This document shows, one piece after another, positions 1-64,000 of a stretch of 64,000 nucleotides of DNA. The DNA comes from Staphylococcus phage Machias, in the sequence record MW349128.1; one strand, written 5' to 3'. Position numbers and translations under genes: made by a program. The first letter of the stretch is position 1. Each line of letters begins with the position of its first letter. The notes under the pieces are model-generated. The model ran no database searches, was not told where the DNA came from, and saw nothing but the letters and a program-made list of their open reading frames with translations.

Positions 1-74
1 ATAAAAAAATAAAAAACAGAAATAACTCATAACTTATAAAGTTTTTTATTACCAAGAGGGAGAGTGTCGGATAA

Positions 75-1697
75 TTGAGTAAATACTTAAGTAAAGTTAC
101 AAAGAACATCAACGAAGACATTAGCAAAAAAGAACCATTTAACGAAGACGTAATTTATTTCAGACAAAATGAAAGTTTAGAAAAAATCATCTCAGATATT
201 TATCGATCAGTAGAATTTATTAAAGGAATTAAATTCTTAGATTGTAAAGTTGTTTCACCAAGTCAGGTTTATGAATATAATCAAATGACAGATAAACAAC
301 TTAAATCTAAAGATTATAGAAAAATCAATGTTGAAGAATCTAAATTACTGGAAGTTCAAATTACAGTAGAATTTGAAGATTCAGAAGGTAATAAAGAAGA
401 ATATACACACAAATTAGATTTCCCTGAACTTATTGAAGGTCAATACTACTATATCAATAATAACAAATTTTTCCCAATTCTACAATTAGCTGATGCTGAA
501 TTTTATAAACCAAAAGCTAGTACTGTAGTAATGAAAAACTTATTACAACCACTATCAGTTAACGGATCTAAAAAAGACACTATTATGGATGACGATAATA
601 AGATGTCTAATTTCCAAAGAGGAAGAACTCTATATCTAGAAGTGTTCAATAAAAATAAGAGTGTTCCAGCATTTATGTTCTTTGTTGCAAAAATGGGATT
701 TGACGAAACATTTGAATTTTTAGAAATTAAAGACCATTGTGAAGTAATAGATATTAATGATGATAAAGAAGATAATTACTATTACTTTAAAATTAATAAT
801 AAACTTTCTTTAAAAGTTGAAAAAGAATGGTTAGATGTTGATGATCGTTATAGAAATTCTATGATCCTTTGTATTAAAGATTTATTCAAAGGAATGAGAG
901 CTGGATTAGATAAAATATACGATAGAGAATTCTGGTTAAAGGCTTTAGGTTCTATCTTCAGTGGTTCAACTAATATTGACACTAAAATAGATAAAGCGAA
1001 TTCAATGATACTTTCATTTGATCGTATATTAGATAGTCGTACTCAAGCTATATCACGATTAGAAAAAGAAGATAAAGAATCAACTTATCATGTGGTTAAA
1101 TACATGTTTAAGAACTTTGATAATCTTAACTTATTAGATAATACAGATTTAGCTAATAAACGATTAAGAGTATTAGAATACTTAACTTATCCACTGAATA
1201 GGAAAAATTCTGATACATCTTACCGTATGATTAACTTCTCAGATAAAAAACGTACTATTAAAAACCTTAAAGGTTTATTCTCAGGAGTACCTAGAGATTA
1301 TCTATTGAAAACTATTGGAACTTCTGATGGTATACGTTATTCTAATGCAGTTAATACAATTGATTTATTTACTAGAATTCTTAAAATGACTAAAGCAGGT
1401 CCACAATCAGCTGTAGACACTAGTAAACCATCTATTAGAACAATCAATATCAATAACACTTATTTCGGTAGAATTGATTTGATTGCTACTTCATCAAATA
1501 ATCCAGGTATTACTCGTACGTTAACTCCATTCTGTGAAGTTAAAGATCCTGGTGAGAATGGTTCATTCTATTTTGAAAATAAACCTAATATCAAAGAAAT
1601 TGAAGATATTGAAAATATTGATAAATTAGAGAAAGAAAATGATGATCAGGAAGTTGTTATGGACATTAAAGAAATTGTAGAAGAAGGAGAAGATTAA
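75..1697 (+). CDS. hypothetical protein; possible RNAP-associated subunit fragment
   Basis: 540-aa ORF with TTG start after an AGAGGGAGAG RBS. It ends 4 nt before the beta-prime-like gene, so the two are probably co-transcribed. There is a weak resemblance (EGQYYYINNNKFFPILQL) to the beta-subunit INGxERVxVSQL motif. The identification is not secure. Confidence 0.35.
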   Translation: MSKYLSKVTKNINEDISKKEPFNEDVIYFRQNESLEKIISDIYRSVEFIKGIKFLDCKVVSPSQVYEYNQMTDKQLKSKDYRKINVEESKLLEVQITVEFEDSEGNKEEYTHKLDFPELIEGQYYYINNNKFFPILQLADAEFYKPKASTVVMKNLLQPLSVNGSKKDTIMDDDNKMSNFQRGRTLYLEVFNKNKSVPAFMFFVAKMGFDETFEFLEIKDHCEVIDINDDKEDNYYYFKINNKLSLKVEKEWLDVDDRYRNSMILCIKDLFKGMRAGLDKIYDREFWLKALGSIFSGSTNIDTKIDKANSMILSFDRILDSRTQAISRLEKEDKESTYHVVKYMFKNFDNLNLLDNTDLANKRLRVLEYLTYPLNRKNSDTSYRMINFSDKKRTIKNLKGLFSGVPRDYLLKTIGTSDGIRYSNAVNTIDLFTRILKMTKAGPQSAVDTSKPSIRTININNTYFGRIDLIATSSNNPGITRTLTPFCEVKDPGENGSFYFENKPNIKEIEDIENIDKLEKENDDQEVVMDIKEIVEEGED

Positions 1698-1700
1698 GTT

Positions 1701-2822
1701 ATGGTTAGATTTTTACTCAAGAAAAAGGATTTAGAAAATGTTCCAGTTGTAACTAATCATGAATCAATTGATAAGAAAGGTGATTTCACTGAAGATGGTA
1801 TCTTCAGTGAGAAAATCTTTGGTCCTGATTCAGAAGCAGATAATATTACTAATGAAGCTATTGTAGATTTAGGTAATAATTATATTTTAAATCCGTTAGG
1901 TTATGAACGTGTTAAAAAATTAATTGGTAATAAAAGATTCCAAGAAATTATTAGTTCTGAAAAACCTATTGATGAAAATGGTAATGTAATTGAACCTGAA
2001 GATGATCATAACTCTTATATTGGTTTAATTGAATTTAGAAAGAATTTCTTAAAAATTCTTAAAGAAGAAGTTAAACGTGAAAAACGTAAAACTAAAGATT
2101 ACAATAGAGTAGTACAATGGTATTTATCTGATTTACTATTCCAAAATTATGTAACTGTATTTAGTCCTAAATTAAGACCTGCTACAGTTAATAAAGCTAC
2201 TAAAACTTTTAGACATTCTGAAATTAATAAAGATTATAATTTATTAATTGCTCATAGTAATAGTATTAAAGAACTTGATAGACATTATACAGATGATTCA
2301 GTAGAGTTACAAAAATTAAATCTATTAAGTAAAATTCAAGATGATAGTATTAATATTAGTGATCGTGTAATTAATGAGAATATTAAAGGTAAAGGTGGAA
2401 CTATTCGTAAATTACTAATGGGTAGTCGTGTTGGTTTTTCTGCACGTTCAGTAATTGTTCCAGCACCTGATCTTAAATTAAATGAAATTAGATTAAATTA
2501 TACTATTTTCTTAGAAGTTTATAAACCTATCTTAGCAAATTTAATGTATGTAACAGAAAATATTCCTTTAGCTAAAGGTGAAGAAATATTAGACAGAGCA
2601 CTAGATACATTTAATCCTAAAGTATATAAATATATGAGAGAACTAGTTGATAAAACTGAAAATGGAATGAGAGTTATTTTAAATAGGAATCCCAGTATTA
2701 GTGAAAGCTCAGTTCAAATATTGAAAATTAAAGATATTATTCAAGATATAGAATCATCAGTAGTAGGTATTAGTAATAATATACTTGCTGGTATGGGTTA
2801 TAAAGGTAGCCTTTCATTATAG
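1701..2822 (+). CDS. multisubunit RNA polymerase beta-prime-like subunit, N-terminal fragment, exon 1
   Basis: GKGGTIRKLLMGSRVGFSARSVIVPAPDLKLNEIRL matches the universal beta-prime motif RxNLLGKRVDxSGRSVIVxGPxLKL. Downstream, VILNRNPSISES matches LLNRAPTLHRLG. The ORF stops (TAG) exactly where NADFDGD should be, and the coding sequence resumes after the intron region. The true exon end is probably a few codons before the annotated stop. Confidence 0.75.
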   Translation: MVRFLLKKKDLENVPVVTNHESIDKKGDFTEDGIFSEKIFGPDSEADNITNEAIVDLGNNYILNPLGYERVKKLIGNKRFQEIISSEKPIDENGNVIEPEDDHNSYIGLIEFRKNFLKILKEEVKREKRKTKDYNRVVQWYLSDLLFQNYVTVFSPKLRPATVNKATKTFRHSEINKDYNLLIAHSNSIKELDRHYTDDSVELQKLNLLSKIQDDSINISDRVINENIKGKGGTIRKLLMGSRVGFSARSVIVPAPDLKLNEIRLNYTIFLEVYKPILANLMYVTENIPLAKGEEILDRALDTFNPKVYKYMRELVDKTENGMRVILNRNPSISESSVQILKIKDIIQDIESSVVGISNNILAGMGYKGSLSL

Positions 2823-2975
2823 TGATATAATGTCAAAAGAATTTTAATTGCTGAGAAGATTATTAAATTAATCAGCATCGATCAAAATGATTGTTCAACG
2901 ACTAAATAAATTCACTCACTAATATGAGTTTGATATAGTCTAATCTTCATAGAAAAATCTCTATGAAGTTAATAT
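2823..2975 (+). mobile_element. group I (IA-type) intron, copy 1, in the beta-prime gene
   Basis: Canonical core elements are present: P TTAATTGCTGAGAAG (2845), Q AATCAGCATC (2870), R GTTCAACGACTAAATA (2893), S TGATATAGTCT (2931), and a P9-like hairpin CTTCATAGA/TCTATGAAG (2945-2968). Boundaries are approximate. Confidence 0.65.
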
Positions 2976-3166
2976 ACATGGCCGATTAAATAATAGTCGC
3001 TTTAAATTGAGAGATTTATAGAAAAGAATATTAATTGCTGAGAAGATTATTAAATTAATCAGCATCAAGTTAATACAATTTGTTCAACGACTAAATATAT
3101 TCTACCTTAAATGGTAATGATATAGTCTCGTCTATATGATAATATTTATATAGATTAAGATAAACG
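2976..3166 (+). mobile_element. group I intron, copy 2 (in tandem with copy 1), in the beta-prime gene
   Basis: P TTAATTGCTGAGAAG (3031), Q AATCAGCATC (3057), R GTTCAACGACTAAATA (3082), S GATATAGTCTCG (3118). The element ends before the in-frame YDGD exon. Boundaries are approximate. Confidence 0.6.
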
Positions 3167-3373
3167 TATGATGGTGATACTTTAAATATTATAGCACTAT
3201 TTTCAGAAGAACAATACGAACAGTTAAAAGTTCAAGATCCAGTAAATCAATTAATTTCATATAATGATGGATTATTTAATAGAACTTACTCGCTTAATAA
3301 AGACTCACAAATAGCTGTTTATTTACTAAATAACCCTAAATCAAAAAATGTAGGTATTAAAGCTAGTGAATAA
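3167..3373 (+). CDS. RNAP beta-prime-like N-terminal fragment, exon 2 (begins at the catalytic YDGD)
   Basis: An unlisted in-frame fragment reads (T)YDGDTLNIIALFSEEQYEQLKVQDPVNQLISYNDGLFNRTY...KASE*. It aligns to E. coli beta-prime [21 protein letters not shown]. It has no start codon and an in-frame TAA lies immediately upstream, so it must be joined by splicing. Confidence 0.6.
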   Translation, partial: YDGDTLNIIALFSEEQYEQLKVQDPVNQLISYNDGLFNRTYSLNKDSQIAVYLLNNPKSKNVGIKASE

Positions 3374-3444
3374 GTAATTTTAATGGATAATCTTTATGAT
3401 TATCCATTCTTATTATACTTTATAAATATGGAGGATTTTATAGA

Positions 3445-4020
3445 ATGATAAAATATAAAACGAATAATGAAAAGAATTTAATCGATATGGCTGAAAAATC
3501 GTTAGATATATTTTATGAAGAAATTTATAAAGAATTACTTAAGATTGATCAGGATTATATTAATCAAGATATTATTAATGATATTATAAAAGAATCTAAC
3601 ATTTTTAAAGATAATTCTAAAAAACATATTAAAAAGATTGTTAACAATGATATTAATAAAGTTGTAAGTGTAACTTTAACTACAACACATTATGAAATAT
3701 CTAGATTTTTATGTAATACTTTTGCTGAAAGACTTAATATGGTTTTAAATGCTTTATATAGAGTTAATAAAGGAACTTTAGGACATAAATATGAAAATGA
3801 ATCATTAGGAATAAGTGGTACTTATGATATAACTGATGGAATTAATACGTGGAAAAACGAATTAATTTCAGAAATATATAATACAACTAATTTCTTAGAA
3901 AATGTCATTAAAAGTAGAATTAGAAAATATATTAGAAGTAATTTTAATTATAAAAAATTAGATAATACTGGTGCTTATACATTTAACAATAATATTTTTA
4001 TTGATAGACTATTAAATTGA
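3445..4020 (+). CDS. hypothetical protein
   Basis: 191-aa ORF with a GGAGG RBS and no recognisable motifs. Confidence 0.6.
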   Translation: MIKYKTNNEKNLIDMAEKSLDIFYEEIYKELLKIDQDYINQDIINDIIKESNIFKDNSKKHIKKIVNNDINKVVSVTLTTTHYEISRFLCNTFAERLNMVLNALYRVNKGTLGHKYENESLGISGTYDITDGINTWKNELISEIYNTTNFLENVIKSRIRKYIRSNFNYKKLDNTGAYTFNNNIFIDRLLN

Positions 4021-4668
4021 ATGGAGAAATGCGACATGAATAAACGACAAAGAAAAAAGTTAGAAAAAGAAATTAAATTAGAAAACTCAAATAACGAAAA
4101 AATTATAGATTTGCCAAAAAATAATATTAAAAAGGATGATTCAAAAATGACTAAAAAACAAACAACTACTAAAGGTACACCAAAATTAACTAAAGAACAA
4201 GTTCACTTTATTGCTGGTTTAATCGATAAAGGACATGGTAATACTTACATTTTAAAAGAATTCAAAGAGAAATATGGAATTGAAAGAAAAACTCACACTA
4301 TTACTCATATTCGTAGAGCTGAATATTTTGGACATTTAACTGAAGATTATAGATTTGCTAAAGAAGGATATCCTACATTTAACGAATATAAGAAAATTTT
4401 ACGTGGAGACGATGTTAAACCAAGTAAAGTAGAATTAGCTGTAGAAACTGTAGTTGAATCACCTACAGTAGAGAAAACAAAAGAAGCTGCAGAAGGTCTT
4501 AAAAATAAAACAGAAGAAAAAGCTAAAGATATTAAATCTAAAATGCAAAATGTTCAAAAAGATCCTGAAACTGGTAAAGAATATCGTGATAATGTAGATA
4601 TTAAAAAAGCAGGAAAACAAGAATCTATCTTTGATAAGATTGTTCGAAAAATTATTAATCTATTATAA
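4021..4668 (+). CDS. hypothetical basic protein (start more likely at 4036)
   Basis: Lys-rich 215-aa ORF. The internal ATG at 4036 has a better GGAG spacing. The central region looks like a helix-turn-helix, which is weak evidence. Confidence 0.55.
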   Translation: MEKCDMNKRQRKKLEKEIKLENSNNEKIIDLPKNNIKKDDSKMTKKQTTTKGTPKLTKEQVHFIAGLIDKGHGNTYILKEFKEKYGIERKTHTITHIRRAEYFGHLTEDYRFAKEGYPTFNEYKKILRGDDVKPSKVELAVETVVESPTVEKTKEAAEGLKNKTEEKAKDIKSKMQNVQKDPETGKEYRDNVDIKKAGKQESIFDKIVRKIINLL

Positions 4669-4682
4669 TATAAAAGAAAGAA

Positions 4683-5744
4683 GTGTTAATCTACATGAGT
4701 AAATACGATTTAACTTTATACCATCATTTAAAACAGAATGTTAATCCATGTAGATTAACTTCTTCTCAAGATGAAACAATGGTTAGATGTCCATTTTGTG
4801 GTGATTCTAAAAAATCTAATAAATCAACACATATGTATATTCAAAATAATACACCATTTAAATATTTCTGTCAGAGATGTAATGCTTCAGGAGTTATGAA
4901 TAGTAAAGTATTAGAAATGCTAAACTCTAATCAAGCTGATATTGGTAGTTATATTAATAGTGAATATAATAATTATTTATCTAACTTAAATAGAAAATAC
5001 GGTAAAAGTTTTATAGATAGAAATACTAAAATATTAGATTACTATCCAGATCAATATAATGAATTAGAAATAGGAAAAATTAATTATATCAATGAAAGAT
5101 TAGGAATTAATATTAGTGAATCAGATATTGATTTATATAAACTGATATTAAATATAAATGATTTCTATAGAAAAAATAATTTTGATATGGACAATACGCT
5201 TCAAATAAATACATTAAATCAAAATTATTTTAGTTATATGTTAAATGATAGAAACACTATAAATTGTAGAAAAATGTTTAATGAAGTTACTGGTAGAAAA
5301 CACTTTAAACAAAAGATATTTAAAAATCTAGCAGAAGAAAGTAATAGATTTTATTCAATCACGAATAATTTGGCATTGGATCAAAATGTGTATAACATTC
5401 ATATAGCAGAAGGTTTCTTTGACATTATATCTATATTTAATCATATTCATAATAGGGAGATAAATGACAATGATTTATTTATAGCTAATAATGGAAAAGG
5501 ATATAAATTTGTATTTGATTATTTAAGTAAATTAGGTTTACTTAATATGAATATAAATATTTATTCAGATAAAGATGTTAAATTATCAGATTATAAAAGT
5601 TATAGAATGTTGGGCAATTCAATTGCAGTTAAACTTAATGATGCTAATATTTATTACAATTTACATGAAGAAGAAAAAGACTTTGGAGTTCCTAAAGAAA
5701 GAATTAAATTATCAGATCCAATATTATTTAGTAGTATTAAATAA
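4683..5744 (+). CDS. putative DNA primase (zinc ribbon plus TOPRIM-like)
   Basis: An N-terminal CPFCGDS...CQRCNASG Cys4 zinc ribbon of the kind found in phage primases is followed by IAEGFFDII and YSDKD acidic motifs consistent with a TOPRIM domain. The call rests on motifs only. Confidence 0.4.
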   Translation: MLIYMSKYDLTLYHHLKQNVNPCRLTSSQDETMVRCPFCGDSKKSNKSTHMYIQNNTPFKYFCQRCNASGVMNSKVLEMLNSNQADIGSYINSEYNNYLSNLNRKYGKSFIDRNTKILDYYPDQYNELEIGKINYINERLGINISESDIDLYKLILNINDFYRKNNFDMDNTLQINTLNQNYFSYMLNDRNTINCRKMFNEVTGRKHFKQKIFKNLAEESNRFYSITNNLALDQNVYNIHIAEGFFDIISIFNHIHNREINDNDLFIANNGKGYKFVFDYLSKLGLLNMNINIYSDKDVKLSDYKSYRMLGNSIAVKLNDANIYYNLHEEEKDFGVPKERIKLSDPILFSSIK

Positions 5745-5751
5745 GAAATAA

Positions 5752-5800
5752 ATATATATTATAAATAGGTAATGAGCAAATATTATAACGCTCATTACCT
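5752..5800 (+). promoter_or_regulatory. early-type promoter box TATATTATAA plus 11-bp-stem 5' hairpin
   Basis: ATATATATTATAAATAGG followed by AGGTAATGAGC...GCTCATTACCT. The SD and ATG are about 20 nt downstream. Confidence 0.45.
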
Positions 5801-5816
5801 ATATTAAATTATTAAA

Positions 5817-6344
5817 ATGGAGAGTGAAATGGATATGTCAAACAAACAAGAAATTTTTACATTTGAAGAAATATTTAAAGAATTAACGGATTTTCAAACA
5901 AGTAGTAAATTGGAAGAATTTCCTAATAAGAATATTTTAAAAGGTATATTAGAGAATATCAGTAATAAGAGAGATTTAGAAAATAATAAAATGTATATAA
6001 GTATCAATATTAATAATTCACTAAAAGAATTAAAGAACATTGAAGATAATATAATTGATATCTTCAAAGATAATGAAGTTAATGAAACTGATAAAGAGAA
6101 TATCAGTACTTTATTAAAAACATCAAGTGATATTAAAACAAATATTAATAAAGATGATTATAAATCAGTATTAATATTAGAAACATCTTTAGATGAAATT
6201 ATTAATAAAATTAATAAAGATGAATTTAATAATAAAGATCTTAAAGAACTTTATGTATCAACTTATAATAATTTATCAGTAACATTAATGTCATATAAAT
6301 TACTTAAATTAATAGACGGATTTGACAAAATTAAAAACGGATAA
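5817..6344 (+). CDS. hypothetical protein
   Basis: 175-aa ORF preceded by a TATATTATAA box, a hairpin and a GGAG. Confidence 0.6.
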   Translation: MESEMDMSNKQEIFTFEEIFKELTDFQTSSKLEEFPNKNILKGILENISNKRDLENNKMYISININNSLKELKNIEDNIIDIFKDNEVNETDKENISTLLKTSSDIKTNINKDDYKSVLILETSLDEIINKINKDEFNNKDLKELYVSTYNNLSVTLMSYKLLKLIDGFDKIKNG

Positions 6345-6358
6345 GGGTGAAATGAATT

Positions 6359-6976
6359 ATGAAAAATAAATTTCTAATATTTCAAGATAAAGACAATAAT
6401 AATTATTTATTATTGTCTAATTTTGAATTTAATAAAAAGGTTAAACCAGATTACACGCATGATATAAAAGATATTAATGAAGTTGTTAAATTCAATAAAA
6501 AAGGAAAAAATCAATTTAAAATGAGATTTGATTTCCATACAGGTCATATCGTTAGATTTAATGAATTTTACAATTATCTAGATAATATTGATAAAGACTT
6601 TAAAAATTCAAATGCTAAAATTATTGATAATATTATGAATTCTGATTTAAAATCAGTTGATAAAGTTAATATTATTTATACAGGAAATAAAACAGAAGAT
6701 AATGAAATAATTAAGACTAACTTATACTTTATTATACCTGTTGATATTGATACCATTGAATTAAACGAACATATTTCTAAAATAGATACTACTCTTATGA
6801 ATAAACGTTTAAATGATGTTTTTAAATCAGAGACGGTGAATCAGAAAATTCTTAATCTTAAACCAAGCGTAACAGAGATTAATATACTATCTAAACAGAG
6901 TAAAATTATAGATGAATATTTTAAAGATATTGATCAAGAATATAATTTTATTAATGAATTTAGTAAATCAGAATAG
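6359..6976 (+). CDS. hypothetical protein
   Basis: 205-aa ORF tightly packed after the previous gene. Confidence 0.6.
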   Translation: MKNKFLIFQDKDNNNYLLLSNFEFNKKVKPDYTHDIKDINEVVKFNKKGKNQFKMRFDFHTGHIVRFNEFYNYLDNIDKDFKNSNAKIIDNIMNSDLKSVDKVNIIYTGNKTEDNEIIKTNLYFIIPVDIDTIELNEHISKIDTTLMNKRLNDVFKSETVNQKILNLKPSVTEINILSKQSKIIDEYFKDIDQEYNFINEFSKSE

Positions 6977-6995
6977 AAAGAATGTGTTTTAAATT

Positions 6996-7721
6996 ATGAT
7001 GGATTTAATAAATAAATTAAATTTTATATCATTGATATTAAATATACCTTTCTTATTAATATCAATATATATTACATTTTATTTTTATACCTATAAGAAT
7101 ATAAAAGATAAAAAGAATAGTATATATGATATTGCTCCAGTTTCTTTTACAGTTTATTTAAGTTTATTATTAATAATATTTTTACAAATTATAATTGATG
7201 ATATATCTTCATATGGAAATTTAATATGGAATTGGAGCATTTTAATCGTAATATTAAGTGCAATAATTATTAATATATTATTAGATTTAGCATTTGTTGG
7301 TTTTATTAAAATGAAAAGTATTTTAAGAATATTTATTGTTGCTAATATATTTTTATTTGGTTTATTAATATCCGATTCTTCTATATTAAATTCAGTATTT
7401 ATGTTTTTTATAATGATATTACTTATAATAACGGTATTACATTATTCTTCAGATTATGGAATATATAAAGATAAAAGTATGAGAGTTACTTTTGCCTCAT
7501 TCTTTTCTTTATTTCCATTAATATTTTCAATACTAATTTTAAATATGAATACAATAAATTTTGAATTATCGCATTACAATATTAATAATAATGTCAATGA
7601 AAAATATATAATTATATCAATTCAAATATTATTATTACTATGGAATATGGTTGTAATTATATTTAAAGGTTTCAATATTAATATTTACACAGTAATAAAA
7701 GAATTAATAAAATTGAGGTAA
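6996..7721 (+). CDS. polytopic membrane protein
   Basis: 241 aa with at least six hydrophobic segments, followed by a perfect 13-bp-stem terminator. Confidence 0.6.
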   Translation: MMDLINKLNFISLILNIPFLLISIYITFYFYTYKNIKDKKNSIYDIAPVSFTVYLSLLLIIFLQIIIDDISSYGNLIWNWSILIVILSAIIINILLDLAFVGFIKMKSILRIFIVANIFLFGLLISDSSILNSVFMFFIMILLIITVLHYSSDYGIYKDKSMRVTFASFFSLFPLIFSILILNMNTINFELSHYNINNNVNEKYIIISIQILLLLWNMVVIIFKGFNINIYTVIKELIKLR

Positions 7722-7763
7722 TGATCATTAATTTGATCATTACCTCTAATATTTTTTTTTTTT
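7715..7763 (+). terminator. rho-independent terminator
   Basis: GAGGTAATGATCA TTAATT TGATCATTACCTC perfect 13-bp stem followed by T13. Confidence 0.7.
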
Positions 7764-7785
7764 CGTAATTATCATTTATTTAAAT

Positions 7786-7830
7786 ATATATTATAATAAT
7801 GAAGATATATAATATATAATGATATATCTT
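7786..7830 (+). promoter_or_regulatory. TATATTATAAT box plus hairpin module
   Basis: TATATTATAATAATGAAG then AAGATATAT...ATATATCTT. Confidence 0.45.
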
Positions 7831-7855
7831 AAATAAATAAAAAGGAGATGAATTA

Positions 7856-8098
7856 ATGTTTATATTAGATATAATAATTGCTTTATTATATTATACGTTA
7901 ATACCAGTAGCGATAGCTTTTGGATCTTTTGAAATTTCTAAATATTTATCTACTTATTTAGAGAATTATATATTTAAAAGAAAATTAAGCTTAAGGACAA
8001 AACTTATATTAGCAATATCACTTGTAATGTTAACATCAATAGTAAAATCAATAGTTGAAATGCGAGTACATGTTGTATCTAGTTTTCTAGGTCTATAA
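7856..8098 (+). CDS. small membrane protein
   Basis: 80 aa with two predicted TM segments. It is preceded by a promoter-hairpin module and a GGAG. Confidence 0.55.
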   Translation: MFILDIIIALLYYTLIPVAIAFGSFEISKYLSTYLENYIFKRKLSLRTKLILAISLVMLTSIVKSIVEMRVHVVSSFLGL

Positions 8099-8120
8099 TT
8101 TTCTATGATCCAACAAAAAA
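8089..8120 (+). promoter_or_regulatory. conserved box AGGTCTATAATTTTCTATGATCCAACA (copy 1)
   Basis: One of four copies, each about 30 nt upstream of an SD and ATG, each containing TTTTCTATGATCCA. Confidence 0.4.
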
Positions 8121-8144
8121 TAAGAATTAACGGAGGAATTTATT

Positions 8145-8774
8145 ATGATAAAAGTAAATAAAAAAGTTAAAAAGGGTTTATTCAATAATGGCATTAAAAT
8201 TAAAACAGAAAATACTTATACAAAAGTAATTAATGAATATACAGATATTCTAAATGATACGATTAATGATGAAGATCTTAAAAATAATGTAGTTTTTAAA
8301 GATAGTCTTAAATTTATCATTTATTATGTAGGAAAGCTTAGAGAAGATGCTTTATTACAAAATCAAGATAATGAAACTAAATTAGATATTTTTGAATTAT
8401 CTAAGGATTTAAAATATTTTAAATCTATTCTTGATAGTAAATTATTTGACTCTAAATTGATACTTCAATCAACAGGTTTTAAATTAACAAATGGAAACTC
8501 ATATTCAATGATAATAAAAAGTATTAAAAATTTATTAGATGAATTGATAAAAACAATCAATGATAAAGATAATAAAATAATTTACGAAAATGCTTATCAT
8601 TATCTTAATGAATTAAATATCTTCTTAGAAAATAAAACAAATATTGAAAAGGAGATACGAGTAAATAAATATGACATATTAGAATTTATACCAAATAATG
8701 AAAATATAGATAAAGATGAATTTTATATTATGGTTAACCATTTATATGATTTAGGTGTTTTAGAAAAAGCGTAA
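8145..8774 (+). CDS. hypothetical protein
   Basis: 209-aa ORF with a GGAGG RBS. Confidence 0.6.
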   Translation: MIKVNKKVKKGLFNNGIKIKTENTYTKVINEYTDILNDTINDEDLKNNVVFKDSLKFIIYYVGKLREDALLQNQDNETKLDIFELSKDLKYFKSILDSKLFDSKLILQSTGFKLTNGNSYSMIIKSIKNLLDELIKTINDKDNKIIYENAYHYLNELNIFLENKTNIEKEIRVNKYDILEFIPNNENIDKDEFYIMVNHLYDLGVLEKA

Positions 8775-8792
8775 TGTATACTAAAATAAGTA

Positions 8793-8836
8793 TATATTAT
8801 AATAATGAAGAAAGATAAAATATTAATATCTTTCTA
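8793..8836 (+). promoter_or_regulatory. TATATTATAAT box plus hairpin module
   Basis: TATATTATAATAATGAAGAAAGAT...ATCTTTCT. Confidence 0.45.
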
Positions 8837-8860
8837 ATAAAAATTAAAGGAGAAATTATT

Positions 8861-9028
8861 ATGAAAAACTTAGTATTAAAAACATTAGTGGGATTTGGAG
8901 TAGGAATCGTATTAGGAGTAATTAACAATAAGATTGACGAATTAATTATGCAAAAGGAAATGGAAAAACAAGTTCTTAAAAGAGCTTCAGAAATAACGTT
9001 TGAACATCCGTTTTCTAATTTAGGATAG
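8861..9028 (+). CDS. small single-TM protein (not in the ORF track; paralog of 10201-10368)
   Basis: MKNLVLKTLVGFGVGIVLGV...QKEMEKQVLKRASEITFEHPFSNLG is 55 aa and about 70% identical to the 10201-10368 product, with the same upstream promoter-hairpin-SD module. Confidence 0.55.
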   Translation: MKNLVLKTLVGFGVGIVLGVINNKIDELIMQKEMEKQVLKRASEITFEHPFSNLG

Positions 9029-9054
9029 AGGAGGAAAGAGGATAACTGTTTTAA

Positions 9055-9115
9055 AGACTTAATGAATATAATGTATCAAGTTCATTAGGTCTATAATTTT
9101 CTATGATCCAACAAT
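9055..9115 (+). terminator. 12-bp hairpin (AGACTTAATGAA/TTCATTAGGTCT) fused to the conserved TATAATTTTCTATGATCCAACA box (copy 2)
   Basis: Stem-loop followed by a U-rich ATAATTTTC. The box continues to an SD. Confidence 0.45.
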
Positions 9116-9134
9116 AAAAAGGAGCTAAAAATCA

Positions 9135-9443
9135 ATGAATAACAAAAATAAATTAGTAGAGTTAAGAAAAGAATTAAAAACTGTATATTCAAATATAGGA
9201 ATAAACAGATCATTCACTATAAGAGAAAGACTTCATAAAGAAAAAGAAAGATTAATTAAAGAAATTAATGAACTAGAAAAAGATGAAAAAACTTTCGATA
9301 GAGAAAAACATATAGCGAGAGTTAAAGATCAGAATAATGATAATATTTACAAAGGATCAGATGAATTTTCTAAAGCAGGTAGACTTCATAGAAAATATCA
9401 GAAACAAGAGAAACACGCAATTTTCAATAATTCAGAACAATAA
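9135..9443 (+). CDS. hypothetical protein (paralog of 10754-11077)
   Basis: Shares the AKAGRLH C-terminal motif with the 10754 ORF. Confidence 0.55.
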   Translation: MNNKNKLVELRKELKTVYSNIGINRSFTIRERLHKEKERLIKEINELEKDEKTFDREKHIARVKDQNNDNIYKGSDEFSKAGRLHRKYQKQEKHAIFNNSEQ

Positions 9444-9456
9444 AGGAGAAATAATT

Positions 9457-10104
9457 ATGTTAAAAATAAATAAAAGTAATTTAAAAGAGTCAAATTTAGA
9501 ATTTTCAGGAATTAAAGATTCATATCAAAAAGCTATAGATTATATTGATTTAGCATTTTTAGGAGATCAAAAGCATATAGTTAAAGGAAATGAATTTGTT
9601 AAGTTATTTTTAGAAAAAGAAAAAGAATTAAATACTGAAAAATATAATGGAAAATTAAGTAGATTAGATGTAATTTCAGTTAATGATTCTTTGAAATTCT
9701 TAATGAGAATCATGAATAATGAAATTCTAAATCCTAGAAATATTGTAGAAGAGAATACAATATCTTTATTAAACAAAGAAGATTGGAAATTAACTCATAA
9801 ACATATTATAAGATTATGTAATCAAATTATCCAACTTAATAATGAAGAACCTGAACAACAAAATGGTCTATATTATTTTTACATTATACAAAAAACTTTA
9901 AAAAATAACGAAATAGAAAATGTTAATAACATTGAAGATCTTAGAGAATTAATTATCGAGCTAGTCTATATGGATATTGATATTGAATATTTTGAAGATA
10001 AAAATTATGTAACATGGGATAATGTATTAATAGAAGAATATTTTGGAAGAGATATTGATATTATTGTAGATCAATTAATTAATAGTAAATCAGTTGAATT
10101 TTAA
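9457..10104 (+). CDS. hypothetical protein
   Basis: The track ORF 9337-10104 overlaps the previous gene. The in-frame ATG at 9457 has an AAGGAG RBS, so the start was trimmed to it. Confidence 0.55.
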   Translation: MLKINKSNLKESNLEFSGIKDSYQKAIDYIDLAFLGDQKHIVKGNEFVKLFLEKEKELNTEKYNGKLSRLDVISVNDSLKFLMRIMNNEILNPRNIVEENTISLLNKEDWKLTHKHIIRLCNQIIQLNNEEPEQQNGLYYFYIIQKTLKNNEIENVNNIEDLRELIIELVYMDIDIEYFEDKNYVTWDNVLIEEYFGRDIDIIVDQLINSKSVEF

Positions 10105-10132
10105 AAAGCGTAACGTATAATAAAATAAGCAT

Positions 10133-10178
10133 ATATTATAATTATGAAGAAAGAGTTAATGATAATCTCTTTCTTCAT
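10133..10178 (+). promoter_or_regulatory. TATATTATAAT box plus hairpin module
   Basis: TATATTATAATTATGAAGAAAGAG...CTCTTTCTTCAT (12-bp stem). Confidence 0.45.
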
Positions 10179-10200
10179 AAAATTAATGGAGGAATATATT

Positions 10201-10368
10201 ATGACAAAATTATTATTGAAATTATTAGCAGGATTTGGATTAGGAATTGTGATGGGAGTTGTTTTAGACAAGATTGAAGAAATGTCTATGCAAAAAGAAA
10301 TGGAAAAACAAGTTTTTAAAAGAGCTTCAGAAATAACTTTTGAACATCCGTTCGCTAAATTAAAATAA
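10201..10368 (+). CDS. small single-TM protein (paralog of 8861-9028)
   Basis: The internal Met of track ORF 10144-10368 sits after GGAGGAAT. The product MTKLLLKLLAGFGLGIVMGVV...ITFEHPFAKLK matches the paralog. Confidence 0.55.
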   Translation: MTKLLLKLLAGFGLGIVMGVVLDKIEEMSMQKEMEKQVFKRASEITFEHPFAKLK

Positions 10369-10510
10369 AAAAGGAGGAAACATTATGAAAATCACTATCA
10401 TTAATAAACAGAATGAAAAATCTTCTTATAGAATTAGTCTTAAAACTATTCTATTTGAAAGAAAATTAATTAAGAAATTATAAGGAGTTGAAAAAGATAC
10501 TGTTTTAAAG

Positions 10511-10570
10511 AGACCTAATGGACATGGATCAAGTTCATTAGGTCTATAATTTTCTATGATCCAACAAAAA
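10511..10570 (+). terminator. 10-bp perfect hairpin (AGACCTAATG/CATTAGGTCT) plus conserved box (copy 3)
   Basis: Same architecture as copy 2. Confidence 0.45.
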
Positions 10571-10595
10571 ACTAAAAAGAAAAGGATGATTTATT

Positions 10596-10766
10596 ATGTT
10601 AGACTTATTAAATGAAATTGAATTTATGGAAATTAACGAAGAGGAATTGCTAAACAATTATTCAGATGGAGCAAGATACCCATCTGAACAAACGTATAAA
10701 GAAATAGAATCTATACTAGATAGCTTTGATAATTCAGCTTTCGGATTAAGAAAATGGGGAGTTTAA
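10596..10766 (+). CDS. small hypothetical protein (56 aa, not in the ORF track)
   Basis: An ATG after AAAGGATGA and downstream of the conserved terminator box. This is a weak call. Confidence 0.3.
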   Translation: MLDLLNEIEFMEINEEELLNNYSDGARYPSEQTYKEIESILDSFDNSAFGLRKWGV

Positions 10767-11077
10767 TTAAAATGGTCAGAGAAGAAAAAATCAAACAATT
10801 GAAACAAGAATTACAAGCAATATTAGAAAAAGAAATTAGATTCGGAGATAAACCAATTTCAAATAAACAATTTGAAAGGAAATTAGATTTAATGAAACAA
10901 ATAGAGAAATTAAAATTTGACATTAGATCAGAAAGATATTTAAGAAATGTCAAAAAGAATAAAATTAAGGAATATAAAGTTAACAGTGATTATGCGAAAG
11001 CTGGAAGATTACATCAATCTTTCCAAAGTAAAGAAGAGCATAATCTATGGAAAGACGATTTATTAGTAATTCAATAA
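10754..11077 (+). CDS. hypothetical protein (paralog of 9135-9443)
   Basis: AKAGRLH motif is present. An alternative start is possible at 10772. Confidence 0.55.
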   Translation: MGSLIKMVREEKIKQLKQELQAILEKEIRFGDKPISNKQFERKLDLMKQIEKLKFDIRSERYLRNVKKNKIKEYKVNSDYAKAGRLHQSFQSKEEHNLWKDDLLVIQ

Positions 11078-11082
11078 TATAA

Positions 11083-11340
11083 ATGGAGGATTTTATTATG
11101 AAAATTTTAAGATTAAGAACTGAATGGGCATTAGTTTTAGGTATGACATTAGGATCAACTATTGGTTTAATGTCAAATGATTTCTTTGTAGGAGCTACAA
11201 TTTCTATGTTAACACCATTAATTGCTATAGCAATTAATTATGCAATTGGAGATGAAAGAAAATCTAAAATACAAGAAAGTAAAAGTAATAAAGTATACTA
11301 TATTAGAATAAATAGTGAGAAAGGAGATGTATTTAGATAA
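11083..11340 (+). CDS. small membrane protein
   Basis: 85 aa with two TM segments. It is paralogous to the next ORF. Confidence 0.5.
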   Translation: MEDFIMKILRLRTEWALVLGMTLGSTIGLMSNDFFVGATISMLTPLIAIAINYAIGDERKSKIQESKSNKVYYIRINSEKGDVFR

Positions 11341-11537
11341 TGAATGAAGAAAAAAGATTATTGAAACTAAAGCCATGGATATTATTTTGGTTTACTTTTA
11401 TAATTGGTTTTATCATAGGAGAAATGATTGGATACGTAGAAGGAAAATCTTTAGCACTTGGATTAGTATTATCAGCTGTATCATTATTAATTAATTATAC
11501 AGTAGGAGAAATTAGGAAAGGAAATTTTTGGAAATAA
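11340..11537 (+). CDS. small membrane protein
   Basis: 65 aa with two TM segments. Its start codon overlaps the previous stop. Confidence 0.5.
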   Translation: MNEEKRLLKLKPWILFWFTFIIGFIIGEMIGYVEGKSLALGLVLSAVSLLINYTVGEIRKGNFWK

Positions 11538-11567
11538 TCAATTAAACTATAAGGAGGTGTATCGGAT

Positions 11568-11678
11568 ATGTTAATCGCAAACTTTATTACAATCATCGTG
11601 TTGCTTGTATTCATGAAAGCAACAGGATGTTTCAAATTTATGAAAGAAGTCTTCAATAATAACAATGAAGATAAATAG
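11568..11678 (+). CDS. micro-ORF encoding a 36-aa single-TM peptide (not in the ORF track)
   Basis: MLIANFITIIVLLVFMKATG... follows a GGAGG RBS. It is followed by the GAGTGGAT/ATCCACTC hairpin. Confidence 0.35.
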   Translation: MLIANFITIIVLLVFMKATGCFKFMKEVFNNNNEDK

Positions 11679-11686
11679 ATTTAAAA

Positions 11687-11714
11687 GAGTGGATTATTTT
11701 CTATGATCCACTCT
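11687..11714 (+). terminator. hairpin GAGTGGAT/ATCCACTC whose loop carries TATTTTCTATG (copy 4 of the box)
   Basis: Perfect 8-bp stem. It precedes the GC-rich island gene. Confidence 0.4.
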
Positions 11715-11731
11715 ACATATTAAAAATAAAG

Positions 11732-12013
11732 GTGGACGACAAAATGACAGATACAATTAAAATTATTAAAACAAAAAGAGGATTCCAACCTCAAATAAAT
11801 GGAGTGACAGTTCTAGAGGTGGTAGCTAAAGACAAAGAGGGTCTGGATCTTGCTCTATCTCAAGATGTGTTTGACCTAACTGAAGCCATCGAGAGACAGT
11901 TTCACGATGAGGAGAACAACTTCGGTCTCCTGTTCCACATGGCAGGAGCAGACGGAAGAAAGCAGGAAGAAGTCTTTGAATTCTTTGAAGGCTTTGACGT
12001 TGACGTATTCTGA
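11732..12013 (+). CDS. acidic hypothetical protein encoded by a GC-rich island
   Basis: The 93-aa ORF is roughly 48% GC by eye against an estimated 25% background. It is flanked by hairpins on both sides. Confidence 0.55.
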   Translation: MDDKMTDTIKIIKTKRGFQPQINGVTVLEVVAKDKEGLDLALSQDVFDLTEAIERQFHDEENNFGLLFHMAGADGRKQEEVFEFFEGFDVDVF

Positions 12014-12090
12014 TCATTGTTAGGCTATCTATTAAGGTAGATAGCTTATAGAGTGATTAACTCACTATTAAAATTAAAGGAGAAATTATT

Positions 12091-12681
12091 ATGAAAAAAA
12101 TTTTAGGTGTATTAGGTGTAGTAGTATTATTAGCGGTATTAGGTGTAACAGTTTTATTTGGATACAGTCAATATAAGAATATAAAAAGTAATGATAAAGA
12201 ACTGAAGACAGAACAAAAACAAGAAGTTAAAGAAAAACCTAATAAAAATAACAACGAAGAAAATAACAAAGAAGTAAACAACGAAGAGAATCAATCTTTA
12301 GAAACAGAACAAAGTTCAGATTCAACAGAAGTTAATAGTAATGTTGAAAATACTCAAGAAGTTGATAACAGTGACCAACCAAAAGCAGATGATCCTCAAA
12401 GCATAAACGAAGAAATTATTAAGGCTGATAAGAATGGAGATGGAATTGCCACAACAGATGAAATGACACCAGAGCTAAATAGATTAGCCGAAGAAGGTAA
12501 ATTCCAACCAGTTTCACCTGAAATGGCGAATCCTGAACTTCATAAAAAATATGAATTGAGCGAAGAAGAAAAACATAGTGGTTCTGAAGAAGAAGATATG
12601 GATGCAGAATATGAAAAGCAAAAAGAGATGTATGAGAAAGCATCTAGAGGGGAAATTCCAGAACCAGGCGAAGGTATGTAA
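12091..12681 (+). CDS. signal-anchored protein with low-complexity region and EF-hand-like loop
   Basis: N-terminal MKKILGVLGVVVLLAVLGVTVLFGY, then N/E/Q-rich sequence. DKNGDGIATTDE fits the 12-residue EF-hand loop consensus. First of three tandem paralogs. Confidence 0.55.
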   Translation: MKKILGVLGVVVLLAVLGVTVLFGYSQYKNIKSNDKELKTEQKQEVKEKPNKNNNEENNKEVNNEENQSLETEQSSDSTEVNSNVENTQEVDNSDQPKADDPQSINEEIIKADKNGDGIATTDEMTPELNRLAEEGKFQPVSPEMANPELHKKYELSEEEKHSGSEEEDMDAEYEKQKEMYEKASRGEIPEPGEGM

Positions 12682-12728
12682 TTGATATAATTGAATAGAA
12701 TAAATAAAATATTAAAGGAGAATTTATT

Positions 12729-13184
12729 ATGAAAAAATTATTAGGTGTATTAGGTGTATTAGTATTATTATCAGTATTGGGAGTAACAGTATTATTTGGT
12801 TATTCAGTATATAAAGATCTAAATGAAACTCAAGAAGAGCAAAATAAAGTATCTCAAGAAAATAATCAAAAAGATTCTGAAGAAGATAAAAATCAAGAAA
12901 CGGTAAGTAACACACAAACAAATAACAATCAAGAACAAGCAGTTCAAGAAGAAACTCCAAGTCAAGAAGAAAATAATAATGTAGACACTAGTAATAAAGT
13001 TAATACAGATATCGGTACTATGAGCGATGAAGAATTAATGGAATACTATATGACTTACATGGATGAAAATGACAGAGCTATTACTGAAGGAAAAGTAGAA
13101 GCACAACGTGGTAATGAATATGTTGATAGCATCAGAGAAGAAGTAAACAATAACCCAGACATCATTAAAGAATGGGCAAAATAA
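12729..13184 (+). CDS. signal-anchored low-complexity protein (paralog 2)
   Basis: Same N-terminal anchor, MKKLLGVLGVLVLLSVLGVTVLFGY. Confidence 0.55.
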   Translation: MKKLLGVLGVLVLLSVLGVTVLFGYSVYKDLNETQEEQNKVSQENNQKDSEEDKNQETVSNTQTNNNQEQAVQEETPSQEENNNVDTSNKVNTDIGTMSDEELMEYYMTYMDENDRAITEGKVEAQRGNEYVDSIREEVNNNPDIIKEWAK

Positions 13185-13210
13185 AAATAAATTAAAAGGG
13201 GAAATTAAAA

Positions 13211-13651
13211 ATGAAAAAACTATTAATAGGTTTAAGTGCAATTTTAGTATTGGCAGTATTATTCGTAGGAGCTTTATTTGCATACACAAGTTATAAGGAT
13301 TTACAATTAGAAAAACAAAAATTACAAACTGAACAAAAAGAAGTTAAAAAGGAAAAAGAGAATAAGAAAGAAAAAGAACAACAGCAAAATACAGAATCTC
13401 AACAACAGGCTACAAATGAAAATGATCAACAAACTACAAATAACAATGTAGCAGAAAATGATAATGTAAACACTAGCAATGAAGTTCAACAAAATGAAAC
13501 ATCAACAGAAGAACCAGTATATTCAGCGAATGGTCGTGAAGAAGAGTTAGCTGCAGAAGGTGAAGTTAAATCACCAGGTGAACCAGGAAGTACTTCAAGA
13601 GAAATCACTCCAGAAACAGATCCAGAATTATTTGAACTTGAAGAAGAATAA
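13211..13651 (+). CDS. signal-anchored low-complexity protein (paralog 3)
   Basis: Same architecture, with a Q/N/E-rich tail. Confidence 0.55.
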   Translation: MKKLLIGLSAILVLAVLFVGALFAYTSYKDLQLEKQKLQTEQKEVKKEKENKKEKEQQQNTESQQQATNENDQQTTNNNVAENDNVNTSNEVQQNETSTEEPVYSANGREEELAAEGEVKSPGEPGSTSREITPETDPELFELEEE

Positions 13652-13678
13652 TAATATAAATTATAAGGAGAAATCATA

Positions 13679-13921
13679 ATGATTAAAACGTTAACTAGAA
13701 AAGAAGAAACATTTAATAGATTTATTTCAAATTTAGGACTAACTAATGTGTATGATAGTTTCATTATACATGTACCATCAGGACCTAAATTTATTAAATT
13801 AAATGAATTTGATGAAATTGAAGTGTATAAAAATCATCATAGTGAATTAATCAAAGTAGTTATTATGGATGAATACAATGATGATCTAGATTTATTTCTC
13901 AAAATAACAAGAGGTATTTGA
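13679..13921 (+). CDS. hypothetical protein
   Basis: 80 aa, followed by a 13-bp perfect-stem terminator. Confidence 0.5.
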   Translation: MIKTLTRKEETFNRFISNLGLTNVYDSFIIHVPSGPKFIKLNEFDEIEVYKNHHSELIKVVIMDEYNDDLDLFLKITRGI

Positions 13922-13927
13922 ATTATT

Positions 13928-13977
13928 AGATCATGGATCTTTTTATAGATCCATGATCTTCATTAATTATTTTTTTA
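13928..13977 (+). terminator. rho-independent terminator
   Basis: AGATCATGGATCT...AGATCCATGATCT 13-bp stem followed by a T-run. Confidence 0.65.
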
Positions 13978-13987
13978 CAAGAAAGAA

Positions 13988-14659
13988 GTGTATAAAGTGG
14001 AAGAAATTATAATAACAATTTTAACTGTAATAATGGTATATATTACTTATTTTTCTTTATTTAAAATTCTTGTAACAGCGTATAAAGAAAAATTAGATAA
14101 GAAATTTTTACCAACTGTATTAACATTATCAGGTTTAGTATTTCCAATAGTTTCACTTATATTTAATCATGAAGTAGCTAAATCATATATTGTATATTAT
14201 TTCTTTATAATACTTATGATAAATATAATTATAAGAAAAATTTTAAAAGGTTATGACGTAATTATTTATACAATAATATTTTATTCTTTATATATGGTGA
14301 ATGTAAACTATGAGATAACTGATACTACTTATATGGGTATATTCATTATAATTATAATGAGTCTAATACCTATGATAAGATATACATTATTTCAATATGA
14401 ATTAATAAAAGAAAGTGATGGAAATTTAAGTTTTGAAAACAAGAAATATGTATTTAGTAATTTAGAAATGAAAGATAAAGATGGAAATATAATTAAATTT
14501 GAAGAACTTATAAAAAATTTTAAAGACAATAAGGACTTAGAAAAGTATTTAGATAGTATAATATTTAAAGTATATGAAGAAAGAATAAATAAAAAATTAT
14601 TCTATTTTCATATTATAATGGGATTATTAACTATATACTTTCTATTATCTCAAATTTAA
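13988..14659 (+). CDS. membrane protein
   Basis: 223 aa with about four TM segments. Confidence 0.55.
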   Translation: MYKVEEIIITILTVIMVYITYFSLFKILVTAYKEKLDKKFLPTVLTLSGLVFPIVSLIFNHEVAKSYIVYYFFIILMINIIIRKILKGYDVIIYTIIFYSLYMVNVNYEITDTTYMGIFIIIIMSLIPMIRYTLFQYELIKESDGNLSFENKKYVFSNLEMKDKDGNIIKFEELIKNFKDNKDLEKYLDSIIFKVYEERINKKLFYFHIIMGLLTIYFLLSQI

Positions 14660-14662
14660 ATA

Positions 14663-14702
14663 TATATTATAAAAATGAGTAATATTAATTAATATTACTC
14701 AA
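14663..14702 (+). promoter_or_regulatory. TATATTATAAA box plus hairpin module
   Basis: TATATTATAAAAATGAGTAATATTAATTAATATTACTCA. Confidence 0.45.
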
Positions 14703-14716
14703 AAATAAAATAAAAG

Positions 14717-15241
14717 GTGGAAATAAAAATGAAATATTATTTAATTGGTAAATTTACTAGTAACAGAGAATTTAAAGGAAGAGAATATATTTATAAAGTG
14801 CCAGAAAAATTAGTAACTCCAGAACTTATAGAAAATATTGGATCTTTTGATAGAGATTATGCTTTAGTAACTACTGCAAATTATAGCACAGCTACAACAT
14901 TAGAAGATTTTGCGGTTAGCGTTAAACCAATTAGAGTTGAATCTATTATGACAGAAGATGAATTCATTAGATCAGAATATGTAAAAGATTTAAATGATTT
15001 AGAATATAGAACTGATGAAGAAGATGAAGTTCATGAATATAAAGAAATTATAAGTTTTATTGGTAGAGATATTTTTGAACATTTTAAAAATCTAGATAAG
15101 AAGAAAGAAAAAGAAAAATTAGAAAAGTTAATGAAATTAAGAATGCAGAAATTAGAATCTGAAAAAGATATTGAAGACAAAATTTCTAAATATGAAGATA
15201 AAGAATTATCTGAATTGTATAATAAATACAAAGAACTATAA
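14717..15241 (+). CDS. hypothetical protein
   Basis: 174 aa with a promoter-hairpin module upstream and a Lys/Glu coiled-coil tail. Confidence 0.55.
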   Translation: MEIKMKYYLIGKFTSNREFKGREYIYKVPEKLVTPELIENIGSFDRDYALVTTANYSTATTLEDFAVSVKPIRVESIMTEDEFIRSEYVKDLNDLEYRTDEEDEVHEYKEIISFIGRDIFEHFKNLDKKKEKEKLEKLMKLRMQKLESEKDIEDKISKYEDKELSELYNKYKEL

Positions 15242-15243
15242 TA

Positions 15244-15465
15244 ATGAATCCCAATGAGATAAATATTCTCATTGGGATTATTTTAATTAAATTAATAGGA
15301 GTTGAATTGGATATGTTTGAGACGATATTTTTATTTTCTTTATTATTAATTGCTTTTATAATAGGTTTTATTGGAATGAAAAAAGAATTAATGACAATGG
15401 TATTATTAGCTATGATAATTGCAATTGGAGAAGTCATATTAACAATAACATTTTTATCAATATAA
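15244..15465 (+). CDS. small membrane protein
   Basis: 73 aa with two TM segments. Confidence 0.45.
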   Translation: MNPNEINILIGIILIKLIGVELDMFETIFLFSLLLIAFIIGFIGMKKELMTMVLLAMIIAIGEVILTITFLSI

Positions 15466-15487
15466 TAAATAGGGAGCTGAAACGGAT

Positions 15488-15985
15488 ATGTTAAAAAATA
15501 AAAATATTGAAATTAATCAAGATATTATTAATAATGAATTACTAAAAACAAAATACTTAGAAATGGAGATTACAAAAATGTTTAAAAATGACTTATTATT
15601 AAATTTAAGATATCTAAAAGATAATCTATTATCATCATGGTTATTTGATATGAGTGTAGCACATTTTACTAATTTAGAGGTTTTCTATGATCCTGACTAT
15701 AAAATTAAAATGACTTTTATAGTAGATGATAAAAATATCGAATATACTTTAAATGAATCAGTTCAAGAAATGATTTATAATTTCATGATTAAAAAATCAG
15801 ATGATGAAAGAGCATGTGAGATTATTAAATCTATTATTGAATTTGAATATTTTAAAAAGATGAATAAAAAGGGTCATGATATTGATATGGAGTATGCTAA
15901 TTTACTTATGGATAAAGTTAAAGAATTACAAGATAAATACAATATTAGTAATAAACAAGCTAAGAAATTATATATTGCTTATTAA
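15488..15985 (+). CDS. hypothetical protein
   Basis: 165-aa ORF. Confidence 0.55.
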   Translation: MLKNKNIEINQDIINNELLKTKYLEMEITKMFKNDLLLNLRYLKDNLLSSWLFDMSVAHFTNLEVFYDPDYKIKMTFIVDDKNIEYTLNESVQEMIYNFMIKKSDDERACEIIKSIIEFEYFKKMNKKGHDIDMEYANLLMDKVKELQDKYNISNKQAKKLYIAY

Positions 15986-15996
15986 AGGAGATAGTT

Positions 15997-16191
15997 ATGG
16001 CTGGAAGAAACTATAAATTAACACCTAAAGAACGTAAAGAAGTAATGCAATATATAATTCATAATAATTGGAAAACATTAGATCAATTTGCTGAAAGATT
16101 TAATGTTAGTAGACAGTGTATTACTGATATTATTGATTATTATGAAAATATGTACGGAAGAACATTTTATAGAAGGAAGAAAGAGAAGTGA
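15997..16191 (+). CDS. small HTH DNA-binding protein
   Basis: DQFAERFNVSRQCITDII has a helix-turn-helix-like pattern. The protein is 64 aa and basic. Confidence 0.45.
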   Translation: MAGRNYKLTPKERKEVMQYIIHNNWKTLDQFAERFNVSRQCITDIIDYYENMYGRTFYRRKKEK

Positions 16192-16197
16192 TAAATT

Positions 16198-16821
16198 ATG
16201 AAAAATAAAGTAAATATATTTGACTGGTATCTTTATAAAACAGGTTATGATGCAATGATACCTTTTATAATTAAAATGATAATGATGCTTGGATCAGTAT
16301 TATTATTCTTTTCATTACTAGGAGTTAGCTCTAAATTAGCATTACTATCTTTATTTGTATTAGTTCCAATAATAATTTCTTCTATAATTATAGGTGAAAA
16401 ATATTTTAATTCAAGAATAATGGAAGAGTATCAACATTTAAATAAATCATATAAGTATAAAGGAAAATATTATTCTGCATGGTATATAATATTAAATAGT
16501 AAAGATCCATACTTCAAAGAGTTAATGGATATTATGAGAAATGACGGCACTCTTAGTGAAGACCGTAATATACTTTATAATCTAGACGGACTATATATGC
16601 CTCCATTTAAAAAAGGAGTTATAGAAAGTCATGAAAGGAAATATAAAAATCACTGGAAAAATAATATTGAAACTAATCGTCTTTTAACGTATATTGAATT
16701 CTTAAGATATAAAAAGAATAAACTTAAGATAGAAAAATCAAATGAGATGGTTAAAGAAATAAAAGAATTTCAAGATTACTATAATTTAAACACTAAAGGA
16801 GAAAATAAAAATGAATACTAA
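16198..16821 (+). CDS. membrane protein
   Basis: 207 aa with two N-terminal TM segments. Confidence 0.55.
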   Translation: MKNKVNIFDWYLYKTGYDAMIPFIIKMIMMLGSVLLFFSLLGVSSKLALLSLFVLVPIIISSIIIGEKYFNSRIMEEYQHLNKSYKYKGKYYSAWYIILNSKDPYFKELMDIMRNDGTLSEDRNILYNLDGLYMPPFKKGVIESHERKYKNHWKNNIETNRLLTYIEFLRYKKNKLKIEKSNEMVKEIKEFQDYYNLNTKGENKNEY

Positions 16822-17275
16822 AATTATCGCAGCATTTCCAGGTACAGGTAAATCTTATATTAAAAACAATATCACATTCTTAAAAACATCTGATTCGGAT
16901 TCAACTAGCTTTTCATGGTTAGTAAAAGATGGGGAAAAGATTAGAGATCCTAGATTTCCAAAGAATTATATTCGTTATATTAAAGACCTTTATTATAAGA
17001 ATGTAATGGATTACATTTTTGTATCTACACACAAAGAGGTTATCCAAGAATTGATTGATAATAATTTAGAATTTGTTGTAGCTTATCCTAAACGTTCAGA
17101 TAAAGAAATTTATCTAAATAGATATAAAGAAAGAGGTTCAGATAGTAAATTCATTGAACTTCTTGATAATATGTTTGATAGTTTTATAGATGATATAGAG
17201 AATAAAGTTCCTGAAGAAAACAGAATTGAACTCAATCATAATGAATATCTAGCTAATGTATTAGATAAAATTTAA
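16811..17275 (+). CDS. P-loop NTPase (putative nucleotide kinase)
   Basis: Walker A motif AFPGTGKSY at the N-terminus. The 154-aa size suits a small kinase. Confidence 0.45.
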   Translation: MNTKIIAAFPGTGKSYIKNNITFLKTSDSDSTSFSWLVKDGEKIRDPRFPKNYIRYIKDLYYKNVMDYIFVSTHKEVIQELIDNNLEFVVAYPKRSDKEIYLNRYKERGSDSKFIELLDNMFDSFIDDIENKVPEENRIELNHNEYLANVLDKI

Positions 17276-17291
17276 ATAAGGAGATATTAAT

Positions 17292-17744
17292 ATGAAATAC
17301 TTTAAAACAATTTTGAGAGGAAAAGAATGTTATTTTCAAGGTAAAAGTAAAGAAACGGTCTTTGATGAATTAATAAAAAGTGAAATATTTAAGGTGAATA
17401 GTTTTGTATTAACACTAACCAGCGAAATATCTTTTGATACCGAGACTTTATCCGAAGATATTATATTTTTCTTTTATGGTGAAGAAGATGATGGTTTAAT
17501 AGTTAAAGATGTTAATAATTTAATTATAAGTAAATTAAAAGATGAATTTGAATATGAACAATATTATGATGATACGATACTTATTCCAGAAGATGAAGAA
17601 GGATTAATAAAAATAATAGACAATGTACTATTAATTATTAAAAATAATCTAAGTGAAGGATATTGTAATTCAATGGATTTTAATTTAAGAGATATAACAG
17701 AGAAAGAGTATAAAAATAATTTAATAAAGGACAATTTTAGATAA
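17292..17744 (+). CDS. hypothetical protein; member of the C-terminal EYKxxLIK family
   Basis: Ends ...EKEYKNNLIKDNFR. Confidence 0.5.
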   Translation: MKYFKTILRGKECYFQGKSKETVFDELIKSEIFKVNSFVLTLTSEISFDTETLSEDIIFFFYGEEDDGLIVKDVNNLIISKLKDEFEYEQYYDDTILIPEDEEGLIKIIDNVLLIIKNNLSEGYCNSMDFNLRDITEKEYKNNLIKDNFR

Positions 17745-18214
17745 TGAAGAATAAAAAGAATATAGATAAATTAATAAATAATAACTTAAAATTACCAGTT
17801 GAAGTTACACAAAATTATATCAATAATTTCATATATAAATCATTAGATACAATTAATAAAGAAACTGAAGTTAAACCAAATAGAACTTATATTATTAATG
17901 AAAAACATAATCTATTTCATAAAGCAGAAAATTTTATTGATTGTATATTAGAAATGTTGGATGTTGAAGTGGGAACTTTAATAGACAATGAAGATTTAAA
18001 ATTAGTAAGGAATATTAAAAAGGATGATATAGGTAGAGATATTGAAATATATACAACTATAGAAACCTTAACATACAATAATTCAATTACAATGTTGTTA
18101 GTAAAAAGTATTAATAATAAAAATAAATCTGTAGTTGGAGATTTAATATTTGATATTAATATAGGTAATAAATTAGGTAAGGATAATTATAATAAAAATA
18201 TCTATTTAAATTAA
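17744..18214 (+). CDS. hypothetical protein
   Basis: 156-aa ORF. Confidence 0.5.
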   Translation: MKNKKNIDKLINNNLKLPVEVTQNYINNFIYKSLDTINKETEVKPNRTYIINEKHNLFHKAENFIDCILEMLDVEVGTLIDNEDLKLVRNIKKDDIGRDIEIYTTIETLTYNNSITMLLVKSINNKNKSVVGDLIFDINIGNKLGKDNYNKNIYLN

Positions 18215-18223
18215 TTATAAGTA

Positions 18224-18254
18224 TATATTATATAAATGAAGTTGATAAACTTCA
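18224..18254 (+). promoter_or_regulatory. TATATTATATAA box plus hairpin module
   Basis: TATATATTATATAAATGAAGTTGATAAACTTCAT. Confidence 0.4.
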
Positions 18255-18286
18255 TATCAATTAAAACAATAGGAGTGAAATAGATA

Positions 18287-18619
18287 ATGTTAAAAGATAG
18301 TAAAAAAGTTATAGATAGAATTTATGATAAAATTGTAGGAGACTTAATTGTTATATCTAATTGCAGACATTTGATGGAAGAAAGTTTCTTCTATAATATA
18401 GAAGATTCTAGAGAAAAAGATCTTGATAATTTAGCAGATTCTCTAACAGTAGTATCTTCAGATATATTTACATTAAAAGAAATATTAGAAATTGATGAAG
18501 AAACTATTAATGTAGAATTATTAGAAGAATATGGTTTAAATTATAAAATGATAGAGAACTTTCACCTTAAATTAGAATTAGGAAGTTATCATATGAAAGA
18601 ATTAAATAGTTTTGTATAA
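18287..18619 (+). CDS. hypothetical acidic protein
   Basis: 110 aa, with a promoter-hairpin module upstream. Confidence 0.5.
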   Translation: MLKDSKKVIDRIYDKIVGDLIVISNCRHLMEESFFYNIEDSREKDLDNLADSLTVVSSDIFTLKEILEIDEETINVELLEEYGLNYKMIENFHLKLELGSYHMKELNSFV

Positions 18620-18645
18620 ATAATATATTAAAGGAGATTAAATAT

Positions 18646-19131
18646 ATGAAGTATTTGGAGAATAAAAATAAGGAGGTCTTTCCAGTCACAGAAGAAGGAA
18701 TTGAAGATTTATTATTCTTTCTTCTAGACTACTCACAGAAGAATAACTTTAATACAATGCCTATAGTGAAAGAGATTAATGACCATGTGATGTTAGGGGA
18801 AGATATTAGAAAGAAATTTATTAATTCTAAAACAAATGAAAGTATCTTAGAATTAGGTAATGTAAAAGGAAGTTTAACAAATGAATTAGCTAGAAGTGGT
18901 TATATAACTAATTTTTCCGGTAATAAAAGATCTATTTCAATATATGTAAAAAACAATAATTTTAAATTTATTAGAATTTCAGATCATGCAATTAATAAAA
19001 AAGTAAACAATAAAGGAATCATTACAAATAGGTTTGACGGACAATTAGTATGTAAAAATAATTTAGTTAAATCTTCTGATTTGAAAAAGCATGGAATTGA
19101 TATTAGTGAAGGAATATACTATTTAGAATAG
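18646..19131 (+). CDS. hypothetical protein
   Basis: 161 aa with an AAAGGAG RBS. Confidence 0.55.
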   Translation: MKYLENKNKEVFPVTEEGIEDLLFFLLDYSQKNNFNTMPIVKEINDHVMLGEDIRKKFINSKTNESILELGNVKGSLTNELARSGYITNFSGNKRSISIYVKNNNFKFIRISDHAINKKVNNKGIITNRFDGQLVCKNNLVKSSDLKKHGIDISEGIYYLE

Positions 19132-19148
19132 AATGGAGAAAATAAATT

Positions 19149-19454
19149 ATGAAAAAGATTTTAATGTTATTTGGAGTTATAGTATTAACAACAGTACTGG
19201 CAGGTTGTACATGGTTTGACGATGCTGCTAAAGATCATAAATCAGATACATCAGGTCTAGAAAGAAAAGTAACTATATATAGTAAAGATGGTAAAGTATT
19301 ACATCAATATGAAGGAAAGAAAATCAGAACTAAATATAGTGATGAAGCAGGTGGTAGTTACATTGTTATTAATGTAGATGGTAAACGTTTGCAAGTATTA
19401 AATGCAGATGTAGTTATTGAAGAAAAAGGTATTGAGAAATTTGAAACGAAATAA
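19149..19454 (+). CDS. putative lipoprotein
   Basis: MKKILMLFGVIVLTTVLAGC is a signal peptide with an LAGC lipobox. Confidence 0.55.
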   Translation: MKKILMLFGVIVLTTVLAGCTWFDDAAKDHKSDTSGLERKVTIYSKDGKVLHQYEGKKIRTKYSDEAGGSYIVINVDGKRLQVLNADVVIEEKGIEKFETK

Positions 19455-19464
19455 AGATTAAATA

Positions 19465-19508
19465 TATATTATAATAATGAAGAAAGATAGAATATTAATA
19501 TCTTTCTA
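19465..19508 (+). promoter_or_regulatory. TATATTATAAT box plus hairpin module
   Basis: Near-identical to the 8793 module. Confidence 0.45.
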
Positions 19509-19519
19509 ATATAAAATTA

Positions 19520-19834
19520 ATGGAGGAATTTGTTATGGCAAAATTAAATGAAGAAGTACTAAGAGATTTACAACTTAAAGGTGAAGTAGATGGAGAATAT
19601 GAAGTACTAGAAAGTAATGAATTAGGTGTTGATGAAGGTTATGGAACTGAATCAGGTTTAATTGAAGAATTAGGATTAGATTCAGATTCAAGTATCTTCT
19701 CTTATACAGTAGTTAATATTAATGATGAAAATGACATGTATACTTTAGAATATTCTCATGAAGATGTGTTATTAACTATTCATGATTATGATGAAGAATT
19801 TGTACCTGAAACTATCTATAAAAATGTAATTTAA
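19520..19834 (+). CDS. acidic hypothetical protein
   Basis: 104 aa with a promoter module upstream and a terminator downstream. Confidence 0.5.
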   Translation: MEEFVMAKLNEEVLRDLQLKGEVDGEYEVLESNELGVDEGYGTESGLIEELGLDSDSSIFSYTVVNINDENDMYTLEYSHEDVLLTIHDYDEEFVPETIYKNVI

Positions 19835-19842
19835 TAAAATAT

Positions 19843-19891
19843 GAGATGATACTTTAATTAAAGTATCATCTCTATTATAATTAATTTTTTT
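19843..19891 (+). terminator. rho-independent terminator
   Basis: GAGATGATACTTTA/TAAAGTATCATCTC stem followed by T7. Confidence 0.65.
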
Positions 19892-19915
19892 ATTTGAAGG
19901 AGATGAAAAAGGTAG

Positions 19916-20542
19916 ATGAATTATTTCATGTTGGATTTTAGAGGTTTATTAAGAAATTTTAAAAATATTGATGCACTAAAATTACCATATAAACAAAATA
20001 AAGATAGTATTGATTCTCAAGAATTAAATATTATTTTATTTGAACAATTTTTCAATGAATTTTATACTGATAGAATGAGAAAAATAATTAAATATAACAC
20101 AATCACTATTGAATTGAATAGCTTAAGAAATATTATAGAATTTAAATACCATATAGTATCAAGAGGTAATATAGGTTTATTTAGAGAAGACGTATATGGA
20201 GATTATTATAGATTGACAGATAATATAGAAAATTCTAAAAATATATTTAATCTAATTAAAGAAGATATCAACAATTTAGATTTAGAATTTTCAAACCTAG
20301 AATTAATTATCGATATAAGTGAAAATAGGAATATCGTATTTGAATTAATTTCACATTGTAACTCTAAAGAAATTATCGAACCTATAAATAATAATATTGG
20401 ATATGATAATGGAAATAGTGCAAGAATGTATAAAGTTAATAATATGAGGCTATACAACTTTATGAATATTGTAAATAATAGAATACAAGAAATTAATGAA
20501 AAAGAATATAAAAATGAATTAATAAAAAGGGGATTTAAATAA
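19916..20542 (+). CDS. hypothetical protein; EYKxxLIK-tail family
   Basis: Ends EKEYKNELIKRGFK. Confidence 0.5.
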   Translation: MNYFMLDFRGLLRNFKNIDALKLPYKQNKDSIDSQELNIILFEQFFNEFYTDRMRKIIKYNTITIELNSLRNIIEFKYHIVSRGNIGLFREDVYGDYYRLTDNIENSKNIFNLIKEDINNLDLEFSNLELIIDISENRNIVFELISHCNSKEIIEPINNNIGYDNGNSARMYKVNNMRLYNFMNIVNNRIQEINEKEYKNELIKRGFK

Positions 20543-20543
20543 T

Positions 20544-21083
20544 ATGGAAATCATTAAAAAATTTAGAATAGAACAAGACGGTCACTTTGATATATTTCAT
20601 TTAATAAGAGATGAAGGAGAAATTTCAGATAAGGAAATCATCGACACTTATATGTTTTATAGATTTAAACATAATGTAGAAACTACACCAGGAAATGTAT
20701 TGATTAATTTTAAATTGATAAATATGAATAATGAAGTAGTTAAACATATATCATTTGAGAATAGTCCTGAATGGGTTGAAGATAATCATTTAAATAATAT
20801 AATTCACGTTCATGAAAATGGAGAAGAATATACTAAAAATATTAGTTTCTTAGAAAGTAAAAATATGAATAAATTTATATTTAATAGCTATATACGTAAT
20901 ATTAAAGAAGATATGTATATAGTTTTTTCATACAATTTTGATTTTCTTCCAGAACATGATGGAGAGGAAGAAGATGTTATTTTCTATAGTTCTGATTATA
21001 ATTTATATGAATATAAAGGGTATATAGATGATATGTCTAAAGAAGAATACAAAAAATTTATAGTAAGAGAGACATTTAAATAA
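20544..21083 (+). CDS. hypothetical protein; EYKxxLIK-tail family
   Basis: Begins MEIIKKF and ends EEYKKFIVRETFK. Confidence 0.5.
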   Translation: MEIIKKFRIEQDGHFDIFHLIRDEGEISDKEIIDTYMFYRFKHNVETTPGNVLINFKLINMNNEVVKHISFENSPEWVEDNHLNNIIHVHENGEEYTKNISFLESKNMNKFIFNSYIRNIKEDMYIVFSYNFDFLPEHDGEEEDVIFYSSDYNLYEYKGYIDDMSKEEYKKFIVRETFK

Positions 21084-21101
21084 GGAGATGAAATTGTTAT
21101 T

Positions 21102-21944
21102 ATGGAAATCATTAAAATAGATAAAAGACTAACTAAAAAGGATAATGAGAATACAAAATTGAATATGTTGTATAAAAATAATGAAGATGATAATTTTTAT
21201 AAATTCTTTATCAATTCTGTTGTAGATTATAATTCAAATTATAAAAATGATGGAAAATTTATGCCCCAAGTAGGTACAATATTTGTACATGATATTGTAC
21301 CTGAAGATGAAAGATATAGTGATAATTATTTTGACATAAGTGAAGTAATGCAATTATTTAATAAAAAATTATTTAGACATGTTAAAAAGGATATAGACAA
21401 TAGAATAGATATATTATATATAGAAAATCGTGGTACTAAAGAAAGTTATTATTTAATTTTATCTAATAAAGTAAATAAAAGAATATTAAATAGATTTAAA
21501 GAGTATCAATTTAAATTAGATAATTATGTAAAAGGTAAAAATAGAAAGCAAATCAATCCTTATCTTTTTAATAATTATTCATCTCCAAATAAATTATATG
21601 AAGTTATTTCAAAAACAATAACTTCATATATCAATATATCTAGGAGAGATCGTATAAATAATAAAGAAATGAAAAATATGAAATTCTTTTTAATTCCTAA
21701 TAAAGAAGAATTAAATAATTTCTTATCAGTTTTAATGAAAAAATATAATTATGAAATACTAAATTGCAATTTCTTTAGAGATAAAAAAGGTATTGAATTA
21801 TATTCTTTATATTTTAAAGATGAAGTAATAGATAATTTAGATTCTATATCATATAAAGATATTATTAATAAAAATAAAGAAAAAATAACTTTTGTACCAG
21901 AAGATGAATATAAGAAGATAGCAGTAAAAGAAAGTTTTAAATAG
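21102..21944 (+). CDS. hypothetical protein; EYKxxLIK-tail family
   Basis: Begins MEIIKID and ends EDEYKKIAVKESFK. Confidence 0.5.
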   Translation: MEIIKIDKRLTKKDNENTKLNMLYKNNEDDNFYKFFINSVVDYNSNYKNDGKFMPQVGTIFVHDIVPEDERYSDNYFDISEVMQLFNKKLFRHVKKDIDNRIDILYIENRGTKESYYLILSNKVNKRILNRFKEYQFKLDNYVKGKNRKQINPYLFNNYSSPNKLYEVISKTITSYINISRRDRINNKEMKNMKFFLIPNKEELNNFLSVLMKKYNYEILNCNFFRDKKGIELYSLYFKDEVIDNLDSISYKDIINKNKEKITFVPEDEYKKIAVKESFK

Positions 21945-21952
21945 ATTATATA

Positions 21953-22016
21953 ACATCTCATCCATAAATAATATAGTAACTTTTTATTATATTATAATAT
22001 AGAAATGGATGAGATG
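21953..22016 (+). promoter_or_regulatory. TATTATATTATAATAT box embedded in a 12-bp inverted repeat
   Basis: CATCTCATCCAT...TATTATATTATAATAT...ATGGATGAGATG upstream of the 22022 ORF. Confidence 0.35.
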
Positions 22017-22021
22017 CTTTT

Positions 22022-22684
22022 ATGGTTAACTACTTATATCGTTTTAACAAAGAAAATGTAAATATATTTTATCATAAGAGAAGTGCCAATGGTAATAAAA
22101 AGATCTATGACTTTAATGATAATAAAGACAGATCAATTTATTTAATTAATTCTGATGAAGAAATTAATAATATGGAAAAAGCATCTAAATGTATAGCTAA
22201 TAAAATATTTGAAATTCTTAATAGAGAAAATATGAAAGTAGTTCATATGGATTTCTTTAATAGTAAATTAGAATTCTTTATTAGTAAAACATCTAAAAAT
22301 AGATATATAATGAATATGTATTTCAGTTTAAAAAGTTATTCAGATTTAATTGAAAACGAAAAAGAATTTATAGATAGTATACATGAAATTGATCTAGATT
22401 TTTTAAAATCTGTTTCTCTGGATCATTACAATACAGAGTATGTATTAGATTTGACATTAATATTTTTAATAGATAAAAATAAAATAGATGAATTTATAGA
22501 GAATTTATTTTACTCAAACTATATTAAGATCATTCAATTCATTTTGGATAATATTGCAGTATATGCAGATGATTATAATAAATTCAATAATGAGATAAAA
22601 GTTCTTTTGGATCATAGAAATTTTATAGAAAGTATAGATAAAAAAGAATATAAATCAATATTAACTAAAGAATTATTTATATAA
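22022..22684 (+). CDS. hypothetical protein; EYKxxLIK-tail family
   Basis: Ends KKEYKSILTKELFI. Confidence 0.5.
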   Translation: MVNYLYRFNKENVNIFYHKRSANGNKKIYDFNDNKDRSIYLINSDEEINNMEKASKCIANKIFEILNRENMKVVHMDFFNSKLEFFISKTSKNRYIMNMYFSLKSYSDLIENEKEFIDSIHEIDLDFLKSVSLDHYNTEYVLDLTLIFLIDKNKIDEFIENLFYSNYIKIIQFILDNIAVYADDYNKFNNEIKVLLDHRNFIESIDKKEYKSILTKELFI

Positions 22685-22697
22685 TAATAGAAAGAAA

Positions 22698-23396
22698 GTG
22701 ATTAATATCAGAATACTTAAAGAAAAAGAACTAATAGGTCCTAGAGTAATTCCTTTAAGTTTTAATCAATTATGTGATCTATATAAAGATAATCCAGTTT
22801 ATTTAAGAATACCAAACATGGTTAATAATTTTAATAAATCAGTAAAATTAAATGACATGCATCTAGACTATTTAAAAACTTTTATAAATAAAGAAACTAT
22901 AGTTGATATACTGAAATCTTTAAATGATTATAATAATATGGATTATTATAACAATGAAGACTTTTTAAATATAGTGTTATATAAAAGTAATTACAATAGA
23001 CCTTATAATCCTAATGATGAAAGAGCATTATTAAATATGAGCTTTGAATTCATGATTAGTAATAAAGAACAAAAAGAACAAGCTGAATTATTAATAAAAA
23101 ATATTCATAAAGAAATAAAATATTTAAGGGATAAGTATACCTATATATTTACATTAAGTAAACCTAAAAATAGAAAACGAGATAGAATAATAATTAATAT
23201 AAAGAATTATAATGATGAAGACACTTTTTCTATAATAGATTTGATAAGTAATTTAGGAGAAGAATATTGTAAGAAAAGTCCTATTTTTAATACATTGACT
23301 TATGCATTAATGTCTAATTATAATTTTGATTTTATAGAAGAAGATGAATTCAAAGATATAGAAAGAAAAGCAAAAATTAAAAATGCATTTATTTAA
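22698..23396 (+). CDS. hypothetical protein; divergent member of the tail-motif family
   Basis: Ends EDEFKDIERKAKIKNAFI, followed by a terminator. Confidence 0.5.
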   Translation: MINIRILKEKELIGPRVIPLSFNQLCDLYKDNPVYLRIPNMVNNFNKSVKLNDMHLDYLKTFINKETIVDILKSLNDYNNMDYYNNEDFLNIVLYKSNYNRPYNPNDERALLNMSFEFMISNKEQKEQAELLIKNIHKEIKYLRDKYTYIFTLSKPKNRKRDRIIINIKNYNDEDTFSIIDLISNLGEEYCKKSPIFNTLTYALMSNYNFDFIEEDEFKDIERKAKIKNAFI

Positions 23397-23413
23397 TGTT
23401 TATTAATAACATT

Positions 23414-23457
23414 CACATATCTTAATTAATTTTAAGATATGTGATTTATTTTTTTTT
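23414..23457 (+). terminator. rho-independent terminator
   Basis: CACATATCTTAA/TTAAGATATGTG 12-bp stem followed by T10. Confidence 0.65.
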
Positions 23458-23585
23458 ATCAGAAATTGTATTTTTTAGATTAATATGAACAATTTTTTAT
23501 TAATCTGTACACGTATTTAGAAAAATAACAAAACATAATTTTTATATCATTATATAAATATTTTGAAAAAGGAGAATTACTTATT

Positions 23586-24197
23586 ATGGAAAAACAAAAT
23601 GCAATTCAAGAAGAGTTAGAACAACTTTTCGAACAAGCTCAGGAAGAAGCTCTTGAAGAACAATTCGAAAGTATCATTGAATCAGCAGATGAAGATGAAA
23701 GTAAATCTAAAGAAGATTCTGAAACAAAATCTGATGAAGATGATGATGAAACTTCAGTAGAAGAACAATTCGAAAGTATCATTGAATCAGCAGATGAAGA
23801 TGATTCTGAAGATGATGAAGATTCAGTTGAAGAGTCTGATGAAGATGATTCTGAAGATGATGAAGATTCAGTTGAAGAAGACGAAGATGAAGATTCTGAA
23901 GATGATGAGGATTCAGTTGAAGAAGACGAAGATGAAGATTCTGAAGATGATGAAGATTCATTAGAAGAAGAATTAGAACGTCTATTCGAAGAAAATGAAA
24001 AGCCTGAGATGGATGTTTCTAAACAAACAACTAAAGCTAACAAAATGAATTCAGAAAAATCTCCAGATTCTAAAGAACACCCAGAAGAAGATGTAGATAA
24101 AATTACTAAAGAAGATGAAGACGAAGAAGAAGATTCAGAAGATGAAGAAAGCACAAACGAATCATTAGAAGAATCATTAGATCGTATCTTTGGATAA
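23586..24197 (+). CDS. hyper-acidic Asp/Glu-rich repeat protein
   Basis: 203 aa, more than half D or E, built on a 45-bp tandem repeat (SEDDEDSVEEDEDED units). It has its own terminator. Confidence 0.55.
   Translation: MEKQNAIQEELEQLFEQAQEEALEEQFESIIESADEDESKSKEDSETKSDEDDDETSVEEQFESIIESADEDDSEDDEDSVEESDEDDSEDDEDSVEEDEDEDSEDDEDSVEEDEDEDSEDDEDSLEEELERLFEENEKPEMDVSKQTTKANKMNSEKSPDSKEHPEEDVDKITKEDEDEEEDSEDEESTNESLEESLDRIFG
23790..23960 (+). repeat. 45-bp tandem repeat (about 3.5 copies) inside the acidic-protein gene
   Basis: GATTCTGAAGATGATGAAGATTCAGTTGAAGA... repeats with minor variants. Confidence 0.7.
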
Positions 24198-24216
24198 TTA
24201 AAATTTAAAAATATAT

Positions 24217-24260
24217 CCCCTAACCTATTAATTTAGGTTAGGGGAATTTTATTATTTTTT
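24217..24260. terminator. bidirectional terminator between convergent genes
   Basis: CCCCTAACCTA/TAGGTTAGGGG 11-bp stem with T-runs on both sides. Confidence 0.65.
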
Positions 24261-24261
24261 T

Positions 24262-24696
24262 TTAATATATACGATTACCAAAAGCATCAATACCATCTAA
24301 AGGATTTGTTTTGCTACCTAATGACTGGAAGTCGTCTCCACCATAAGTTCCTTTAAAGTTTGTATCTACACCTTTAGATAACTCTTCACTCATAAGATTC
24401 ATATTCTTAATACGATCTATTTTACGTCTTTGATGATCTTCAATATCAGATTCTGACATTAATCTATTTTCATCAATTTCTTCATTTTCTTTTAATTTAG
24501 TTACCGGTTTAAATCCTTCCATAACTACATAAAATTTATCTATTTGATCTTTATATTTAAAAGGTATTTTTGTTTTTAAATGTAAAGTTGTAGGTTCATC
24601 TTCATATTGAAGAGTTTCATAGTCAATAATATTTCCTTCTTTATCAACTGTTACCGCTAAATCTAACATAACTTCTTCTTTATTTTCTTCTGACAA
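24262..24696 (-). CDS. hypothetical protein
   Basis: 144-aa ORF on the opposite strand after a bidirectional terminator. Confidence 0.5.
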   Translation of the reverse strand: MSEENKEEVMLDLAVTVDKEGNIIDYETLQYEDEPTTLHLKTKIPFKYKDQIDKFYVVMEGFKPVTKLKENEEIDENRLMSESDIEDHQRRKIDRIKNMNLMSEELSKGVDTNFKGTYGGDDFQSLGSKTNPLDGIDAFGNRIY

Positions 24697-24717
24697 AGTT
24701 CTTCATCCTTTCATATA

Positions 24718-27714
24718 TTAATTTCTACCATAAATATAAGAGTTTAAGAACCAAGCATTACCTTTTTGACCCGGTTTAACTCTAGCTCTAATAGCAATGG
24801 ATGCTATAGATTGGTGAGGAGTTCCCATATCTACTCTTATCTCTTTAAATTTAGTCTTAGTTACACTAGTTGAAGTATCTTTAGCTATAGAAATAGTTTT
24901 ATCAAAGATAACACCATTTTGTTCATTAAATGAATCTACTTTAATATCTATTCCACATTGTGGAGTAGCATACCAAATACCTATATGCAACCATCTAGTT
25001 TCATGTTGACCGTATAGAGTCATTGCACGTCTGAAATAACTACCTGTAGTTTTATCACTAAACATAAATGCATTACCAACATTTTTAAATCTAGGTGTAC
25101 CATTAGACATTAAATCTTGTACCCCTGGTTCTGAACGTACATAAGCTGTAGCAAACTGAGGCATACCATTGTATATAATATAACCTCCATCTGGACGTTT
25201 TATCGTCATACCACCTTTAACTTGTCCCATTGCATCCATCATAGTTTGGATAACTATATTTTTAGACATCAAATTAGTAATAGAAGCTTCTTTAATAGTA
25301 GCTCTACCATTTTGAATAATAACGTCTCCATCATTAATATTAACCATATTAGATTTAAGAGCAATACTATTAGGATCAATATCAAAAGTAGATAGCTTAT
25401 CATTTGAACTAGATGACATAGAAATACCGTTTGCTAATATAGATAATGCAGAACCCATTTTTTCCATTTTAGATTTATCTGCATTATATGTTTCTTTTGT
25501 TACAGATAAGTCTATTTTAGATTCAGTTTGACTGATTCTACTTTCCATATTAGTTATTCTAGCATTACTATCATTTATTGAAGGTTGCCAAGCAGTAGCT
25601 TTATTACCTTCTTCTACTTTTAATCCTTCTACATCTACAGATAATGGGAATGCACCATTACGATTAATAACCATTTCTATAAGATTACTAGCTGTGAAAC
25701 TGTCATTAGGTATAAATACAACTTCAATAAATGTTAATGATGTTGTATCGTTAAATGTAATACTTCTAGAATCACTTCCAATTTTATTACCATTAACAGA
25801 ACAAGAAGTTACAGAAGCATTAGGAATATTAATATCAACATTTGTAAGTGTCCCAGTTTTCTTTTCTAAATTAAAACCTAATACATGTTCACGTCTATTT
25901 CTCACTTTATCTAATTTAAATTTAATACCTTGTCCGTTAGCAGTTAAAGCTACATTCATTTCACCGTTCTCTTTATAAGTATTCTTATTTAGAGTTGCAG
26001 ATCCTATAGCTAAAATATTTTCATAACTTACTAAGTTCATTCCACCTACAGTGATTTTGCTAGCTTCATCAACTGCATATCCATTAGAAATATTATCTAC
26101 TGCCTTTTGAATAGATGATTTAATATTTGACTGTGCTTCATTATATCTTAAGAAATTTGTATTAAATTGAGCTACTTCTTCTTTAGTAGCTATTCCATCT
26201 GAAATTGTATTAGTTATATCTTGTAGTAATATATTATATTTTTCATTGAATAAATCATAATTATTTTTCAATTCAGTTTTAACACTATTTGTCATCATTT
26301 TATTTGCATATAATGAATTAAATATTTGATCTATTTCTTTTTTATCTTTATCAATGATATTCTTTTGCTTTTCAATAGCTATTTTTTCTGCATTAGATAT
26401 AATACCATCTTTAAAAGCTTCAGTAACAGTATCTCCTAATCCAATGGCATTCTCTTCAATATTATCTATTTTACTATTGATATCTTTGTTATAATTCTCT
26501 AACATATTATCAAAGTCTTCTGGAGCAGGAGTCCAGTCAGATGATACACTACCTCTTTCAACTTTAACACTAGATATATCAAATGTACCATTTAATTGAT
26601 TTAAATTAGTATCCACACCAATTAATAATTTTGTACTATTTCTTCCAGTTAAAGTTTGTTTATATACAAATGAATATCTATGCCATTCTTCATCAATATC
26701 TAAATATTTTTCAGAAATAGGTGTAGTATAATTACCTGAAGGATCAATAAAGTAACAATGATCAAGTCTATTAAATGTATCTGATCTAAAATCAAATGAA
26801 ATAGTATAAGTCTCATTATATTTTAAAGGGAAAGAATTATAGCTTATAGCTCCAACTTCTCCTTCTATTCCATCGGTATTAATAGTAAAATAACTCTTAC
26901 CGTTATTATCTTGACCGAATGTTAAAGCATTCTCTTTAGTTGAAGATAAACTTTCAGGGTATAATAACCAATTACCTTTAATAGCTAATGAATTTTCTAG
27001 TAAGTTTTTACCACCAATAGTAATTCCGTCAATTTCTGATTTAGAAACAGTCTGTTCTATTAAATCTGCAAACTGAGATACTTGACTTTCAAATTCAGTT
27101 ACTTTATTATTCATAGTATCTATATCAGCTCTAGTAACTGTATCTTGTAAAACTCTAGCTGTTTGTTCTCTAAATGATTCTAATTTAGTAATACTTTGAT
27201 TAATTTCATTAAGTGTGTAATCAGTAGCAATACTCTTAATAGACTCAGCTGTTTGTTCAACTTTAGTACTTAAATATTGTATAGATGATTCATATTTATT
27301 AACTTTAGACATAGTTGAAGAAATTGATTCTTCATTAGCTGAGACTCTGCCATTAAGGTTTTCTAAATTACCTTTAATATCAGAATCCCAACCACCTTCA
27401 GCTAATCTATCAATATAGTCAATACTTAATTTTTGATATTTTCTTAATTCTGTTTTAAGTGTATCAAGTGTAACATAATTAGAAAGATCTAAATCAATAT
27501 CATGACTACCATCTAAATTTCTTAATTTTTCTATTAAGTTATCATTTTCTTTATCAATATTATCCAGATTTTCATTAAGTACATTAATCTTATTCTTATT
27601 ATCTTCTGATAAATTCTTAATACTATCTTGATCTTGAACTAAAGAATTTATCTTAGACTTAATAGAATTCATCTCTTCACTTATTTGTAAGAGATTTTTA
27701 TCTTTATCTTCCAT
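24718..27714 (-). CDS. tail fibre or receptor-binding-like structural protein
   Basis: 998 aa with N-terminal coiled-coil heptads, then beta-rich modules. It contains the ERGSVSSDWTPAPEDFD linker motif that recurs in the 3084-aa protein. Confidence 0.5.
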   Translation of the reverse strand: MEDKDKNLLQISEEMNSIKSKINSLVQDQDSIKNLSEDNKNKINVLNENLDNIDKENDNLIEKLRNLDGSHDIDLDLSNYVTLDTLKTELRKYQKLSIDYIDRLAEGGWDSDIKGNLENLNGRVSANEESISSTMSKVNKYESSIQYLSTKVEQTAESIKSIATDYTLNEINQSITKLESFREQTARVLQDTVTRADIDTMNNKVTEFESQVSQFADLIEQTVSKSEIDGITIGGKNLLENSLAIKGNWLLYPESLSSTKENALTFGQDNNGKSYFTINTDGIEGEVGAISYNSFPLKYNETYTISFDFRSDTFNRLDHCYFIDPSGNYTTPISEKYLDIDEEWHRYSFVYKQTLTGRNSTKLLIGVDTNLNQLNGTFDISSVKVERGSVSSDWTPAPEDFDNMLENYNKDINSKIDNIEENAIGLGDTVTEAFKDGIISNAEKIAIEKQKNIIDKDKKEIDQIFNSLYANKMMTNSVKTELKNNYDLFNEKYNILLQDITNTISDGIATKEEVAQFNTNFLRYNEAQSNIKSSIQKAVDNISNGYAVDEASKITVGGMNLVSYENILAIGSATLNKNTYKENGEMNVALTANGQGIKFKLDKVRNRREHVLGFNLEKKTGTLTNVDINIPNASVTSCSVNGNKIGSDSRSITFNDTTSLTFIEVVFIPNDSFTASNLIEMVINRNGAFPLSVDVEGLKVEEGNKATAWQPSINDSNARITNMESRISQTESKIDLSVTKETYNADKSKMEKMGSALSILANGISMSSSSNDKLSTFDIDPNSIALKSNMVNINDGDVIIQNGRATIKEASITNLMSKNIVIQTMMDAMGQVKGGMTIKRPDGGYIIYNGMPQFATAYVRSEPGVQDLMSNGTPRFKNVGNAFMFSDKTTGSYFRRAMTLYGQHETRWLHIGIWYATPQCGIDIKVDSFNEQNGVIFDKTISIAKDTSTSVTKTKFKEIRVDMGTPHQSIASIAIRARVKPGQKGNAWFLNSYIYGRN

Positions 27715-27793
27715 TATGAATATTCACCAAACTTTCGCTCCTATTTTTATTATTATAAGAGAATGTTTTACTAGTTTTAATAGTATTCATGTA

Positions 27794-28309
27794 TTAAATA
27801 AATAATGAAAGATTGATTGCATTAGTATAAGGATCTGATAATTTATATACATAAATATTTGTAATCATTAAATCTTTCATTTCTAGCTCATTATCTTTTA
27901 ATAATCTATCTAATTCACTATCATCTTTAATAGAATCAAAAATAGCTTTACCTATATATTTTAAAACTTCTCTATCAAGCTTATCAGCTACATCTTTTTC
28001 ATAATTATCTATATAACTTTGATAATCACTTTCACTACCTTCAAAGCTTTGTTTATTCTTAGCAGATAGTTCACTATCATCTAACTTAATAACAAATACA
28101 GGTTTTTTAACATCAATAAATTTTTCAGCTTGTTTAGATCTAAAGCTAAAGTTTTCAGAATCATTAATTACATCTCGAATAATATCAATTGTATTTTCTA
28201 CATCTACATAATTCATAATATTATTTCTAATTCTCATTAATAATTGTAAATCTCTAATATCTTTTTCTTCTCCGATTAATACATCTCTACTATTTTTCAT
28301 TTCAGCCAT
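27794..28309 (-). CDS. hypothetical protein
   Basis: 171-aa ORF. Confidence 0.5.
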   Translation of the reverse strand: MAEMKNSRDVLIGEEKDIRDLQLLMRIRNNIMNYVDVENTIDIIRDVINDSENFSFRSKQAEKFIDVKKPVFVIKLDDSELSAKNKQSFEGSESDYQSYIDNYEKDVADKLDREVLKYIGKAIFDSIKDDSELDRLLKDNELEMKDLMITNIYVYKLSDPYTNAINLSLFI

Positions 28310-28310
28310 T

Positions 28311-28940
28311 TTATAAAATACCTCTTTCTTTATACATTTTAATTTTTTCTATTAATTCTTTATATTGCTCTTTTTCTTCTTTAGTTAATGAACCTTTTTC
28401 ATAATCTTTATGATCTTCATGATAAGTCAGTTTTATGTAAGTCTTATCTTTAAAATCATATGAGTATTTTTTCTCTGCATTAATTTTAACAATTTGTGCA
28501 TCATCTTTCCAAAATATATCATTCATAATATCGAATATAGTTTTTTGAAAATTATCTGTATCAGGCGTTTTAACTCTAAAAACTTTACCTAATAATTTAT
28601 ATAATATTTTTTTAATAGAGTCTGTATTGTTAACTGGATTACATTCTACTATTAAAGTTATATCTATTGCATTATTGAAATTTTCTTTAACTAACTCATT
28701 TATATCATCATTTATTATTAATAAATTTTTAAACATATCTTCTAATACTTTTTTATAAGCATGTAGAGGATCATACATTCTATAACCATTTCTACGGTGT
28801 CTTAAGTATTGATAAACTTCATGGTCTTCAATATCTATTATAATAGAATTTTCTTTTTTATTCATATTTATATTACATTTTTTAGCTTCTTCAATTTTGT
28901 CTAGTATTTTTTTAGGAACTTCTTTTTTCTTTTTTGCCAC
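28311..28940 (-). CDS. rusA: RusA-like Holliday junction resolvase
   Basis: KTPDTDNFQKTIFDIMNDIFWKDDAQIV matches the RusA core pattern (PDxDN..K...D.....DD.Q). There is an N-terminal extension. Confidence 0.45.
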   Translation of the reverse strand: MAKKKKEVPKKILDKIEEAKKCNINMNKKENSIIIDIEDHEVYQYLRHRRNGYRMYDPLHAYKKVLEDMFKNLLIINDDINELVKENFNNAIDITLIVECNPVNNTDSIKKILYKLLGKVFRVKTPDTDNFQKTIFDIMNDIFWKDDAQIVKINAEKKYSYDFKDKTYIKLTYHEDHKDYEKGSLTKEEKEQYKELIEKIKMYKERGIL

Positions 28941-29069
28941 CCCTAAACTCCCTTTCTAAGTAACACATTAATTTATAATATTAACGTTATATATGTATTA
29001 AAAATTTTTATAAAATAACGGTAACACTCAGTTAAGAGCGTTACCGTAAATTATATTTATTATTGATTT

Positions 29070-29594
29070 TTAATTATCTTCAGAAGAAGATCCTCCACCA
29101 AATATTTCTGGATTGTAATTAGAATCTATATTAACTTCATTATCAATAGTTTCATTACCTACTGATCCACCACCAAAATTACTTTCATTGGAATTTTGAT
29201 TGTTTTGCAAGTTTGTAGTTTCTTGGTTGTTGTTTTGCTCCAAAAAAGGTTTAACTGGAGGTAAAACTGAACCATCATAATCCATTGCTTGAAGAGATTT
29301 TTCATCATTTGTAGTTAATCGAGTTTTAGCTAAGTTACGTTCAGAGTCTGCTGTTCCACTAGTTGTAGGATCCATAAATCTACCTACTATACTTGAAATG
29401 GCCATTGCTGCAACTTGAATAATACTACCTATATTTTCTTCAGTACTACCTGAAACATTCCCACCAAATGCTCTAATCATAAAAATTACAAAGTTTACAA
29501 TTTGAACTAATAATGCTGCTGTCCAAGTAGTATTTTTAAATCTTAAAGCTACATTAATATATTTATCTTTACCTACTTTTAAATTCTTTGCCAT
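29070..29594 (-). CDS. membrane protein with Gly/Asn-rich tail
   Basis: Two to three TM segments followed by low-complexity GGGS/N-rich sequence. Confidence 0.45.
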   Translation of the reverse strand: MAKNLKVGKDKYINVALRFKNTTWTAALLVQIVNFVIFMIRAFGGNVSGSTEENIGSIIQVAAMAISSIVGRFMDPTTSGTADSERNLAKTRLTTNDEKSLQAMDYDGSVLPPVKPFLEQNNNQETTNLQNNQNSNESNFGGGSVGNETIDNEVNIDSNYNPEIFGGGSSSEDN

Positions 29595-29621
29595 TAAATT
29601 TTCCTACTTTCTATATTATTG

Positions 29622-30170
29622 TTACCAAAATTTTTGGATTAAATATAAAACAACTGAAGGTGATAGTAATACCGTTAGTATAGTTAAAGAAGCATTACGT
29701 CTAAAAGCTTTGGTCTCTTTGTCACTATCATTTTCAGCCTTTTCTATATCATCAAATTTAGTCTCAAAATCATCAATATTAAGTTTTGTATCTAACCCTA
29801 ATTTAACTTCTTTAATTTCATCACTAAGTTTTCTCTCTACAGTCTCTACATTATCATTCAATTCATCTTTGACAGACATTATTTGTTTTTCTAAATCATT
29901 ATGTCTTCTAATTCTGTCTTCTTCTTCTAATTTTCTGACTGCACGATCTTCTTTCATTTCTTTTCTAATTTCTTCTGTATTTTTCCCCATATTTTCTAAT
30001 AGTACTTCAACTCTCACTAAAGTATTATTAGTTTTAACATTGTCTGTTTTTATATCTTCAATTTTTTTATCGAATTTTTCTTCTATTTCCTCTTTTAAAG
30101 AATTATTAACTTTATATAGGTCTAACTCTGTTATATTTTTGTTATTTTGAAAATGTTTATTTTCGGACAT
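29622..30170 (-). CDS. coiled-coil protein with C-terminal TM anchor
   Basis: Charged heptad-rich region, then LTILTVLLSPSVVLYLI at the C-terminus. Confidence 0.5.
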   Translation of the reverse strand: MSENKHFQNNKNITELDLYKVNNSLKEEIEEKFDKKIEDIKTDNVKTNNTLVRVEVLLENMGKNTEEIRKEMKEDRAVRKLEEEDRIRRHNDLEKQIMSVKDELNDNVETVERKLSDEIKEVKLGLDTKLNIDDFETKFDDIEKAENDSDKETKAFRRNASLTILTVLLSPSVVLYLIQKFW

Positions 30171-30663
30171 CTATAATATTCTCAACTTTCATTTCTAAAA
30201 ATGTAAATATTGCTAAGAATAAGTTAACAAAAGAAAATACAATTCGAATAATCATAGTAGATTGCATTCCTGCACTATCTAAAGATATAACAGCGTATAT
30301 GAAGAATAATACGAAAGATATAAATGAACCGACAATTAAAAAAGGTCTTCCTATATATTTGTTTAAAAATAATGAAATACCTATACAAAAACCTGAGACT
30401 AATAAAAATACACCGTATATTTGCAAATCCATAAATTTTGATAACGCAATATATAATTCAGATGTCCTATACGCTTCTCTAGTTCTAAAAACAAATTGAA
30501 TACCGTAAATTATTGCGTAAACAGAAAGGAAAATTGGGGTTAAATAAAATTTAAATTGCTTAATATAGTAGTATATTTTTACAATTAGATTTTCATTAGT
30601 ATCATTATTAATGTCAATTTCATTTTCATCTTCTACAATATTTTTATCTTTACTATTTTCCAT
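30157..30663 (-). CDS. four-TM membrane protein
   Basis: 168 aa with four hydrophobic helices. Confidence 0.5.
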   Translation of the reverse strand: MENSKDKNIVEDENEIDINNDTNENLIVKIYYYIKQFKFYLTPIFLSVYAIIYGIQFVFRTREAYRTSELYIALSKFMDLQIYGVFLLVSGFCIGISLFLNKYIGRPFLIVGSFISFVLFFIYAVISLDSAGMQSTMIIRIVFSFVNLFLAIFTFLEMKVENIIDVRK

Positions 30664-30958
30664 TTTATAAATTACCTTCCTTTCTTCTATTTAATTAATT
30701 TATTTATTTATAAATCATTGTTCCAATAGAATGAACAAGAGATATGATAGATTTGATCGACTTGCAAATAAATAGTCCTAACAATCATTGAGATTGTTAG
30801 GACATTTTGAAGACTTTGCCAAAAATTAATAGAAAAAGAATAAAGCTTTATAGAGTCAACTCAGAAAAGAACAAAGAAAAAGTTAGTATGAAAGCTAAAT
30901 ACTATGTAAATAACTTTCATATATTTTTGTTCTATTTTTATTAACTTAATGAACTCTA

Positions 30959-31384
30959 TTATTGAGGTAAAATTCCTCCACGAGCAGAATTTTCATTTTC
31001 AGAATCTTCTTGAGGTTCAACTTCAGTAGCTCTACCAATACCTTGAACTTCTGAATCTTCATTAAAACCTTCTACACGATGTTCTTCTTCAATCGGATCG
31101 ATCTCAGCTTCAACAGGTGTATTTTCAGGTTTTGAAGGAATAGGTTCCTCATCTGAATATTCATAATCTGGTAAAGATTTTGGTAATACTAGATTTGAAG
31201 ATTGAATTGATGCAGTAGTCCAATCATCATTATTTTCTTTTTCTCCAAAACCAATTTCATTTAAAACTTCTTCAACTAATGATTTTAATCCATTACCTTC
31301 AGACACTTCTTCTAATTCTAACAAACCTTTAACTACTAAAGTAGCATGGAATGTTACAATAAAAGATTTTTTATTTAAAACCAT
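30959..31384 (-). CDS. acidic hypothetical protein
   Basis: 141 aa, downstream of the giant gene. Confidence 0.5.
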   Translation of the reverse strand: MVLNKKSFIVTFHATLVVKGLLELEEVSEGNGLKSLVEEVLNEIGFGEKENNDDWTTASIQSSNLVLPKSLPDYEYSDEEPIPSKPENTPVEAEIDPIEEEHRVEGFNEDSEVQGIGRATEVEPQEDSENENSARGGILPQ

Positions 31385-31443
31385 AATTTAATTTCCTCCT
31401 TGGAATTATTATAATTATATGTTGTTGTATGAAATATAATGTT

Positions 31444-31815
31444 TTATTCATCCCTTTTCATATTTTCTAACATAAATTTTAACTCTCTATTTTCTCTTTC
31501 CATTTCTTCTCTCTCTCTTTCTCTTTTTTCTTCTTCTGTTTCTACTTTTGGTACAAATGTTTCTCCTTCCTTAACAACTAATTCGTTTCTTCCATCCACT
31601 GTTTTAACTGCAAGTTTGTCAATTTGTTCATAGGTATATTCATCTATAACAAAAGAAATTGCTGGTGAAGATGAACTAAACATATTGCCTATAGACATTG
31701 CATTGAACGAACCATCTTCTTCAATTTGTTTATTTTCAATAACAAGCAAAAGTCTTCCCGGAATTAACTCTCCAGTTTTATCTCTTATATCTTCATAAGT
31801 TTTTATAATCTCCAT
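31444..31815 (-). CDS. hypothetical protein (possible fibre chaperone by position)
   Basis: 123 aa, immediately downstream of the 3084-aa gene. Confidence 0.45.
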   Translation of the reverse strand: MEIIKTYEDIRDKTGELIPGRLLLVIENKQIEEDGSFNAMSIGNMFSSSSPAISFVIDEYTYEQIDKLAVKTVDGRNELVVKEGETFVPKVETEEEKREREREEMERENRELKFMLENMKRDE

Positions 31816-31837
31816 ATTATTTTAAATTCCTTTCTTT

Positions 31838-34800
31838 TTAATCTTTGAAATTACTCATAGTCATACGTGTTATACGGAATTCTCCTGTATTGAAATTGGC
31901 ATTAGCTTTTGACAAACCTGCTTGCAATTCAAAGAATTTATTTCTATTATCAGGCTTTCCTAAATCTATTACTATATCAGGAAAAACAAATGATGTCTCG
32001 GTTACTATAAGTTCATGATATATAGTCCCTCCAGTAGTAGACATCCATCTGAGATGAAGTCTCATACCACTTGTATTGACTCGACATGATAATTTTACTT
32101 TAAGATATCTTTGATTGTGAAAATATGTGTATCTATTAACACGAGCAAATGCAGTATTATTTTTTTCAATTAACTGTTTTTTGTCTCTCCCTAAACTGTA
32201 TGCTCCCCAGTCTATTCCATATAACCCATTTATGCCTTCGGTAACTATTTTCCTACTATCGTATTGACTGCCAGTCCCTGCAAAGTTCCACGTAACAAAC
32301 TGAGGTTCATATGCTTGGACATTGGACTCACCCAAGTCAAGTCCATCAATCATTTTATTTACTCCATCTTTTCTTATAGTTATTCCTTCTGAATTCATTT
32401 CAACATAGTTGTCTTTATCTGAAGAAGTTTTAGATATTTGTAATTTATCATCTACAAATGTTAAGTTGCCTTTATCATTGTATATTCTTGCATTATTTGT
32501 ATTGATATTTAAATGATTACTTATGATGTCAATTGATTCTGGATTCATAGATATTTTACTTGCCATAGATTCTGTACTAAAAGTATCTAATCTGGATGGT
32601 GTCCATTTAGTTAATTTGTCGTTTATTTCTATCTGAGGCAGTCCATAGTAAAATGTAGCATTTGTATTTTTTGGTTGACCTGGTCCTGAGAATCTCATTA
32701 AGAATCTGATATAATTAGTTTTACCATTACTAGAAGTAGAAGGTATTTTTCCTTTAAAAGAAACTCTTACCCATTCATCATATTTAAAATCTTTAGGTAA
32801 ATATTCATATCTAGCAAACATAGAATTGGAACCCTGAGATTTATTTTCGTAAGTTGCAAATTCAATATAAGGATTACTAACCAAATTATCTAAAGAAGAT
32901 GATGGAACATATATATAAACTGAACCAGTGATCGTATCACCAATGTCAAAATCTCCACCTTTACCAATAGACATGTAATTAGACGTAATGGAAGGCCATG
33001 AATCAGTTCCTGTCATAGAAAATTTAAAAACTCTTTTAGAAGATCCATAACTGTAAGGTAAAGAATCTTTTTCGCTTTCTCCTTCTATCATAGTTACATT
33101 TTCAAATAAAGCATTTGCATTAGCATTATCATCTGTACCTGCTTTAGCTGCATAAAGTAAGATTTGGTTAGCATCTCTATTTGCAGTGAATTTGATTATA
33201 TTTCTTTTACTAGAACTTACAGGTGCCTCAAATCTGTCACTATCTGGTGCCATATCCGGTAATTTGGGATTTGATCTACTATGTGGATATATATAAGGGA
33301 ACACACTTACTTCATTAGTTGTATTACTACCGGAAAGTAGAGTATAATCAAATGAAAGTATATACGTTTTACCTTTTTTAATAGGTCTTGTTAAGTAAAA
33401 AGTTGTACGCTTATATGTTCCAGATGAAATATGATCGTCTCTATATCTACCTCCGACAATCATATTATTGTCAGTATTAATCGACATCGTATTAACGTCC
33501 TCTATATTATAGTATCCAGAAGAATACCCACTTATTTCCCATCCTTCCATACCATTACGTAAATCACTGTTAATAAGCATATTATTACTATCAAAATAAC
33601 TTTTCATTTGACTAACAGATAATTCTATAGAATCGGTTTTTTGGTCTATTTTAGATGATACAGTTGAAATAGATGTTTGAACGTCTTCAGGAGATGGAGA
33701 CCAATCAGTAGCTTTATTACCTTTTTCAATTTTAATATTAGATACATAAATAGGAGCAGTGGAATTTGCTTCTCTCGTTAAATAAAAACGCATATAATTA
33801 CATTCATAAGAATTAAATGGAATACTATATCTAACTATATCATTTGTAAGAGATTTATTAAATTCATTATACCCAAAAATAGCAACAAATGGATCAAAAT
33901 CAGTCTTATCATCTTTTAATTTTCTAATTTGAGGATAAATATTTCCTGTATTCGAACCATCTTTATAAGCATCAAAAGATATAATATATTCTGTATTAGG
34001 ATCTGTTTTAAAGGTTTGATTGATCCAATTTTGAGTTCCGTTTGTATTTTGTAAAGGTACAAAAATTCTTCCATTATTTTGAAATTTATTTGTAAAATTA
34101 CCATTCCAAAAAATTGGATTAAAATCACTAGTTCCATTTAATATATTTTTACCACCAACCTCAATTTTACCAATTTCAGTTATAGTGGTTTTCTTAGCTT
34201 CTAATAATATTTGTTCAGGTAATTGATTGATAGATGTAGTTAATGAAATTACGCTATTATCAATATCTTCTGGTGCTAAACCATAACCAGTTAATTTAGA
34301 TCCTTCAACTAAAATAGCATCTTTTATAGTAGCACTTATAGTTCCATTATTTGTAGTTCCTGTTTGAGCTGGATATAAATAGAATTCTGTACTAGCTGCA
34401 GTAGGTATGAATGTATATTCATTTCTATTATTTTCATTATTTTCAAAAGTTAAAACTTTAGATGCTGGTGTATAAGGATAAATTGAGAATTTACCTCCAT
34501 CATCACCTGAATTAACAACCTTAGTAAAAGCAAAAGTATATTCCACATTAGGTTTTAAAGGTTCAGAAAGTTTGTATTGAATACGTCTTGAATTAGTTCC
34601 TCCAACAATATCATTACGAACTCTACTATTTAATAGTAAGTTTCTAGAACCTATTTTAATATTATTAATTTTGCTATCAACATCTTCAGGAGCCGGTGTC
34701 CAATCAGTAGCTTTATTACCTTTTTCAAGTTTAGCATTTATTATACTACCATTAGAATTTAGATTTTCATCAGTGTATCCAGTTCCAAAATAAATAGATA

Positions 34801-37800
34801 TTTCATTAGAATTTGCACTTGCGACAAAAGTATATGCATTTCTTATTTTTGTGTCTAATGTTACATTTTTTCTATCGGATGAGTTATTTGTAAATTGTAA
34901 TGAAGTTTTGTTATTGATATTTCCAGAAGTAACATTAATTTCATAAGTTAATGTATAAGTTTCTCCAGCTATTATATTATTACTTAAATTATAAGTAACT
35001 CTTTTAGAGTTTGTAGAACCATTTATAGGAGCTCTATTTTTAGAATCTAATAATAGGTTTCTAGCACCAACTTGAATATTATTAATATTCTCATTAACTC
35101 TACTTTCGACAGCAGAAACTTGTGATGTTATTTGACCTGGTAACTGTTCAATACTAGAAGTATTAGCAGAAATTTTACCATCCATTTCATCTTGTTTATT
35201 AACAATACTACTAATCTTATCAGTCTCTACTTTTAATTCACTATACTGATTAGTAGTTTTAGTATCTAATTTTGTAATAGAAGATGCATTTAAACTTATA
35301 TCTTTTTCAGTTTGAGTTATACGAGTTTCACTTGCAACTAATCTACTTTCAATATCTTCTGGTGCTGGAGACCAATCAGTTGCTTTATTACCTTTTTCTA
35401 ATTTAGGTTTATTATAAGTTAAAACTAAATCTGTAGCAGAAGTTTTTATTACTATAGGTATATTAGTTATAGCATTTGAATTTATCCATTTAAATGTGTA
35501 ATAAATTCTTTTAAATTCTCCTACATTTAATGAATAAGTATTAACCTTAATTGTATTACTATTAGGATTAATAACTCCTGAACTATTTATTCCAATATCA
35601 ATATCAGTTGATTTATTACTTTTAACATCCATAGAAAAAGTATACCATTCATTAAGAACAATAGGTTCTGAAGTTATATTGTCTGTATTATTTTTTAAAA
35701 ATACATATGAACTTATATAATTACCTGAAGTTGGTGTTATATTCCAACTATTGTCACTATTTTTTACAGGTGTACCTAAACCAACATTATTAGGTTTAAA
35801 AATTATATTTGTTAAACTTTTTAATAGTAAATTTCTACTACCTATCTGAATATTATCAATTTGATCATCTACATCTTCAGGAGCAGGTGTCCAATCTGTG
35901 ACTTTATTACCTTTTTCTAATTTTAAATTTTTAATTTTTATTTTATTACTGTATCTATCTGTAGCTGAAGTTCCATCAGGAGTATATAACCCAGAATAAA
36001 TTATAAATCTATGATCAGTTAATTTAGGACATACAAAAGTTTGACTTACTTTTATTTTATTTCCTATAATTGCTTCTATACTTTGGTAACCCATTACTCT
36101 ATCGGATACAACAGAATCACTATAAAAAATTATACCATGACTTCTACTATTTATCTTATATCCTTTAGTATCTACTTCTAAAATTTCTAAATCATAAGAG
36201 TAAGTGTAAGTTTCTCCTTCAGTTAAAACATTTTTTAAATAATCAACGGTATATAAGTTCGTAGCCCAATAACTTCCTGTAAATTCTCCTGTTGATGTGA
36301 CATCTTTATTTATTGATGTACTGTATTTAGGTTTATATTTTTGGAATAAGTTTCTTCCACCAATTTGAATATTATTGATATTATTATTAACTCTATTCTC
36401 TACAGCAGAAACTTGACTAGTAATTTGATTTGGTAACTGTTCAATACTAGATCGGTTAGCAGAAATTTTACCATCCATTTCATCTTGTTTGATAACAATG
36501 GAAGTGATTTTATCAGTTTCTACTTTTAATTCACTGTATTGGTTAGTAGTTTTGGTATCTAATTGAGATATAGATGAAGCATTCAAAGTAATATCTTTCT
36601 CAGTTTGAGTTATACGAGTTTCATTTTTAGCAAATCTACTTTTATAATCTTCAGGAGAAATATCCCAAGCAGAAGCTACATTACCTTCTTCTAATTGAAT
36701 ATGACCAACATAAGTATCTTTAGTTGTATTATCTGAAGTGAACTGAATTTTAATGAAATTGTTAGTTCTAGAATTAAATTTCAACTCATAACGAGTAGGA
36801 GTTGTTGTCAATGTTTTAGCACTTTCAGTTAAAGTAATTAAATAGTTTTTAGGTGAAACTTCAGTAGTTAGACTTGAAGCTTTCGTAATAGGTGTTTTAA
36901 TTACTGGAGATGCAGCTGCTGAATAAGCATCATAACTTAACACATAATTTGTATTAGGTTTAACTGCTACTATCTGAGATACTTCAGCTAAATTTGTTTT
37001 GGTATTAGCATAAGTAATACCATTATTATCTTTTTTAGTAATACTAGCTAAGAAAGGTAAATCAAATTTTTCAGTTCCAGCAAGCATATTCTTAGTACCA
37101 ATTTTAATTTTACCTGAAATAGCTTCAGTACTTGTCTCAGAAGTTACTCTTTGATCAATTCTACCAATTTCAGCTGTAATATTAGTATTTAGATTTGATA
37201 CAGTTTCATTAACAGAATTTTTGGTAGCATAATCTTTAGAAATATCTTGTTTAATAGAATCAGCTGTAGCAGTAATACTAGCTTGTAAAGTTTGTGTAGT
37301 ATCATCAATAGCCGATTTTCTATCAGTAACTTCTTGAGTAATGGCATCATTTGCTACAGTTAATTTACCCGAAAGATCTGTTATATTTTCACCTTGTTTT
37401 TCAACCTTTTCGGCAGTAATAGAATAACTACTATCAAGTTGTTCTACTTTAGTTGATAAATCACTATAGTTATCTTCAGTTGCTGTTATTCTTTGTACTA
37501 ATGATGTAATTTTATCAGTTTCAATTTTTATTTGACCGATTTGTTTTTCTAATTCTTCTTTATCTACTTTTTGAGCTTCAGAAACTAAGTCAATCTGACC
37601 TGCAATAGTTTCTATTCTTGAAGTAACTTCATTAATAACTTTATCATCAAGATCATTAATCTTTTTAGTTACTTCTTGTCGAATCATATCTACTGTTTGA
37701 CTAACCTCAGAGAAACCTTCGATTACTTGTTTACGGTAATCATCCATTTCTTTTTTAGTCATCATAGTAGCTACTAATTCATTAGTATCAATTACAGTTT

Positions 37801-40800
37801 TCTTAACAGATTCTAATCCAGTAACATCATACATTTCTAAATTAGTAACCCAGAATTTAGGTTCATTAGATCCATCTTCAAATTCAACAACATCTGAATC
37901 TTCAGATTGGTTTACTTTAAAGTATAGTGTCATATAGAAAGCACCATATAAGAAACCATTAGTACCTCTAACATTCTCTTTAGTTATTAAACCTTGACGA
38001 TGATACCAACCATTAAATTCTTCTGGATCGTCATCTTCTTCTGTATTAGGAATATCTTCATCTTTAATTAAAGACCATTCTACATTATTGTCAGTGAATG
38101 TTCCTGAAACTTTAGTTCCAGCAGGGAAACCTCCATCTTCAGAATCATAATTAATTAAATCAAAAGGTCTATTTAAATAGATACAATTATTTTCTCTATC
38201 AATAGCACCAAAATCCCAACCATTCATGAATACATTTCTAGAATAAGTTGATTCTCCGTAATTATAACCATCATTACTCTTGAAGTTCCAAATAACTAAT
38301 GAGTGATTATCATTATAATCTGTTAAATTAGGATTGATATTTTTATTAACAATTCCTGCATTAGATACGTTATAATTATTAGTCATATTCTTAATAGCTT
38401 CTTCTTCATCTACTGGAGTTGAATTAGTTTCAACTGGTTCTTCAGATTCTGACATAGGTAAATCAGGTTCTGTAGTTTTATCTTCTTCAGGTGTATCATC
38501 TGCATATATTACACTATCTTCTTCTTCATCAGGTAATGCGTTAGGATCATCTATAGAAAGAATATCGTCTGCATCGTTAGGTAATACAACTGAACCGTCT
38601 CTATCATAATCATAAGCAGGTGTGTCATCTTCTTCATCTAAAGGTGCAGATTGAAATCTATAAGTGTCATCAAGACCATCAAGACTATTGAAATAAATAA
38701 CTTTATCTCCTTGTCTTAATTCTTGAGCTAATTCAATTACAGGTTTCTCACTACCCATTACATGTTGAGATTCTATTAATTGTCCGTCTTTATCATAACT
38801 TAAATGACCTATAGAAGAAGGAAGAGAATTATTATTTTTCATAAACATAGAAAGTTTGTATGTCTTCTCTGGATTAATCGGTATTAATCTTTCAGAAGAA
38901 GTAGTGGAGTTAAATCCTTCCATTCTAAATGAAGCTGCTGACTGAAAGGCATCTGAATTATCGTAATACATTCCAGGGAAGTTTGATTCATCTCCTTGAT
39001 CTGCATTACCGTTAAAAATTAAATTATCTCCACGAGAATCCATATAGTAATTAAACTCTTTTTGAGAAACTTCTAATTCTTGACCTAAATCTTCTCTAAC
39101 ACTATTAGCTTCAGCCATAGCTTTATCTATATCTTTAGATTTTTGATCTAACTCTTCTTGTTGTTTTTCTAATTCTGTTTTAGTATTTTCTAAATTAGCT
39201 TTAGATTCATTAATTTCATCTTTAGTTTTCTGAATCTGTTCTTGGATAAGGTCAAACATGTCTTGTTTATCTATAGTTCCATCTATTAAACCAGATTCAG
39301 AATTAAGAGGTAAACCTAATACGCTGGATAGATTTTCTTTCAGTTTAGTTAAGTTTTCTTTTAATCCTCTATCAGAATCATTAAGATCATTTTCAATTCT
39401 ATTAACTTTTACTTTCATTAATTCTAAAGAAGTTTTTACTTCATTGATATCCTCAGTTACATTGATATTTCCTGTTAATTTTTGAGTTTTACTATCATAA
39501 GATAATCCTAAAACTCTTCCAATTTCAGAAAATACAGTATCTTTAATACCATGAGAATATTCATTTTGAAGCTTATTCATTTCTAAATTAATAGCTTCAT
39601 TAGATAATTCAATAATATTTTTAGTACTATTAACTACAGAATAGAATCCTACAAAAGATTTATTAATATCTTTCATTAATGATTCATTCTGATCAGCTCT
39701 ATTAAGTTTATTAACTTCGGATTTTATTTTATCAAAATCATTATTAATTTCTTTAATTTTGTCTCTAACTTGAATTTTAATTGCATCTTCTTTAAGATAA
39801 GCAGAATCAAATATGGATTTCAATTGGTTAACAACTTGATCTTTTTGAGATTTAATTAAATTAAAATCAGAAATAATAGCATCAAAGTTAAGCTCTTTAT
39901 TTGATTGTAATACACTTGAACCATCTGTACCACTATTACTATTATTACTGATATCATTAATATAATTTTTAAATGACTCTAATTGTTTATTAACTAAAGA
40001 TTCAACTAATTTAACATCATTACTTTTAGAAGATGTATTGTCTTTAATAAAGATGTTATCATTAGCGTATTTAGTATAATTCTCTAACATTTCAGGTTTA
40101 TAAACTTCATTAGAATCTTTATACTTAGCAAAGAAGTTAAATTTCTCTATATTATAATCGAATAAACTTCTCTCTAATTTATATATTTGGAAACCTGCTG
40201 TTAATTCAGGTTTTATATTTTTATAATTGATGAATATTTGACTTGATATAAATTTATTATAATGACAGTTAGTCCAATTTCTTAATACTAAACCAGTCAT
40301 TTTTAAATCTATAGCATTCAAAGAACTATCGTTAAGGTATTTAGAAGCAATTTCTTCCATTTCATCTCTAGTTTTTCCTTTAACTTCCATAGTGTCAAAT
40401 ATATAATTTTCATCTTTAATAAATCTAGCTTGGTTTAATGAGTCTTTAACAGTAATAGATTCATTATTATCATTATACATGATTAAACCAGTTTTAATAT
40501 TTGATTTGTCTACATTAAATTCAAAACCAGGTATTCTACCAGAAATTTCTTTAGGATTAGATTTTCTTAAATCTTTACCTTTATTAATTATTAAAGTTCT
40601 TTCATTTGTATTAATATCATATTTATGTCTAATAGATAAATCTTTTTCAAATACAATATCTAATAATTTCTTAAATACAGATTTATTATCTTCAGGTAAA
40701 GTGATTTCCTCATCAACAACTAAATCATTATACTCAATACTATATCCTGTATTCAATAATAAAGTACTTAACACTGATTTTAATTGTCCATTTAATTCTT

Positions 40801-41092
40801 TATTAGAATTCATAAAGACATTATCTAAATCTTTTACATAAGCAGGAATTAATGAAGATTTTAAACCATTTTCTTCAATACAAACAAACTCAGAATCATT
40901 CTTACTTTCATCTTTAATAATTATATGTGTATTTTCTGAAATGTAGTTTTTACTTTTGAATTCAATATTGATAATTTCAGTTTTTTTACTAAAATCATAT
41001 ACTAATTTCTCACTAGAGATTACATTTTCAAAAGTTTCTGCAACTAATTTACCTTCAATTCTTTTATGTTCTTTATCTAGAATACTAATCAA
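31838..41092 (-). CDS. giant tail-associated adhesin or fibre protein (3084 aa)
   Basis: One continuous ORF. After an N-terminal region and long coiled coils it carries at least five beta-rich modules, each ending in a (L/V)EKGNKATDW(T/S)PAPED(V/I) linker. An acidic Pro/Asp/Glu-rich stretch and internal near-identical repeats are also present. Confidence 0.55.
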   Translation of the reverse strand: MISILDKEHKRIEGKLVAETFENVISSEKLVYDFSKKTEIINIEFKSKNYISENTHIIIKDESKNDSEFVCIEENGLKSSLIPAYVKDLDNVFMNSNKELNGQLKSVLSTLLLNTGYSIEYNDLVVDEEITLPEDNKSVFKKLLDIVFEKDLSIRHKYDINTNERTLIINKGKDLRKSNPKEISGRIPGFEFNVDKSNIKTGLIMYNDNNESITVKDSLNQARFIKDENYIFDTMEVKGKTRDEMEEIASKYLNDSSLNAIDLKMTGLVLRNWTNCHYNKFISSQIFINYKNIKPELTAGFQIYKLERSLFDYNIEKFNFFAKYKDSNEVYKPEMLENYTKYANDNIFIKDNTSSKSNDVKLVESLVNKQLESFKNYINDISNNSNSGTDGSSVLQSNKELNFDAIISDFNLIKSQKDQVVNQLKSIFDSAYLKEDAIKIQVRDKIKEINNDFDKIKSEVNKLNRADQNESLMKDINKSFVGFYSVVNSTKNIIELSNEAINLEMNKLQNEYSHGIKDTVFSEIGRVLGLSYDSKTQKLTGNINVTEDINEVKTSLELMKVKVNRIENDLNDSDRGLKENLTKLKENLSSVLGLPLNSESGLIDGTIDKQDMFDLIQEQIQKTKDEINESKANLENTKTELEKQQEELDQKSKDIDKAMAEANSVREDLGQELEVSQKEFNYYMDSRGDNLIFNGNADQGDESNFPGMYYDNSDAFQSAASFRMEGFNSTTSSERLIPINPEKTYKLSMFMKNNNSLPSSIGHLSYDKDGQLIESQHVMGSEKPVIELAQELRQGDKVIYFNSLDGLDDTYRFQSAPLDEEDDTPAYDYDRDGSVVLPNDADDILSIDDPNALPDEEEDSVIYADDTPEEDKTTEPDLPMSESEEPVETNSTPVDEEEAIKNMTNNYNVSNAGIVNKNINPNLTDYNDNHSLVIWNFKSNDGYNYGESTYSRNVFMNGWDFGAIDRENNCIYLNRPFDLINYDSEDGGFPAGTKVSGTFTDNNVEWSLIKDEDIPNTEEDDDPEEFNGWYHRQGLITKENVRGTNGFLYGAFYMTLYFKVNQSEDSDVVEFEDGSNEPKFWVTNLEMYDVTGLESVKKTVIDTNELVATMMTKKEMDDYRKQVIEGFSEVSQTVDMIRQEVTKKINDLDDKVINEVTSRIETIAGQIDLVSEAQKVDKEELEKQIGQIKIETDKITSLVQRITATEDNYSDLSTKVEQLDSSYSITAEKVEKQGENITDLSGKLTVANDAITQEVTDRKSAIDDTTQTLQASITATADSIKQDISKDYATKNSVNETVSNLNTNITAEIGRIDQRVTSETSTEAISGKIKIGTKNMLAGTEKFDLPFLASITKKDNNGITYANTKTNLAEVSQIVAVKPNTNYVLSYDAYSAAASPVIKTPITKASSLTTEVSPKNYLITLTESAKTLTTTPTRYELKFNSRTNNFIKIQFTSDNTTKDTYVGHIQLEEGNVASAWDISPEDYKSRFAKNETRITQTEKDITLNASSISQLDTKTTNQYSELKVETDKITSIVIKQDEMDGKISANRSSIEQLPNQITSQVSAVENRVNNNINNIQIGGRNLFQKYKPKYSTSINKDVTSTGEFTGSYWATNLYTVDYLKNVLTEGETYTYSYDLEILEVDTKGYKINSRSHGIIFYSDSVVSDRVMGYQSIEAIIGNKIKVSQTFVCPKLTDHRFIIYSGLYTPDGTSATDRYSNKIKIKNLKLEKGNKVTDWTPAPEDVDDQIDNIQIGSRNLLLKSLTNIIFKPNNVGLGTPVKNSDNSWNITPTSGNYISSYVFLKNNTDNITSEPIVLNEWYTFSMDVKSNKSTDIDIGINSSGVINPNSNTIKVNTYSLNVGEFKRIYYTFKWINSNAITNIPIVIKTSATDLVLTYNKPKLEKGNKATDWSPAPEDIESRLVASETRITQTEKDISLNASSITKLDTKTTNQYSELKVETDKISSIVNKQDEMDGKISANTSSIEQLPGQITSQVSAVESRVNENINNIQVGARNLLLDSKNRAPINGSTNSKRVTYNLSNNIIAGETYTLTYEINVTSGNINNKTSLQFTNNSSDRKNVTLDTKIRNAYTFVASANSNEISIYFGTGYTDENLNSNGSIINAKLEKGNKATDWTPAPEDVDSKINNIKIGSRNLLLNSRVRNDIVGGTNSRRIQYKLSEPLKPNVEYTFAFTKVVNSGDDGGKFSIYPYTPASKVLTFENNENNRNEYTFIPTAASTEFYLYPAQTGTTNNGTISATIKDAILVEGSKLTGYGLAPEDIDNSVISLTTSINQLPEQILLEAKKTTITEIGKIEVGGKNILNGTSDFNPIFWNGNFTNKFQNNGRIFVPLQNTNGTQNWINQTFKTDPNTEYIISFDAYKDGSNTGNIYPQIRKLKDDKTDFDPFVAIFGYNEFNKSLTNDIVRYSIPFNSYECNYMRFYLTREANSTAPIYVSNIKIEKGNKATDWSPSPEDVQTSISTVSSKIDQKTDSIELSVSQMKSYFDSNNMLINSDLRNGMEGWEISGYSSGYYNIEDVNTMSINTDNNMIVGGRYRDDHISSGTYKRTTFYLTRPIKKGKTYILSFDYTLLSGSNTTNEVSVFPYIYPHSRSNPKLPDMAPDSDRFEAPVSSSKRNIIKFTANRDANQILLYAAKAGTDDNANANALFENVTMIEGESEKDSLPYSYGSSKRVFKFSMTGTDSWPSITSNYMSIGKGGDFDIGDTITGSVYIYVPSSSLDNLVSNPYIEFATYENKSQGSNSMFARYEYLPKDFKYDEWVRVSFKGKIPSTSSNGKTNYIRFLMRFSGPGQPKNTNATFYYGLPQIEINDKLTKWTPSRLDTFSTESMASKISMNPESIDIISNHLNINTNNARIYNDKGNLTFVDDKLQISKTSSDKDNYVEMNSEGITIRKDGVNKMIDGLDLGESNVQAYEPQFVTWNFAGTGSQYDSRKIVTEGINGLYGIDWGAYSLGRDKKQLIEKNNTAFARVNRYTYFHNQRYLKVKLSCRVNTSGMRLHLRWMSTTGGTIYHELIVTETSFVFPDIVIDLGKPDNRNKFFELQAGLSKANANFNTGEFRITRMTMSNFKD
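35060..36640 (-). repeat. pair of roughly 290-bp near-identical direct repeats inside the giant gene (about 35060-35345 and 36350-36640)
   Basis: Both encode ETRITQTEKDI(T/S)LNASSI...SELKVETDKI(T/S)SIV...ISAN(R/T)SSIEQLP...VE(N/S)RVN(N/E)NINNIQ(I/V)G(G/A)RNL with about 90% nucleotide identity. Confidence 0.65.
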
Positions 41093-41136
41093 ATTTTTTC
41101 ACCATCCTTCCGTCTTATTGATATTAATGTGTTTTA

Positions 41137-41556
41137 TTAATCTTCTAACTGCTCTGCTACACTATCAATAATAATTGCAGTTTCTCCTGATAATTGAGTT
41201 TCCATTCCATCGATAATATTTAATAATATTTCTCTATCTTTTACAGGAATATACGCATATTCAACATCAATAGCAAGTATATCTTCTTTAGCGTTTGGAA
41301 ATTCTTGAATATTAAGAATAATACTATTAGGATCATTAGGATCTTGAATTGAATTTCCTTCACTATCTTTTTTAGAAAATTCATTTATCATTTCTTCTCT
41401 ATCTTTAGCAAACTCTTCATGAGCTTCTTTAATATTATTAATAAATTTAGTACGATGTCTAGATTTATTACCATTTAATGGGATATTAAAAAGAATTTCA
41501 TGTACTTTATTAAGATCTTTATTTTTAATTTTTACTCTTTCAATTGTTTCAGTCAT
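41137..41556 (-). CDS. hypothetical protein
   Basis: 139-aa ORF. Confidence 0.5.
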   Translation of the reverse strand: MTETIERVKIKNKDLNKVHEILFNIPLNGNKSRHRTKFINNIKEAHEEFAKDREEMINEFSKKDSEGNSIQDPNDPNSIILNIQEFPNAKEDILAIDVEYAYIPVKDREILLNIIDGMETQLSGETAIIIDSVAEQLED

Positions 41557-41667
41557 TTTTAAATTTCTCCTTCATTTTTAATAATATATAATAAAAGTTA
41601 ATAATGCACTTTAAAAAATTACTCAACATTTTTATTATTATAATGATAATAGAAAGTAGGTAAATAT

Positions 41668-42930
41668 ATGCCTCAATTAGGAGAAAATAGTAATTATTCA
41701 ATGTGTACTGCATCGCCTTCATTATCAAGTGTCATAAGTGGTGTACAGTCATTTATGTGGAATTATTTTAAATCAATGTTCCCTAGCAATTTTTTTGCTT
41801 CAACTTATGTAAGTACAGCTTTGAATTCAAATTCTTTAAAAGATATGAAGAATTTAAAAAAGGGATATCCTCATTTAGCTATGACTACACAATTTGAATT
41901 AGGCGATGGTTTTATGTCTAGTTTACCGATGTGGCATAAAACAGATAGATTTGTAATGAAGAATTTAAAAAGAAATTATAGAATGATATTTGAAGATGAT
42001 ACAAGAGGTATAAGAATATTCATGGTACCTCAAAGATATAAAATAGTATTTAATTATGGTATATTATTGCAAACACAAATGGGTGCTTGGAATACTCTTA
42101 ATCATATTAATCAAACTTTTGAATCTGGTGGATATAATTTTGCAAATGAAATAAGAATACCAACACAATTACCAGAAATATTTATTGTAAATATATGTAA
42201 GAAATTAAATTTAGATATTAATAACAATGAAGATAGACTTAAGTTAAATGATTATATGATGTCTAATGGTTTAGGTCCAATAACTAACAAAAAAAATTTA
42301 GCCAATGGTAAAGAGAAATATACTTACGATTTTACAACTAATATACTTTTAAATTATCCAGATTTAGTTAATTATGAAAATGAAATAAGTAACTTAATAA
42401 ATAAACAGAGTGCAGTTAAATATGCAATATCTGCTGAATTATGGGTACCTGGTAGTTATATATTAGAAATTGAAGAAGACTTTAATATTCAAAGGGAGAT
42501 AGAAAATCCTGGTGAAGATATATTACAATTTGATATTGCTATTTTACAAGATATGATTCCTAAAGAAAATGATAGAGGAATGAAATTATTACTTGAAAGA
42601 AATTTCAATACTGAAATGAATGTTAAATTTGATAGTACTCCAATAGAGTCTATAATGGATAAAGACATAATAAAATCTATTAAAGAAATTAATAAAATTG
42701 GTGGAAATATAGAAAAAATTATTGAATTCAAATTATTCAGAAATAATAAACCTATGGACAAAAGTGAATTTTATATTGACTATGATAATTTCGAATTGAT
42801 TGTTAAAGAACCTCAGTCTAATGTAGTTCATACACTTGTATTATATGCAGATATGAGAAAGATTAATATGATTAATGAATTAATTAATCAAGGAAGAAAA
42901 AAAGATATTCATAAAATGGATATTTTTTAG
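41668..42930 (+). CDS. hypothetical protein (420 aa)
   Basis: Long ORF followed by a bidirectional 13-bp-stem terminator. Confidence 0.55.
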   Translation: MPQLGENSNYSMCTASPSLSSVISGVQSFMWNYFKSMFPSNFFASTYVSTALNSNSLKDMKNLKKGYPHLAMTTQFELGDGFMSSLPMWHKTDRFVMKNLKRNYRMIFEDDTRGIRIFMVPQRYKIVFNYGILLQTQMGAWNTLNHINQTFESGGYNFANEIRIPTQLPEIFIVNICKKLNLDINNNEDRLKLNDYMMSNGLGPITNKKNLANGKEKYTYDFTTNILLNYPDLVNYENEISNLINKQSAVKYAISAELWVPGSYILEIEEDFNIQREIENPGEDILQFDIAILQDMIPKENDRGMKLLLERNFNTEMNVKFDSTPIESIMDKDIIKSIKEINKIGGNIEKIIEFKLFRNNKPMDKSEFYIDYDNFELIVKEPQSNVVHTLVLYADMRKINMINELINQGRKKDIHKMDIF

Positions 42931-42945
42931 AAAAAAAAAATATTA

Positions 42946-42977
42946 GAGGTAATGATCAAATTAATGATCATTACCTC
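42946..42977. terminator. bidirectional terminator; same palindrome as at 7715
   Basis: GAGGTAATGATCA AATTAA TGATCATTACCTC with an A10 run upstream and a T-rich run downstream. Confidence 0.65.
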
Positions 42978-42988
42978 AATTTTATTAA

Positions 42989-43780
42989 TTATTTTTTATA
43001 TTCAATTAGAGTATTTACTAGTGACATATCTACATTATTTTCATTAGCAATTTTACTTGCTTGTTTCTTAATTTCATGTAGTAAACTATTAATATCAGGT
43101 TTAACTTGTGGTGGAAAATTCTTTAATATACTACTATTAATTTCATCAAATATTTCTGTAGCTTTTATAGATTCATTTAAGAAATCATTAATATAACTTT
43201 CAGAGAATAATTTAATTTCATTAGATTCTTCTTTTAATTCTAAAATATTATTACCGTTCATTAATTCTTCTTTATAGAAGAAAATATACATATCAATATA
43301 AGTAGCTACCATAATATTGTATATATTATAATAATTTAAATTATATTTCTTATTATATTCTTCTGTAATATAACTAGACATTAATGCAATTAATCTATCT
43401 TCAATATTTTCTTTTCCATCTGGAAACATTTCTGATTTATCTTGTTTTCTTAAGATTGTTAAAAACTCAAATATATTTTTAGCAAAGTTATAATCTTTAT
43501 TAAGTTCTAAACTATCTAAAAAGAAATCATTAAAATTATCAAAAGCAATTCCTTTAATAAAATCTGATTTTCTTCTAATCATTTTAAAACTATAAAAATC
43601 TCTAAATGTTTTTGTATCTTCAATATTGATTAATCTTCTTTCTAAATCATCAAATTCTTTTCGATTATCCTCTTCTTTAAGTTCATCCATAATATTTTTA
43701 GCTATATCAATTTCAATATCTTTCTTATCTTCCTTAAATAAATATATAGCCTTGATTAAAGCTTCTTCTGTCATATCCAT
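42989..43780 (-). CDS. hypothetical protein
   Basis: 263-aa ORF. Confidence 0.5.
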   Translation of the reverse strand: MDMTEEALIKAIYLFKEDKKDIEIDIAKNIMDELKEEDNRKEFDDLERRLINIEDTKTFRDFYSFKMIRRKSDFIKGIAFDNFNDFFLDSLELNKDYNFAKNIFEFLTILRKQDKSEMFPDGKENIEDRLIALMSSYITEEYNKKYNLNYYNIYNIMVATYIDMYIFFYKEELMNGNNILELKEESNEIKLFSESYINDFLNESIKATEIFDEINSSILKNFPPQVKPDINSLLHEIKKQASKIANENNVDMSLVNTLIEYKK

Positions 43781-43863
43781 TTCATCTCCTAATTTTTATA
43801 TAATATATAAATCTTTAATGATTTACATTTATATAATATATATTTAAAATAAATATTAAAAAT

Positions 43864-44499
43864 TTATATATCTGAAGCTTCTATAAGTTCATTATACTGT
43901 TCTATTTGATGGTCAAGTATATAGTCTTTATAATAACTTACAAATTCATTTACTTTACCAAATATTGATGATAATGGTATTATAATCTTACCTGCATGAG
44001 CTAATTGATGATTTGTTTTTGTTAATAATACTAATCCTACTTTATTCTCAAAATGTAATTTTAAAACTCTTTCAGCTATATCTATTGATGTAAACTGTTC
44101 ATCTTCCATGATAGCTTTATTTGTAACAATTTCAACAATTTCATAAAGAGTAAAAGGAAAGTGATGATATTCTGTAGTTGCCATATCTTCTGTAATATTT
44201 GACATTATTATATCATTTTTCAAATTGTATTCTTCTTTTAATATTGATAAATACTTTTTATATTCATTTGATCTTCTTACTAATCCTTCTACATTTTTAA
44301 TGAATTTCTTTAAACTGTTTTCTGATTCTATTTCAAAATATAGACTTGATATTTGAAACTTACTTTGTTTATTTACTAATATTGTATTATTATTAGAATC
44401 TTTTTTTATTAATACATTATTGATCTTATTATTTTTATTTAACTTTACTTTTTTATTATTTAAGTTATTGAATTTTATATCAATATTTTTATTATCCAT
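43864..44499 (-). CDS. hypothetical protein
   Basis: 211-aa ORF. Confidence 0.5.
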   Translation of the reverse strand: MDNKNIDIKFNNLNNKKVKLNKNNKINNVLIKKDSNNNTILVNKQSKFQISSLYFEIESENSLKKFIKNVEGLVRRSNEYKKYLSILKEEYNLKNDIIMSNITEDMATTEYHHFPFTLYEIVEIVTNKAIMEDEQFTSIDIAERVLKLHFENKVGLVLLTKTNHQLAHAGKIIIPLSSIFGKVNEFVSYYKDYILDHQIEQYNELIEASDI

Positions 44500-44991
44500 T
44501 TTTATTCAATTCCTTTTTATTAATTAATATCAAATTCATTATTACTTTTTCTTTGAAATTTTCTTTTATTAAATTTAATATATTAATTTATTTTTAATAA
44601 TATTTTTAATTACTATTATTTTTTATAATATTAATTAAAATTAAAGAAAATTTTAAAAATTATTCCCCTAAAAAATATTTATTTATTATTTATATAATTT
44701 TATATTAAAAATATAATAATATATTCTGGAGATTTTCTAAAAAAATTTGTATAAATATTTCATTTCTTTAATTTTAATAATCTTCATTAATATATTATTA
44801 AGTTAATTTTATTTGTATGAATTTCATTATAATTTTTAATTTAATATATTTATTAATACCAATTTTAATATAAAAAATTAAAAATCAAAATAAATATATT
44901 ATTATATTTTGATAGAAATATAATAATATATTATTTTTTATTTGATAAAAATATAAATTCTCAAGTAACAACTAAATATTAAGAAAAATAA
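44500..44991. promoter_or_regulatory. 490-bp extremely AT-rich intergenic region with repeated 17-mers
   Basis: Roughly 10% GC by eye. AAATATAATAATATATT occurs near 44712 and near 44920. It separates a - strand block from a + strand block. Confidence 0.4.
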
Positions 44992-47556
44992 ATGAAAGAG
45001 AGGATTTCAATGGCCATAGAATACACTGATTATAAGAACTTCAGTAAAGATGATTTAAGAAAATACAATCCTCTTTATTTTTATAAAGCCTTTACTGAAG
45101 AAGATATAGAAAATTTAGATGATATAGTTAAATTCTGTCAAGGTTTAATAATAAAAGATCAAGAATTTGCAGATAGATTAGAATCAAATGATTCTATGAT
45201 GGAGTCAGATTTATATATTAGAGCTAAAGAAAACACTTTAGATGATTACTATTCAGTATTTGATAAAGATAGTATTTTAAGAAACTATAAAGAACGTAAT
45301 CCATACTATGGAAAATTACAAAATATATATGATATTGATCCATATGTATCACGTACAGCAAATGATTTTGATATTATTAAAATAAGTAACCATACATTGG
45401 ATAAAAAAGAAGAATCATTATTATTAGAAAGTTATTCTGAAGCTCTTAATTATTTTAAAAAAGTAACACATACTAGAGCTTTTAATAATCAAGTTTATTA
45501 TAGAGAAATGTATTATATGTATTTAATTAATGCAACTATACATAGATATATAAACAAAACAATGTATAGAGTATTTGATGTTGATAGATATACTAAAAGA
45601 GATTTAAAGAATGCTTTCATTTCTAATGGACTTGATTACTTTGATGATTTCCCTTTAGAATATCAAAGAAGAACATACAAACGCATAAATGATTTAATTC
45701 GTAATAAAGGCACAAATGAAATATTTCCAATTATAGAAGATATATTCTCCATTAACTCCATAGACATTAATAAATATTATTTGGCTAAACATGAAGATGA
45801 TCTAAAGTTTTATAAAACAAATGTAAATGATAATCTTGATGTATACAATGATAATCAATACGGTTATAATGAAATCATTGATCTTGATCCATACTGGAGA
45901 AATACTAAAGAAGAAGTTATGGATAAAGCATTTAATGTAATACAAACTAAATATCTTTCTACCGATGCTGTTATAGATATAATTAATAATAGTAAATCTT
46001 TATCATTCTTATACAGTTTAATTAACTTAATGAAAGAAGATAAAGATATTATTGAAGATGATAGCTTTAATATGACTAACTCAAGAATCAGTTCTAGAAA
46101 GTTTAATGTTTTTGATGGAATTGTTACACTTAATACACTTGTCATAAATTATATTAAATGGAATGATAGAATCAAGAATGATAAGAATATGAATATTTAT
46201 GGTTATAATTTTAATGCAGATATTAAAGATACCGTAGATGATATTCGTAGTTATATTTATTCCAGACAATTTGATAAATCAGATTACACTGATTTTGCTA
46301 GAGAACTAAATTTCCTTAATATTAAGAAATTTAAAAATAGAAATACGCTAAGCTATGAAGATATTGTTAAAGAATATGAAATGTCTGATTTAGCTCAAAG
46401 ACAATTTAAATTTATTTCAGAAATAATGACCGGTATAAATGGTTCTACGCAATTAGAATACTATATTGAAAATGATTTAATTATAGATGGAATGAGATAT
46501 TTGTGGACACAGATATCTAAACCTGAAAGAGAATTTGATTTTAAAAATATATCTTACTATAAGAACTTTATGGAAATATACAAAAAATTTTTAAATGTAA
46601 TGATTCATGATGGTCGTATAAATAAAGAAGATGTATATTTAATTATGATAGAAGATAATTCTATTGATAAAGATATTGATGAATTTGTTAAAGTTATGAA
46701 TGTTAAGTTTTTAGATAAATCTTATCAAGATTATAAACAAAATAAAAATGAAGAAAATATAGATAATTTAGTAACATCTATAAGAAGATCAATAGATTAT
46801 TCAATTAAGAATAAATTATACACTCCTAAAAAGCAAATAACTAGATATCCAGCTTTAAATTCTTACATCAGTGATATATTAGCTTACAGTGATTCTGATA
46901 AAGATCTTATTAACATTTATGATATTATTGAAATGTATAAATATAATGAAGAATTTCGTAAAGAATTAGAAGAGTTAATATATAATTCAAATGATCCTCA
47001 TTTACGAAAAAAATTTACTAATCTCCATAAACAGCTATTTATAACTAATTCTAGTAATGATATTTTTAAAGGTTTTAAAACTTATTCAGATTATCTTAAA
47101 TTTAAAGAACCTGATTTGTATTATTATACAGTTGTTGAAAGTGAAATTTATGATGAAGATGTTTTTGATAGAGAAAATATTTTTAGAGAAAGAATATTTG
47201 AATTAGTAAGTAGTATTGATAATCATCTTAATCTTAAAGAACAGTACTTCACAAATAGTAATTTTGTAGGTGTTGTTAATTTTATTAGAGATTATATTAC
47301 TATATTGATAACTCTATTCAAATCATATACAACTGATTTAATTTATACAAGTCTATTATTTAAATTGGATGATAAATTTGAAAATAGTATTCATTTAATT
47401 GATGAAGGAAATATTAAATATACTGGAACTACAAAATATGTAGATAAGATTAATACATTAGATAATAGAAATATAACTGATAAGATCATCAGAAAAGAAA
47501 ATATTGAGATGAAAGACAATGTTAACATTTCAATAATCAAAAGGGAGGAAAATTAA
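44992..47556 (+). CDS. large hypothetical protein (854 aa; virion protein by size and position)
   Basis: Long ORF following a 490-bp AT-rich intergenic region. No motif recognised. Confidence 0.55.
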   Translation: MKERISMAIEYTDYKNFSKDDLRKYNPLYFYKAFTEEDIENLDDIVKFCQGLIIKDQEFADRLESNDSMMESDLYIRAKENTLDDYYSVFDKDSILRNYKERNPYYGKLQNIYDIDPYVSRTANDFDIIKISNHTLDKKEESLLLESYSEALNYFKKVTHTRAFNNQVYYREMYYMYLINATIHRYINKTMYRVFDVDRYTKRDLKNAFISNGLDYFDDFPLEYQRRTYKRINDLIRNKGTNEIFPIIEDIFSINSIDINKYYLAKHEDDLKFYKTNVNDNLDVYNDNQYGYNEIIDLDPYWRNTKEEVMDKAFNVIQTKYLSTDAVIDIINNSKSLSFLYSLINLMKEDKDIIEDDSFNMTNSRISSRKFNVFDGIVTLNTLVINYIKWNDRIKNDKNMNIYGYNFNADIKDTVDDIRSYIYSRQFDKSDYTDFARELNFLNIKKFKNRNTLSYEDIVKEYEMSDLAQRQFKFISEIMTGINGSTQLEYYIENDLIIDGMRYLWTQISKPEREFDFKNISYYKNFMEIYKKFLNVMIHDGRINKEDVYLIMIEDNSIDKDIDEFVKVMNVKFLDKSYQDYKQNKNEENIDNLVTSIRRSIDYSIKNKLYTPKKQITRYPALNSYISDILAYSDSDKDLINIYDIIEMYKYNEEFRKELEELIYNSNDPHLRKKFTNLHKQLFITNSSNDIFKGFKTYSDYLKFKEPDLYYYTVVESEIYDEDVFDRENIFRERIFELVSSIDNHLNLKEQYFTNSNFVGVVNFIRDYITILITLFKSYTTDLIYTSLLFKLDDKFENSIHLIDEGNIKYTGTTKYVDKINTLDNRNITDKIIRKENIEMKDNVNISIIKREEN

Positions 47557-48392
47557 TGTTCAATTTTGAACGTTTTTCACGTAAATTGGTTGAAAATGGA
47601 GCTATGGAACAAGATCAAATAGATGATATAAGTTCTAGAGTTGAAACAAGAGATTCAAATTCTATAAATGTAAAATCTGGTTTTAAAGAAAATTTAAATA
47701 ATTATATTAAGGGTATTGTTAAATTTACAAATCCTAAAACAGGTGAGTTAATTCATCAAGAAGAAAATTTAGTTTTAATGAGAACTAGAGTTTGGATTTT
47801 AGAAAAACTATTCGGTCAAGGTATACCGTCTAATTATAATGGTGATGAAACTGAAGGAAGAACAATATGCTTATTTTCAGTAGGTTCAGGTGGAGCTGAT
47901 GTAAATAACTCTGCATTTACTCCATACACTGTAAAATTCTCAGATCAAAAATTAAACCGTCCTGTTCCTTTTGTAGTAGAAAATCCAGATAAAGAAAATT
48001 CGGATTTAACTGCAAATAATCCTAGTATGATAGAAGAACTATCAGAACAACAAAAGAAAAAATATTATCTATCAGAAGATAAACAAGATGGTACTACTAG
48101 TTTTTACGGTAAAAGATTTACTAATGCTACAAAAGATAAACCTTTAGGTGAATCAAAAGGATTTATTATTGATAATGAAGATGGTTCAGTTGCATTTTCT
48201 TTAAAAATGTCTGTAGAACCAGATGAATGTAGAGGAAGTATTATTAATGAGTTAGGTCTTTGGTTAGCTAAATATAATGAAGATACTAATAAATTTGATG
48301 GAACTGAATTAGCTACACGTTTAACATTTGATAGTCGTTCATTAAAGAATCTATCTGATGGTTTAGATATAGAATATATTATTTATATTTAG
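47556..48392 (+). CDS. hypothetical protein with expressed-gene codon usage
   Basis: 278 aa. Its start overlaps the upstream stop. A terminator follows. Confidence 0.55.
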   Translation: MFNFERFSRKLVENGAMEQDQIDDISSRVETRDSNSINVKSGFKENLNNYIKGIVKFTNPKTGELIHQEENLVLMRTRVWILEKLFGQGIPSNYNGDETEGRTICLFSVGSGGADVNNSAFTPYTVKFSDQKLNRPVPFVVENPDKENSDLTANNPSMIEELSEQQKKKYYLSEDKQDGTTSFYGKRFTNATKDKPLGESKGFIIDNEDGSVAFSLKMSVEPDECRGSIINELGLWLAKYNEDTNKFDGTELATRLTFDSRSLKNLSDGLDIEYIIYI

Positions 48393-48402
48393 TGCAATAA
48401 TT

Positions 48403-48437
48403 CCCACAACGATATTTTATTATCGTTGTGGATTTTT
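48403..48437. terminator. bidirectional terminator
   Basis: CCACAACGAT/ATCGTTGTGG stem between convergent genes. Confidence 0.6.
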
Positions 48438-48864
48438 ATTGCCTATCTTTTTCTTGTTCTTTTATTTCTTCTAAAAGAGCTTCATTAAACTTAGATAATC
48501 TGAAAATTAAATTTCTTTGATTATTTGTTTCCTTTTCTATTTTTGTTAATTTTTCTCTTAAAGAATTCAACTGTTTAGTAATTCTAAAATAACCTAAAAT
48601 CAGTGGAAAACTAAAAATCAAAAAATAAATAAAGAGGCATAGTAAGACTAACTGTAACAAGACATTTCCCCCTCGATGCATTATAAATAGAAAGGAGCTC
48701 ATAAAATACATGCAATATAAAGAATCGTTTAAAGAATTTGATTTTAGTAGAGACTTTGAAGCTGTAGTTATAGATAATACAGATTTCGATGAAAAGTATG
48801 AAGTAAAGCTATTTGTGTATGAACTTATTATGACTAAATTGCAGGATTCCCCAAGAAATATCAA
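48436..48864 (-). CDS. small TM plus coiled-coil protein (true start probably near 48684)
   Basis: The C-terminal half has one TM segment (VLLQLVLLCLFIYFLIFSFPLILGYF) and a charged coiled coil. The N-terminal part overlaps the + strand gene, so the product is probably shorter. Confidence 0.35.
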   Translation of the reverse strand: MIFLGESCNLVIISSYTNSFTSYFSSKSVLSITTASKSLLKSNSLNDSLYCMYFMSSFLFIMHRGGNVLLQLVLLCLFIYFLIFSFPLILGYFRITKQLNSLREKLTKIEKETNNQRNLIFRLSKFNEALLEEIKEQEKDRQ

Positions 48865-49378
48865 AAGAAACCTAAATATTAATAATATAATAAACGTAGA
48901 AGATTTAGATGTAAGAAGTCAAGTAGATATAGGTAATTATTTAATTTGTCAACCATTAATGAATAATGATTTAGATAAACCTTTAAGAAAACCTAACCTT
49001 TATGATAAAGTTATACTTAAATTCCATAATGGTAATCCTAAATTTCCTTATTACTATGATATGCATTTACCTAGAAAATATAAACCTGAAGAACCAATTA
49101 TTTCAAATAATAGAAATCTTAAAGGAAGTTATTACAGATTATTAATGTATAGGGAAGATAACATGAAAGGTAATGATGTTAATACAGTAGGTATCGCACT
49201 GACAGGTTTGGGGTATTCTGCTAATAAATACGATAGTGAAAACTATGTATTTGATAGAACTATGTTAAGTTCTTTATTACAGTTTCAGAGTGATAATAAT
49301 CTTAAACAAGATGGAGACGTTGGTCCTATTACATTTAATAAATTGATAGAGAAATATAATTCAATTAGTTATTGCTAA
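48710..49378 (+). CDS. peptidoglycan-binding-domain protein (putative cell-wall hydrolase or lysin)
   Basis: C-terminus VGIALTGLGYSANKYDSENYVFDRTMLSSLLQFQSDNNLKQDGDVGPITFNKL fits the PG_binding_1 pattern (G.LGY....DG.FG..T...V..FQ...GL..DG.VGP.T...L). AGGAG RBS upstream. Confidence 0.5.
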   Translation: MQYKESFKEFDFSRDFEAVVIDNTDFDEKYEVKLFVYELIMTKLQDSPRNIKRNLNINNIINVEDLDVRSQVDIGNYLICQPLMNNDLDKPLRKPNLYDKVILKFHNGNPKFPYYYDMHLPRKYKPEEPIISNNRNLKGSYYRLLMYREDNMKGNDVNTVGIALTGLGYSANKYDSENYVFDRTMLSSLLQFQSDNNLKQDGDVGPITFNKLIEKYNSISYC

Positions 49379-49403
49379 TTTTTAGAAAGAAGTGAAATAA
49401 AGA

Positions 49404-49988
49404 TTGTATTATGATATAAAACAAGATAGACGTAGAAGAAGTAATACATTTCAAACCCATGTAGTTATTACTCATATGAATAATTTAATACTTAAAGAAA
49501 ATAAGTTTAATGACAGAAATATATTAAAGGGATCTTACAAATATTCTTGGGGTAAAGTTCAGAATTATTTAATCAGACATGCTAATATAAGAGCTTTACC
49601 TATGCATTATTTCGTTGAATTGATAGACAAGGATTATGTAGTTATAGAAGCACTATCAGATTATAAACCTAGTTATTATTTACAAGAATTAGCAGATAAA
49701 GGTATCATACCTCAAAAATATAGAAATAGTATTCTAATAGCTATATCTGATGATTTTAGTTTATATAATCCTGACACTAGAATGTTTAAACATTTATCTG
49801 ATAAATTATTAATTCCTTTAGCTAAAAGACATAGACTTAGTTTTCATGAAATAAAATTAATAGATGAGATATATTCAGATGATTATATTGATAAACTCAA
49901 TACAAATCGTTTTGAAACTAAATCAATGATTAAATTTGATAAGCAAAGATTAAAAAATCAATTTAATATGTATAATGTAATGAAATAA
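49404..49988 (+). CDS. hypothetical protein
   Basis: 194-aa ORF. Confidence 0.5.
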   Translation: MYYDIKQDRRRRSNTFQTHVVITHMNNLILKENKFNDRNILKGSYKYSWGKVQNYLIRHANIRALPMHYFVELIDKDYVVIEALSDYKPSYYLQELADKGIIPQKYRNSILIAISDDFSLYNPDTRMFKHLSDKLLIPLAKRHRLSFHEIKLIDEIYSDDYIDKLNTNRFETKSMIKFDKQRLKNQFNMYNVMK

Positions 49989-50140
49989 ATTTATGATATA
50001 AATTAGTATTGTAACAAATTTTTATAGAAATTTATTTTTCTATAATTTATTCCTTTTTAAGTAATAAATTAGCGTATAGTTATAATGAAATTACTTATAC
50101 AAAGTTCTTTAATTTTATCCATATCCATTACTCCCTTATC

Positions 50141-50182
50141 CTAAAAATATATCCCAATACCTAAATTAATAGGTATTGGGAT
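50141..50182 (-). terminator. terminator downstream of the 50187-50900 gene
   Basis: ATCCCAATACCT/AGGTATTGGGAT 12-bp stem, with an A-run on the + strand giving a U-run for the - strand transcript. Confidence 0.6.
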
Positions 50183-50186
50183 TTTA

Positions 50187-50900
50187 TTATCCGAAAAATA
50201 ATTTTTTTCTATTAGAATTATAAATAGAGTTATTTTCCATTTTTTCAACTAATTCTCTTCTTTTTTCTCTAGCATCTCTTAAATCATCCATATTTAGATT
50301 TAATTCACCAAAAGTAGTTTGTAAATTTTGAAATCTACCTCTCATAGAGTATAATGACATTTGAACATCATATGAAGCTAATTCTAAAAAGTAATCATGC
50401 ATATTATTTGGTATTGAACCAAAATGTTTATCATGATAAGTATTTGCAATTATTAATAGATTAGTTGTACTCATAACAGATCCATTCATTATCTCTATTT
50501 TATTAGGATGAAGATATCTAAATGTAGATGGATTTAAATTAATAGCCATTAAATCTGCCATCATTTGAGAGTCAATAGGTGAACCCATCATAAAACCTGC
50601 ATAAGGACTCATACTACCAGCATACCCAGTTAAATTAGAAATATTGTTATTAGCACCAATCACTCTATTAATATTAACTATTGGATTTGGTGAATCAATA
50701 TAATAAACATTCTGAGTTCCTTCTACTTTATCTTCAGGCTTTACTATTATTCTTTCTTGTTTAGGATGAAATTTACTAAAAGTAGGAATTGTAAATCTTT
50801 CTACTGTTTTAATAATCTCATCAGGATTTAGTTCTAACTCATTAAACAGAAATCCTGTATCACGTTCTATATAATTAAGTACTTCTGTATTAGTTATCAT
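50187..50900 (-). CDS. hypothetical protein (morphogenesis-region gene)
   Basis: 237 aa, directly downstream of the protease gene, followed by a 12-bp-stem terminator. Confidence 0.5.
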   Translation of the reverse strand: MITNTEVLNYIERDTGFLFNELELNPDEIIKTVERFTIPTFSKFHPKQERIIVKPEDKVEGTQNVYYIDSPNPIVNINRVIGANNNISNLTGYAGSMSPYAGFMMGSPIDSQMMADLMAINLNPSTFRYLHPNKIEIMNGSVMSTTNLLIIANTYHDKHFGSIPNNMHDYFLELASYDVQMSLYSMRGRFQNLQTTFGELNLNMDDLRDAREKRRELVEKMENNSIYNSNRKKLFFG

Positions 50901-50923
50901 AAACTATATCACTTCCATACATA

Positions 50924-51252
50924 TTATTTAAAGTTTCTATAGAAATCATCAAGTCCATTAAGAACAGATTCTTCTAAGAAAACTTTAATAGTTTTATTAC
51001 TTTCTTTAATTGAAGCTAATTGAGATCCTTTATCGTAAATGATATTAGATTCATCAGCTTTATCAAATCCCATATCTTCAGCGATATATTTGATATTGTC
51101 TGAATTTTCTTTAATATAAGTTAAAACTTCTCTAGGAGAAAATTCTGTAACTTTACCGTTAGAAAACATATCAATTGATTCATTAACCATTTGTAAATCA
51201 CTAGTATTGTAATTATTATGATTCTCTGAAATTATATTTTGGATATAAGAAT
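50924..51252 (-). CDS. prohead protease (T4 gp21-like), exon 3
   Basis: The reading frame is open upstream of the annotated Met to about 51250 (IPSHQDSYIQNI...). It continues the protease past RLIC. Junctions are approximate. Confidence 0.45.
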
Positions 51253-51425
51253 CTTGATGTGATGGAATTACACGTTATCTTAACTATATGATTTTCATAT
51301 AGACGAGACTATATCTTCCTAATTTATATTAGGTAATATATTTAGTCGTTGAACGGAATTTAATCCGATGCTGATTATCTTAATAAAGATTTCCAGCAAT
51401 TAATATTATTTATACTAAGCAATAA
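51253..51425 (-). mobile_element. group I intron, copy 5 (minus orientation)
   Basis: Reverse-complement core elements: S AGACGAGACTATATC (51301), R TATTTAGTCGTTGAAC (51338), Q GATGCTGATT (51366), P CCAGCAATTAA (51393). Confidence 0.6.
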
Positions 51426-51624
51426 TTTTTTACCCAGTCATACGTACATCTTAGCTATATGGTTTCCATATAGACGAGACTATATCATACTCTTAGTAAG
51501 AGCGAATATATTTAGTCGTTGAACAACTTGTATTAAGTTGATGCTAATTGGCTTAATTAAACTTCTTAGCAATTAATATTCTTTTTCATTATATATCACT
51601 ATATAAAGCTGCTATAATTTAACA
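51426..51624 (-). mobile_element. group I intron, copy 4 (minus orientation)
   Basis: S (51471), R (51507), Q GATGCTAATT (51540), P CTTAGCAATTAATATT (51565). Its 5' leader TATAGTGATATATAATG matches copy 1. Confidence 0.6.
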
Positions 51625-51884
51625 GATTAATCTTAAAGGTTTAGTAACTTCTACTTCACCATTAGGTTTTCTTTCTATTTTACTAAAACCACGCATTGAG
51701 AAAGATACATCAGATTTTTGTCCAATTAAACCTTTCATATCCTTACCAGCTGATGTTTGAGCTGTTTCTACTTCTCCCATTAATTTATTACCATTCCACC
51801 AAGTTCTAGTGATAATATGAGAAATATTACGTTGATCAATATACATTTGACGTTTAGGTTCATCACTTAAAGGATGACCTGCAA
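51625..51884 (-). CDS. prohead protease (T4 gp21-like), exon 2
   Basis: AGHPLSDEPKRQMYIDQRNISHIITRTWWNGNKLMGEVE...DVSFSMRGFS resembles T4 gp21 ELNHP...HRITKLWWDGNTLMGEV...VSSRGMGS (catalytic His and Ser contexts). The gp21 comparison is from memory. Confidence 0.5.
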
Positions 51885-52033
51885 ATTATTATTCTTTATT
51901 ATTTTAATAAAGATTAGACTATATCATCTAGGTTATATATTTAGTCGTTGAACAACTTGTATTAAGTTGATGCTGATTACTTTAAATAAGATTTCAGCAA
52001 TTAATATAATTTAACGTGAGCCATTTTAACCTA
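51885..52033 (-). mobile_element. group I intron, copy 3 (minus orientation)
   Basis: S AGACTATATC (51915), R ATATTTAGTCGTTGAAC (51936), Q GATGCTGATT (51969), P TCAGCAATTAATA (51994). Confidence 0.6.
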
Positions 52034-52258
52034 AAACTCACCATAAAAAGTTCTTCTTGCTAATTTTTCTTGTACTACTGGACTATCTAAACCACTTTGG
52101 ATAACATCTTTACGATAAACACGACCATTACGGTTTTGTCTATCAGCTTCTTGTAACTCAGCAATGAATCTAACTGATTTATTATTATCTTGAACTACTT
52201 CTGGTTGAGAAGTTGTATTAGATTCATTAATAATGTAAGCTTTAATATCTTTAGACAT
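52034..52258 (-). CDS. prohead protease (T4 gp21-like), exon 1
   Basis: MSKDIKAY...NGRVYRKDVIQSGL...RRTFYGEF. The reading frame continues as AGHPL after the intron. Confidence 0.5.
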
Positions 52259-52345
52259 CTATTTATACTTCCTTTCAAATTTTGATTGTAAATTAAGAAT
52301 ATTTCTATGTTATTCTTCTGAATTTAACAATCTTTTATTAGATTA

Positions 52346-53383
52346 ATGAAATATATGATAGGAGGAAAATCTTTGAAAAGTTTTGAAGAAGTAAAAGATA
52401 TATTACTTAATATTAAAGAACAAACGGATGAAAATTCTTTTCCTAATGAAGCTTATGATTATTTAGTTGATATTGAGAAGTATGCTAATATTGATAGTTT
52501 TACGAATGATCAAATTAGAAAAATTGTAAAATATCTAGTAGGTATTAAAGATTCATTAGAAAGATACGAAATTGAAAATGAACAATCTGAAATGGCAATA
52601 AATATGGTTCTTCATAAAATAGAAACTCTTAAAGATAGATATAATACACTTTATATCAATAATCGTATTCCTAATAATGGTTATATTGATAGTTTATATA
52701 AAGAAGATTTTAGTTCAAATAAAAGTGCAGAATTTAATTTTAAACAATTAACTGTAGCTTTAGCTGAAAGTCCTGCTGGTTCTAAATTAGAAAGAAAAGC
52801 TGTTATTAACTTCTTAATGGAAGGTAGTATGAATTATCTTAATGAAGCTTATGATGATGACGATGATGAAGATTATCTTGATGGTCTTGATAGTAGCTTT
52901 GAAACCTCTAAAGAACCTAAAGTTGCTGAAAAGAATTTAAATAAATTAATTGGTTCTGTTAAGAAAGCTACTGCTTCATCTAAAAATATGGATGACAAAC
53001 AATTAGCTAAAGCAAATAGAATTCGTTTTGTAAGAGCTATTTTAACAGCAATAATCTTCTGTATTGGATTAGAAGTAAGTGCTGGTGTTATTGGTAAAGC
53101 TAAAACTGCTTTATTAGGATTATTGGTTGCTATTGTGTATAATAGTACTAAAAATAGTGAACTTAATAGATTAATTATTGTACTAGAAGAAAGAATTCAA
53201 TCATTAGAAAATAAAATCGATTCAACTGATAATGAACAAAAGAGAAAAGAATTAAGAATATTAAAATCAGACTTAGAAGGTCAATTGAAAAAAGCAAATT
53301 TCCAAAAGAAAGCTATAGATAAAACTAAAAATGCTATCTCTCGTGGAGATGTAAATGACAGTGGTAATGACTATGGATATTAA
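52346..53383 (+). CDS. hypothetical protein (scaffold or inner-body candidate by position)
   Basis: 345 aa, coiled-coil rich with a DDDDDEDY acidic patch and a central hydrophobic stretch. It lies upstream of the capsid gene. Confidence 0.5.
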   Translation: MKYMIGGKSLKSFEEVKDILLNIKEQTDENSFPNEAYDYLVDIEKYANIDSFTNDQIRKIVKYLVGIKDSLERYEIENEQSEMAINMVLHKIETLKDRYNTLYINNRIPNNGYIDSLYKEDFSSNKSAEFNFKQLTVALAESPAGSKLERKAVINFLMEGSMNYLNEAYDDDDDEDYLDGLDSSFETSKEPKVAEKNLNKLIGSVKKATASSKNMDDKQLAKANRIRFVRAILTAIIFCIGLEVSAGVIGKAKTALLGLLVAIVYNSTKNSELNRLIIVLEERIQSLENKIDSTDNEQKRKELRILKSDLEGQLKKANFQKKAIDKTKNAISRGDVNDSGNDYGY

Positions 53384-54044
53384 TAGAGATTTACTAACTG
53401 AATCAATAAATAAACTAATGAAACAAAATATTCTTAATGAAGCTGAAGGTGATGAAGATAATCAAGATCAGAATTCATTAGATGATACTGAATCAACTTC
53501 ATCAGAAGAAGAGAATAACGAAGAAACTGAAGAAGATAATTCTAATGATGATTCTAGTGATGATTCTACAGAAGATCAAGAAGAAAATGAAGATGAATTA
53601 GATAGTGATCCTGAACAACCTGAAGCTGAAGAAACTGACACAGATAATCCAGAAGAAACACCTGAAGAAACTCCAGAAGAAACACCTGAAGAACCCAAAG
53701 AAAGTAATTCAGATAAGTTTTTAAAATTACAAATATTTAATAAATTAGTTGAATTAAAAGATGTAATGGACAAATTTAACTACATTATTAATGACAGAAA
53801 TATGGAAAATTTTTCAGATTCAGAAAGAAACGATATGTTTGATATAACTGAATTAACTACAAAATCTCTTGATCAACTTAAAGATAATATAAATTTATTT
53901 AACAATAAATTTATAAATATTGTCGATGTAGATAAATCTGAGAAGTTATATAAAAAATTTGAAAATACTTACAAAGAAATATTTGACAATTATTTAAAAG
54001 AATACAATAAGTTAGAAAGTACAAAAAAGCGTAGTAAAAAGTAA
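53355..54044 (+). CDS. acidic scaffold-like protein
   Basis: 229 aa with an EETPEETPEETPEEP repeat. N-terminal half is highly acidic and C-terminal half is K-rich helical. Confidence 0.5.
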   Translation: MTVVMTMDINRDLLTESINKLMKQNILNEAEGDEDNQDQNSLDDTESTSSEEENNEETEEDNSNDDSSDDSTEDQEENEDELDSDPEQPEAEETDTDNPEETPEETPEETPEEPKESNSDKFLKLQIFNKLVELKDVMDKFNYIINDRNMENFSDSERNDMFDITELTTKSLDQLKDNINLFNNKFINIVDVDKSEKLYKKFENTYKEIFDNYLKEYNKLESTKKRSKK

Positions 54045-54228
54045 AATAAATGAATTTAATTACTTTTAATAATAGTTTTATTATTCTTTTTAAATTTAAT
54101 AACAATAACATATGAAAGTAAAAATACCCTTGAATATAATGGTTATTTTATTTCTTAACAAATTTATATAATAAAATTAATAATATAAAACTACACGCTA
54201 ATATATTTGAAAAGGAGCAGAAAAAATT

Positions 54229-55824
54229 ATGTTGAGTGCAAATAGAATTAAAGATGAATTCTCTAAACTCTTAGAGGATATCGAACAAAATATCAACGAA
54301 CAGTACAAATTAAGTACAGTTGGTAATGACTTCGCTTCAATTGCTACTGATGACGTAGTATTTGAAAGTTATAAAGATCAATTATTAGAAGGTTTTGATG
54401 AAGAGGAGCAGCTTTCTTTAGAAAGTATGTTAGATAATACTCGTGAAGAAATCTTATTAGAGTCTTCAATGGGACCTATCCAACCTTATGCTTCATTATC
54501 TATGCCTATCTTAGTTAAACTTTGGGCTCGTTTAGCTTTAACTGAAGCTTTACCAACTCAAGTTGCTAATAAACCACAATTCACAGTGCCAATCTTAACA
54601 CCTTACGTTGTAGATGCTGATGGAAACAAACATGCATTACCTGAATCAATTAATAACACACCTGAAACTTTAGTAGGATTAGTTCCTCTTAAAGAAGAAG
54701 TTACAATTTCTGGTGGTAAAGTTGAAGCTTACGATTTATTCGATGGCTTAAAAGAAGGTAAAGAAGTTCGTAAAGGCATTGATCGTGTTGACCGTAAATT
54801 CAAAGTTGTAGAAGCTAAATGGAGCGATTCTTTTGATGTACGTACAAACGAAAAAGGATTTGTTGAATTAGGTTCTCAAGTTATTAAAATGGAAAATGAC
54901 TCTCTAATGGCAGAAGTTAAATACCCTACAAATGGTGACGGTGAAGTTGCTGTTGATACAGTATTAGGTAAAGTTGACGTTTCTAACGGTACTTTAGCTT
55001 TAGCTTCAACTTCTGGTAAATTAGAAGCAATTAAAATTAAAGGTTATGTAGCTTCTGAACAACATACTTCAGCTACTAACATTGAGCTTGGTTTAGATCG
55101 TAAAGATATCACTATCGATACAGCTCAACACATCGAGGCTACAGTACCTCTTGAAGTAATTCAAGATATGAAAGCTACTTATGATATCGATGGAGTTGCT
55201 CGTTTATCTGAAACAATGTCTCAATTATCTAGTCAAAAAGTTGACTTAGATATCATTGAATTCTTAGATCACGAATACGAAGAAACTGATGCTAAATATC
55301 ACTTCAGCTTCGATGTTTATCCACATAGTGATTACAGTGCTCACCCTAAAGATTGGTTAGAAGGTCTACGTGAAGTAATTGACCATACTACACAATCAAT
55401 GAAAAATGATTACAAACTTTACGATGTACAATTCGTTATCGTAGGTAACCCAGTTGACGTTCGTTTAATCCCTAACGTTTCTTGGACATTTAATGGTGGT
55501 ACTGAAGATTCTTACTCTAACGGAATCAAAATTAACTATTCATTAGGTGCTGCTTCAGGTACTGCTAACTACCGTATTATCGGTTCTGACTTAGTTCGTC
55601 AAGGTGAATTGACTATTATTGCAATTCCTCAACAAGACAACTATAAAACATTCATGTTCTACCCTTACACATTCAACGTTGTAAATGGTGGAGGATACTT
55701 GAATACTCGTAACCCTAATGTTCCTAACATGATGATGACTCGTAGATATACAGTTGAATCATTTGTTCCGATCATTGGTCGTATTACAATCAAAAACAAC
55801 AACGGTTCAGTATACGCTCGTTAA
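54229..55824 (+). CDS. major capsid protein (T4 gp23-like, HK97 fold), putative
   Basis: 531 aa. Codon usage is strongly biased toward GGT, GCT, CGT and AAC, the most expression-biased gene in the window. Loose matches to gp23: PILVKLWARLALTEALPTQVANKPQFTVPILTPYV against VMGMVRRAIPNLIAFDICGVQPMNSPTGQVFAL, and a C-terminal ...YPY...TRRY pattern. A strong terminator follows. Confidence 0.5.
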   Translation: MLSANRIKDEFSKLLEDIEQNINEQYKLSTVGNDFASIATDDVVFESYKDQLLEGFDEEEQLSLESMLDNTREEILLESSMGPIQPYASLSMPILVKLWARLALTEALPTQVANKPQFTVPILTPYVVDADGNKHALPESINNTPETLVGLVPLKEEVTISGGKVEAYDLFDGLKEGKEVRKGIDRVDRKFKVVEAKWSDSFDVRTNEKGFVELGSQVIKMENDSLMAEVKYPTNGDGEVAVDTVLGKVDVSNGTLALASTSGKLEAIKIKGYVASEQHTSATNIELGLDRKDITIDTAQHIEATVPLEVIQDMKATYDIDGVARLSETMSQLSSQKVDLDIIEFLDHEYEETDAKYHFSFDVYPHSDYSAHPKDWLEGLREVIDHTTQSMKNDYKLYDVQFVIVGNPVDVRLIPNVSWTFNGGTEDSYSNGIKINYSLGAASGTANYRIIGSDLVRQGELTIIAIPQQDNYKTFMFYPYTFNVVNGGGYLNTRNPNVPNMMMTRRYTVESFVPIIGRITIKNNNGSVYAR

Positions 55825-55851
55825 GAGTAACTTTACTTTTGTTATTTATAT

Positions 55852-55888
55852 ACCCATACATCTCTCTGAGGTGTATGGGTTTATTTTA
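55852..55888 (+). terminator. terminator after the capsid gene
   Basis: ACCCATACA...TGTATGGGT stem followed by TTATTTTAT. Confidence 0.6.
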
Positions 55889-55908
55889 TAAAAAGAAAGG
55901 AAAATTAT

Positions 55909-57078
55909 ATGGTATCTTTAAAAGAAGAAATACAATTAAATAAAATAAATAAAATAATGAACATCAATGAAGATGCATTTAACTTTGGTAAAAATACTTC
56001 ATTACTAAAAGAAATAGATGAAGAATTTGATTCATTAATTAGTAAATATAATTTTGAAAAATCTGATTTTGATGTAATTGATAAGAATGAATACAATGAT
56101 ATTGCAAAAAGAATATCAGATATTGCTAAGAAATTATTTAACACTAATATGAAATTAAAATTTATTGAAGCCGATAAGCGTGGAAAAGATAAATTTAGAG
56201 TAGGTTCAGTAGCACATACATTAATTAAACCTGAAGATATTAGAAATATTACAGATGGAATCACTAAAATTGTTATTGAAGAAAAAAATGGTATTTACTA
56301 TTCTAAACCTAGAGAAATTGAAGTAAATATTGAATTATCTTCATTGAGATATTTTATAGAAAAGAAAGAATCAGGTCAAAAAGAATTTACTACTCTTAAT
56401 GGTAGAATGTATACCTTTTTATTATTACATGAAATAGGTCATAATTTATTTTTCCCTGTAGAAATTAATGTACTCTCTGGTGGTAAAACTCCTACATTCG
56501 AACTCAAATATAAAGATAATAAACCAGTTCAGTTTAAGTACACTAAAGAAATAGAAGCTGACACTAGAAGAAATAGAGTATTAGCAGCTCCTATGATTCT
56601 TGCAATGTCAACATTAGTAATGTGTTTAACTGCTGTATTTATAGGTGCTAGCATATCAATGGGTTCATTTATGGGAACAGGAATGTTACTAACAAGTGCA
56701 AGTTTCAATAGAAAAACTACTATGGATTATAATCTTTCAGAAAGATCTGCCAACCAATTACCTGCTCTTTATGGATATTCTGTAGAAATGGTTAAATTTT
56801 ATGATTTAGTGTATAAAGCATTTAGAATGAAATCTGAAAAAAGACCTAATAACTTAATAGCTAAAGCTATGAGAGGACTTTTATATCCTATGAGTGGTTT
56901 TATTAAAAGTTATAAAGATTATCCAACAGATTCAATTGATGCAGTTATTAAGACATTAAAATTTGAAATTAGTAACAATAATAATTCTAATGAAGTTAAA
57001 AAAGAACTCAAAAGACAATTAGATGAAATTCAAAGAATAATAAAATATTCTAATAGACTTAATACTAAGACAAGATAG
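55909..57078 (+). CDS. HExxH-motif protein with C-terminal TM region
   Basis: LLLHEIGHNLFFP zincin-like motif. TM helices LAAPMILAMSTLVMCLTAVFIGASISMGSFMGTGMLL. It sits between the capsid and terminase genes. Confidence 0.45.
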   Translation: MVSLKEEIQLNKINKIMNINEDAFNFGKNTSLLKEIDEEFDSLISKYNFEKSDFDVIDKNEYNDIAKRISDIAKKLFNTNMKLKFIEADKRGKDKFRVGSVAHTLIKPEDIRNITDGITKIVIEEKNGIYYSKPREIEVNIELSSLRYFIEKKESGQKEFTTLNGRMYTFLLLHEIGHNLFFPVEINVLSGGKTPTFELKYKDNKPVQFKYTKEIEADTRRNRVLAAPMILAMSTLVMCLTAVFIGASISMGSFMGTGMLLTSASFNRKTTMDYNLSERSANQLPALYGYSVEMVKFYDLVYKAFRMKSEKRPNNLIAKAMRGLLYPMSGFIKSYKDYPTDSIDAVIKTLKFEISNNNNSNEVKKELKRQLDEIQRIIKYSNRLNTKTR

Positions 57079-57092
57079 TAAGAAAGAAGTGA

Positions 57093-57737
57093 ATGAAGAC
57101 TATGGCTATAACAAAATTAAAGAAAAAAATTTATTACGATTATAAAACTAATAACGTAAGCTTTTTAAGAGTTGCTAAAGAACTTAAAGATAATAATATA
57201 CAAAATTATGGTCTACCATTAACTCTATATGATAAGAAATTAATTGGCGTTGATCCTTGGGATGAAGATTTAGATAATGAAATGAAAACTCGTGTTATTA
57301 GGGAAGCTAAACTTAATATATGGTTTTATTTAAGAGAAGTTATCAGAGTTCCAGTTCCAGGTGGTAAGGTAATGTATGAACTTCATAGAGGTAACTTAGC
57401 TATGACGTTTTGTATGCTGCATAATTTAGATACTGCAATAATGTTACCACGTCAGCACTATAAAACATATTCTGCAGTATGTTATTATTCATGGATTATG
57501 TTATTGGTAGGTAATAACTATACAATGTTATTTACACATAAATCATACTCGGACACTACTGAAAACCTTAAAAGATTAAAAAATCTATTCAAAGAGAAGT
57601 GTTTACCTGAATATGTATTAGCTAACTTTGGAGATAAAAATGATAGAGATAAAATTAATGAATTTTCTTTAGCAAGTAATAACAACACAATAAAAACAGT
57701 ATCACCTCCAACAAATGCTGAGAGTAAAATACGTGCT
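57093..57737 (+). CDS. terL: large terminase (T4 gp17-like), exon 1 (ATPase N-terminal part)
   Basis: Walker A-like LPRQHYKTYS against T4 SRQLGKT. IKTVSPPTNAESKIRA against T4 IGAYASSPDAVRGNSFA. The annotated stop at 57755 lies inside the intron leader. The exon end is approximate. Confidence 0.6.
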
Positions 57738-57884
57738 CTCATTAAACTCTATTAACTGCTGAAAAAGATACTAAACCAATCAGCATCAATCAAATTGATT
57801 GTTCAACGACTAAATATAGAGATAATTAATATTATAAGATATAGTCTAGTGTGTATGAATATCATACAATGTATTACGGCAAAC
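57738..57884 (+). mobile_element. group I intron, copy 6 (terL)
   Basis: P TTAACTGCTGAAAAAG (57752), Q AATCAGCATC (57778), R GTTCAACGACTAAATA (57801), S AAGATATAGTCTAG (57837). Confidence 0.6.
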
Positions 57885-59118
57885 AAAGCAGGAAGAGGTA
57901 GCACCGTATGTAGATGCAGTGCATAAAGATTTTTAATTGCTGGAAGACTAATAATGAAGTTAATCAGCATCACTTTAATTAGTGTTCAACGACTAAATAA
58001 AATCAATTTTAATAATTTTTACTGTTAACATTCCTTTATCAGTACGATAACGGAGGGATAAAATGCCTAAAGGTGTTAAAAGTAAAGAAAAATTCATAGA
58101 ACAAAAAAATAAAACTTTTAAAGAAATAAAAGATATCAATGGAGATAAATTTGAAATACTGGGAGAGTATAAAAATTCTAAAGAACCAATTAAATGTCAT
58201 TGTAATATATGTGATAGAGATTTTTTCTTACCTACTGAAAAACTAAGATTAAAAAGAAAATTCTGTAATAGAAAAGATTGTAGATATTCAGAAAAACCCA
58301 AGAATTCTAAAGGTAAAGAAACTTTTTTAATAGAATTAAAAGATAAGTTCGGATTTAATTATACTTATATTGAAGGATTCAATGGAATGAATAAAAAGTG
58401 TAGATTCCGTTGTGGAAAATGTGGAAATATAAGATATTTTGCAAAGCCTTCTACTCTAATGGATAAAAGAAAGAAGTATAATTCAGTAAACTGTAACAGA
58501 TGTATAAATAATGAAAATTATATCATATTAGATAGTCAAGAATTATCTAAAAAGACAACAGAAGAGTTTCAAGGTGAATTAGATATGATATTTGGATATA
58601 ATAAATTTAATGTGTTAACTGAATATACTAGGAGCAAAGATTATATCTATTTGAAGAGTAATGACTGTGGACACAAATTTAAAACGAGACCAGATGATAT
58701 ACTTAAAAGAAAAAGATGTAGTGTATGTTCTAAAAGTATAGGAGAAATTGCCATCATTGAATTACTTCAAGAGAATAATGTAGAATATGAGAATGAAGTT
58801 ACTTTTGAAGGATCTAGTTTTAGATTTGATTTTTATTTTAAAAAAATAAATACTGTAGTTGAAGTAGATGGAAAAGGTCATATAAAAGGTTATGGAAATT
58901 TCATTAATGATAAAAGAAACAAAAGCAAAAGAACACCTGAAGATATAAAAAAATTAGATAATGAAAAAGATGAATTTATAAGAAGCAAAGGAATAAATAT
59001 GATACGTCTCCCTTACCAGAATAGAATAAATGAAGAATTAATTATCCCTATGAAAAAATTATTAAAATTATGATATAGTCTGATCTGCATGGATTATCAT
59101 GTAGTTTAACGTAAATGA
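57885..59118 (+). mobile_element. group I intron, copy 7 (terL), carrying a homing endonuclease ORF in P8
   Basis: P TTAATTGCTGG (57934), Q AATCAGCATC (57962), R GTTCAACGACTAAATA (57985). The HEG ORF spans 58063-59073. S TGATATAGTCTGA (59071) overlaps the HEG stop codon. P9 hairpin CTGCATG/CATGTAG follows. Confidence 0.6.
58063..59073 (+). CDS. intron-encoded homing endonuclease, EDxHD/Vsr-like (PD-(D/E)xK) with tandem CxxC zinc ribbons
   Basis: 336 aa with GGAGGG RBS. Three C-x2-C...C-x2-C pairs. C-terminal VVEVDGKGHIKGY...MIRLPY fits the E-x-D-G-x-x-H Vsr/DUF559-like catalytic core (compare I-Bth0305I). Confidence 0.5.
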   Translation: MPKGVKSKEKFIEQKNKTFKEIKDINGDKFEILGEYKNSKEPIKCHCNICDRDFFLPTEKLRLKRKFCNRKDCRYSEKPKNSKGKETFLIELKDKFGFNYTYIEGFNGMNKKCRFRCGKCGNIRYFAKPSTLMDKRKKYNSVNCNRCINNENYIILDSQELSKKTTEEFQGELDMIFGYNKFNVLTEYTRSKDYIYLKSNDCGHKFKTRPDDILKRKRCSVCSKSIGEIAIIELLQENNVEYENEVTFEGSSFRFDFYFKKINTVVEVDGKGHIKGYGNFINDKRNKSKRTPEDIKKLDNEKDEFIRSKGINMIRLPYQNRINEELIIPMKKLLKL

Positions 59119-59202
59119 CCTATGGTTTGGCTTGATGAGTGGGCGTTTATACCGCATAATCAAGTAATGTTTGAAGCGATGAGTAAAAAGGCTCCATCTT
59201 TA
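59119..59202 (+). CDS. terL: terL micro-exon (Walker B)
   Basis: (P)MVWLDEWAFIPHNQVMFEAMSKKAPSL aligns to T4 gp17 [23 protein letters not shown]. An in-frame TGA lies immediately upstream and a TAG at the end. Boundaries are approximate. Confidence 0.55.
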
Positions 59203-59355
59203 TAGAAATATAGATGATGAATAATATTAACTGCTGAAAAGTTTAAAAACCAATCAGCATCATTAAATAATGTTCAACGACTAAATTTATTAAATCTTAA
59301 AAAGATTATGATATAGTCTGATCTGCATGGATTATCATGCAGCTAACATAAATGA
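59203..59355 (+). mobile_element. group I intron, copy 8 (terL)
   Basis: P TTAACTGCTGAAAAG (59227), Q AATCAGCATC (59252), R GTTCAACGACTAAAT (59272), S TGATATAGTCTGA (59309), P9 CTGCATGGATTATCATGCAG. Confidence 0.6.
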
Positions 59356-59442
59356 CCAGCAATAAGTACAGCTTCAAGAATTGCAAAAGAAAATGGTTCT
59401 CCTTATGGACTTCTTATCACAACTACACCTAAAATGACTGGG
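59356..59442 (+). CDS. terL: terL micro-exon (ATPase motif III region)
   Basis: TAISTASRIAKENGSPYGLLITTTPKMTG against T4 ISSGRRSKIIITTTPNGLN. It is bounded by in-frame stops. Confidence 0.55.
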
Positions 59443-60975
59443 TGAAGATAAATTAAAATTTATCTTAAGGACTTTATTAATTGCTGAAAGGTCCTTAGAG
59501 CTTAATGAGCTACAACGTGACTGGCAACAGTGAGCGTGATATGCTTAAAAATCATTAAGATTGGAAAATCAGCAGCTAATTTTCAATTTAATAAATTATT
59601 AAATCAATAATGAACAACTCTTTATACAAAAGATGTAGGAGTTGGTAATTTTGGATTTTTATGAAAAATTAAATAAAAAATTTGATAACAGTATAATAAC
59701 AAAAGAAAAATATATAAACGGCAATGAAAAGATTAAATTCTATTGTAAAAATTGTAAAAATTATTTTTATTCTAAACCTAGAAAAATTATTGAATCATCT
59801 TATAAATCATGTCATTTATGTAGGAAAAGGGAAAAAGAAAATATATTTAGGAATAATCTCATTAATATGATAAATAAAGAAATATATGAAATTATTGAAA
59901 TGAAAGATCCTATAAAAAATAATGAAAAATTTTCTTTAAAACATAAAGAATGTGGAAATATCTTTTCTATATCAGTGAGTAATTTTAAAAAAGGAAGAAA
60001 ATGCCCATATTGCTCAAATAAGCCTATGAAAAGGGATCAAAATTTCTTTTTAGAAAAAATAAATAATATTGATTCAAGTTTCTTAAAAGAATATGAATTA
60101 AAAAGCAATTATATAAGCGTTAACGAAAATATTAAAATTAAACATAAAGAATGTGGAAATATCTTTAATACTACCCCTAATAGAATTTATAGAGGTAATA
60201 GATGTAGTATGTGTTCACATAAATCTGATAAATATAATTTTAAAGAGGTAAAGAGTATAATAGAAAAAGATGGAAAATTTAAACTTTTATCTAATAATTA
60301 TATAAATAATAAATATAAATTAAAAATAAAATGTCTTAACTGTGGTAATATACAAGAGAAAAGTTTAGTTACATTTCAAGATAAAAGAAATAGAAAATGT
60401 ATATGTGAAAAATATTCTTTACCAATTCGTTATATAACAAATTTTTTAATAGATAAAAATATAAATTTTGAGCTAGAAAAAAGATTTGATAATTGTAGAA
60501 ATATTAGACCTTTACCCTTCGATATTTTTATAAATGATTTTAATATTCTAATTGAATATGATGGGGAACAACATTTTAAACCAATATATGGTATAGAAAA
60601 ACTCAATAAAACTAAAATAAATGATGAAATAAAAAATAATTTTTGTAATAAAGAAGGAATAGAATTAATTAGAATAAACTGTTATGATAATTATGAAGAT
60701 AAAATTGAAAATTTAGTTCAACGACTATCGAAAGTTGAGTATACATCGTGAGGATATATACAATATAAATGAGTAGAGTACAGCCAAGCGGTTAGTTTTT
60801 AAGTGATATTAGCTTAATATAATTCTATTAAATGGAAACATAAAGACGTGTATATTAACACATATACGTAAGATATAGTCTCAACGTTTAGGGAAAACCT
60901 AAAGAAGTTCATAAGAGAACTGGTATAGATTAGCGATCTATATTGAAGATTTTGAGTACTCTCGACACATCTCAA
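59443..60975 (+). mobile_element. group I intron, copy 9 (terL), carrying a second homing endonuclease ORF
   Basis: P TTAATTGCTGAAAGG (59477), Q AAATCAGCAGC (59567), HEG 59642-60751, S AAGATATAGTCTC (60870). The R element was not confidently located. The 3' end is set where the T4-aligned exon (GQFFFQQMNEAAQ against LNHFYDIWTAA) starts. Confidence 0.5.
59642..60751 (+). CDS. intron-encoded homing endonuclease, EDxHD/Vsr-like, paralog of 58063-59073
   Basis: 369 aa with TTG start after AGGAG. Repeated KHKECGNIF...C.YC zinc-ribbon units. C-terminal ILIEYDGEQHFKP...LIRIN has the E-x-D-G-x-x-H core. Confidence 0.5.
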   Translation: MVILDFYEKLNKKFDNSIITKEKYINGNEKIKFYCKNCKNYFYSKPRKIIESSYKSCHLCRKREKENIFRNNLINMINKEIYEIIEMKDPIKNNEKFSLKHKECGNIFSISVSNFKKGRKCPYCSNKPMKRDQNFFLEKINNIDSSFLKEYELKSNYISVNENIKIKHKECGNIFNTTPNRIYRGNRCSMCSHKSDKYNFKEVKSIIEKDGKFKLLSNNYINNKYKLKIKCLNCGNIQEKSLVTFQDKRNRKCICEKYSLPIRYITNFLIDKNINFELEKRFDNCRNIRPLPFDIFINDFNILIEYDGEQHFKPIYGIEKLNKTKINDEIKNNFCNKEGIELIRINCYDNYEDKIENLVQRLSKVEYTS

Positions 60976-62190
60976 GGGCAATTTTTCTTTCAACAAATGA
61001 ATGAAGCAGCTCAATGGAATGAAAAAATATATGATTATTTTATTGATAGTGAAGAAGAAGGAAATTCTAAATTAGAAAAATACATGGAAGATAATTCAAA
61101 TAATGAATTCATGTATATAGAATATTCATATAAAGAATTAGGTAAAGATGAAAATTGGTTAGAAAAACAAAAGAGACAAATTGGTTCTTTAGAAGCTGTT
61201 AAACGTGAGATATTATTGGAATGGGCTTATAGTTCTGATGATTCATTATTCTCTGAAGAACAAATGACTGAAATATCTATGTATGCTAATAAAGAAATAT
61301 ATAATACTCTTGAATTTAATATTGATGGTAGAACTTATTATGTAAATATGATTAAATATATGGATAATATTACAGAGAAAAATTGGCTTATTGGTATTGA
61401 TATGTCTGGTGGTTTAGGACGAGATAATACAGCGTTTACTGTAGTGGATCCAGCTACTTTGGAACCAGTAATGACTTTTAAAAATAATGTAATTAATGGA
61501 CCTACATTCAGAAAATTAATTAAAGAATTGGTTAGTTTCTATATACCTAACGCTATATTAATACCTGAACGTAACTATGCAGGTTTAACAGTAATTGATC
61601 ATATGATATCTTATGATGGTTTAGAATCTAATTTATTCTATACGCTTAAAACTCGTGTAGCTGAAAAGCAAGTAGAAAATAAAAGTTTATTTAATGAAAT
61701 GTCTAGATATAGCAAAACTGAAAAAGTTAAAAAAGAAACTCGTAGATATGGTATTGATACAACTAAAAAATCTCGTGATATAATGTTAAATGAAATATTA
61801 TCTATGCTTGTTGAAGAAAAACCACATTTAATTAATAATAAACCACTTTTCCAAGAAATCAAATCTTTACAAATGATTAAAGGACGTATTGACCATCCAC
61901 CGGGAGGTCACGATGACTTAATGATGTCTTATTTATTCTGTTTATATGCGTATTACTATGAAAAAGATATTAATAAATTTGTAAAAATTAAATATGGTTC
62001 TAAACTCTCACCTAACAGTGAAAATGCAGAAGGAATGAAAAAAGAACAAGAAGCTAGAAGAAAAGATATTGCTTCAATTAAACGTATCAATAGTGTTATT
62101 GAAGGAAATGATATGAGTAATTCTATATTTGGTCAACAACAAAAACCAATGGATAACAATAATAAACGTATTATGGATTTATTCAAATAA
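60976..62190 (+). CDS. terL: large terminase (T4 gp17-like), final exon (nuclease domain)
   Basis: DHPPGGHDDLMMSYLFCLY against T4 EEGYHDDLVMSLVIFGWL. Also LIGIDMSGGLGRDNTAFTVV (RNaseH-like Asp). The track ORF start at 60943 is upstream of the likely 3' splice site. Confidence 0.6.
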   Translation, partial: GQFFFQQMNEAAQWNEKIYDYFIDSEEEGNSKLEKYMEDNSNNEFMYIEYSYKELGKDENWLEKQKRQIGSLEAVKREILLEWAYSSDDSLFSEEQMTEISMYANKEIYNTLEFNIDGRTYYVNMIKYMDNITEKNWLIGIDMSGGLGRDNTAFTVVDPATLEPVMTFKNNVINGPTFRKLIKELVSFYIPNAILIPERNYAGLTVIDHMISYDGLESNLFYTLKTRVAEKQVENKSLFNEMSRYSKTEKVKKETRRYGIDTTKKSRDIMLNEILSMLVEEKPHLINNKPLFQEIKSLQMIKGRIDHPPGGHDDLMMSYLFCLYAYYYEKDINKFVKIKYGSKLSPNSENAEGMKKEQEARRKDIASIKRINSVIEGNDMSNSIFGQQQKPMDNNNKRIMDLFK

Positions 62191-62198
62191 AATATATA

Positions 62199-62238
62199 AG
62201 AGTAATGATGATTAACTTCGTCATTACTCTATTTTATT
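62199..62238 (+). terminator. terminator after terL
   Basis: AGAGTAATGA...TCATTACTCT stem followed by a T-run. Confidence 0.6.
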
Positions 62239-62362
62239 GGAAATTTTTATAAAATGTTATTAACTAAGTTGTATAGTAGAGTTGATTTTAGAAAAGATAA
62301 AAGAAAATTTTAGTTATTCGTCAGAATAATATATTATATAAAAATAAAAAGATAAATGGGAA

Positions 62363-63163
62363 GTGAAAATTTTGACTAAGACATACTTAATTGATGACAA
62401 AGATGATTTAGAAATGGTTAAAGAAGAATACGATGAAATTATTATGAATATTTCTGAAGATATTATGGTAGATAATATTAAAGATCAAATTCATGAATCT
62501 AATACAAAGCAATTTTATACTGATCAACATCATAAGAATTTCTTTGAATACTTTGAAATCCGATTTAATTTTGTATTAGAAAGATATAAAGATGATAATG
62601 ATATTTTAAATAGAACTAAAGAAGTTTATAATGATATTTTAAATGAAATATTAGAATCAATTCAAGATACTTATCAATTATCTATTGAATTTTCAGAAGA
62701 TATTTTAGTTGAAGATAAAGCTCAGTATATTAAATCATTATACTATTTCTTTGTATTAAATAAAAAAGAAATGATTAATAATCTATTTATTAATTATATT
62801 GAAAAGAATATTGTACATTTATCTAAGACTTATGAAGATAATTTAAATGATGATATTAATACTTCATTATCATATAACAATTTAAAGAAAACTATTGATA
62901 ATGAATACACAGCTATGATTTATTCTATTCCAGATATTATTGAAGGAATTTATATTGGAGATAATGAAGATATTATTGAAACTATAATTCTAGATGAAGA
63001 ATCTGAATTGAATAATTATCAGATTGATAAAATGTTAGTAGAACAATCAATTACTGATGTTAGATTTGATAATAATCTTATTAACGTATTAAGAGAAACA
63101 TTTGAAGATAATAACGTATTATTTAGAGAAATCCAGTATTATTTCATTAATAAATATAAATAA
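62363..63163 (+). CDS. acidic hypothetical protein
   Basis: 266-aa ORF after the terL terminator. Confidence 0.5.
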   Translation: MKILTKTYLIDDKDDLEMVKEEYDEIIMNISEDIMVDNIKDQIHESNTKQFYTDQHHKNFFEYFEIRFNFVLERYKDDNDILNRTKEVYNDILNEILESIQDTYQLSIEFSEDILVEDKAQYIKSLYYFFVLNKKEMINNLFINYIEKNIVHLSKTYEDNLNDDINTSLSYNNLKKTIDNEYTAMIYSIPDIIEGIYIGDNEDIIETIILDEESELNNYQIDKMLVEQSITDVRFDNNLINVLRETFEDNNVLFREIQYYFINKYK

Positions 63164-63169
63164 GGAGAT

Positions 63170-63922
63170 TTGTCAAAAATGGTAGAAGAGAATAAATATG
63201 TTGAAGAATTAGAAAAAGATTTACAAAATGCGATGGAAGAATTTGATAAAGAAAATGAAGAATTAGAAAAAGAAATCGAAGAAAAAAAGAAAGATATCAA
63301 TAAAGAATTATCAACTTACTATGGTAAAGATAATATTGATATCAATGACGTACTATCTGTAGATTCTAAAGTTCAAAGATATCAAGAAAAATTAGATTTC
63401 ATTAATGGGGATTTAACTTTTGAAAAAGATGAAGATATTCCTGAAAGATTAAAACCTTTAAAAGATTTAAAGATTAATGATACCAAACAAATTGAAAATA
63501 TCATTGAACAAATTAAAGATAGTAAAGAAGCTAAACATATGTTAGATAATATTACTATTAGTAAATTACCTGTTAAAGAAAATAAACTTAAAAAAGTAAA
63601 TGAAAAATTAAATATGAAAATTTACAATCATAATAAAATTCATGGAAATGAAAATAATGAATACAATTATATTGATCTAGAAGAGATCTATGAAAATCTA
63701 AAAAATGCATTAGACAGTGATAGTTTCAAAGAAACAAATTCATTGTATAAATTTATGTGTTCATTAGGTTCATACATGTTACAAAATTATGAAAAATCTC
63801 CTTATTATATAAAATCTCTTTCTGAAAATGTTGATTATATTGGAAAATTCGGTAATAAATTAGAACAGAACGAAGATTTTATCAAAGTAATTAATAGTAT
63901 CTTAATTAGATACCAAAAATAA
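63170..63922 (+). CDS. hypothetical coiled-coil protein
   Basis: 250-aa ORF. Confidence 0.5.
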   Translation: MSKMVEENKYVEELEKDLQNAMEEFDKENEELEKEIEEKKKDINKELSTYYGKDNIDINDVLSVDSKVQRYQEKLDFINGDLTFEKDEDIPERLKPLKDLKINDTKQIENIIEQIKDSKEAKHMLDNITISKLPVKENKLKKVNEKLNMKIYNHNKIHGNENNEYNYIDLEEIYENLKNALDSDSFKETNSLYKFMCSLGSYMLQNYEKSPYYIKSLSENVDYIGKFGNKLEQNEDFIKVINSILIRYQK

Positions 63923-64000
63923 ATTATAAAAATTAGAATAGAAAGAGGTTAGAGTTAGTTATGCCAGAAATTAAATTTTATACAAAGAATAATTGTAGTA

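Follow-up and report, generated by a model that had tools for sequence, protein, structure and literature searches.

The prohead protease gene of the window (the whole 64,000-nucleotide stretch of Staphylococcus phage Machias, MW349128.1, that was analyzed) is very probably located at 52258..50924 on the minus strand, as a gene of the T4 gp21 type (Peptidase_S77) whose coding sequence is interrupted by three compact group I introns devoid of open reading frames (ORFs). The first-pass annotation had already read this region as a prohead protease gene split by three minus-strand group I introns, and the Rfam matches, the covariation, the splice sites, and the Peptidase_S77 match of the product all bear this out.

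The gene lies inside the head-morphogenesis module, where a gene for a virion structural protein follows it downstream, the gene of the major head protein occupies 54229-55824, and terL extends from 57093. In a megablast search with the 3.5 kb around the gene (50000-53500), phage AH12 was 97.6% identical and the other matches were Staphylococcus jumbo phages; judged from its sequence, the phage is a PBS1/AR9-like Staphylococcus jumbo phage. Introns in the head-protease gene are of a known kind, already published for sister phages: Korn et al. (bioRxiv 10.1101/2020.12.14.422802) listed the prohead scaffold/protease among the intron-disrupted genes of MarsHill-like phages, and the GenBank records of Madawaska (MW349129), MarsHill (MW248466), and AR9 (g114, KU878088) carry a join() for this gene.

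Exon-intron structure of the protease gene

The junctions were set by alignment to the uninterrupted 843-nt orthologues of phages SA1 and PALS_2 (all the features below are on the minus strand; a slash marks a junction). Exon 1 (52036..52258, 223 nt) spans codons 1 to 74 plus the first base of codon 75 (Ser75), has ...GGTGAGT at its end, and is colinear with nucleotides 1-223 of the SA1 and PALS_2 genes, with a dN/dS of 0.03 against SA1. A Shine-Dalgarno-like AAGGAAG, found by reading the upstream sequence (52268..52274), precedes the ATG at 52258 by 9 nt and is probably the ribosome-binding site. The Madawaska and MarsHill records have a ribosome-binding site annotated at the equivalent place.

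Intron 1 (51882..52035, 154 nt, no ORF) splits the Ser75 codon, two codons ahead of His77. Exon 2 (51622..51881, 260 nt) extends from the remainder of the Ser75 codon to Cys161, is colinear with SA1 nucleotides 224-483, and contains the codons of His77 (51876-51874) and Ser136 (51699-51697). After intron 2 (51443..51621, 179 nt, no ORF) comes micro-exon 3, 11 nt in length (51432..51442, TATGACTGGGT), which encodes Tyr162, Asp163 (codon 51439-51437), Trp164, and the first two bases of Val165. Following intron 3 (51273..51431, 159 nt, no ORF), exon 4 (50924..51272, 349 nt including the stop) runs from the last base of the Val165 codon to Lys280, with a start reading ...VIPSHQDS; it is colinear with SA1 nucleotides 495-843 (dN/dS 0.09-0.16) and codes for the last part of the protease fold and for a helical C-terminal region some 110 amino acids long.

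Computational excision of 52035-51882, 51621-51443, and 51431-51273 gives an 843-nt ORF, and the encoded protein is colinear with the SA1 and PALS_2 proteins and 93-94% identical to them. Intron removal likewise gives 843 nt in AH12, Madawaska, PB50, and LY01. The spliced product has 280 amino acids and reads ...YGE/SGHP...RLIC/YDWV/VIPSHQDS. The predicted junctions of the spliced cDNA are GAGT/CAGG, CTGT/TATG, and GGGT/TGTA, in extended form GGTGAGT/CAGGTCAT and AATCTGT/TATGACTGGGT/TGTAATTCC, and the predicted junction-spanning peptides are ...TFYGESGHPLSDEPK and ...LICYDWVVIPSHQDSYIQNIISENHNNYNTSDLQMVNESIDMFSNGK. Every exon is under purifying selection: dN/dS ranged from 0.03 to 0.18 in each of them, against four relatives differing in intron content, and no frameshift or stop was found.

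These junctions revise the first-pass annotation, which had bounded the introns at 52033-51885, 51624-51426, and 51425-51253, had placed introns 2 and 3 directly in tandem, and had read the joined pieces as GEF/AGHP and RLIC/IPSHQDS in a product of about 260 amino acids. Joined in this way, the protein lacks the conserved YDWV with its invariant Asp; between introns 2 and 3 lies the 11-nt exon at 51442-51432. Two further models were discarded. The first (exon 1 ending ...GEF plus T, 281 amino acids) was dropped because it disagrees with SA1 and PALS_2, where the reading is YGESGHP and the gene has 843 nt; the true 5' splice site is after GAGU, giving a 6-bp P1. The other, a 23-nt middle exon with intron 2 ending CAUAUAG (LRCTYDWV), was ruled out by the orthologues, which read LICYDWV.

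Each intron contains an in-frame stop close to its beginning: a TAG 5 nt into intron 1, a TAA opening intron 2, and a stop 22 nt into intron 3. With in-frame stops 3-22 nt inside each intron, ribosomes would halt before reaching the ribozyme cores.

The predicted spliced product belongs to Peptidase_S77

The 280-aa spliced product matched the Pfam family Peptidase_S77 (PF03420) with 36.3 bits, against a cut-off of 27, over residues 37-179, so that the match crosses all three junctions; the join of the first-pass annotation scored 29.7 bits, also above the cut-off. None of the single ORF pieces reached 27 bits in the same comparison. The PHROG head maturation protease family was matched at 2e-23, a value scored on a 281-aa draft join with one extra residue. 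Among the homologues found, PF03420 is carried by 13 of 15, several of which list PF20034 alongside it.

The family profile matched T4 gp21 (5JBL) with an E-value of 9.8e-10, and H77, S136, and D163, invariant across 16 homologues, aligned to the gp21 triad positions; the first-pass annotation had noted a likeness to the His and Ser regions of gp21. More precisely, in the profile alignment D163 corresponds to the Asp of the 5JBL segment GVDAVWGPS, and H77 and S136 correspond to alanines in GELNAP and GVASRG, which are taken to be the mutated catalytic residues of the crystallized protein; the triad of gp21 is His/Ser/Asp (PMC5694885). The initial label, "T4 gp21/phiKZ gp175-like", is thus retained in its first half (S77 at 36.3 bits, 5JBL match) and abandoned in its second: the 280-aa product scored 21.4 bits with Peptidase_S80, the phiKZ gp175-type family, below its cut-off of 23.4. 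Peptidase_S80 is a related family in which the protein is not placed.

Structural comparison points to the same family. Using the AlphaFold model of the PALS_2 orthologue (94% identical) as a stand-in for the product of the window, the top Foldseek hits in the PDB were the chains of 5JBL (E-value 1.8e-10, target TM 0.81), and the next hits had E-values above 0.2. Block-mean pLDDT of this model was about 70-95 over residues 21-160, with lower confidence in the C-terminal part. The predicted fold, as modeled on the PALS_2 orthologue, is that of gp21 and the herpesvirus assemblins. LC-MS has shown the orthologue of phage UFV_DC4 to be present in virions. Tripeptides of the form S/A/G-x-E or L-x-E, proposed at first as cleavage motifs of the capsid and scaffold proteins, occur so often by chance that they would become informative only together with mass spectrometry.

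Group I features of the three introns

In a scan of a 2.2-kb region with laxer filters, the Rfam family Intron_gpI matched intron 2 (51631-51455, 45.5 bits, E-value 7.5e-10), intron 3 (51441-51284, 41.6 bits, 1.1e-8), and intron 1 (52057-51896, 32.6 bits, 5.6e-6), the last with the lowest score of the three, and cmscan aligned all of them to the full RF00028 model (positions 1-253). All three scores are below the family gathering score of 50, a cut-off that serves as an operational check and is no defining property of group I introns; the shortfall agrees with the missing peripheral helices. Rfam scans of the whole window, at the gathering and E-value thresholds, gave no intron match.

The conserved core is present in each intron, with the P/Q/R/S elements, the helices P3, P4, P5, P6, P7, and P9, and the P3/P7 pseudoknot. 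Intron 1 has P3-P7 and P9 and lacks P2 and P8, intron 2 has all the helices from P1 to P9, and intron 3 has P3-P9 and no P2. Across 14 family members, 95.4% of the cells of P3-P9 are paired, compared to 78.6% in shuffled alignments (0 of 500 shuffles reached the observed value), and sliding the 3' partners by 1-3 columns leaves only 30-43% paired. Compensatory changes occur in 21 of 39 pairs, in P3, P4, P5, P6, P8, and P9. The introns are very AT-rich (G+C 22-27%, intron 1 being at 22%), and their individual helices are therefore thermodynamically weak.

The splice sites are coherent with this reading. A U·G pair is found at every 5' splice site, exactly at the junctions fixed independently by the orthologue alignment: the guide of intron 1, GCUCAC (52021-52016), pairs with the exon sequence GUGAGU, that of intron 2, UAGCAG (51614-51609), with CUGU/UA, and that of intron 3, GCUUAG (51420-51415), with CUGGGU. 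Each intron ends with a terminal G (omega-G), in ...AAUUUG, ...UGUACG, and ...AUAACG, respectively. In intron 2, the P10 guide UUAUA pairs with bases 1-5 of the micro-exon, and the LY01 copy of this intron, at the same site, shows a compensatory change in P10 (AUA with UAU replaced by GUA with UAC). AH12 holds an identical intron 3. By their core motifs, covariation, splice-site rules, and the exact in-frame restoration of the ORF, the intervening sequences are group I introns.

Transcription of the gene would give a 1,335-nt precursor carrying the introns of 154, 179, and 159 nt, each of which would fold into a group I core, P2 being confined to intron 2 and P8 to introns 2 and 3. The internal guide would pair with the last 4-6 exon bases and set the U·G wobble at the 5' splice site, where an external guanosine would cleave; the freed 3'-OH of the exon would then attack after the terminal G of the intron. 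The ligated mRNA would hold the 843-nt ORF for a 280-aa Peptidase_S77 serine protease with the predicted triad His77/Ser136/Asp163. From the features described above we infer that the introns splice in vivo, that they do so autonomously, and that the product is active as a protease.

Intron 1 has a reduced core

Only intron 1 lacks P8, a helix that normally belongs to the group I core; it is present in introns 2 and 3, and its pairs covary. In place of this helix the window, AH12, Madawaska, and LY01 have the 5-nt CCUAG. Aligned to the PB50 copy of this site, which retains a P8 hairpin of about 5-6 bp (read by eye), the region shows a gap of 13 columns. Without P8, intron 1 is therefore an atypical, reduced group I member and, as it also lacks P2, its unaided self-splicing is uncertain.

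A variant of our explanation, which keeps the splicing itself, is that the introns are derived from group I and non-autonomous, at least intron 1 needing a phage or host protein, or the neighboring intron, to fold and splice. We consider this possible, if somewhat doubtful. It is suggested by the replacement of P8 with CCUAG where the PB50 copy keeps the hairpin, by the Rfam score of 32.6 bits, lowest among the three introns, and by the G+C content of 22%. On the other hand, four viable phages, isolated independently, retain the copy without P8 in a gene that is essential and single-copy; the P5 hairpin differs between the window and Madawaska by a replacement (CUU...AAG to AGAU...AUCU) with its pairing kept, as seen by eye; and the present results point to no cofactor. 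In the same comparison of intron 1, one P9 pair has turned into a U·G wobble.

The 11-nt micro-exon

Every base of the micro-exon is in use: bases 1-5 form P10 of intron 2, and bases 6-11 form P1 of intron 3. SA1 and PALS_2 read ...TGT TAT GAT TGG GT(G/A) GT... without interruption, so the 11 nt between introns 2 and 3 are coding.

Regulated skipping might be imagined, in which some transcripts join exon 2 to exon 4, with a frameshift and a 179-aa product without Asp163, for instance as a means of keeping the protease inactive or adjusting its dose; it would be similar to the skipping in Twort orf142. We consider such regulation unlikely. PMC10136302 describes skipping of the 23-nt exon between two similar group I introns in Twort orf142, and likewise of a 34-nt exon in the Coxiella 23S rRNA; moreover, in a pairing done by hand, the start of exon 4, UGUAA, could also pair with the P10 guide of intron 2 (UUAUA), and the skipped product does end after 179 residues. 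Against it, the guides of introns 2 and 3 differ, differentiated splice-site recognition elements suppress skipping according to PMC10136302, and the intron 3 guide GCUUAG had no match to the end of exon 2 when paired by hand.

The reading of introns 2 and 3 as a single, directly tandem unit or a twintron, leaving no exon in between and giving a protein that reads RLIC/IPSHQDS, can be set aside as extremely improbable: although the cores are just 11 nt apart and the join without YDWV still passes the S77 cut-off, uninterrupted orthologues encode RLICYDWVVIPSHQDS, D163 and V165 are invariant and W164 nearly so in the 16 homologues, the join with YDWV scores higher and extends the S77 match to residue 179, the 11 nt supply a U·G P1 to intron 3 and a 5-bp P10 to intron 2, and Madawaska and PB50 carry a single intron within the same stretch, at TACGAT/TGGG.

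Annotation of the gene pieces

In the record of AH12, the nearest relative, the gene appears as three hypothetical CDSs, with the split gene unannotated, and in that of PB50 exon 1 is labeled "terminase large subunit" and exon 2 "homing endonuclease". In-frame ATGs are present in pieces 2 and 4 (51846 and 51190), which explains why the AH12 annotators called three separate CDSs; an initial remark that the pieces have no independent starts is thus inexact. No Shine-Dalgarno-like sequence was seen by eye upstream of these internal ATGs, unlike the true start at 52258.

These separate CDS calls and internal ATGs could suggest that the gene is a pseudogene in fragmentary decay, or that the pieces are three small genes of their own, with the repeats as non-splicing remnants. 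We give this reading hardly any credit, because dN/dS is low in all exons with the frame intact, intron removal yields exactly 843 nt in five phages, the gene is single-copy (one copy each in AH12 and PB50, by a search of both records), phage heads generally need such a protease in order to mature, none of the pieces alone attains the S77 cut-off, and the internal ATGs lack a Shine-Dalgarno-like sequence.

Insertion sites and spread of the intron family

Intron occupancy of the protease gene differs between close relatives. At site 1 (GAGT/CAGG) the same intron is found in AH12, Madawaska, LY01, and PB50, the Madawaska copy being essentially the intron of the window, with 155 nt. The window and AH12 have three introns, at site 1, TGT/TAT, and GGGT/TGT, leaving the 11-nt exon; Madawaska and PB50 have two, at site 1 and GAT/TGG; and LY01 has three, with a 6-nt exon, TACGAT. 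MarsHill and S6 have instead one larger intron with a LAGLIDADG ORF, 4 nt upstream of site 1, and in g114 of the Bacillus phage AR9 an intron of a larger type is located 5 nt downstream (GEAG/HPLSD). Overall, the Staphylococcus relatives use five insertion sites beside the codons of His and Asp, with a sixth in AR9.

The family extends beyond this gene. The window contains 8 occurrences of the R-element GTTCAACGACTAAATAT, where chance alone would give 0.44, and the intron family was found at 8-31 places per genome in AH12, LY01, PB50, Madawaska, and MarsHill; the same query did not find it in S6, PALS_2, UFV_DC4, and SA1. In the RNA polymerase beta' gene of the window, a 6-nt micro-exon lies between introns. 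For the first beta' intron, a 5' splice site after 2807 was found to be wrong, homology with PALS_2 placing it after 2798.

Rfam gave no match on three metagenomic loci with N- or C-terminally truncated homologues. In the metagenomic locus L012, an intron of the MarsHill type is recognizable by eye in its 3' half, with the end reading ...AATG/GAATCCGGACATCC.

Comparison with known systems

We know of no introns in T4 gene 21. The protein of the window agrees with T4 gp21 (5JBL, PF03420) in its predicted fold, in matching the same family HMM, in the alignment of His, Ser, and Asp, and in being encoded in the head module; it differs in sequence (identity about 19%) and in its extra C-terminal region of about 110 amino acids.

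The Azoarcus tRNA-Ile intron, of about 205 nt, is a minimal group I ribozyme. Like it, the introns described here are compact, with a group I core that carries no large peripheral domains; their activity is predicted, and they are shorter (146-184 nt across the family), intron 1 also lacking P2 and P8.

The arrangement of the gene resembles that of Twort orf142 (Landthaler & Shub 1999), for which PMC3073962 and PMC10136302 describe three group I introns in one gene of a Staphylococcus phage, with exon skipping. In both cases two similar introns flank a very short exon, of 23 nt in Twort, compared to 11 nt in the protease gene of the window and 6 nt in both LY01 and the beta' gene of the window. 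The Twort introns are of subgroup IA2 and in a different gene, and their splicing and skipping are experimental, whereas ours are deduced from the genome. The Coxiella burnetii 23S rRNA gene has a 34-nt exon between two group I introns (Hicks et al. 2011, as cited in PMC10136302); this case is unlike that of the window, the gene being an rRNA gene, the introns belonging to different subgroups, and the exon being three times longer. Fungal mitochondrial tandem group I introns, such as Ophiostoma cob-201 with its 18-nt inter-intron sequence (PMC12308204), also have neighboring group I modules parted by a very short exon or pseudo-exon; they differ in being organellar, large, and ORF-bearing, with an ambiguous exon status.

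Implications

For annotation, the locus illustrates how routine pipelines split an essential gene into "hypothetical proteins" or mislabel its pieces, and how default Rfam scans overlook these introns entirely; the corrected junctions return the true 280-aa protease. What remains of particular interest is the very small size of the introns, one of them without P8, and the micro-exons of 6-11 nt at catalytic codons.

At this locus, group I introns target the most conserved codons of an enzyme. Tentatively, the introns could be among the smallest natural group I ribozymes (146-184 nt) and genuinely self-splicing, including the form without P2 and P8, with the family having spread into the codons of catalytic motifs and the pairs around micro-exons splicing in an ordered or cooperative manner; we hold this broader picture to be possible rather than probable. 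If it is true, the targeted catalytic motifs would be the His and Asp codons of the protease and the ADYDGD motif of the RNA polymerase beta' subunit and, every base of the 11- and 6-nt micro-exons belonging to P10 or P1, splicing by the two ribozymes would need to be ordered or cooperative. A reverse transcriptase is encoded (Korn et al., bioRxiv 10.1101/2020.12.14.422802) and, as pure speculation, it could give a reverse-splicing route for the transposition of introns that have no ORF. The locus offers a natural test case for the minimum size of a group I ribozyme and for two ribozymes sharing an exon of 6-11 nt.

Organization of the protease gene

The minus strand of the window carries three open pieces from 52258 to 50924, parted by three copies of a repeat in which all four classical elements of group I introns, P, Q, R, and S, occur (AAUUGCUG, AAUCAGCA, GUUCAACGACUAAAU, and GAUAUAGUC). 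By tblastn, we found uninterrupted 280-aa orthologues in phages SA1, PALS_2, and UFV_DC4 (93–94% identity, one piece), and the 843-nt genes of SA1 and PALS_2 served as the alignment references that set the junctions. The resulting parts, all on the minus strand, are exon 1 (52258-52036, 223 nt), intron 1 (52035-51882, 154 nt), exon 2 (51881-51622, 260 nt), intron 2 (51621-51443, 179 nt), the micro-exon 3 (51442-51432, 11 nt), intron 3 (51431-51273, 159 nt), and exon 4 (51272-50924, 349 nt). The spliced ORF of 843 nt encodes 280 aa (...YGE|SGHP...RLIC|YDWV|VIPSHQDS...). Intron 1 interrupts the Ser75 codon, two codons ahead of the predicted catalytic His, and the micro-exon carries the predicted catalytic Asp codon; its skipping would cause a frameshift and a truncated 179-aa protein.

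The first-pass annotation had proposed a gp21-type protease gene with three minus-strand group I introns, and the Rfam matches, splice-site rules, covariation, and Peptidase_S77 score reported below bear it out. The SA1/PALS_2 alignment corrects its joins GEF|AGHP and RLIC|IPSHQDS, the latter of which loses YDWV, and places an 11-nt exon between introns 2 and 3, which had been read as directly tandem. Two other models, a 281-aa draft and one with a 23-nt middle exon, were dropped against the same alignment.

The gene sits within the head module, followed by a virion structural protein gene (50187-50900, minus strand). The major head protein gene occupies 54229-55824, and terL begins with its first exon at 57093. 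The only megablast matches to 50000-53500 were Staphylococcus jumbo phages: AH12 was the nearest (97.6% across the entire 3.5-kb query), followed by PB50 (95.8% over 59%), and LY01, Madawaska, MarsHill, PALS_2, UFV_DC4, S6, and SA1 (83–86%). Korn et al. (bioRxiv 10.1101/2020.12.14.422802) have described these PBS1/AR9-like phages. Public labels are misleading at two of these loci: in PB50 (L005, 1501-2687), exon 1 is named “terminase large subunit” and exon 2 “homing endonuclease,” and in AH12 (L006, 1501-2835), all three pieces are “hypothetical protein.”

Identity of the introns

In a 2.2-kb scan, the Rfam model Intron_gpI aligned full-length three times, with 45.5, 41.6, and 32.6 bits (E 7.5e-10, 1.1e-8, and 5.6e-6), all below the gathering score of 50. 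Over the whole 64-kb window, Rfam returned no intron, whether the gathering or the E-value threshold was applied, so standard pipelines would miss the protease introns. Despite these empty scans, the window holds about nine group I introns, and the R element occurs eight times against 0.44 expected by chance.

The junctions, set independently from protein homology, follow the group I splice-site rules at each site. The final exon base is a U pairing with a guide G (GUGAGU/GCUCAC, CUGU-UA/UAGCAG, and CUGGGU/GCUUAG for introns 1, 2, and 3), and all three introns end in G. A P10 could form between the 3′ exon and the bases immediately 5′ to the guide in intron 2 (5 bp) and intron 3 (6 bp), and the LY01 copy of intron 2 shows a compensatory P10 change (exon UAU to UAC, guide AUA to GUA).

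Covariation was assessed on 14 family members, of which 10 lie in the protease genes of five phages and four elsewhere in the window, against a hand-drawn P3-P9 structure with a P3/P7 pseudoknot. In this alignment, 95.4% of cells were paired versus 78.6% in shuffles, none of 500 shuffles attained the observed value, and pairing fell to 30–43% when the 3′ partners were shifted by 1–3 columns. Compensatory changes were present in 21 of the 39 pairs and P7 was invariant; RNAalifold alone found P4, P5, P6, P7, and P9.

Intron 2 has all helices from P1 to P9, including P2 and P8, intron 3 has P3-P9 and lacks P2, and intron 1 has P3-P7 and P9 and lacks both P2 and P8. In intron 1, CCUAG replaces the P8 hairpin, which is kept by the PB50 copy at the same site. 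The P8-less form is common to the window (51882-52035, minus strand), Madawaska, AH12, and LY01, and the PB50 copy differs from it in the 3′ half; this difference and the retained P8 suggest recombination between intron copies. No ORF of note is found in any of the three protease introns, and in-frame stops lie 5, 3, and 22 nt inside introns 1, 2, and 3; by analogy with phage introns, these stops would keep ribosomes away from the ribozyme cores.

The predicted spliced product

The 280-aa product matched Peptidase_S77, the profile put forward for this check in the first-pass annotation, with 36.3 bits (cut-off 27) over residues 37-179, spanning all junctions. The originally proposed join scored 29.7 bits, and the single ORFs gave no match, 17.9 bits, and no match. 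Of the label “T4 gp21 / phiKZ gp175-like,” it is the gp21 half that is supported; Peptidase_S80, the family of phiKZ gp175, reached 21.4 bits against a cut-off of 23.4. Furthermore, PHROGs returned head maturation protease (2e-23, with the 281-aa draft join as query).

Fifteen homologues were found, and H77, S136, and D163 are invariant across the alignment. The family profile matched T4 gp21 (PDB 5JBL) with E 9.8e-10, placing H77 and S136 on the alanines of GELNAP and GVASRG, which we interpret as catalytic positions mutated in the crystallised protein, and D163 on the D of GVDAVWGPS; the gp21 triad is His/Ser/Asp (PMC5694885). For the AlphaFold model of the PALS_2 orthologue, 5JBL was the lone significant Foldseek match (E 1.8e-10, target TM 0.81).

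That the gene is a pseudogene is very unlikely, since purifying selection acts on all its exons (dN/dS 0.03–0.18 versus SA1, PALS_2, Madawaska, and LY01), AH12 and PB50 each have only one copy of it, the identical excision rule restores 843 nt in five of five intron-bearing phages, and the UFV_DC4 orthologue was detected in virions by LC-MS.

Intron occupancy among relatives

The intron content of the protease gene varies among close relatives. SA1, PALS_2, and UFV_DC4 have none; MarsHill and S6 have one larger intron at G|ESGHP that contains a LAGLIDADG ORF; Madawaska and PB50 have introns at site 1 (GAGT|CAGG, the insertion site of intron 1) and GAT|TGG; LY01 has introns at site 1, TGT|TAC, and GAT|TGG, with the 6-nt exon TACGAT between the last two; the window and AH12 have introns at site 1, TGT|TAT, and GGGT|TGT; and AR9 has a single larger intron at GEAG|HPLSD. 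Among the metagenomic homologues, several have their called start at ME(A/S)GHPLS, and at one such locus a MarsHill-type intron is visible by its 3′ end; one homologue terminates directly after YDWV. The differing sites and these homologue ends point to the His and Asp codons as recurrent intron targets.

Around the LY01 micro-exon (L007, 2138-2508), one base is common to the P10 of the upstream intron and the P1 of the downstream one. Places matching intron 2 by blastn number 22 in AH12, 31 in LY01, 16 in PB50, 10 in Madawaska, and 8 in MarsHill.

A switch of the six-fold-degenerate serine codon 75 coincides with intron presence: it is TCA wherever an intron occupies site 1 or a position beside it (window, Madawaska, LY01, PB50, MarsHill, and S6) and AGT in the intron-less SA1 and PALS_2. 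This pattern would fit an exchange of flanking exon sequence along with the intron.

Other introns in the window

The RNA polymerase beta′ gene (plus strand, start 1701) has two compact group I introns, at 2799-2980 and 2987-3166. They had also been described as directly tandem; the uninterrupted PALS_2 orthologue (...AGMGADYDGDTLNIIALF) contains the 6 nt between them (GCCGAT, 2981-2986), so they are not. This micro-exon encodes Ala-Asp of the catalytic ADYDGD motif. The terL region (57726-59640, plus strand) has at least four introns, with boundaries from motifs only: 57726-57871 (only 146 nt), about 57925-59083 (with a 336-aa ORF at 58063-59073), 59200-59354 (155 nt), and about 59440-59640, which differs in type, has a larger P5, and resembles the AR9 protease-gene intron.

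Relation to known systems

Intron disruption of the prohead scaffold/protease gene is already published: Korn et al. (bioRxiv 10.1101/2020.12.14.422802) name it among the genes so affected in MarsHill, Madawaska, and Machias, report a similar repertoire in AR9, and note an RNA-directed DNA polymerase encoded by MarsHill-like phages. GenBank joins the protease exons in Madawaska (three pieces), MarsHill (two), and AR9 (g114, two). The Staphylococcus phage gene Twort orf142 likewise has three group I introns, including a skippable exon of 23 nt, and in Coxiella 23S rRNA two group I introns flank an exon of 34 nt (PMC10136302; PMC3073962); the present exon is 11 nt. Mini-exons between introns also occur in fungal mitochondria (PMC12308204). 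In the literature searched, we found no description of this three-intron protease allele, of the micro-exons of 11 and 6 nt that fall on catalytic codons, of the very small introns seen here (146–184 nt), or of the P8-less intron.

The locus is a further member, or allele, of the published kind. The remaining interest is ribozyme-structural and lies in predicted features: minimal size, loss of P8, and two ribozymes that would share one micro-exon.

Follow-up and report, generated by a model that had tools for sequence, protein, structure and literature searches.

In the genome of the jumbo Staphylococcus phage Machias, homology to the large terminase subunit (TerL) is scattered over about 5 kb. 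The window analyzed here is a 64,000-nt stretch of this genome; the last exon described below matches fragment P0001, annotated as 'terminase large subunit [Staphylococcus phage Machias]', with 100% identity, and the closest relatives of the window are PB50, PALS_2, AH12, S6, DC4, and MarsHill. The terL genes of S6 and SA1 have no interruption and encode 677 aa each. Exon boundaries were set by blastn and tblastn, with the uninterrupted S6 terL (L004:2502-4535) as the query and the window as the target. The S6 gene aligned to five collinear segments, with breaks at S6 nucleotides 627/628, 656/657, 722/723, and 797/798. These pieces are spread over positions 57093-62190 on the plus strand, with four P/Q/R/S cores between them. 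When joined, the five exons (633, 29, 66, 76, and 1236 nt) form a 2040-nt open reading frame (ORF) with a single terminal stop, encoding a 679-aa TerL with 80% identity to its uninterrupted S6 and SA1 counterparts. We consider it about 90% probable, judging from sequence comparison, that Machias terL consists of five exons split by four group I introns and spliced to give this protein.

Exon 1 (57093-57725, plus strand; 633 nt, 211 codons), delimited by tblastn and blastn against S6 terL, encodes the Walker A motif LPRQHYKT and ends in GCT GAG AGT, of which the final U pairs with an intron G in the P1 fold. Exon 2 (57879-57907, plus strand; 29 nt) matched S6 nucleotides 628-656 with 93% identity by blastn. 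It reads GCA AAC AAA GCA GGA AGA GGT AGC ACC GT, which is translated as ANKAGRGST(V) and contains R217-G218, invariant in the alignment of TerL homologues. Exon 3 (59118-59183, plus strand; 66 nt), placed by the S6 alignment, encodes (V)PMVWLDEWAFIPHNQVMFEAM(R) with the Walker B residues D227-E228; by the ribozyme-defined 5' splice site, its end would be U59184 rather than 59183. Exon 4 (59355-59430, plus strand; 76 nt), placed in the same way, encodes (R)PAISTASRIAKENGSPYGLLITTTP and carries the coupling motif TTT, in which T267 is invariant. Exon 5 (60955-62190, plus strand; 1236 nt including the stop) aligned by tblastn to S6 residues 267-675 with 74% identity and encodes what remains of the ATPase domain plus an RNase-H-like nuclease domain marked by D417 and GHDD (586-589). 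The joined protein has the N-terminal ASCE ATPase and C-terminal nuclease architecture of a T4-type TerL, with LPRQHYKT, WLDE (D227 and E228 invariant), TTTP, D417, and GHDD (D588 and D589 invariant). The exons contain no stops or frameshifts, and their protein identity to the intact genes is 74-95%, although DNA identity has fallen to 75-86%. The spliced TerL matched PHROG 2 'terminase large subunit' (2.4e-39) over residues 15-615.

An earlier note on this DNA had proposed a T4-type large terminase gene scattered over about 5 kb and cut by four group I introns. The collinear alignment to the intact S6 and SA1 genes confirmed the scattering and, with the core elements and covariation described below, the interruption by four introns. 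The note was also right that Walker A falls in exon 1, that Walker B and TTT fall in separate micro-exons, and that the nuclease domain is encoded by the last exon. Its count of about five exons agrees with ours, but it had missed the 29-nt exon 2. Its exon ends followed ORF ends and were 12 to 21 nt off relative to the S6 alignment, which replaces 59119-59202, 59356-59442, and 60976 with 59118-59183, 59355-59430, and 60955. The micro-exons, given as 80 to 90 nt, are 29, 66, and 76 nt by alignment, and their rarity was overstated, as 14-nt terL exons are found in relatives and exons of 6 and 11 nt in other genes of the window. The stop codons ending the exon ORFs are indeed inside the introns, but 13 to 30 nt in (57753-57755, 59203-59205, and 59443-59445) rather than in the first nucleotides. 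A search with the spliced ORF supported the reported micro-exon similarity to T4 gp17: the best gp17 match covers residues 211-271, exactly exons 2 to 4, and the alignment spans Walker B to TTT plus the HDD motif. The same ORF scored 17.8 bits (E=0.0027, residues 116-370) against Pfam Terminase_6N (PF03237), below the 22-bit cut-off, but this domain is carried by some homologues of the same TerL family.

The four intervening sequences all have group I elements on the plus strand. Intron 1 (57726-57878; 153 nt, no ORF) has P at 57752-57767, Q at 57778-57791, R at 57801-57821, and S at 57836-57849; it ends in UUACG, with the omega G at 57878, and scored 110.8 bits against covariance model R1. 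Intron 2 (57908-59117; 1210 nt) has P at 57933-57948, Q at 57962-57974, R at 57984-58004, and S from 59070. Its endonuclease ORF sits in the loop of a perfect 13-bp P8 stem (58005-58017 with 59057-59069), the 3' end is AAAUG with the omega G at 59117, and model R1 matches its two halves (57926-58065, 72.7 bits; 59040-59117, 40.6 bits). Intron 3 (59184-59354) is compact and has no ORF, with P at 59227-59242, Q at 59252-59264, R at 59272-59291, and S from 59308, and scored 116.2 bits against R1. Its insertion relative to intron-less alleles is 171 nt, whereas the ribozyme boundaries given by the P1 pair U59184•G59191 and homology are 59185-59354; its 5' part is like intron 1 and its 3' part like intron 2. 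Intron 4 (59431-60954; 1524 nt) is larger, with P1 (CACCU/GGGUG), a P2 hairpin, P at 59477, Q at 59567, R at 60716-60728, P3 (59470 with 60731), and S at 60870-60882. Its P6 stem (59576-59584 with 60707-60716) encloses an ORF, and it ends in AUUUUG with the omega G at 60954.

In minimum free energy folds, P1 of each intron contains a wobble pair at the 5' junction (U57725•G, U57907•G, U59184•G, and U59430•G), and in introns 1, 2, and 4 this U is the last exon base demanded by the reading frame. At the 3' junctions, G57878, G59117, G59354, and G60954 directly precede the exons, and a terminal G was also found in five further introns of the window and eight introns in relatives. The R element GTTCAACGACTAAAT has eight exact copies in the window; with up to three mismatches, 10 were seen against 2.97 expected, and 0 shuffles reached 10. 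The P...Q pattern occurred four times in the window against 0 expected.

Rfam 15 gave no match to Intron_gpI (RF00028), either at the gathering threshold over the whole window or at E≤10 over 57000-62400; only chance snoRNA and sRNA matches appeared. The DC4 genome paper likewise found no Rfam group I match (PMC10638138). We read this result as a sensitivity limit of the model, because covariation supports the group I fold. In the seed alignment of 11 local mini introns, 92.3% of cells pair, compared with 27 to 44% in a control in which the pairing partners were slid, and P3 shows compensatory changes in five of six pairs. In an independent set of 37 distinct IMG/VR sequences outside model building, 93.7% of cells pair versus 33 to 44% when slid, percentages that are somewhat inflated because the alignment was fitted to the model; double changes occurred in 30 of 33 pairs, and the covariation score was 0.677 versus 0.158 for shuffled sequences. 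P, Q, R, and S are present in all four introns, P3, P4, P5, P6, P8, and P9 show compensatory changes, and P7 is invariant. The 11 local and 37 independent viral sequences give strong covariation support to the fold of introns 1 and 3, including the P3/P7 pseudoknot.

The long ORFs that the earlier note had located at 58063-59073 and 59642-60751 both lie within intervening sequences and encode putative homing endonucleases. The intron-2 ORF (58063-59073, plus strand; 336 aa) has GGAGGG upstream of its ATG and encodes a protein in which zinc-ribbon repeats precede a Vsr-like PD-(D/E)XK nuclease at the C-terminus. It matched PHROG 559 (3.9e-36) and phrog_9084 'homing endonuclease' (2.2e-15), and its PB50 orthologue is annotated as a homing endonuclease; an exact-sequence look-up returned no record. 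The intron-4 ORF (59651-60751, plus strand; 366 aa) starts at TTG 59651, 9 nt after AGGAG, the longest ORF running from 59642, and its final ~45 nt are shared with R/P7 and with the 3' strands of P6 and P3. It encodes a C-terminal Vsr-like nuclease, 31% identical over that domain to its counterpart in the intron-2 ORF, together with treble-clef zinc ribbons in tandem. This ORF matched PHROG 559 (2.7e-59), with weak Pfam matches to DUF4379, CapR, and DUF2726, and has 529 homologues, some of which are named very-short-patch-repair endonuclease or homing endonuclease. Residues D291, E302, D304, H308, and K328 are invariant in 26 homologues. Its AF2 model (pLDDT 86.4) matched E. coli Vsr (1vsr; probability 0.99, target TM 0.49) in Foldseek, which also matched AbaSI and TnsA. 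In phmmer and profile searches of both endonucleases against PDB sequences, no nuclease was found, only haemagglutinin and zinc-ribbon noise; the Vsr relationship was recovered by fold search and not by sequence searches. The modeled Vsr/PD-(D/E)XK fold with its acidic and histidine catalytic residues predicts nuclease activity.

Intron presence and absence vary at identical terL sites among sister phages. PB50 has a 100% identical copy of intron 1, which is absent in S6, SA1, PALS_2, AH12, and MarsHill, and the intron 2 site holds an ORF-less 157-nt intron in MarsHill and LY01. Intron 3 has the same junctions in PB50 as in Machias; the intron at site 722 is absent from all three further metagenomic terL relatives (L131-L133). 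Intron 4 with its ORF is found at the same site in PALS_2 with 88% identity, compared with 76 to 84% for the flanking exons; in AH12 and LY01 this site is occupied by a mini intron of ~156 nt, and PB50, S6, SA1, and MarsHill have none. The number of terL exons is five in Machias, four in PB50, four in MarsHill (one of 14 nt), three in AH12, and at least six in LY01. Across the clade there are seven terL insertion sites, six of which fall within 171 nt of the highly conserved ATPase core, and related introns are as small as 127 nt, without P9. An IMG/VR search for TerL relatives found none. The polymorphism at identical sites and the higher conservation of intron 4 than of its exons are indirect support for homing.

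Intron 3 is anomalous in that its U•G pair (U59184•G59191) misses the reading frame by one base. Canonical joining at U59184 and G59354 gives a +1 frameshift, so that translation would stop where exons 4 and 5 meet, after 269 aa; full-length TerL therefore needs non-canonical splicing or recoding. We enumerated in-frame U(-1)/omega-G pairs near the junctions, and none had a supported P1. The only in-frame pair, U59180 with G59354, was rejected because it would remove one residue and lacks P1 pairing, and other P1 registers, a reversed G•U pair among them, were unconvincing. P10 of this intron has 1 bp at most.

The explanation that we somewhat favor is that intron 3 is spliced in frame but non-canonically, by cleavage after G59183 (giving AGA, Arg, the intron-less sequence) or by ligation after A59355 (giving AGU, Ser). 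Relative to S6, exactly 171 nt have been inserted, and they separate the AG from the A of the AGA codon. P1 runs one pair past the splice site in 11 of 11 other mini introns, and it does so in intron 3 only if the site is after G59183. Residue 243 is variable across the TerL family, with Ser occurring, and a 1-bp P10 could form between C59356 and G59190. However, intron 3 shares its P7 G-binding sequence with the other introns and thus shows no sign of altered nucleotide specificity, and to our knowledge G at -1 or A at omega is almost unheard of in natural group I introns.

It is less credible, and in our view unlikely, that intron 3 is spliced only canonically, so that the mRNA is frameshifted after ...FEAMS and is either recoded by +1 or yields mostly the truncated 269-aa ATPase-only product. 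The P1 fold does put the sole wobble pair at U59184•G59191, and U is the last exon base both in intron 1 (gagagu/AAAAUACGUGCUCUC) and in a copy resembling intron 3 that lies in a different AH12 gene (cagagu/CAAAUAAAAGGCUCC). The 3' end UAAAUG/ACC is common to introns 2 and 3, and intron 2 must use that G; the lack of an in-frame pair with a supported P1 points in the same direction. But AGU ACC contains no slippery sequence and no known +1 stimulator, and the viable isolates PB50 and Machias need TerL. In addition, exon 4 has been kept in the S6 frame, as both Machias/PB50 differences are synonymous and one makes a stop in the shifted frame. We put forward only tentatively, as a possibility that may well prove wrong, the full proposal for Machias and PB50: that intron 3 cannot yield an in-frame terL mRNA canonically, that 5' cleavage occurs at the G-C pair adjoining the wobble or ligation one base past the terminal G, and that the canonical product would be an ATPase fragment cut short at 269 aa. 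In that case, the phage would possess a naturally occurring group I intron whose splice site is non-canonical, or it would control how much packaging motor is made by splice-site choice or recoding.

For the locus as a whole, it is highly improbable that the pieces stay unspliced, whether as fragments translated separately and then assembled like the split RNA polymerase subunits of jumbo phages or as a decaying pseudogene: genuinely split genes exist in jumbo phages, and the GenBank records of PB50, MarsHill, and Machias each have two separate 'terminase large subunit' CDSs, but exons 2 to 4 encode 10, 22, and 25 residues with invariant catalytic positions and no start codon or ribosome-binding site, the DNA between the exons shows the covarying group I fold, the exons remain open and conserved in protein, and the same gene is intact in sister phages.

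Intron-split terL genes of large phages were already known, and base-level mapping and the intron 3 frame mismatch are added here. In the MarsHill/Madawaska/Machias clade, terL was reported as intron-disrupted, together with genes for RNA polymerase subunits, prohead protease, DNA polymerase, and gyrase B, but the mature TerL 'could not be confidently reconstructed' and the introns were left unclassified (Korn et al., bioRxiv 10.1101/2020.12.14.422802). In contrast, the later-sequenced intact S6 and SA1 genes now allow base-level exon maps. In Bastillevirinae Bacillus phages, terL has up to three group I introns with PHROG 559 ORFs carrying a VSR-type nuclease domain; splicing, small internal exons, and exon skipping were demonstrated experimentally (PMC11878797). 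Those introns average 802 nt and are detected by standard group I models (PMC11878797), whereas Machias introns 1 and 3, of 153 and 171 nt, are missed by Rfam, and Machias has four introns in 205 coding nt. The gut 'Jug' jumbo phages have compact group I introns (mean ~206 nt, 18.5 per genome) and terL in two or three fragments, with metatranscriptomes supporting splicing (PMC12880540). They are Bacteroides phages, whereas Machias is an AR9-like Staphylococcus phage. The R...S core pattern of the Machias introns also occurs in 350-400-kb IMG/VR contigs. Phage Twort orf142 has three group I introns, and the T4 td, nrdB, and sunY introns belong to subgroup IA2; we take the Machias P/Q/R/S elements to be very similar to the Cech/Michel consensus of group I introns. 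The Twort and T4 introns are 250 to 1000 nt with P2 and P7.1/P7.2 extensions, unlike Machias introns 1 and 3, which have none of these. The Twort orf142 product is a tail tube protein, not TerL (PMC11878797). The Machias endonucleases resemble the Vsr-like or 'EDxHD' PD-(D/E)XK homing endonucleases in the C-terminal Vsr fold, the ExDGxxH motif, and the location within a phage group I intron. An example of this class is I-Bth0305I of Bacillus phage 0305phi8-36, to which the searches run gave no direct sequence or structure match; unlike that class, the N-terminal DNA-binding part of the Machias enzyme consists of tandem DUF4379-type zinc ribbons.

We propose that four group I introns invaded a 205-nt stretch encoding the best-conserved motifs of the ATPase (GRG, Walker B DE, and TTT). 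The gene would be transcribed as a single ~5.1-kb precursor, in which each intron would fold into a group I core (P1, P3-P9, and the P3/P7 pseudoknot). Guanosine attack at the P1 U•G pair, followed by exon ligation after the terminal G, would then excise the introns and join the five exons into the TerL reading frame. The endonuclease genes would be housed in the P8 loop of intron 2 and the P6 loop of intron 4, and their zinc-ribbon and Vsr-like nucleases may cut the intron-less terL of co-infecting relatives, leading to homing, which would explain the intron patchwork among sister phages.

TerL is a standard marker for phage phylogeny and packaging-mechanism prediction, and this is the first base-level TerL reconstruction for the MarsHill/Machias clade. 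Group I introns of 127-180 nt form a widespread family in jumbo phages that standard tools (Rfam) fail to detect, and essential genes are consequently annotated as fragments or 'hypothetical proteins'. The clustered terL sites, with exons down to 29 nt (14 nt in relatives), provide a compact natural system for adjacent-ribozyme competition, exon skipping, and homing.

Within positions 57093-62190, the ORF listing and the raw sequence showed TerL-like pieces and two long ORFs. The product of the exon 5 ORF matched, at 100% identity, the "terminase large subunit [Staphylococcus phage Machias]" encoded on a contig of 274,478 bp. The nearest records to the window in the phage collection (PB50, at 97.7%, AH12, PALS_2, S6, UFV_DC4, Madawaska, MarsHill, LY01, and SA1) were all Staphylococcus jumbo phages of ~260-274 kb. 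The terL gene is uninterrupted in S6 and SA1 (2034 nt), and S6 terL aligned with the window in five collinear segments by tblastn and blastn. The exact junction positions were read off the sequence, which placed exon 1 at 57093-57725 (633 nt), exon 2 at 57879-57907 (29 nt), exon 3 at 59118-59183 (66 nt), exon 4 at 59355-59430 (76 nt), and exon 5 at 60955-62190 (1236 nt), all on the plus strand. The earlier note had described a terL gene split by four group I introns. This description proved correct apart from two points: the 29-nt exon 2 was not located, and the exons were closed at ORF ends, which overshoot by 12-21 nt.

When joined, the five exons form a 2040-nt ORF with a single terminal stop, and the 679-aa product showed 80% identity to S6 and SA1 TerL. 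The spliced protein matched PHROG 2, "terminase large subunit" (2.4e-39, residues 15-615), and its match to Pfam Terminase_6N was weak (17.8 bits versus a cut-off of 22). The best match to T4 gp17 covered residues 211-271, which are exactly exons 2-4. Across 25 aligned members of the family, R217-G218, D227-E228 (Walker B), A245, and T267 (TTT motif) were invariant, and all of these residues are encoded by the three micro-exons. Because exon 3 is 66 nt long, skipping of this exon alone would preserve the frame. The predicted mRNA junctions at introns 1, 2, and 4 are AGU|GCA, GU|A, and CCU|AGU, and the junction-spanning peptides of the predicted spliced TerL include TVSPPTNAESANK, GSTVPMVWLDEWAFIPHNQVMFEAM[R/S]PAISTASR, and ENGSPYGLLITTTPSTLDTSQGQFFFQQMNEAAQWNEK.

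The sequences interrupting terL are group I introns. The core elements P (UUAAYUGCUGRAA), Q (AAUCAGCA), R (GUUCAACGACUA), and S (GAUAUAGUCU) were found in the correct order in all four, at counts far exceeding the shuffled expectation. By local folding, the final exon U at each 5' junction forms a U•G pair in a P1 hairpin, and G is the last base of every intron. Neither intron 1 (153 nt) nor intron 3 (171 nt) contains an ORF, and both lack P2 and P7.1/7.2 extensions, except that intron 3 has a small P2 hairpin. The ORF of intron 2 (1210 nt) is enclosed by a perfect 13-bp P8 stem. Intron 4 (1524 nt) belongs to a larger type: P2 is present, the P5 region is extended, and the ORF lies in the P6 loop, with its 3' end extending through R. 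Rfam 15 gave no match to any of the four terL introns, even at E<=10.

The fold was examined by covariation in a seed alignment of 11 ORF-less mini introns from the window, AH12, and MarsHill. In the hand-drawn group I structure, 92.3% of the cells pair, compared with 27-44% when the partners were slid. Double changes were observed in 18 pairs, including five of the six pairs of the P3 pseudoknot helix, and P7 was invariant. Independently, RNAalifold predicted P4, P6, P7, P8, and P9. Within the window, the covariance model built from these introns (R1) recovered seven mini introns, intron 2 in both its halves, and intron 4 in its 3' part. In the Rfam scan, which covered the window, the group I model detected none of the nine copies of the mini-intron family present there. 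In IMG/VR loci fetched by the R...S pattern, R1 found 80 copies (37 distinct). Among the distinct copies, 93.7% of the cells pair versus 33-44% when slid, percentages that are somewhat generous as the alignment was fitted to R1. The covariation score was 0.677 versus 0.158 for shuffles, and 30 of 33 pairs showed a compensatory change. Despite the model-fitted alignment, compensatory changes are unambiguous in every helix. The R...S core was seen in >120 viral contigs (IMG/VR loci L006-L125; e.g., L046 1249-4202, L014, L029, and L036), many of them 200-400 kb and some giant-virus MAGs, often in clusters of 3-6 copies per few kb. Judged by this shared core, the mini-intron family is widespread in large viruses.

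The sites of intron 3 showed a frame anomaly. Its P1 is GAGU/GCUC with U59184•G59191. Homology with intron 1, and with a copy resembling intron 3 in another AH12 gene, makes U59184 the final base of the exon, and the 3' end is UAAAUG|ACC by homology with intron 2. These sites yield ...AUG AGU ACC AGC..., a +1 frameshift that would stop translation where exons 4 and 5 meet, with a predicted 269-aa product ending in ...SYHNYT. The junctions are identical in PB50; the two exon 4 differences between PB50 and Machias are synonymous in the S6 reading frame, and one is a stop in the shifted frame. In-frame joining requires either G59183|...G59354|, which restores AGA (Arg), or U59184|...A59355|, which gives AGU (Ser); the mRNA would then read AUGAG-ACCAGC or AUGAGU-CCAGC, respectively. 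The family varies at residue 243, where Ser is among the residues found, so either joining may occur. P1 runs one pair past the splice site in all 11 other mini introns, and the P1 of intron 3 gains such a pair only with the site after G59183. All 13 other reconstructed introns (eight from the window, five from relatives) were canonical and in frame.

Mapping S6 terL onto the relatives revealed a patchwork of intron sites (numbers are S6 CDS nt). Introns were found at 627/628 and 722/723 in Machias and PB50, at 642/643 in AH12, MarsHill, and LY01, and at 725/726 in MarsHill and LY01. Site 656/657 is occupied by an ORF-containing intron in Machias and PB50 and by a 157-nt intron without an ORF in MarsHill and LY01; site 797/798 holds an ORF-containing intron in Machias and PALS_2 and a mini intron of ~156 nt in AH12 and LY01. 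These six sites span 171 nt. A metagenomic relative carries larger-type ORF-less introns at 642/643 and 797/798. With canonical U/G boundaries, TerL was rebuilt as 677 aa in MarsHill (exons of 642, 14, 70, and 1308 nt) and 676 aa in AH12. Between Machias and PALS_2, intron 4 is 88% identical and the flanking exons are 76-84% identical, a difference consistent with lateral movement.

The 642/643 intron is merely 127 nt in MarsHill (L128 4386-4512) and LY01 (L130 5225-5351), an unusually small size among group I introns. It has no P9 hairpin, with AAAAUAG directly after S, and is flanked by the 14-nt micro-exon (CGTGGTTCTACTGT). At site ~1620, LY01 has a further insertion whose ORF bears the annotation "mobile element protein"; this ~1.95-kb insertion (L130 ~6805-8755) is in the nuclease domain at S6 nt ~1617-1625.

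The ORFs of introns 2 and 4 both belong to PHROG 559 (3.9e-36 and 2.7e-59, respectively), and their C-terminal domains are 31% identical. The intron 4 ORF has 529 homologues, in which zinc ribbons of the DUF4379, DUF723, or CapR type occur together with DUF2726; the names given to some of them are homing endonuclease or very-short-patch-repair endonuclease. Residues D291, E302, D304, H308, and K328 were invariant among 26 homologues. The AlphaFold model of this ORF (pLDDT 86) matched E. coli Vsr (1vsr, probability 0.99), AbaSI, and TnsA. PHROG 559 with a VSR domain has been reported from Bastillevirinae terL introns (PMC11878797).

In total, nine introns of the compact family were observed in the 64-kb window. 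The non-virion RNA polymerase beta'-N gene (1701-3372, plus strand) contains two, at 2799-2980 and 2987-3166, separated by a 6-nt micro-exon, GCCGAT (2981-2986), that supplies the A-D of ADYDGD, the catalytic motif; the sequence in the intact gene of S6 is GGT ATG GGT GCT GAC TAT GAT GGA GAC. The P1 of the second intron must use nearly the whole micro-exon, and the pair is also present in AH12. The prohead protease/scaffold gene (50924-52258, minus strand) contains three, at 52035-51882, 51621-51443, and 51431-51273, and its 11-nt micro-exon is TATGACTGGGT (51442-51432, minus strand); its exons joined at canonical U/G sites form an ORF of 843 nt free of internal stops. In S6, with its uninterrupted terL, two CDSs separated by ~250 nt are annotated in the prohead protease region (L005, S6 4000-11000, at 3063-4291), and an intron is probably present there too. 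In another AH12 gene (L134, AH12 133220-136296, at 900-1670), four or more introns of the family stand in tandem within ~750 nt, with very short exons, and the 5' part of terL intron 3 has its closest relative among them. The P9 hairpins of Machias introns 2 (59084-59103) and 3 (59322-59341) are CUGCAUGGAUUAUCAUG(U/C)AG, and those of PB50 (L001 4586-4605 and 4822-4841) are the exact reverse complement (CUGCAUGAUAAUCCAUGCAG). This flip in concert suggests gene conversion between introns 2 and 3 of each genome.

The Machias/MarsHill paper listed the large terminase among intron-disrupted genes and gave the absence of an intact homologue as the reason why this protein could not be rebuilt (10.1101/2020.12.14.422802), and the DC4 paper found no introns by Rfam (PMC10638138). 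Bastillevirinae, like Machias, have several introns in terL, with small internal exons and exon skipping on record (PMC11878797). In the Jug jumbo phages, thousands of group I introns of ~206 nt, some in terL, have been reported with metatranscriptomic support (PMC12880540). Thus, with terL introns already on record in these phages, the Machias gene is a well-resolved case of a known kind. What is new is the exact layout of the terL exons, how densely the insertion sites are packed, the very small size of the introns, and the frame problem of intron 3.
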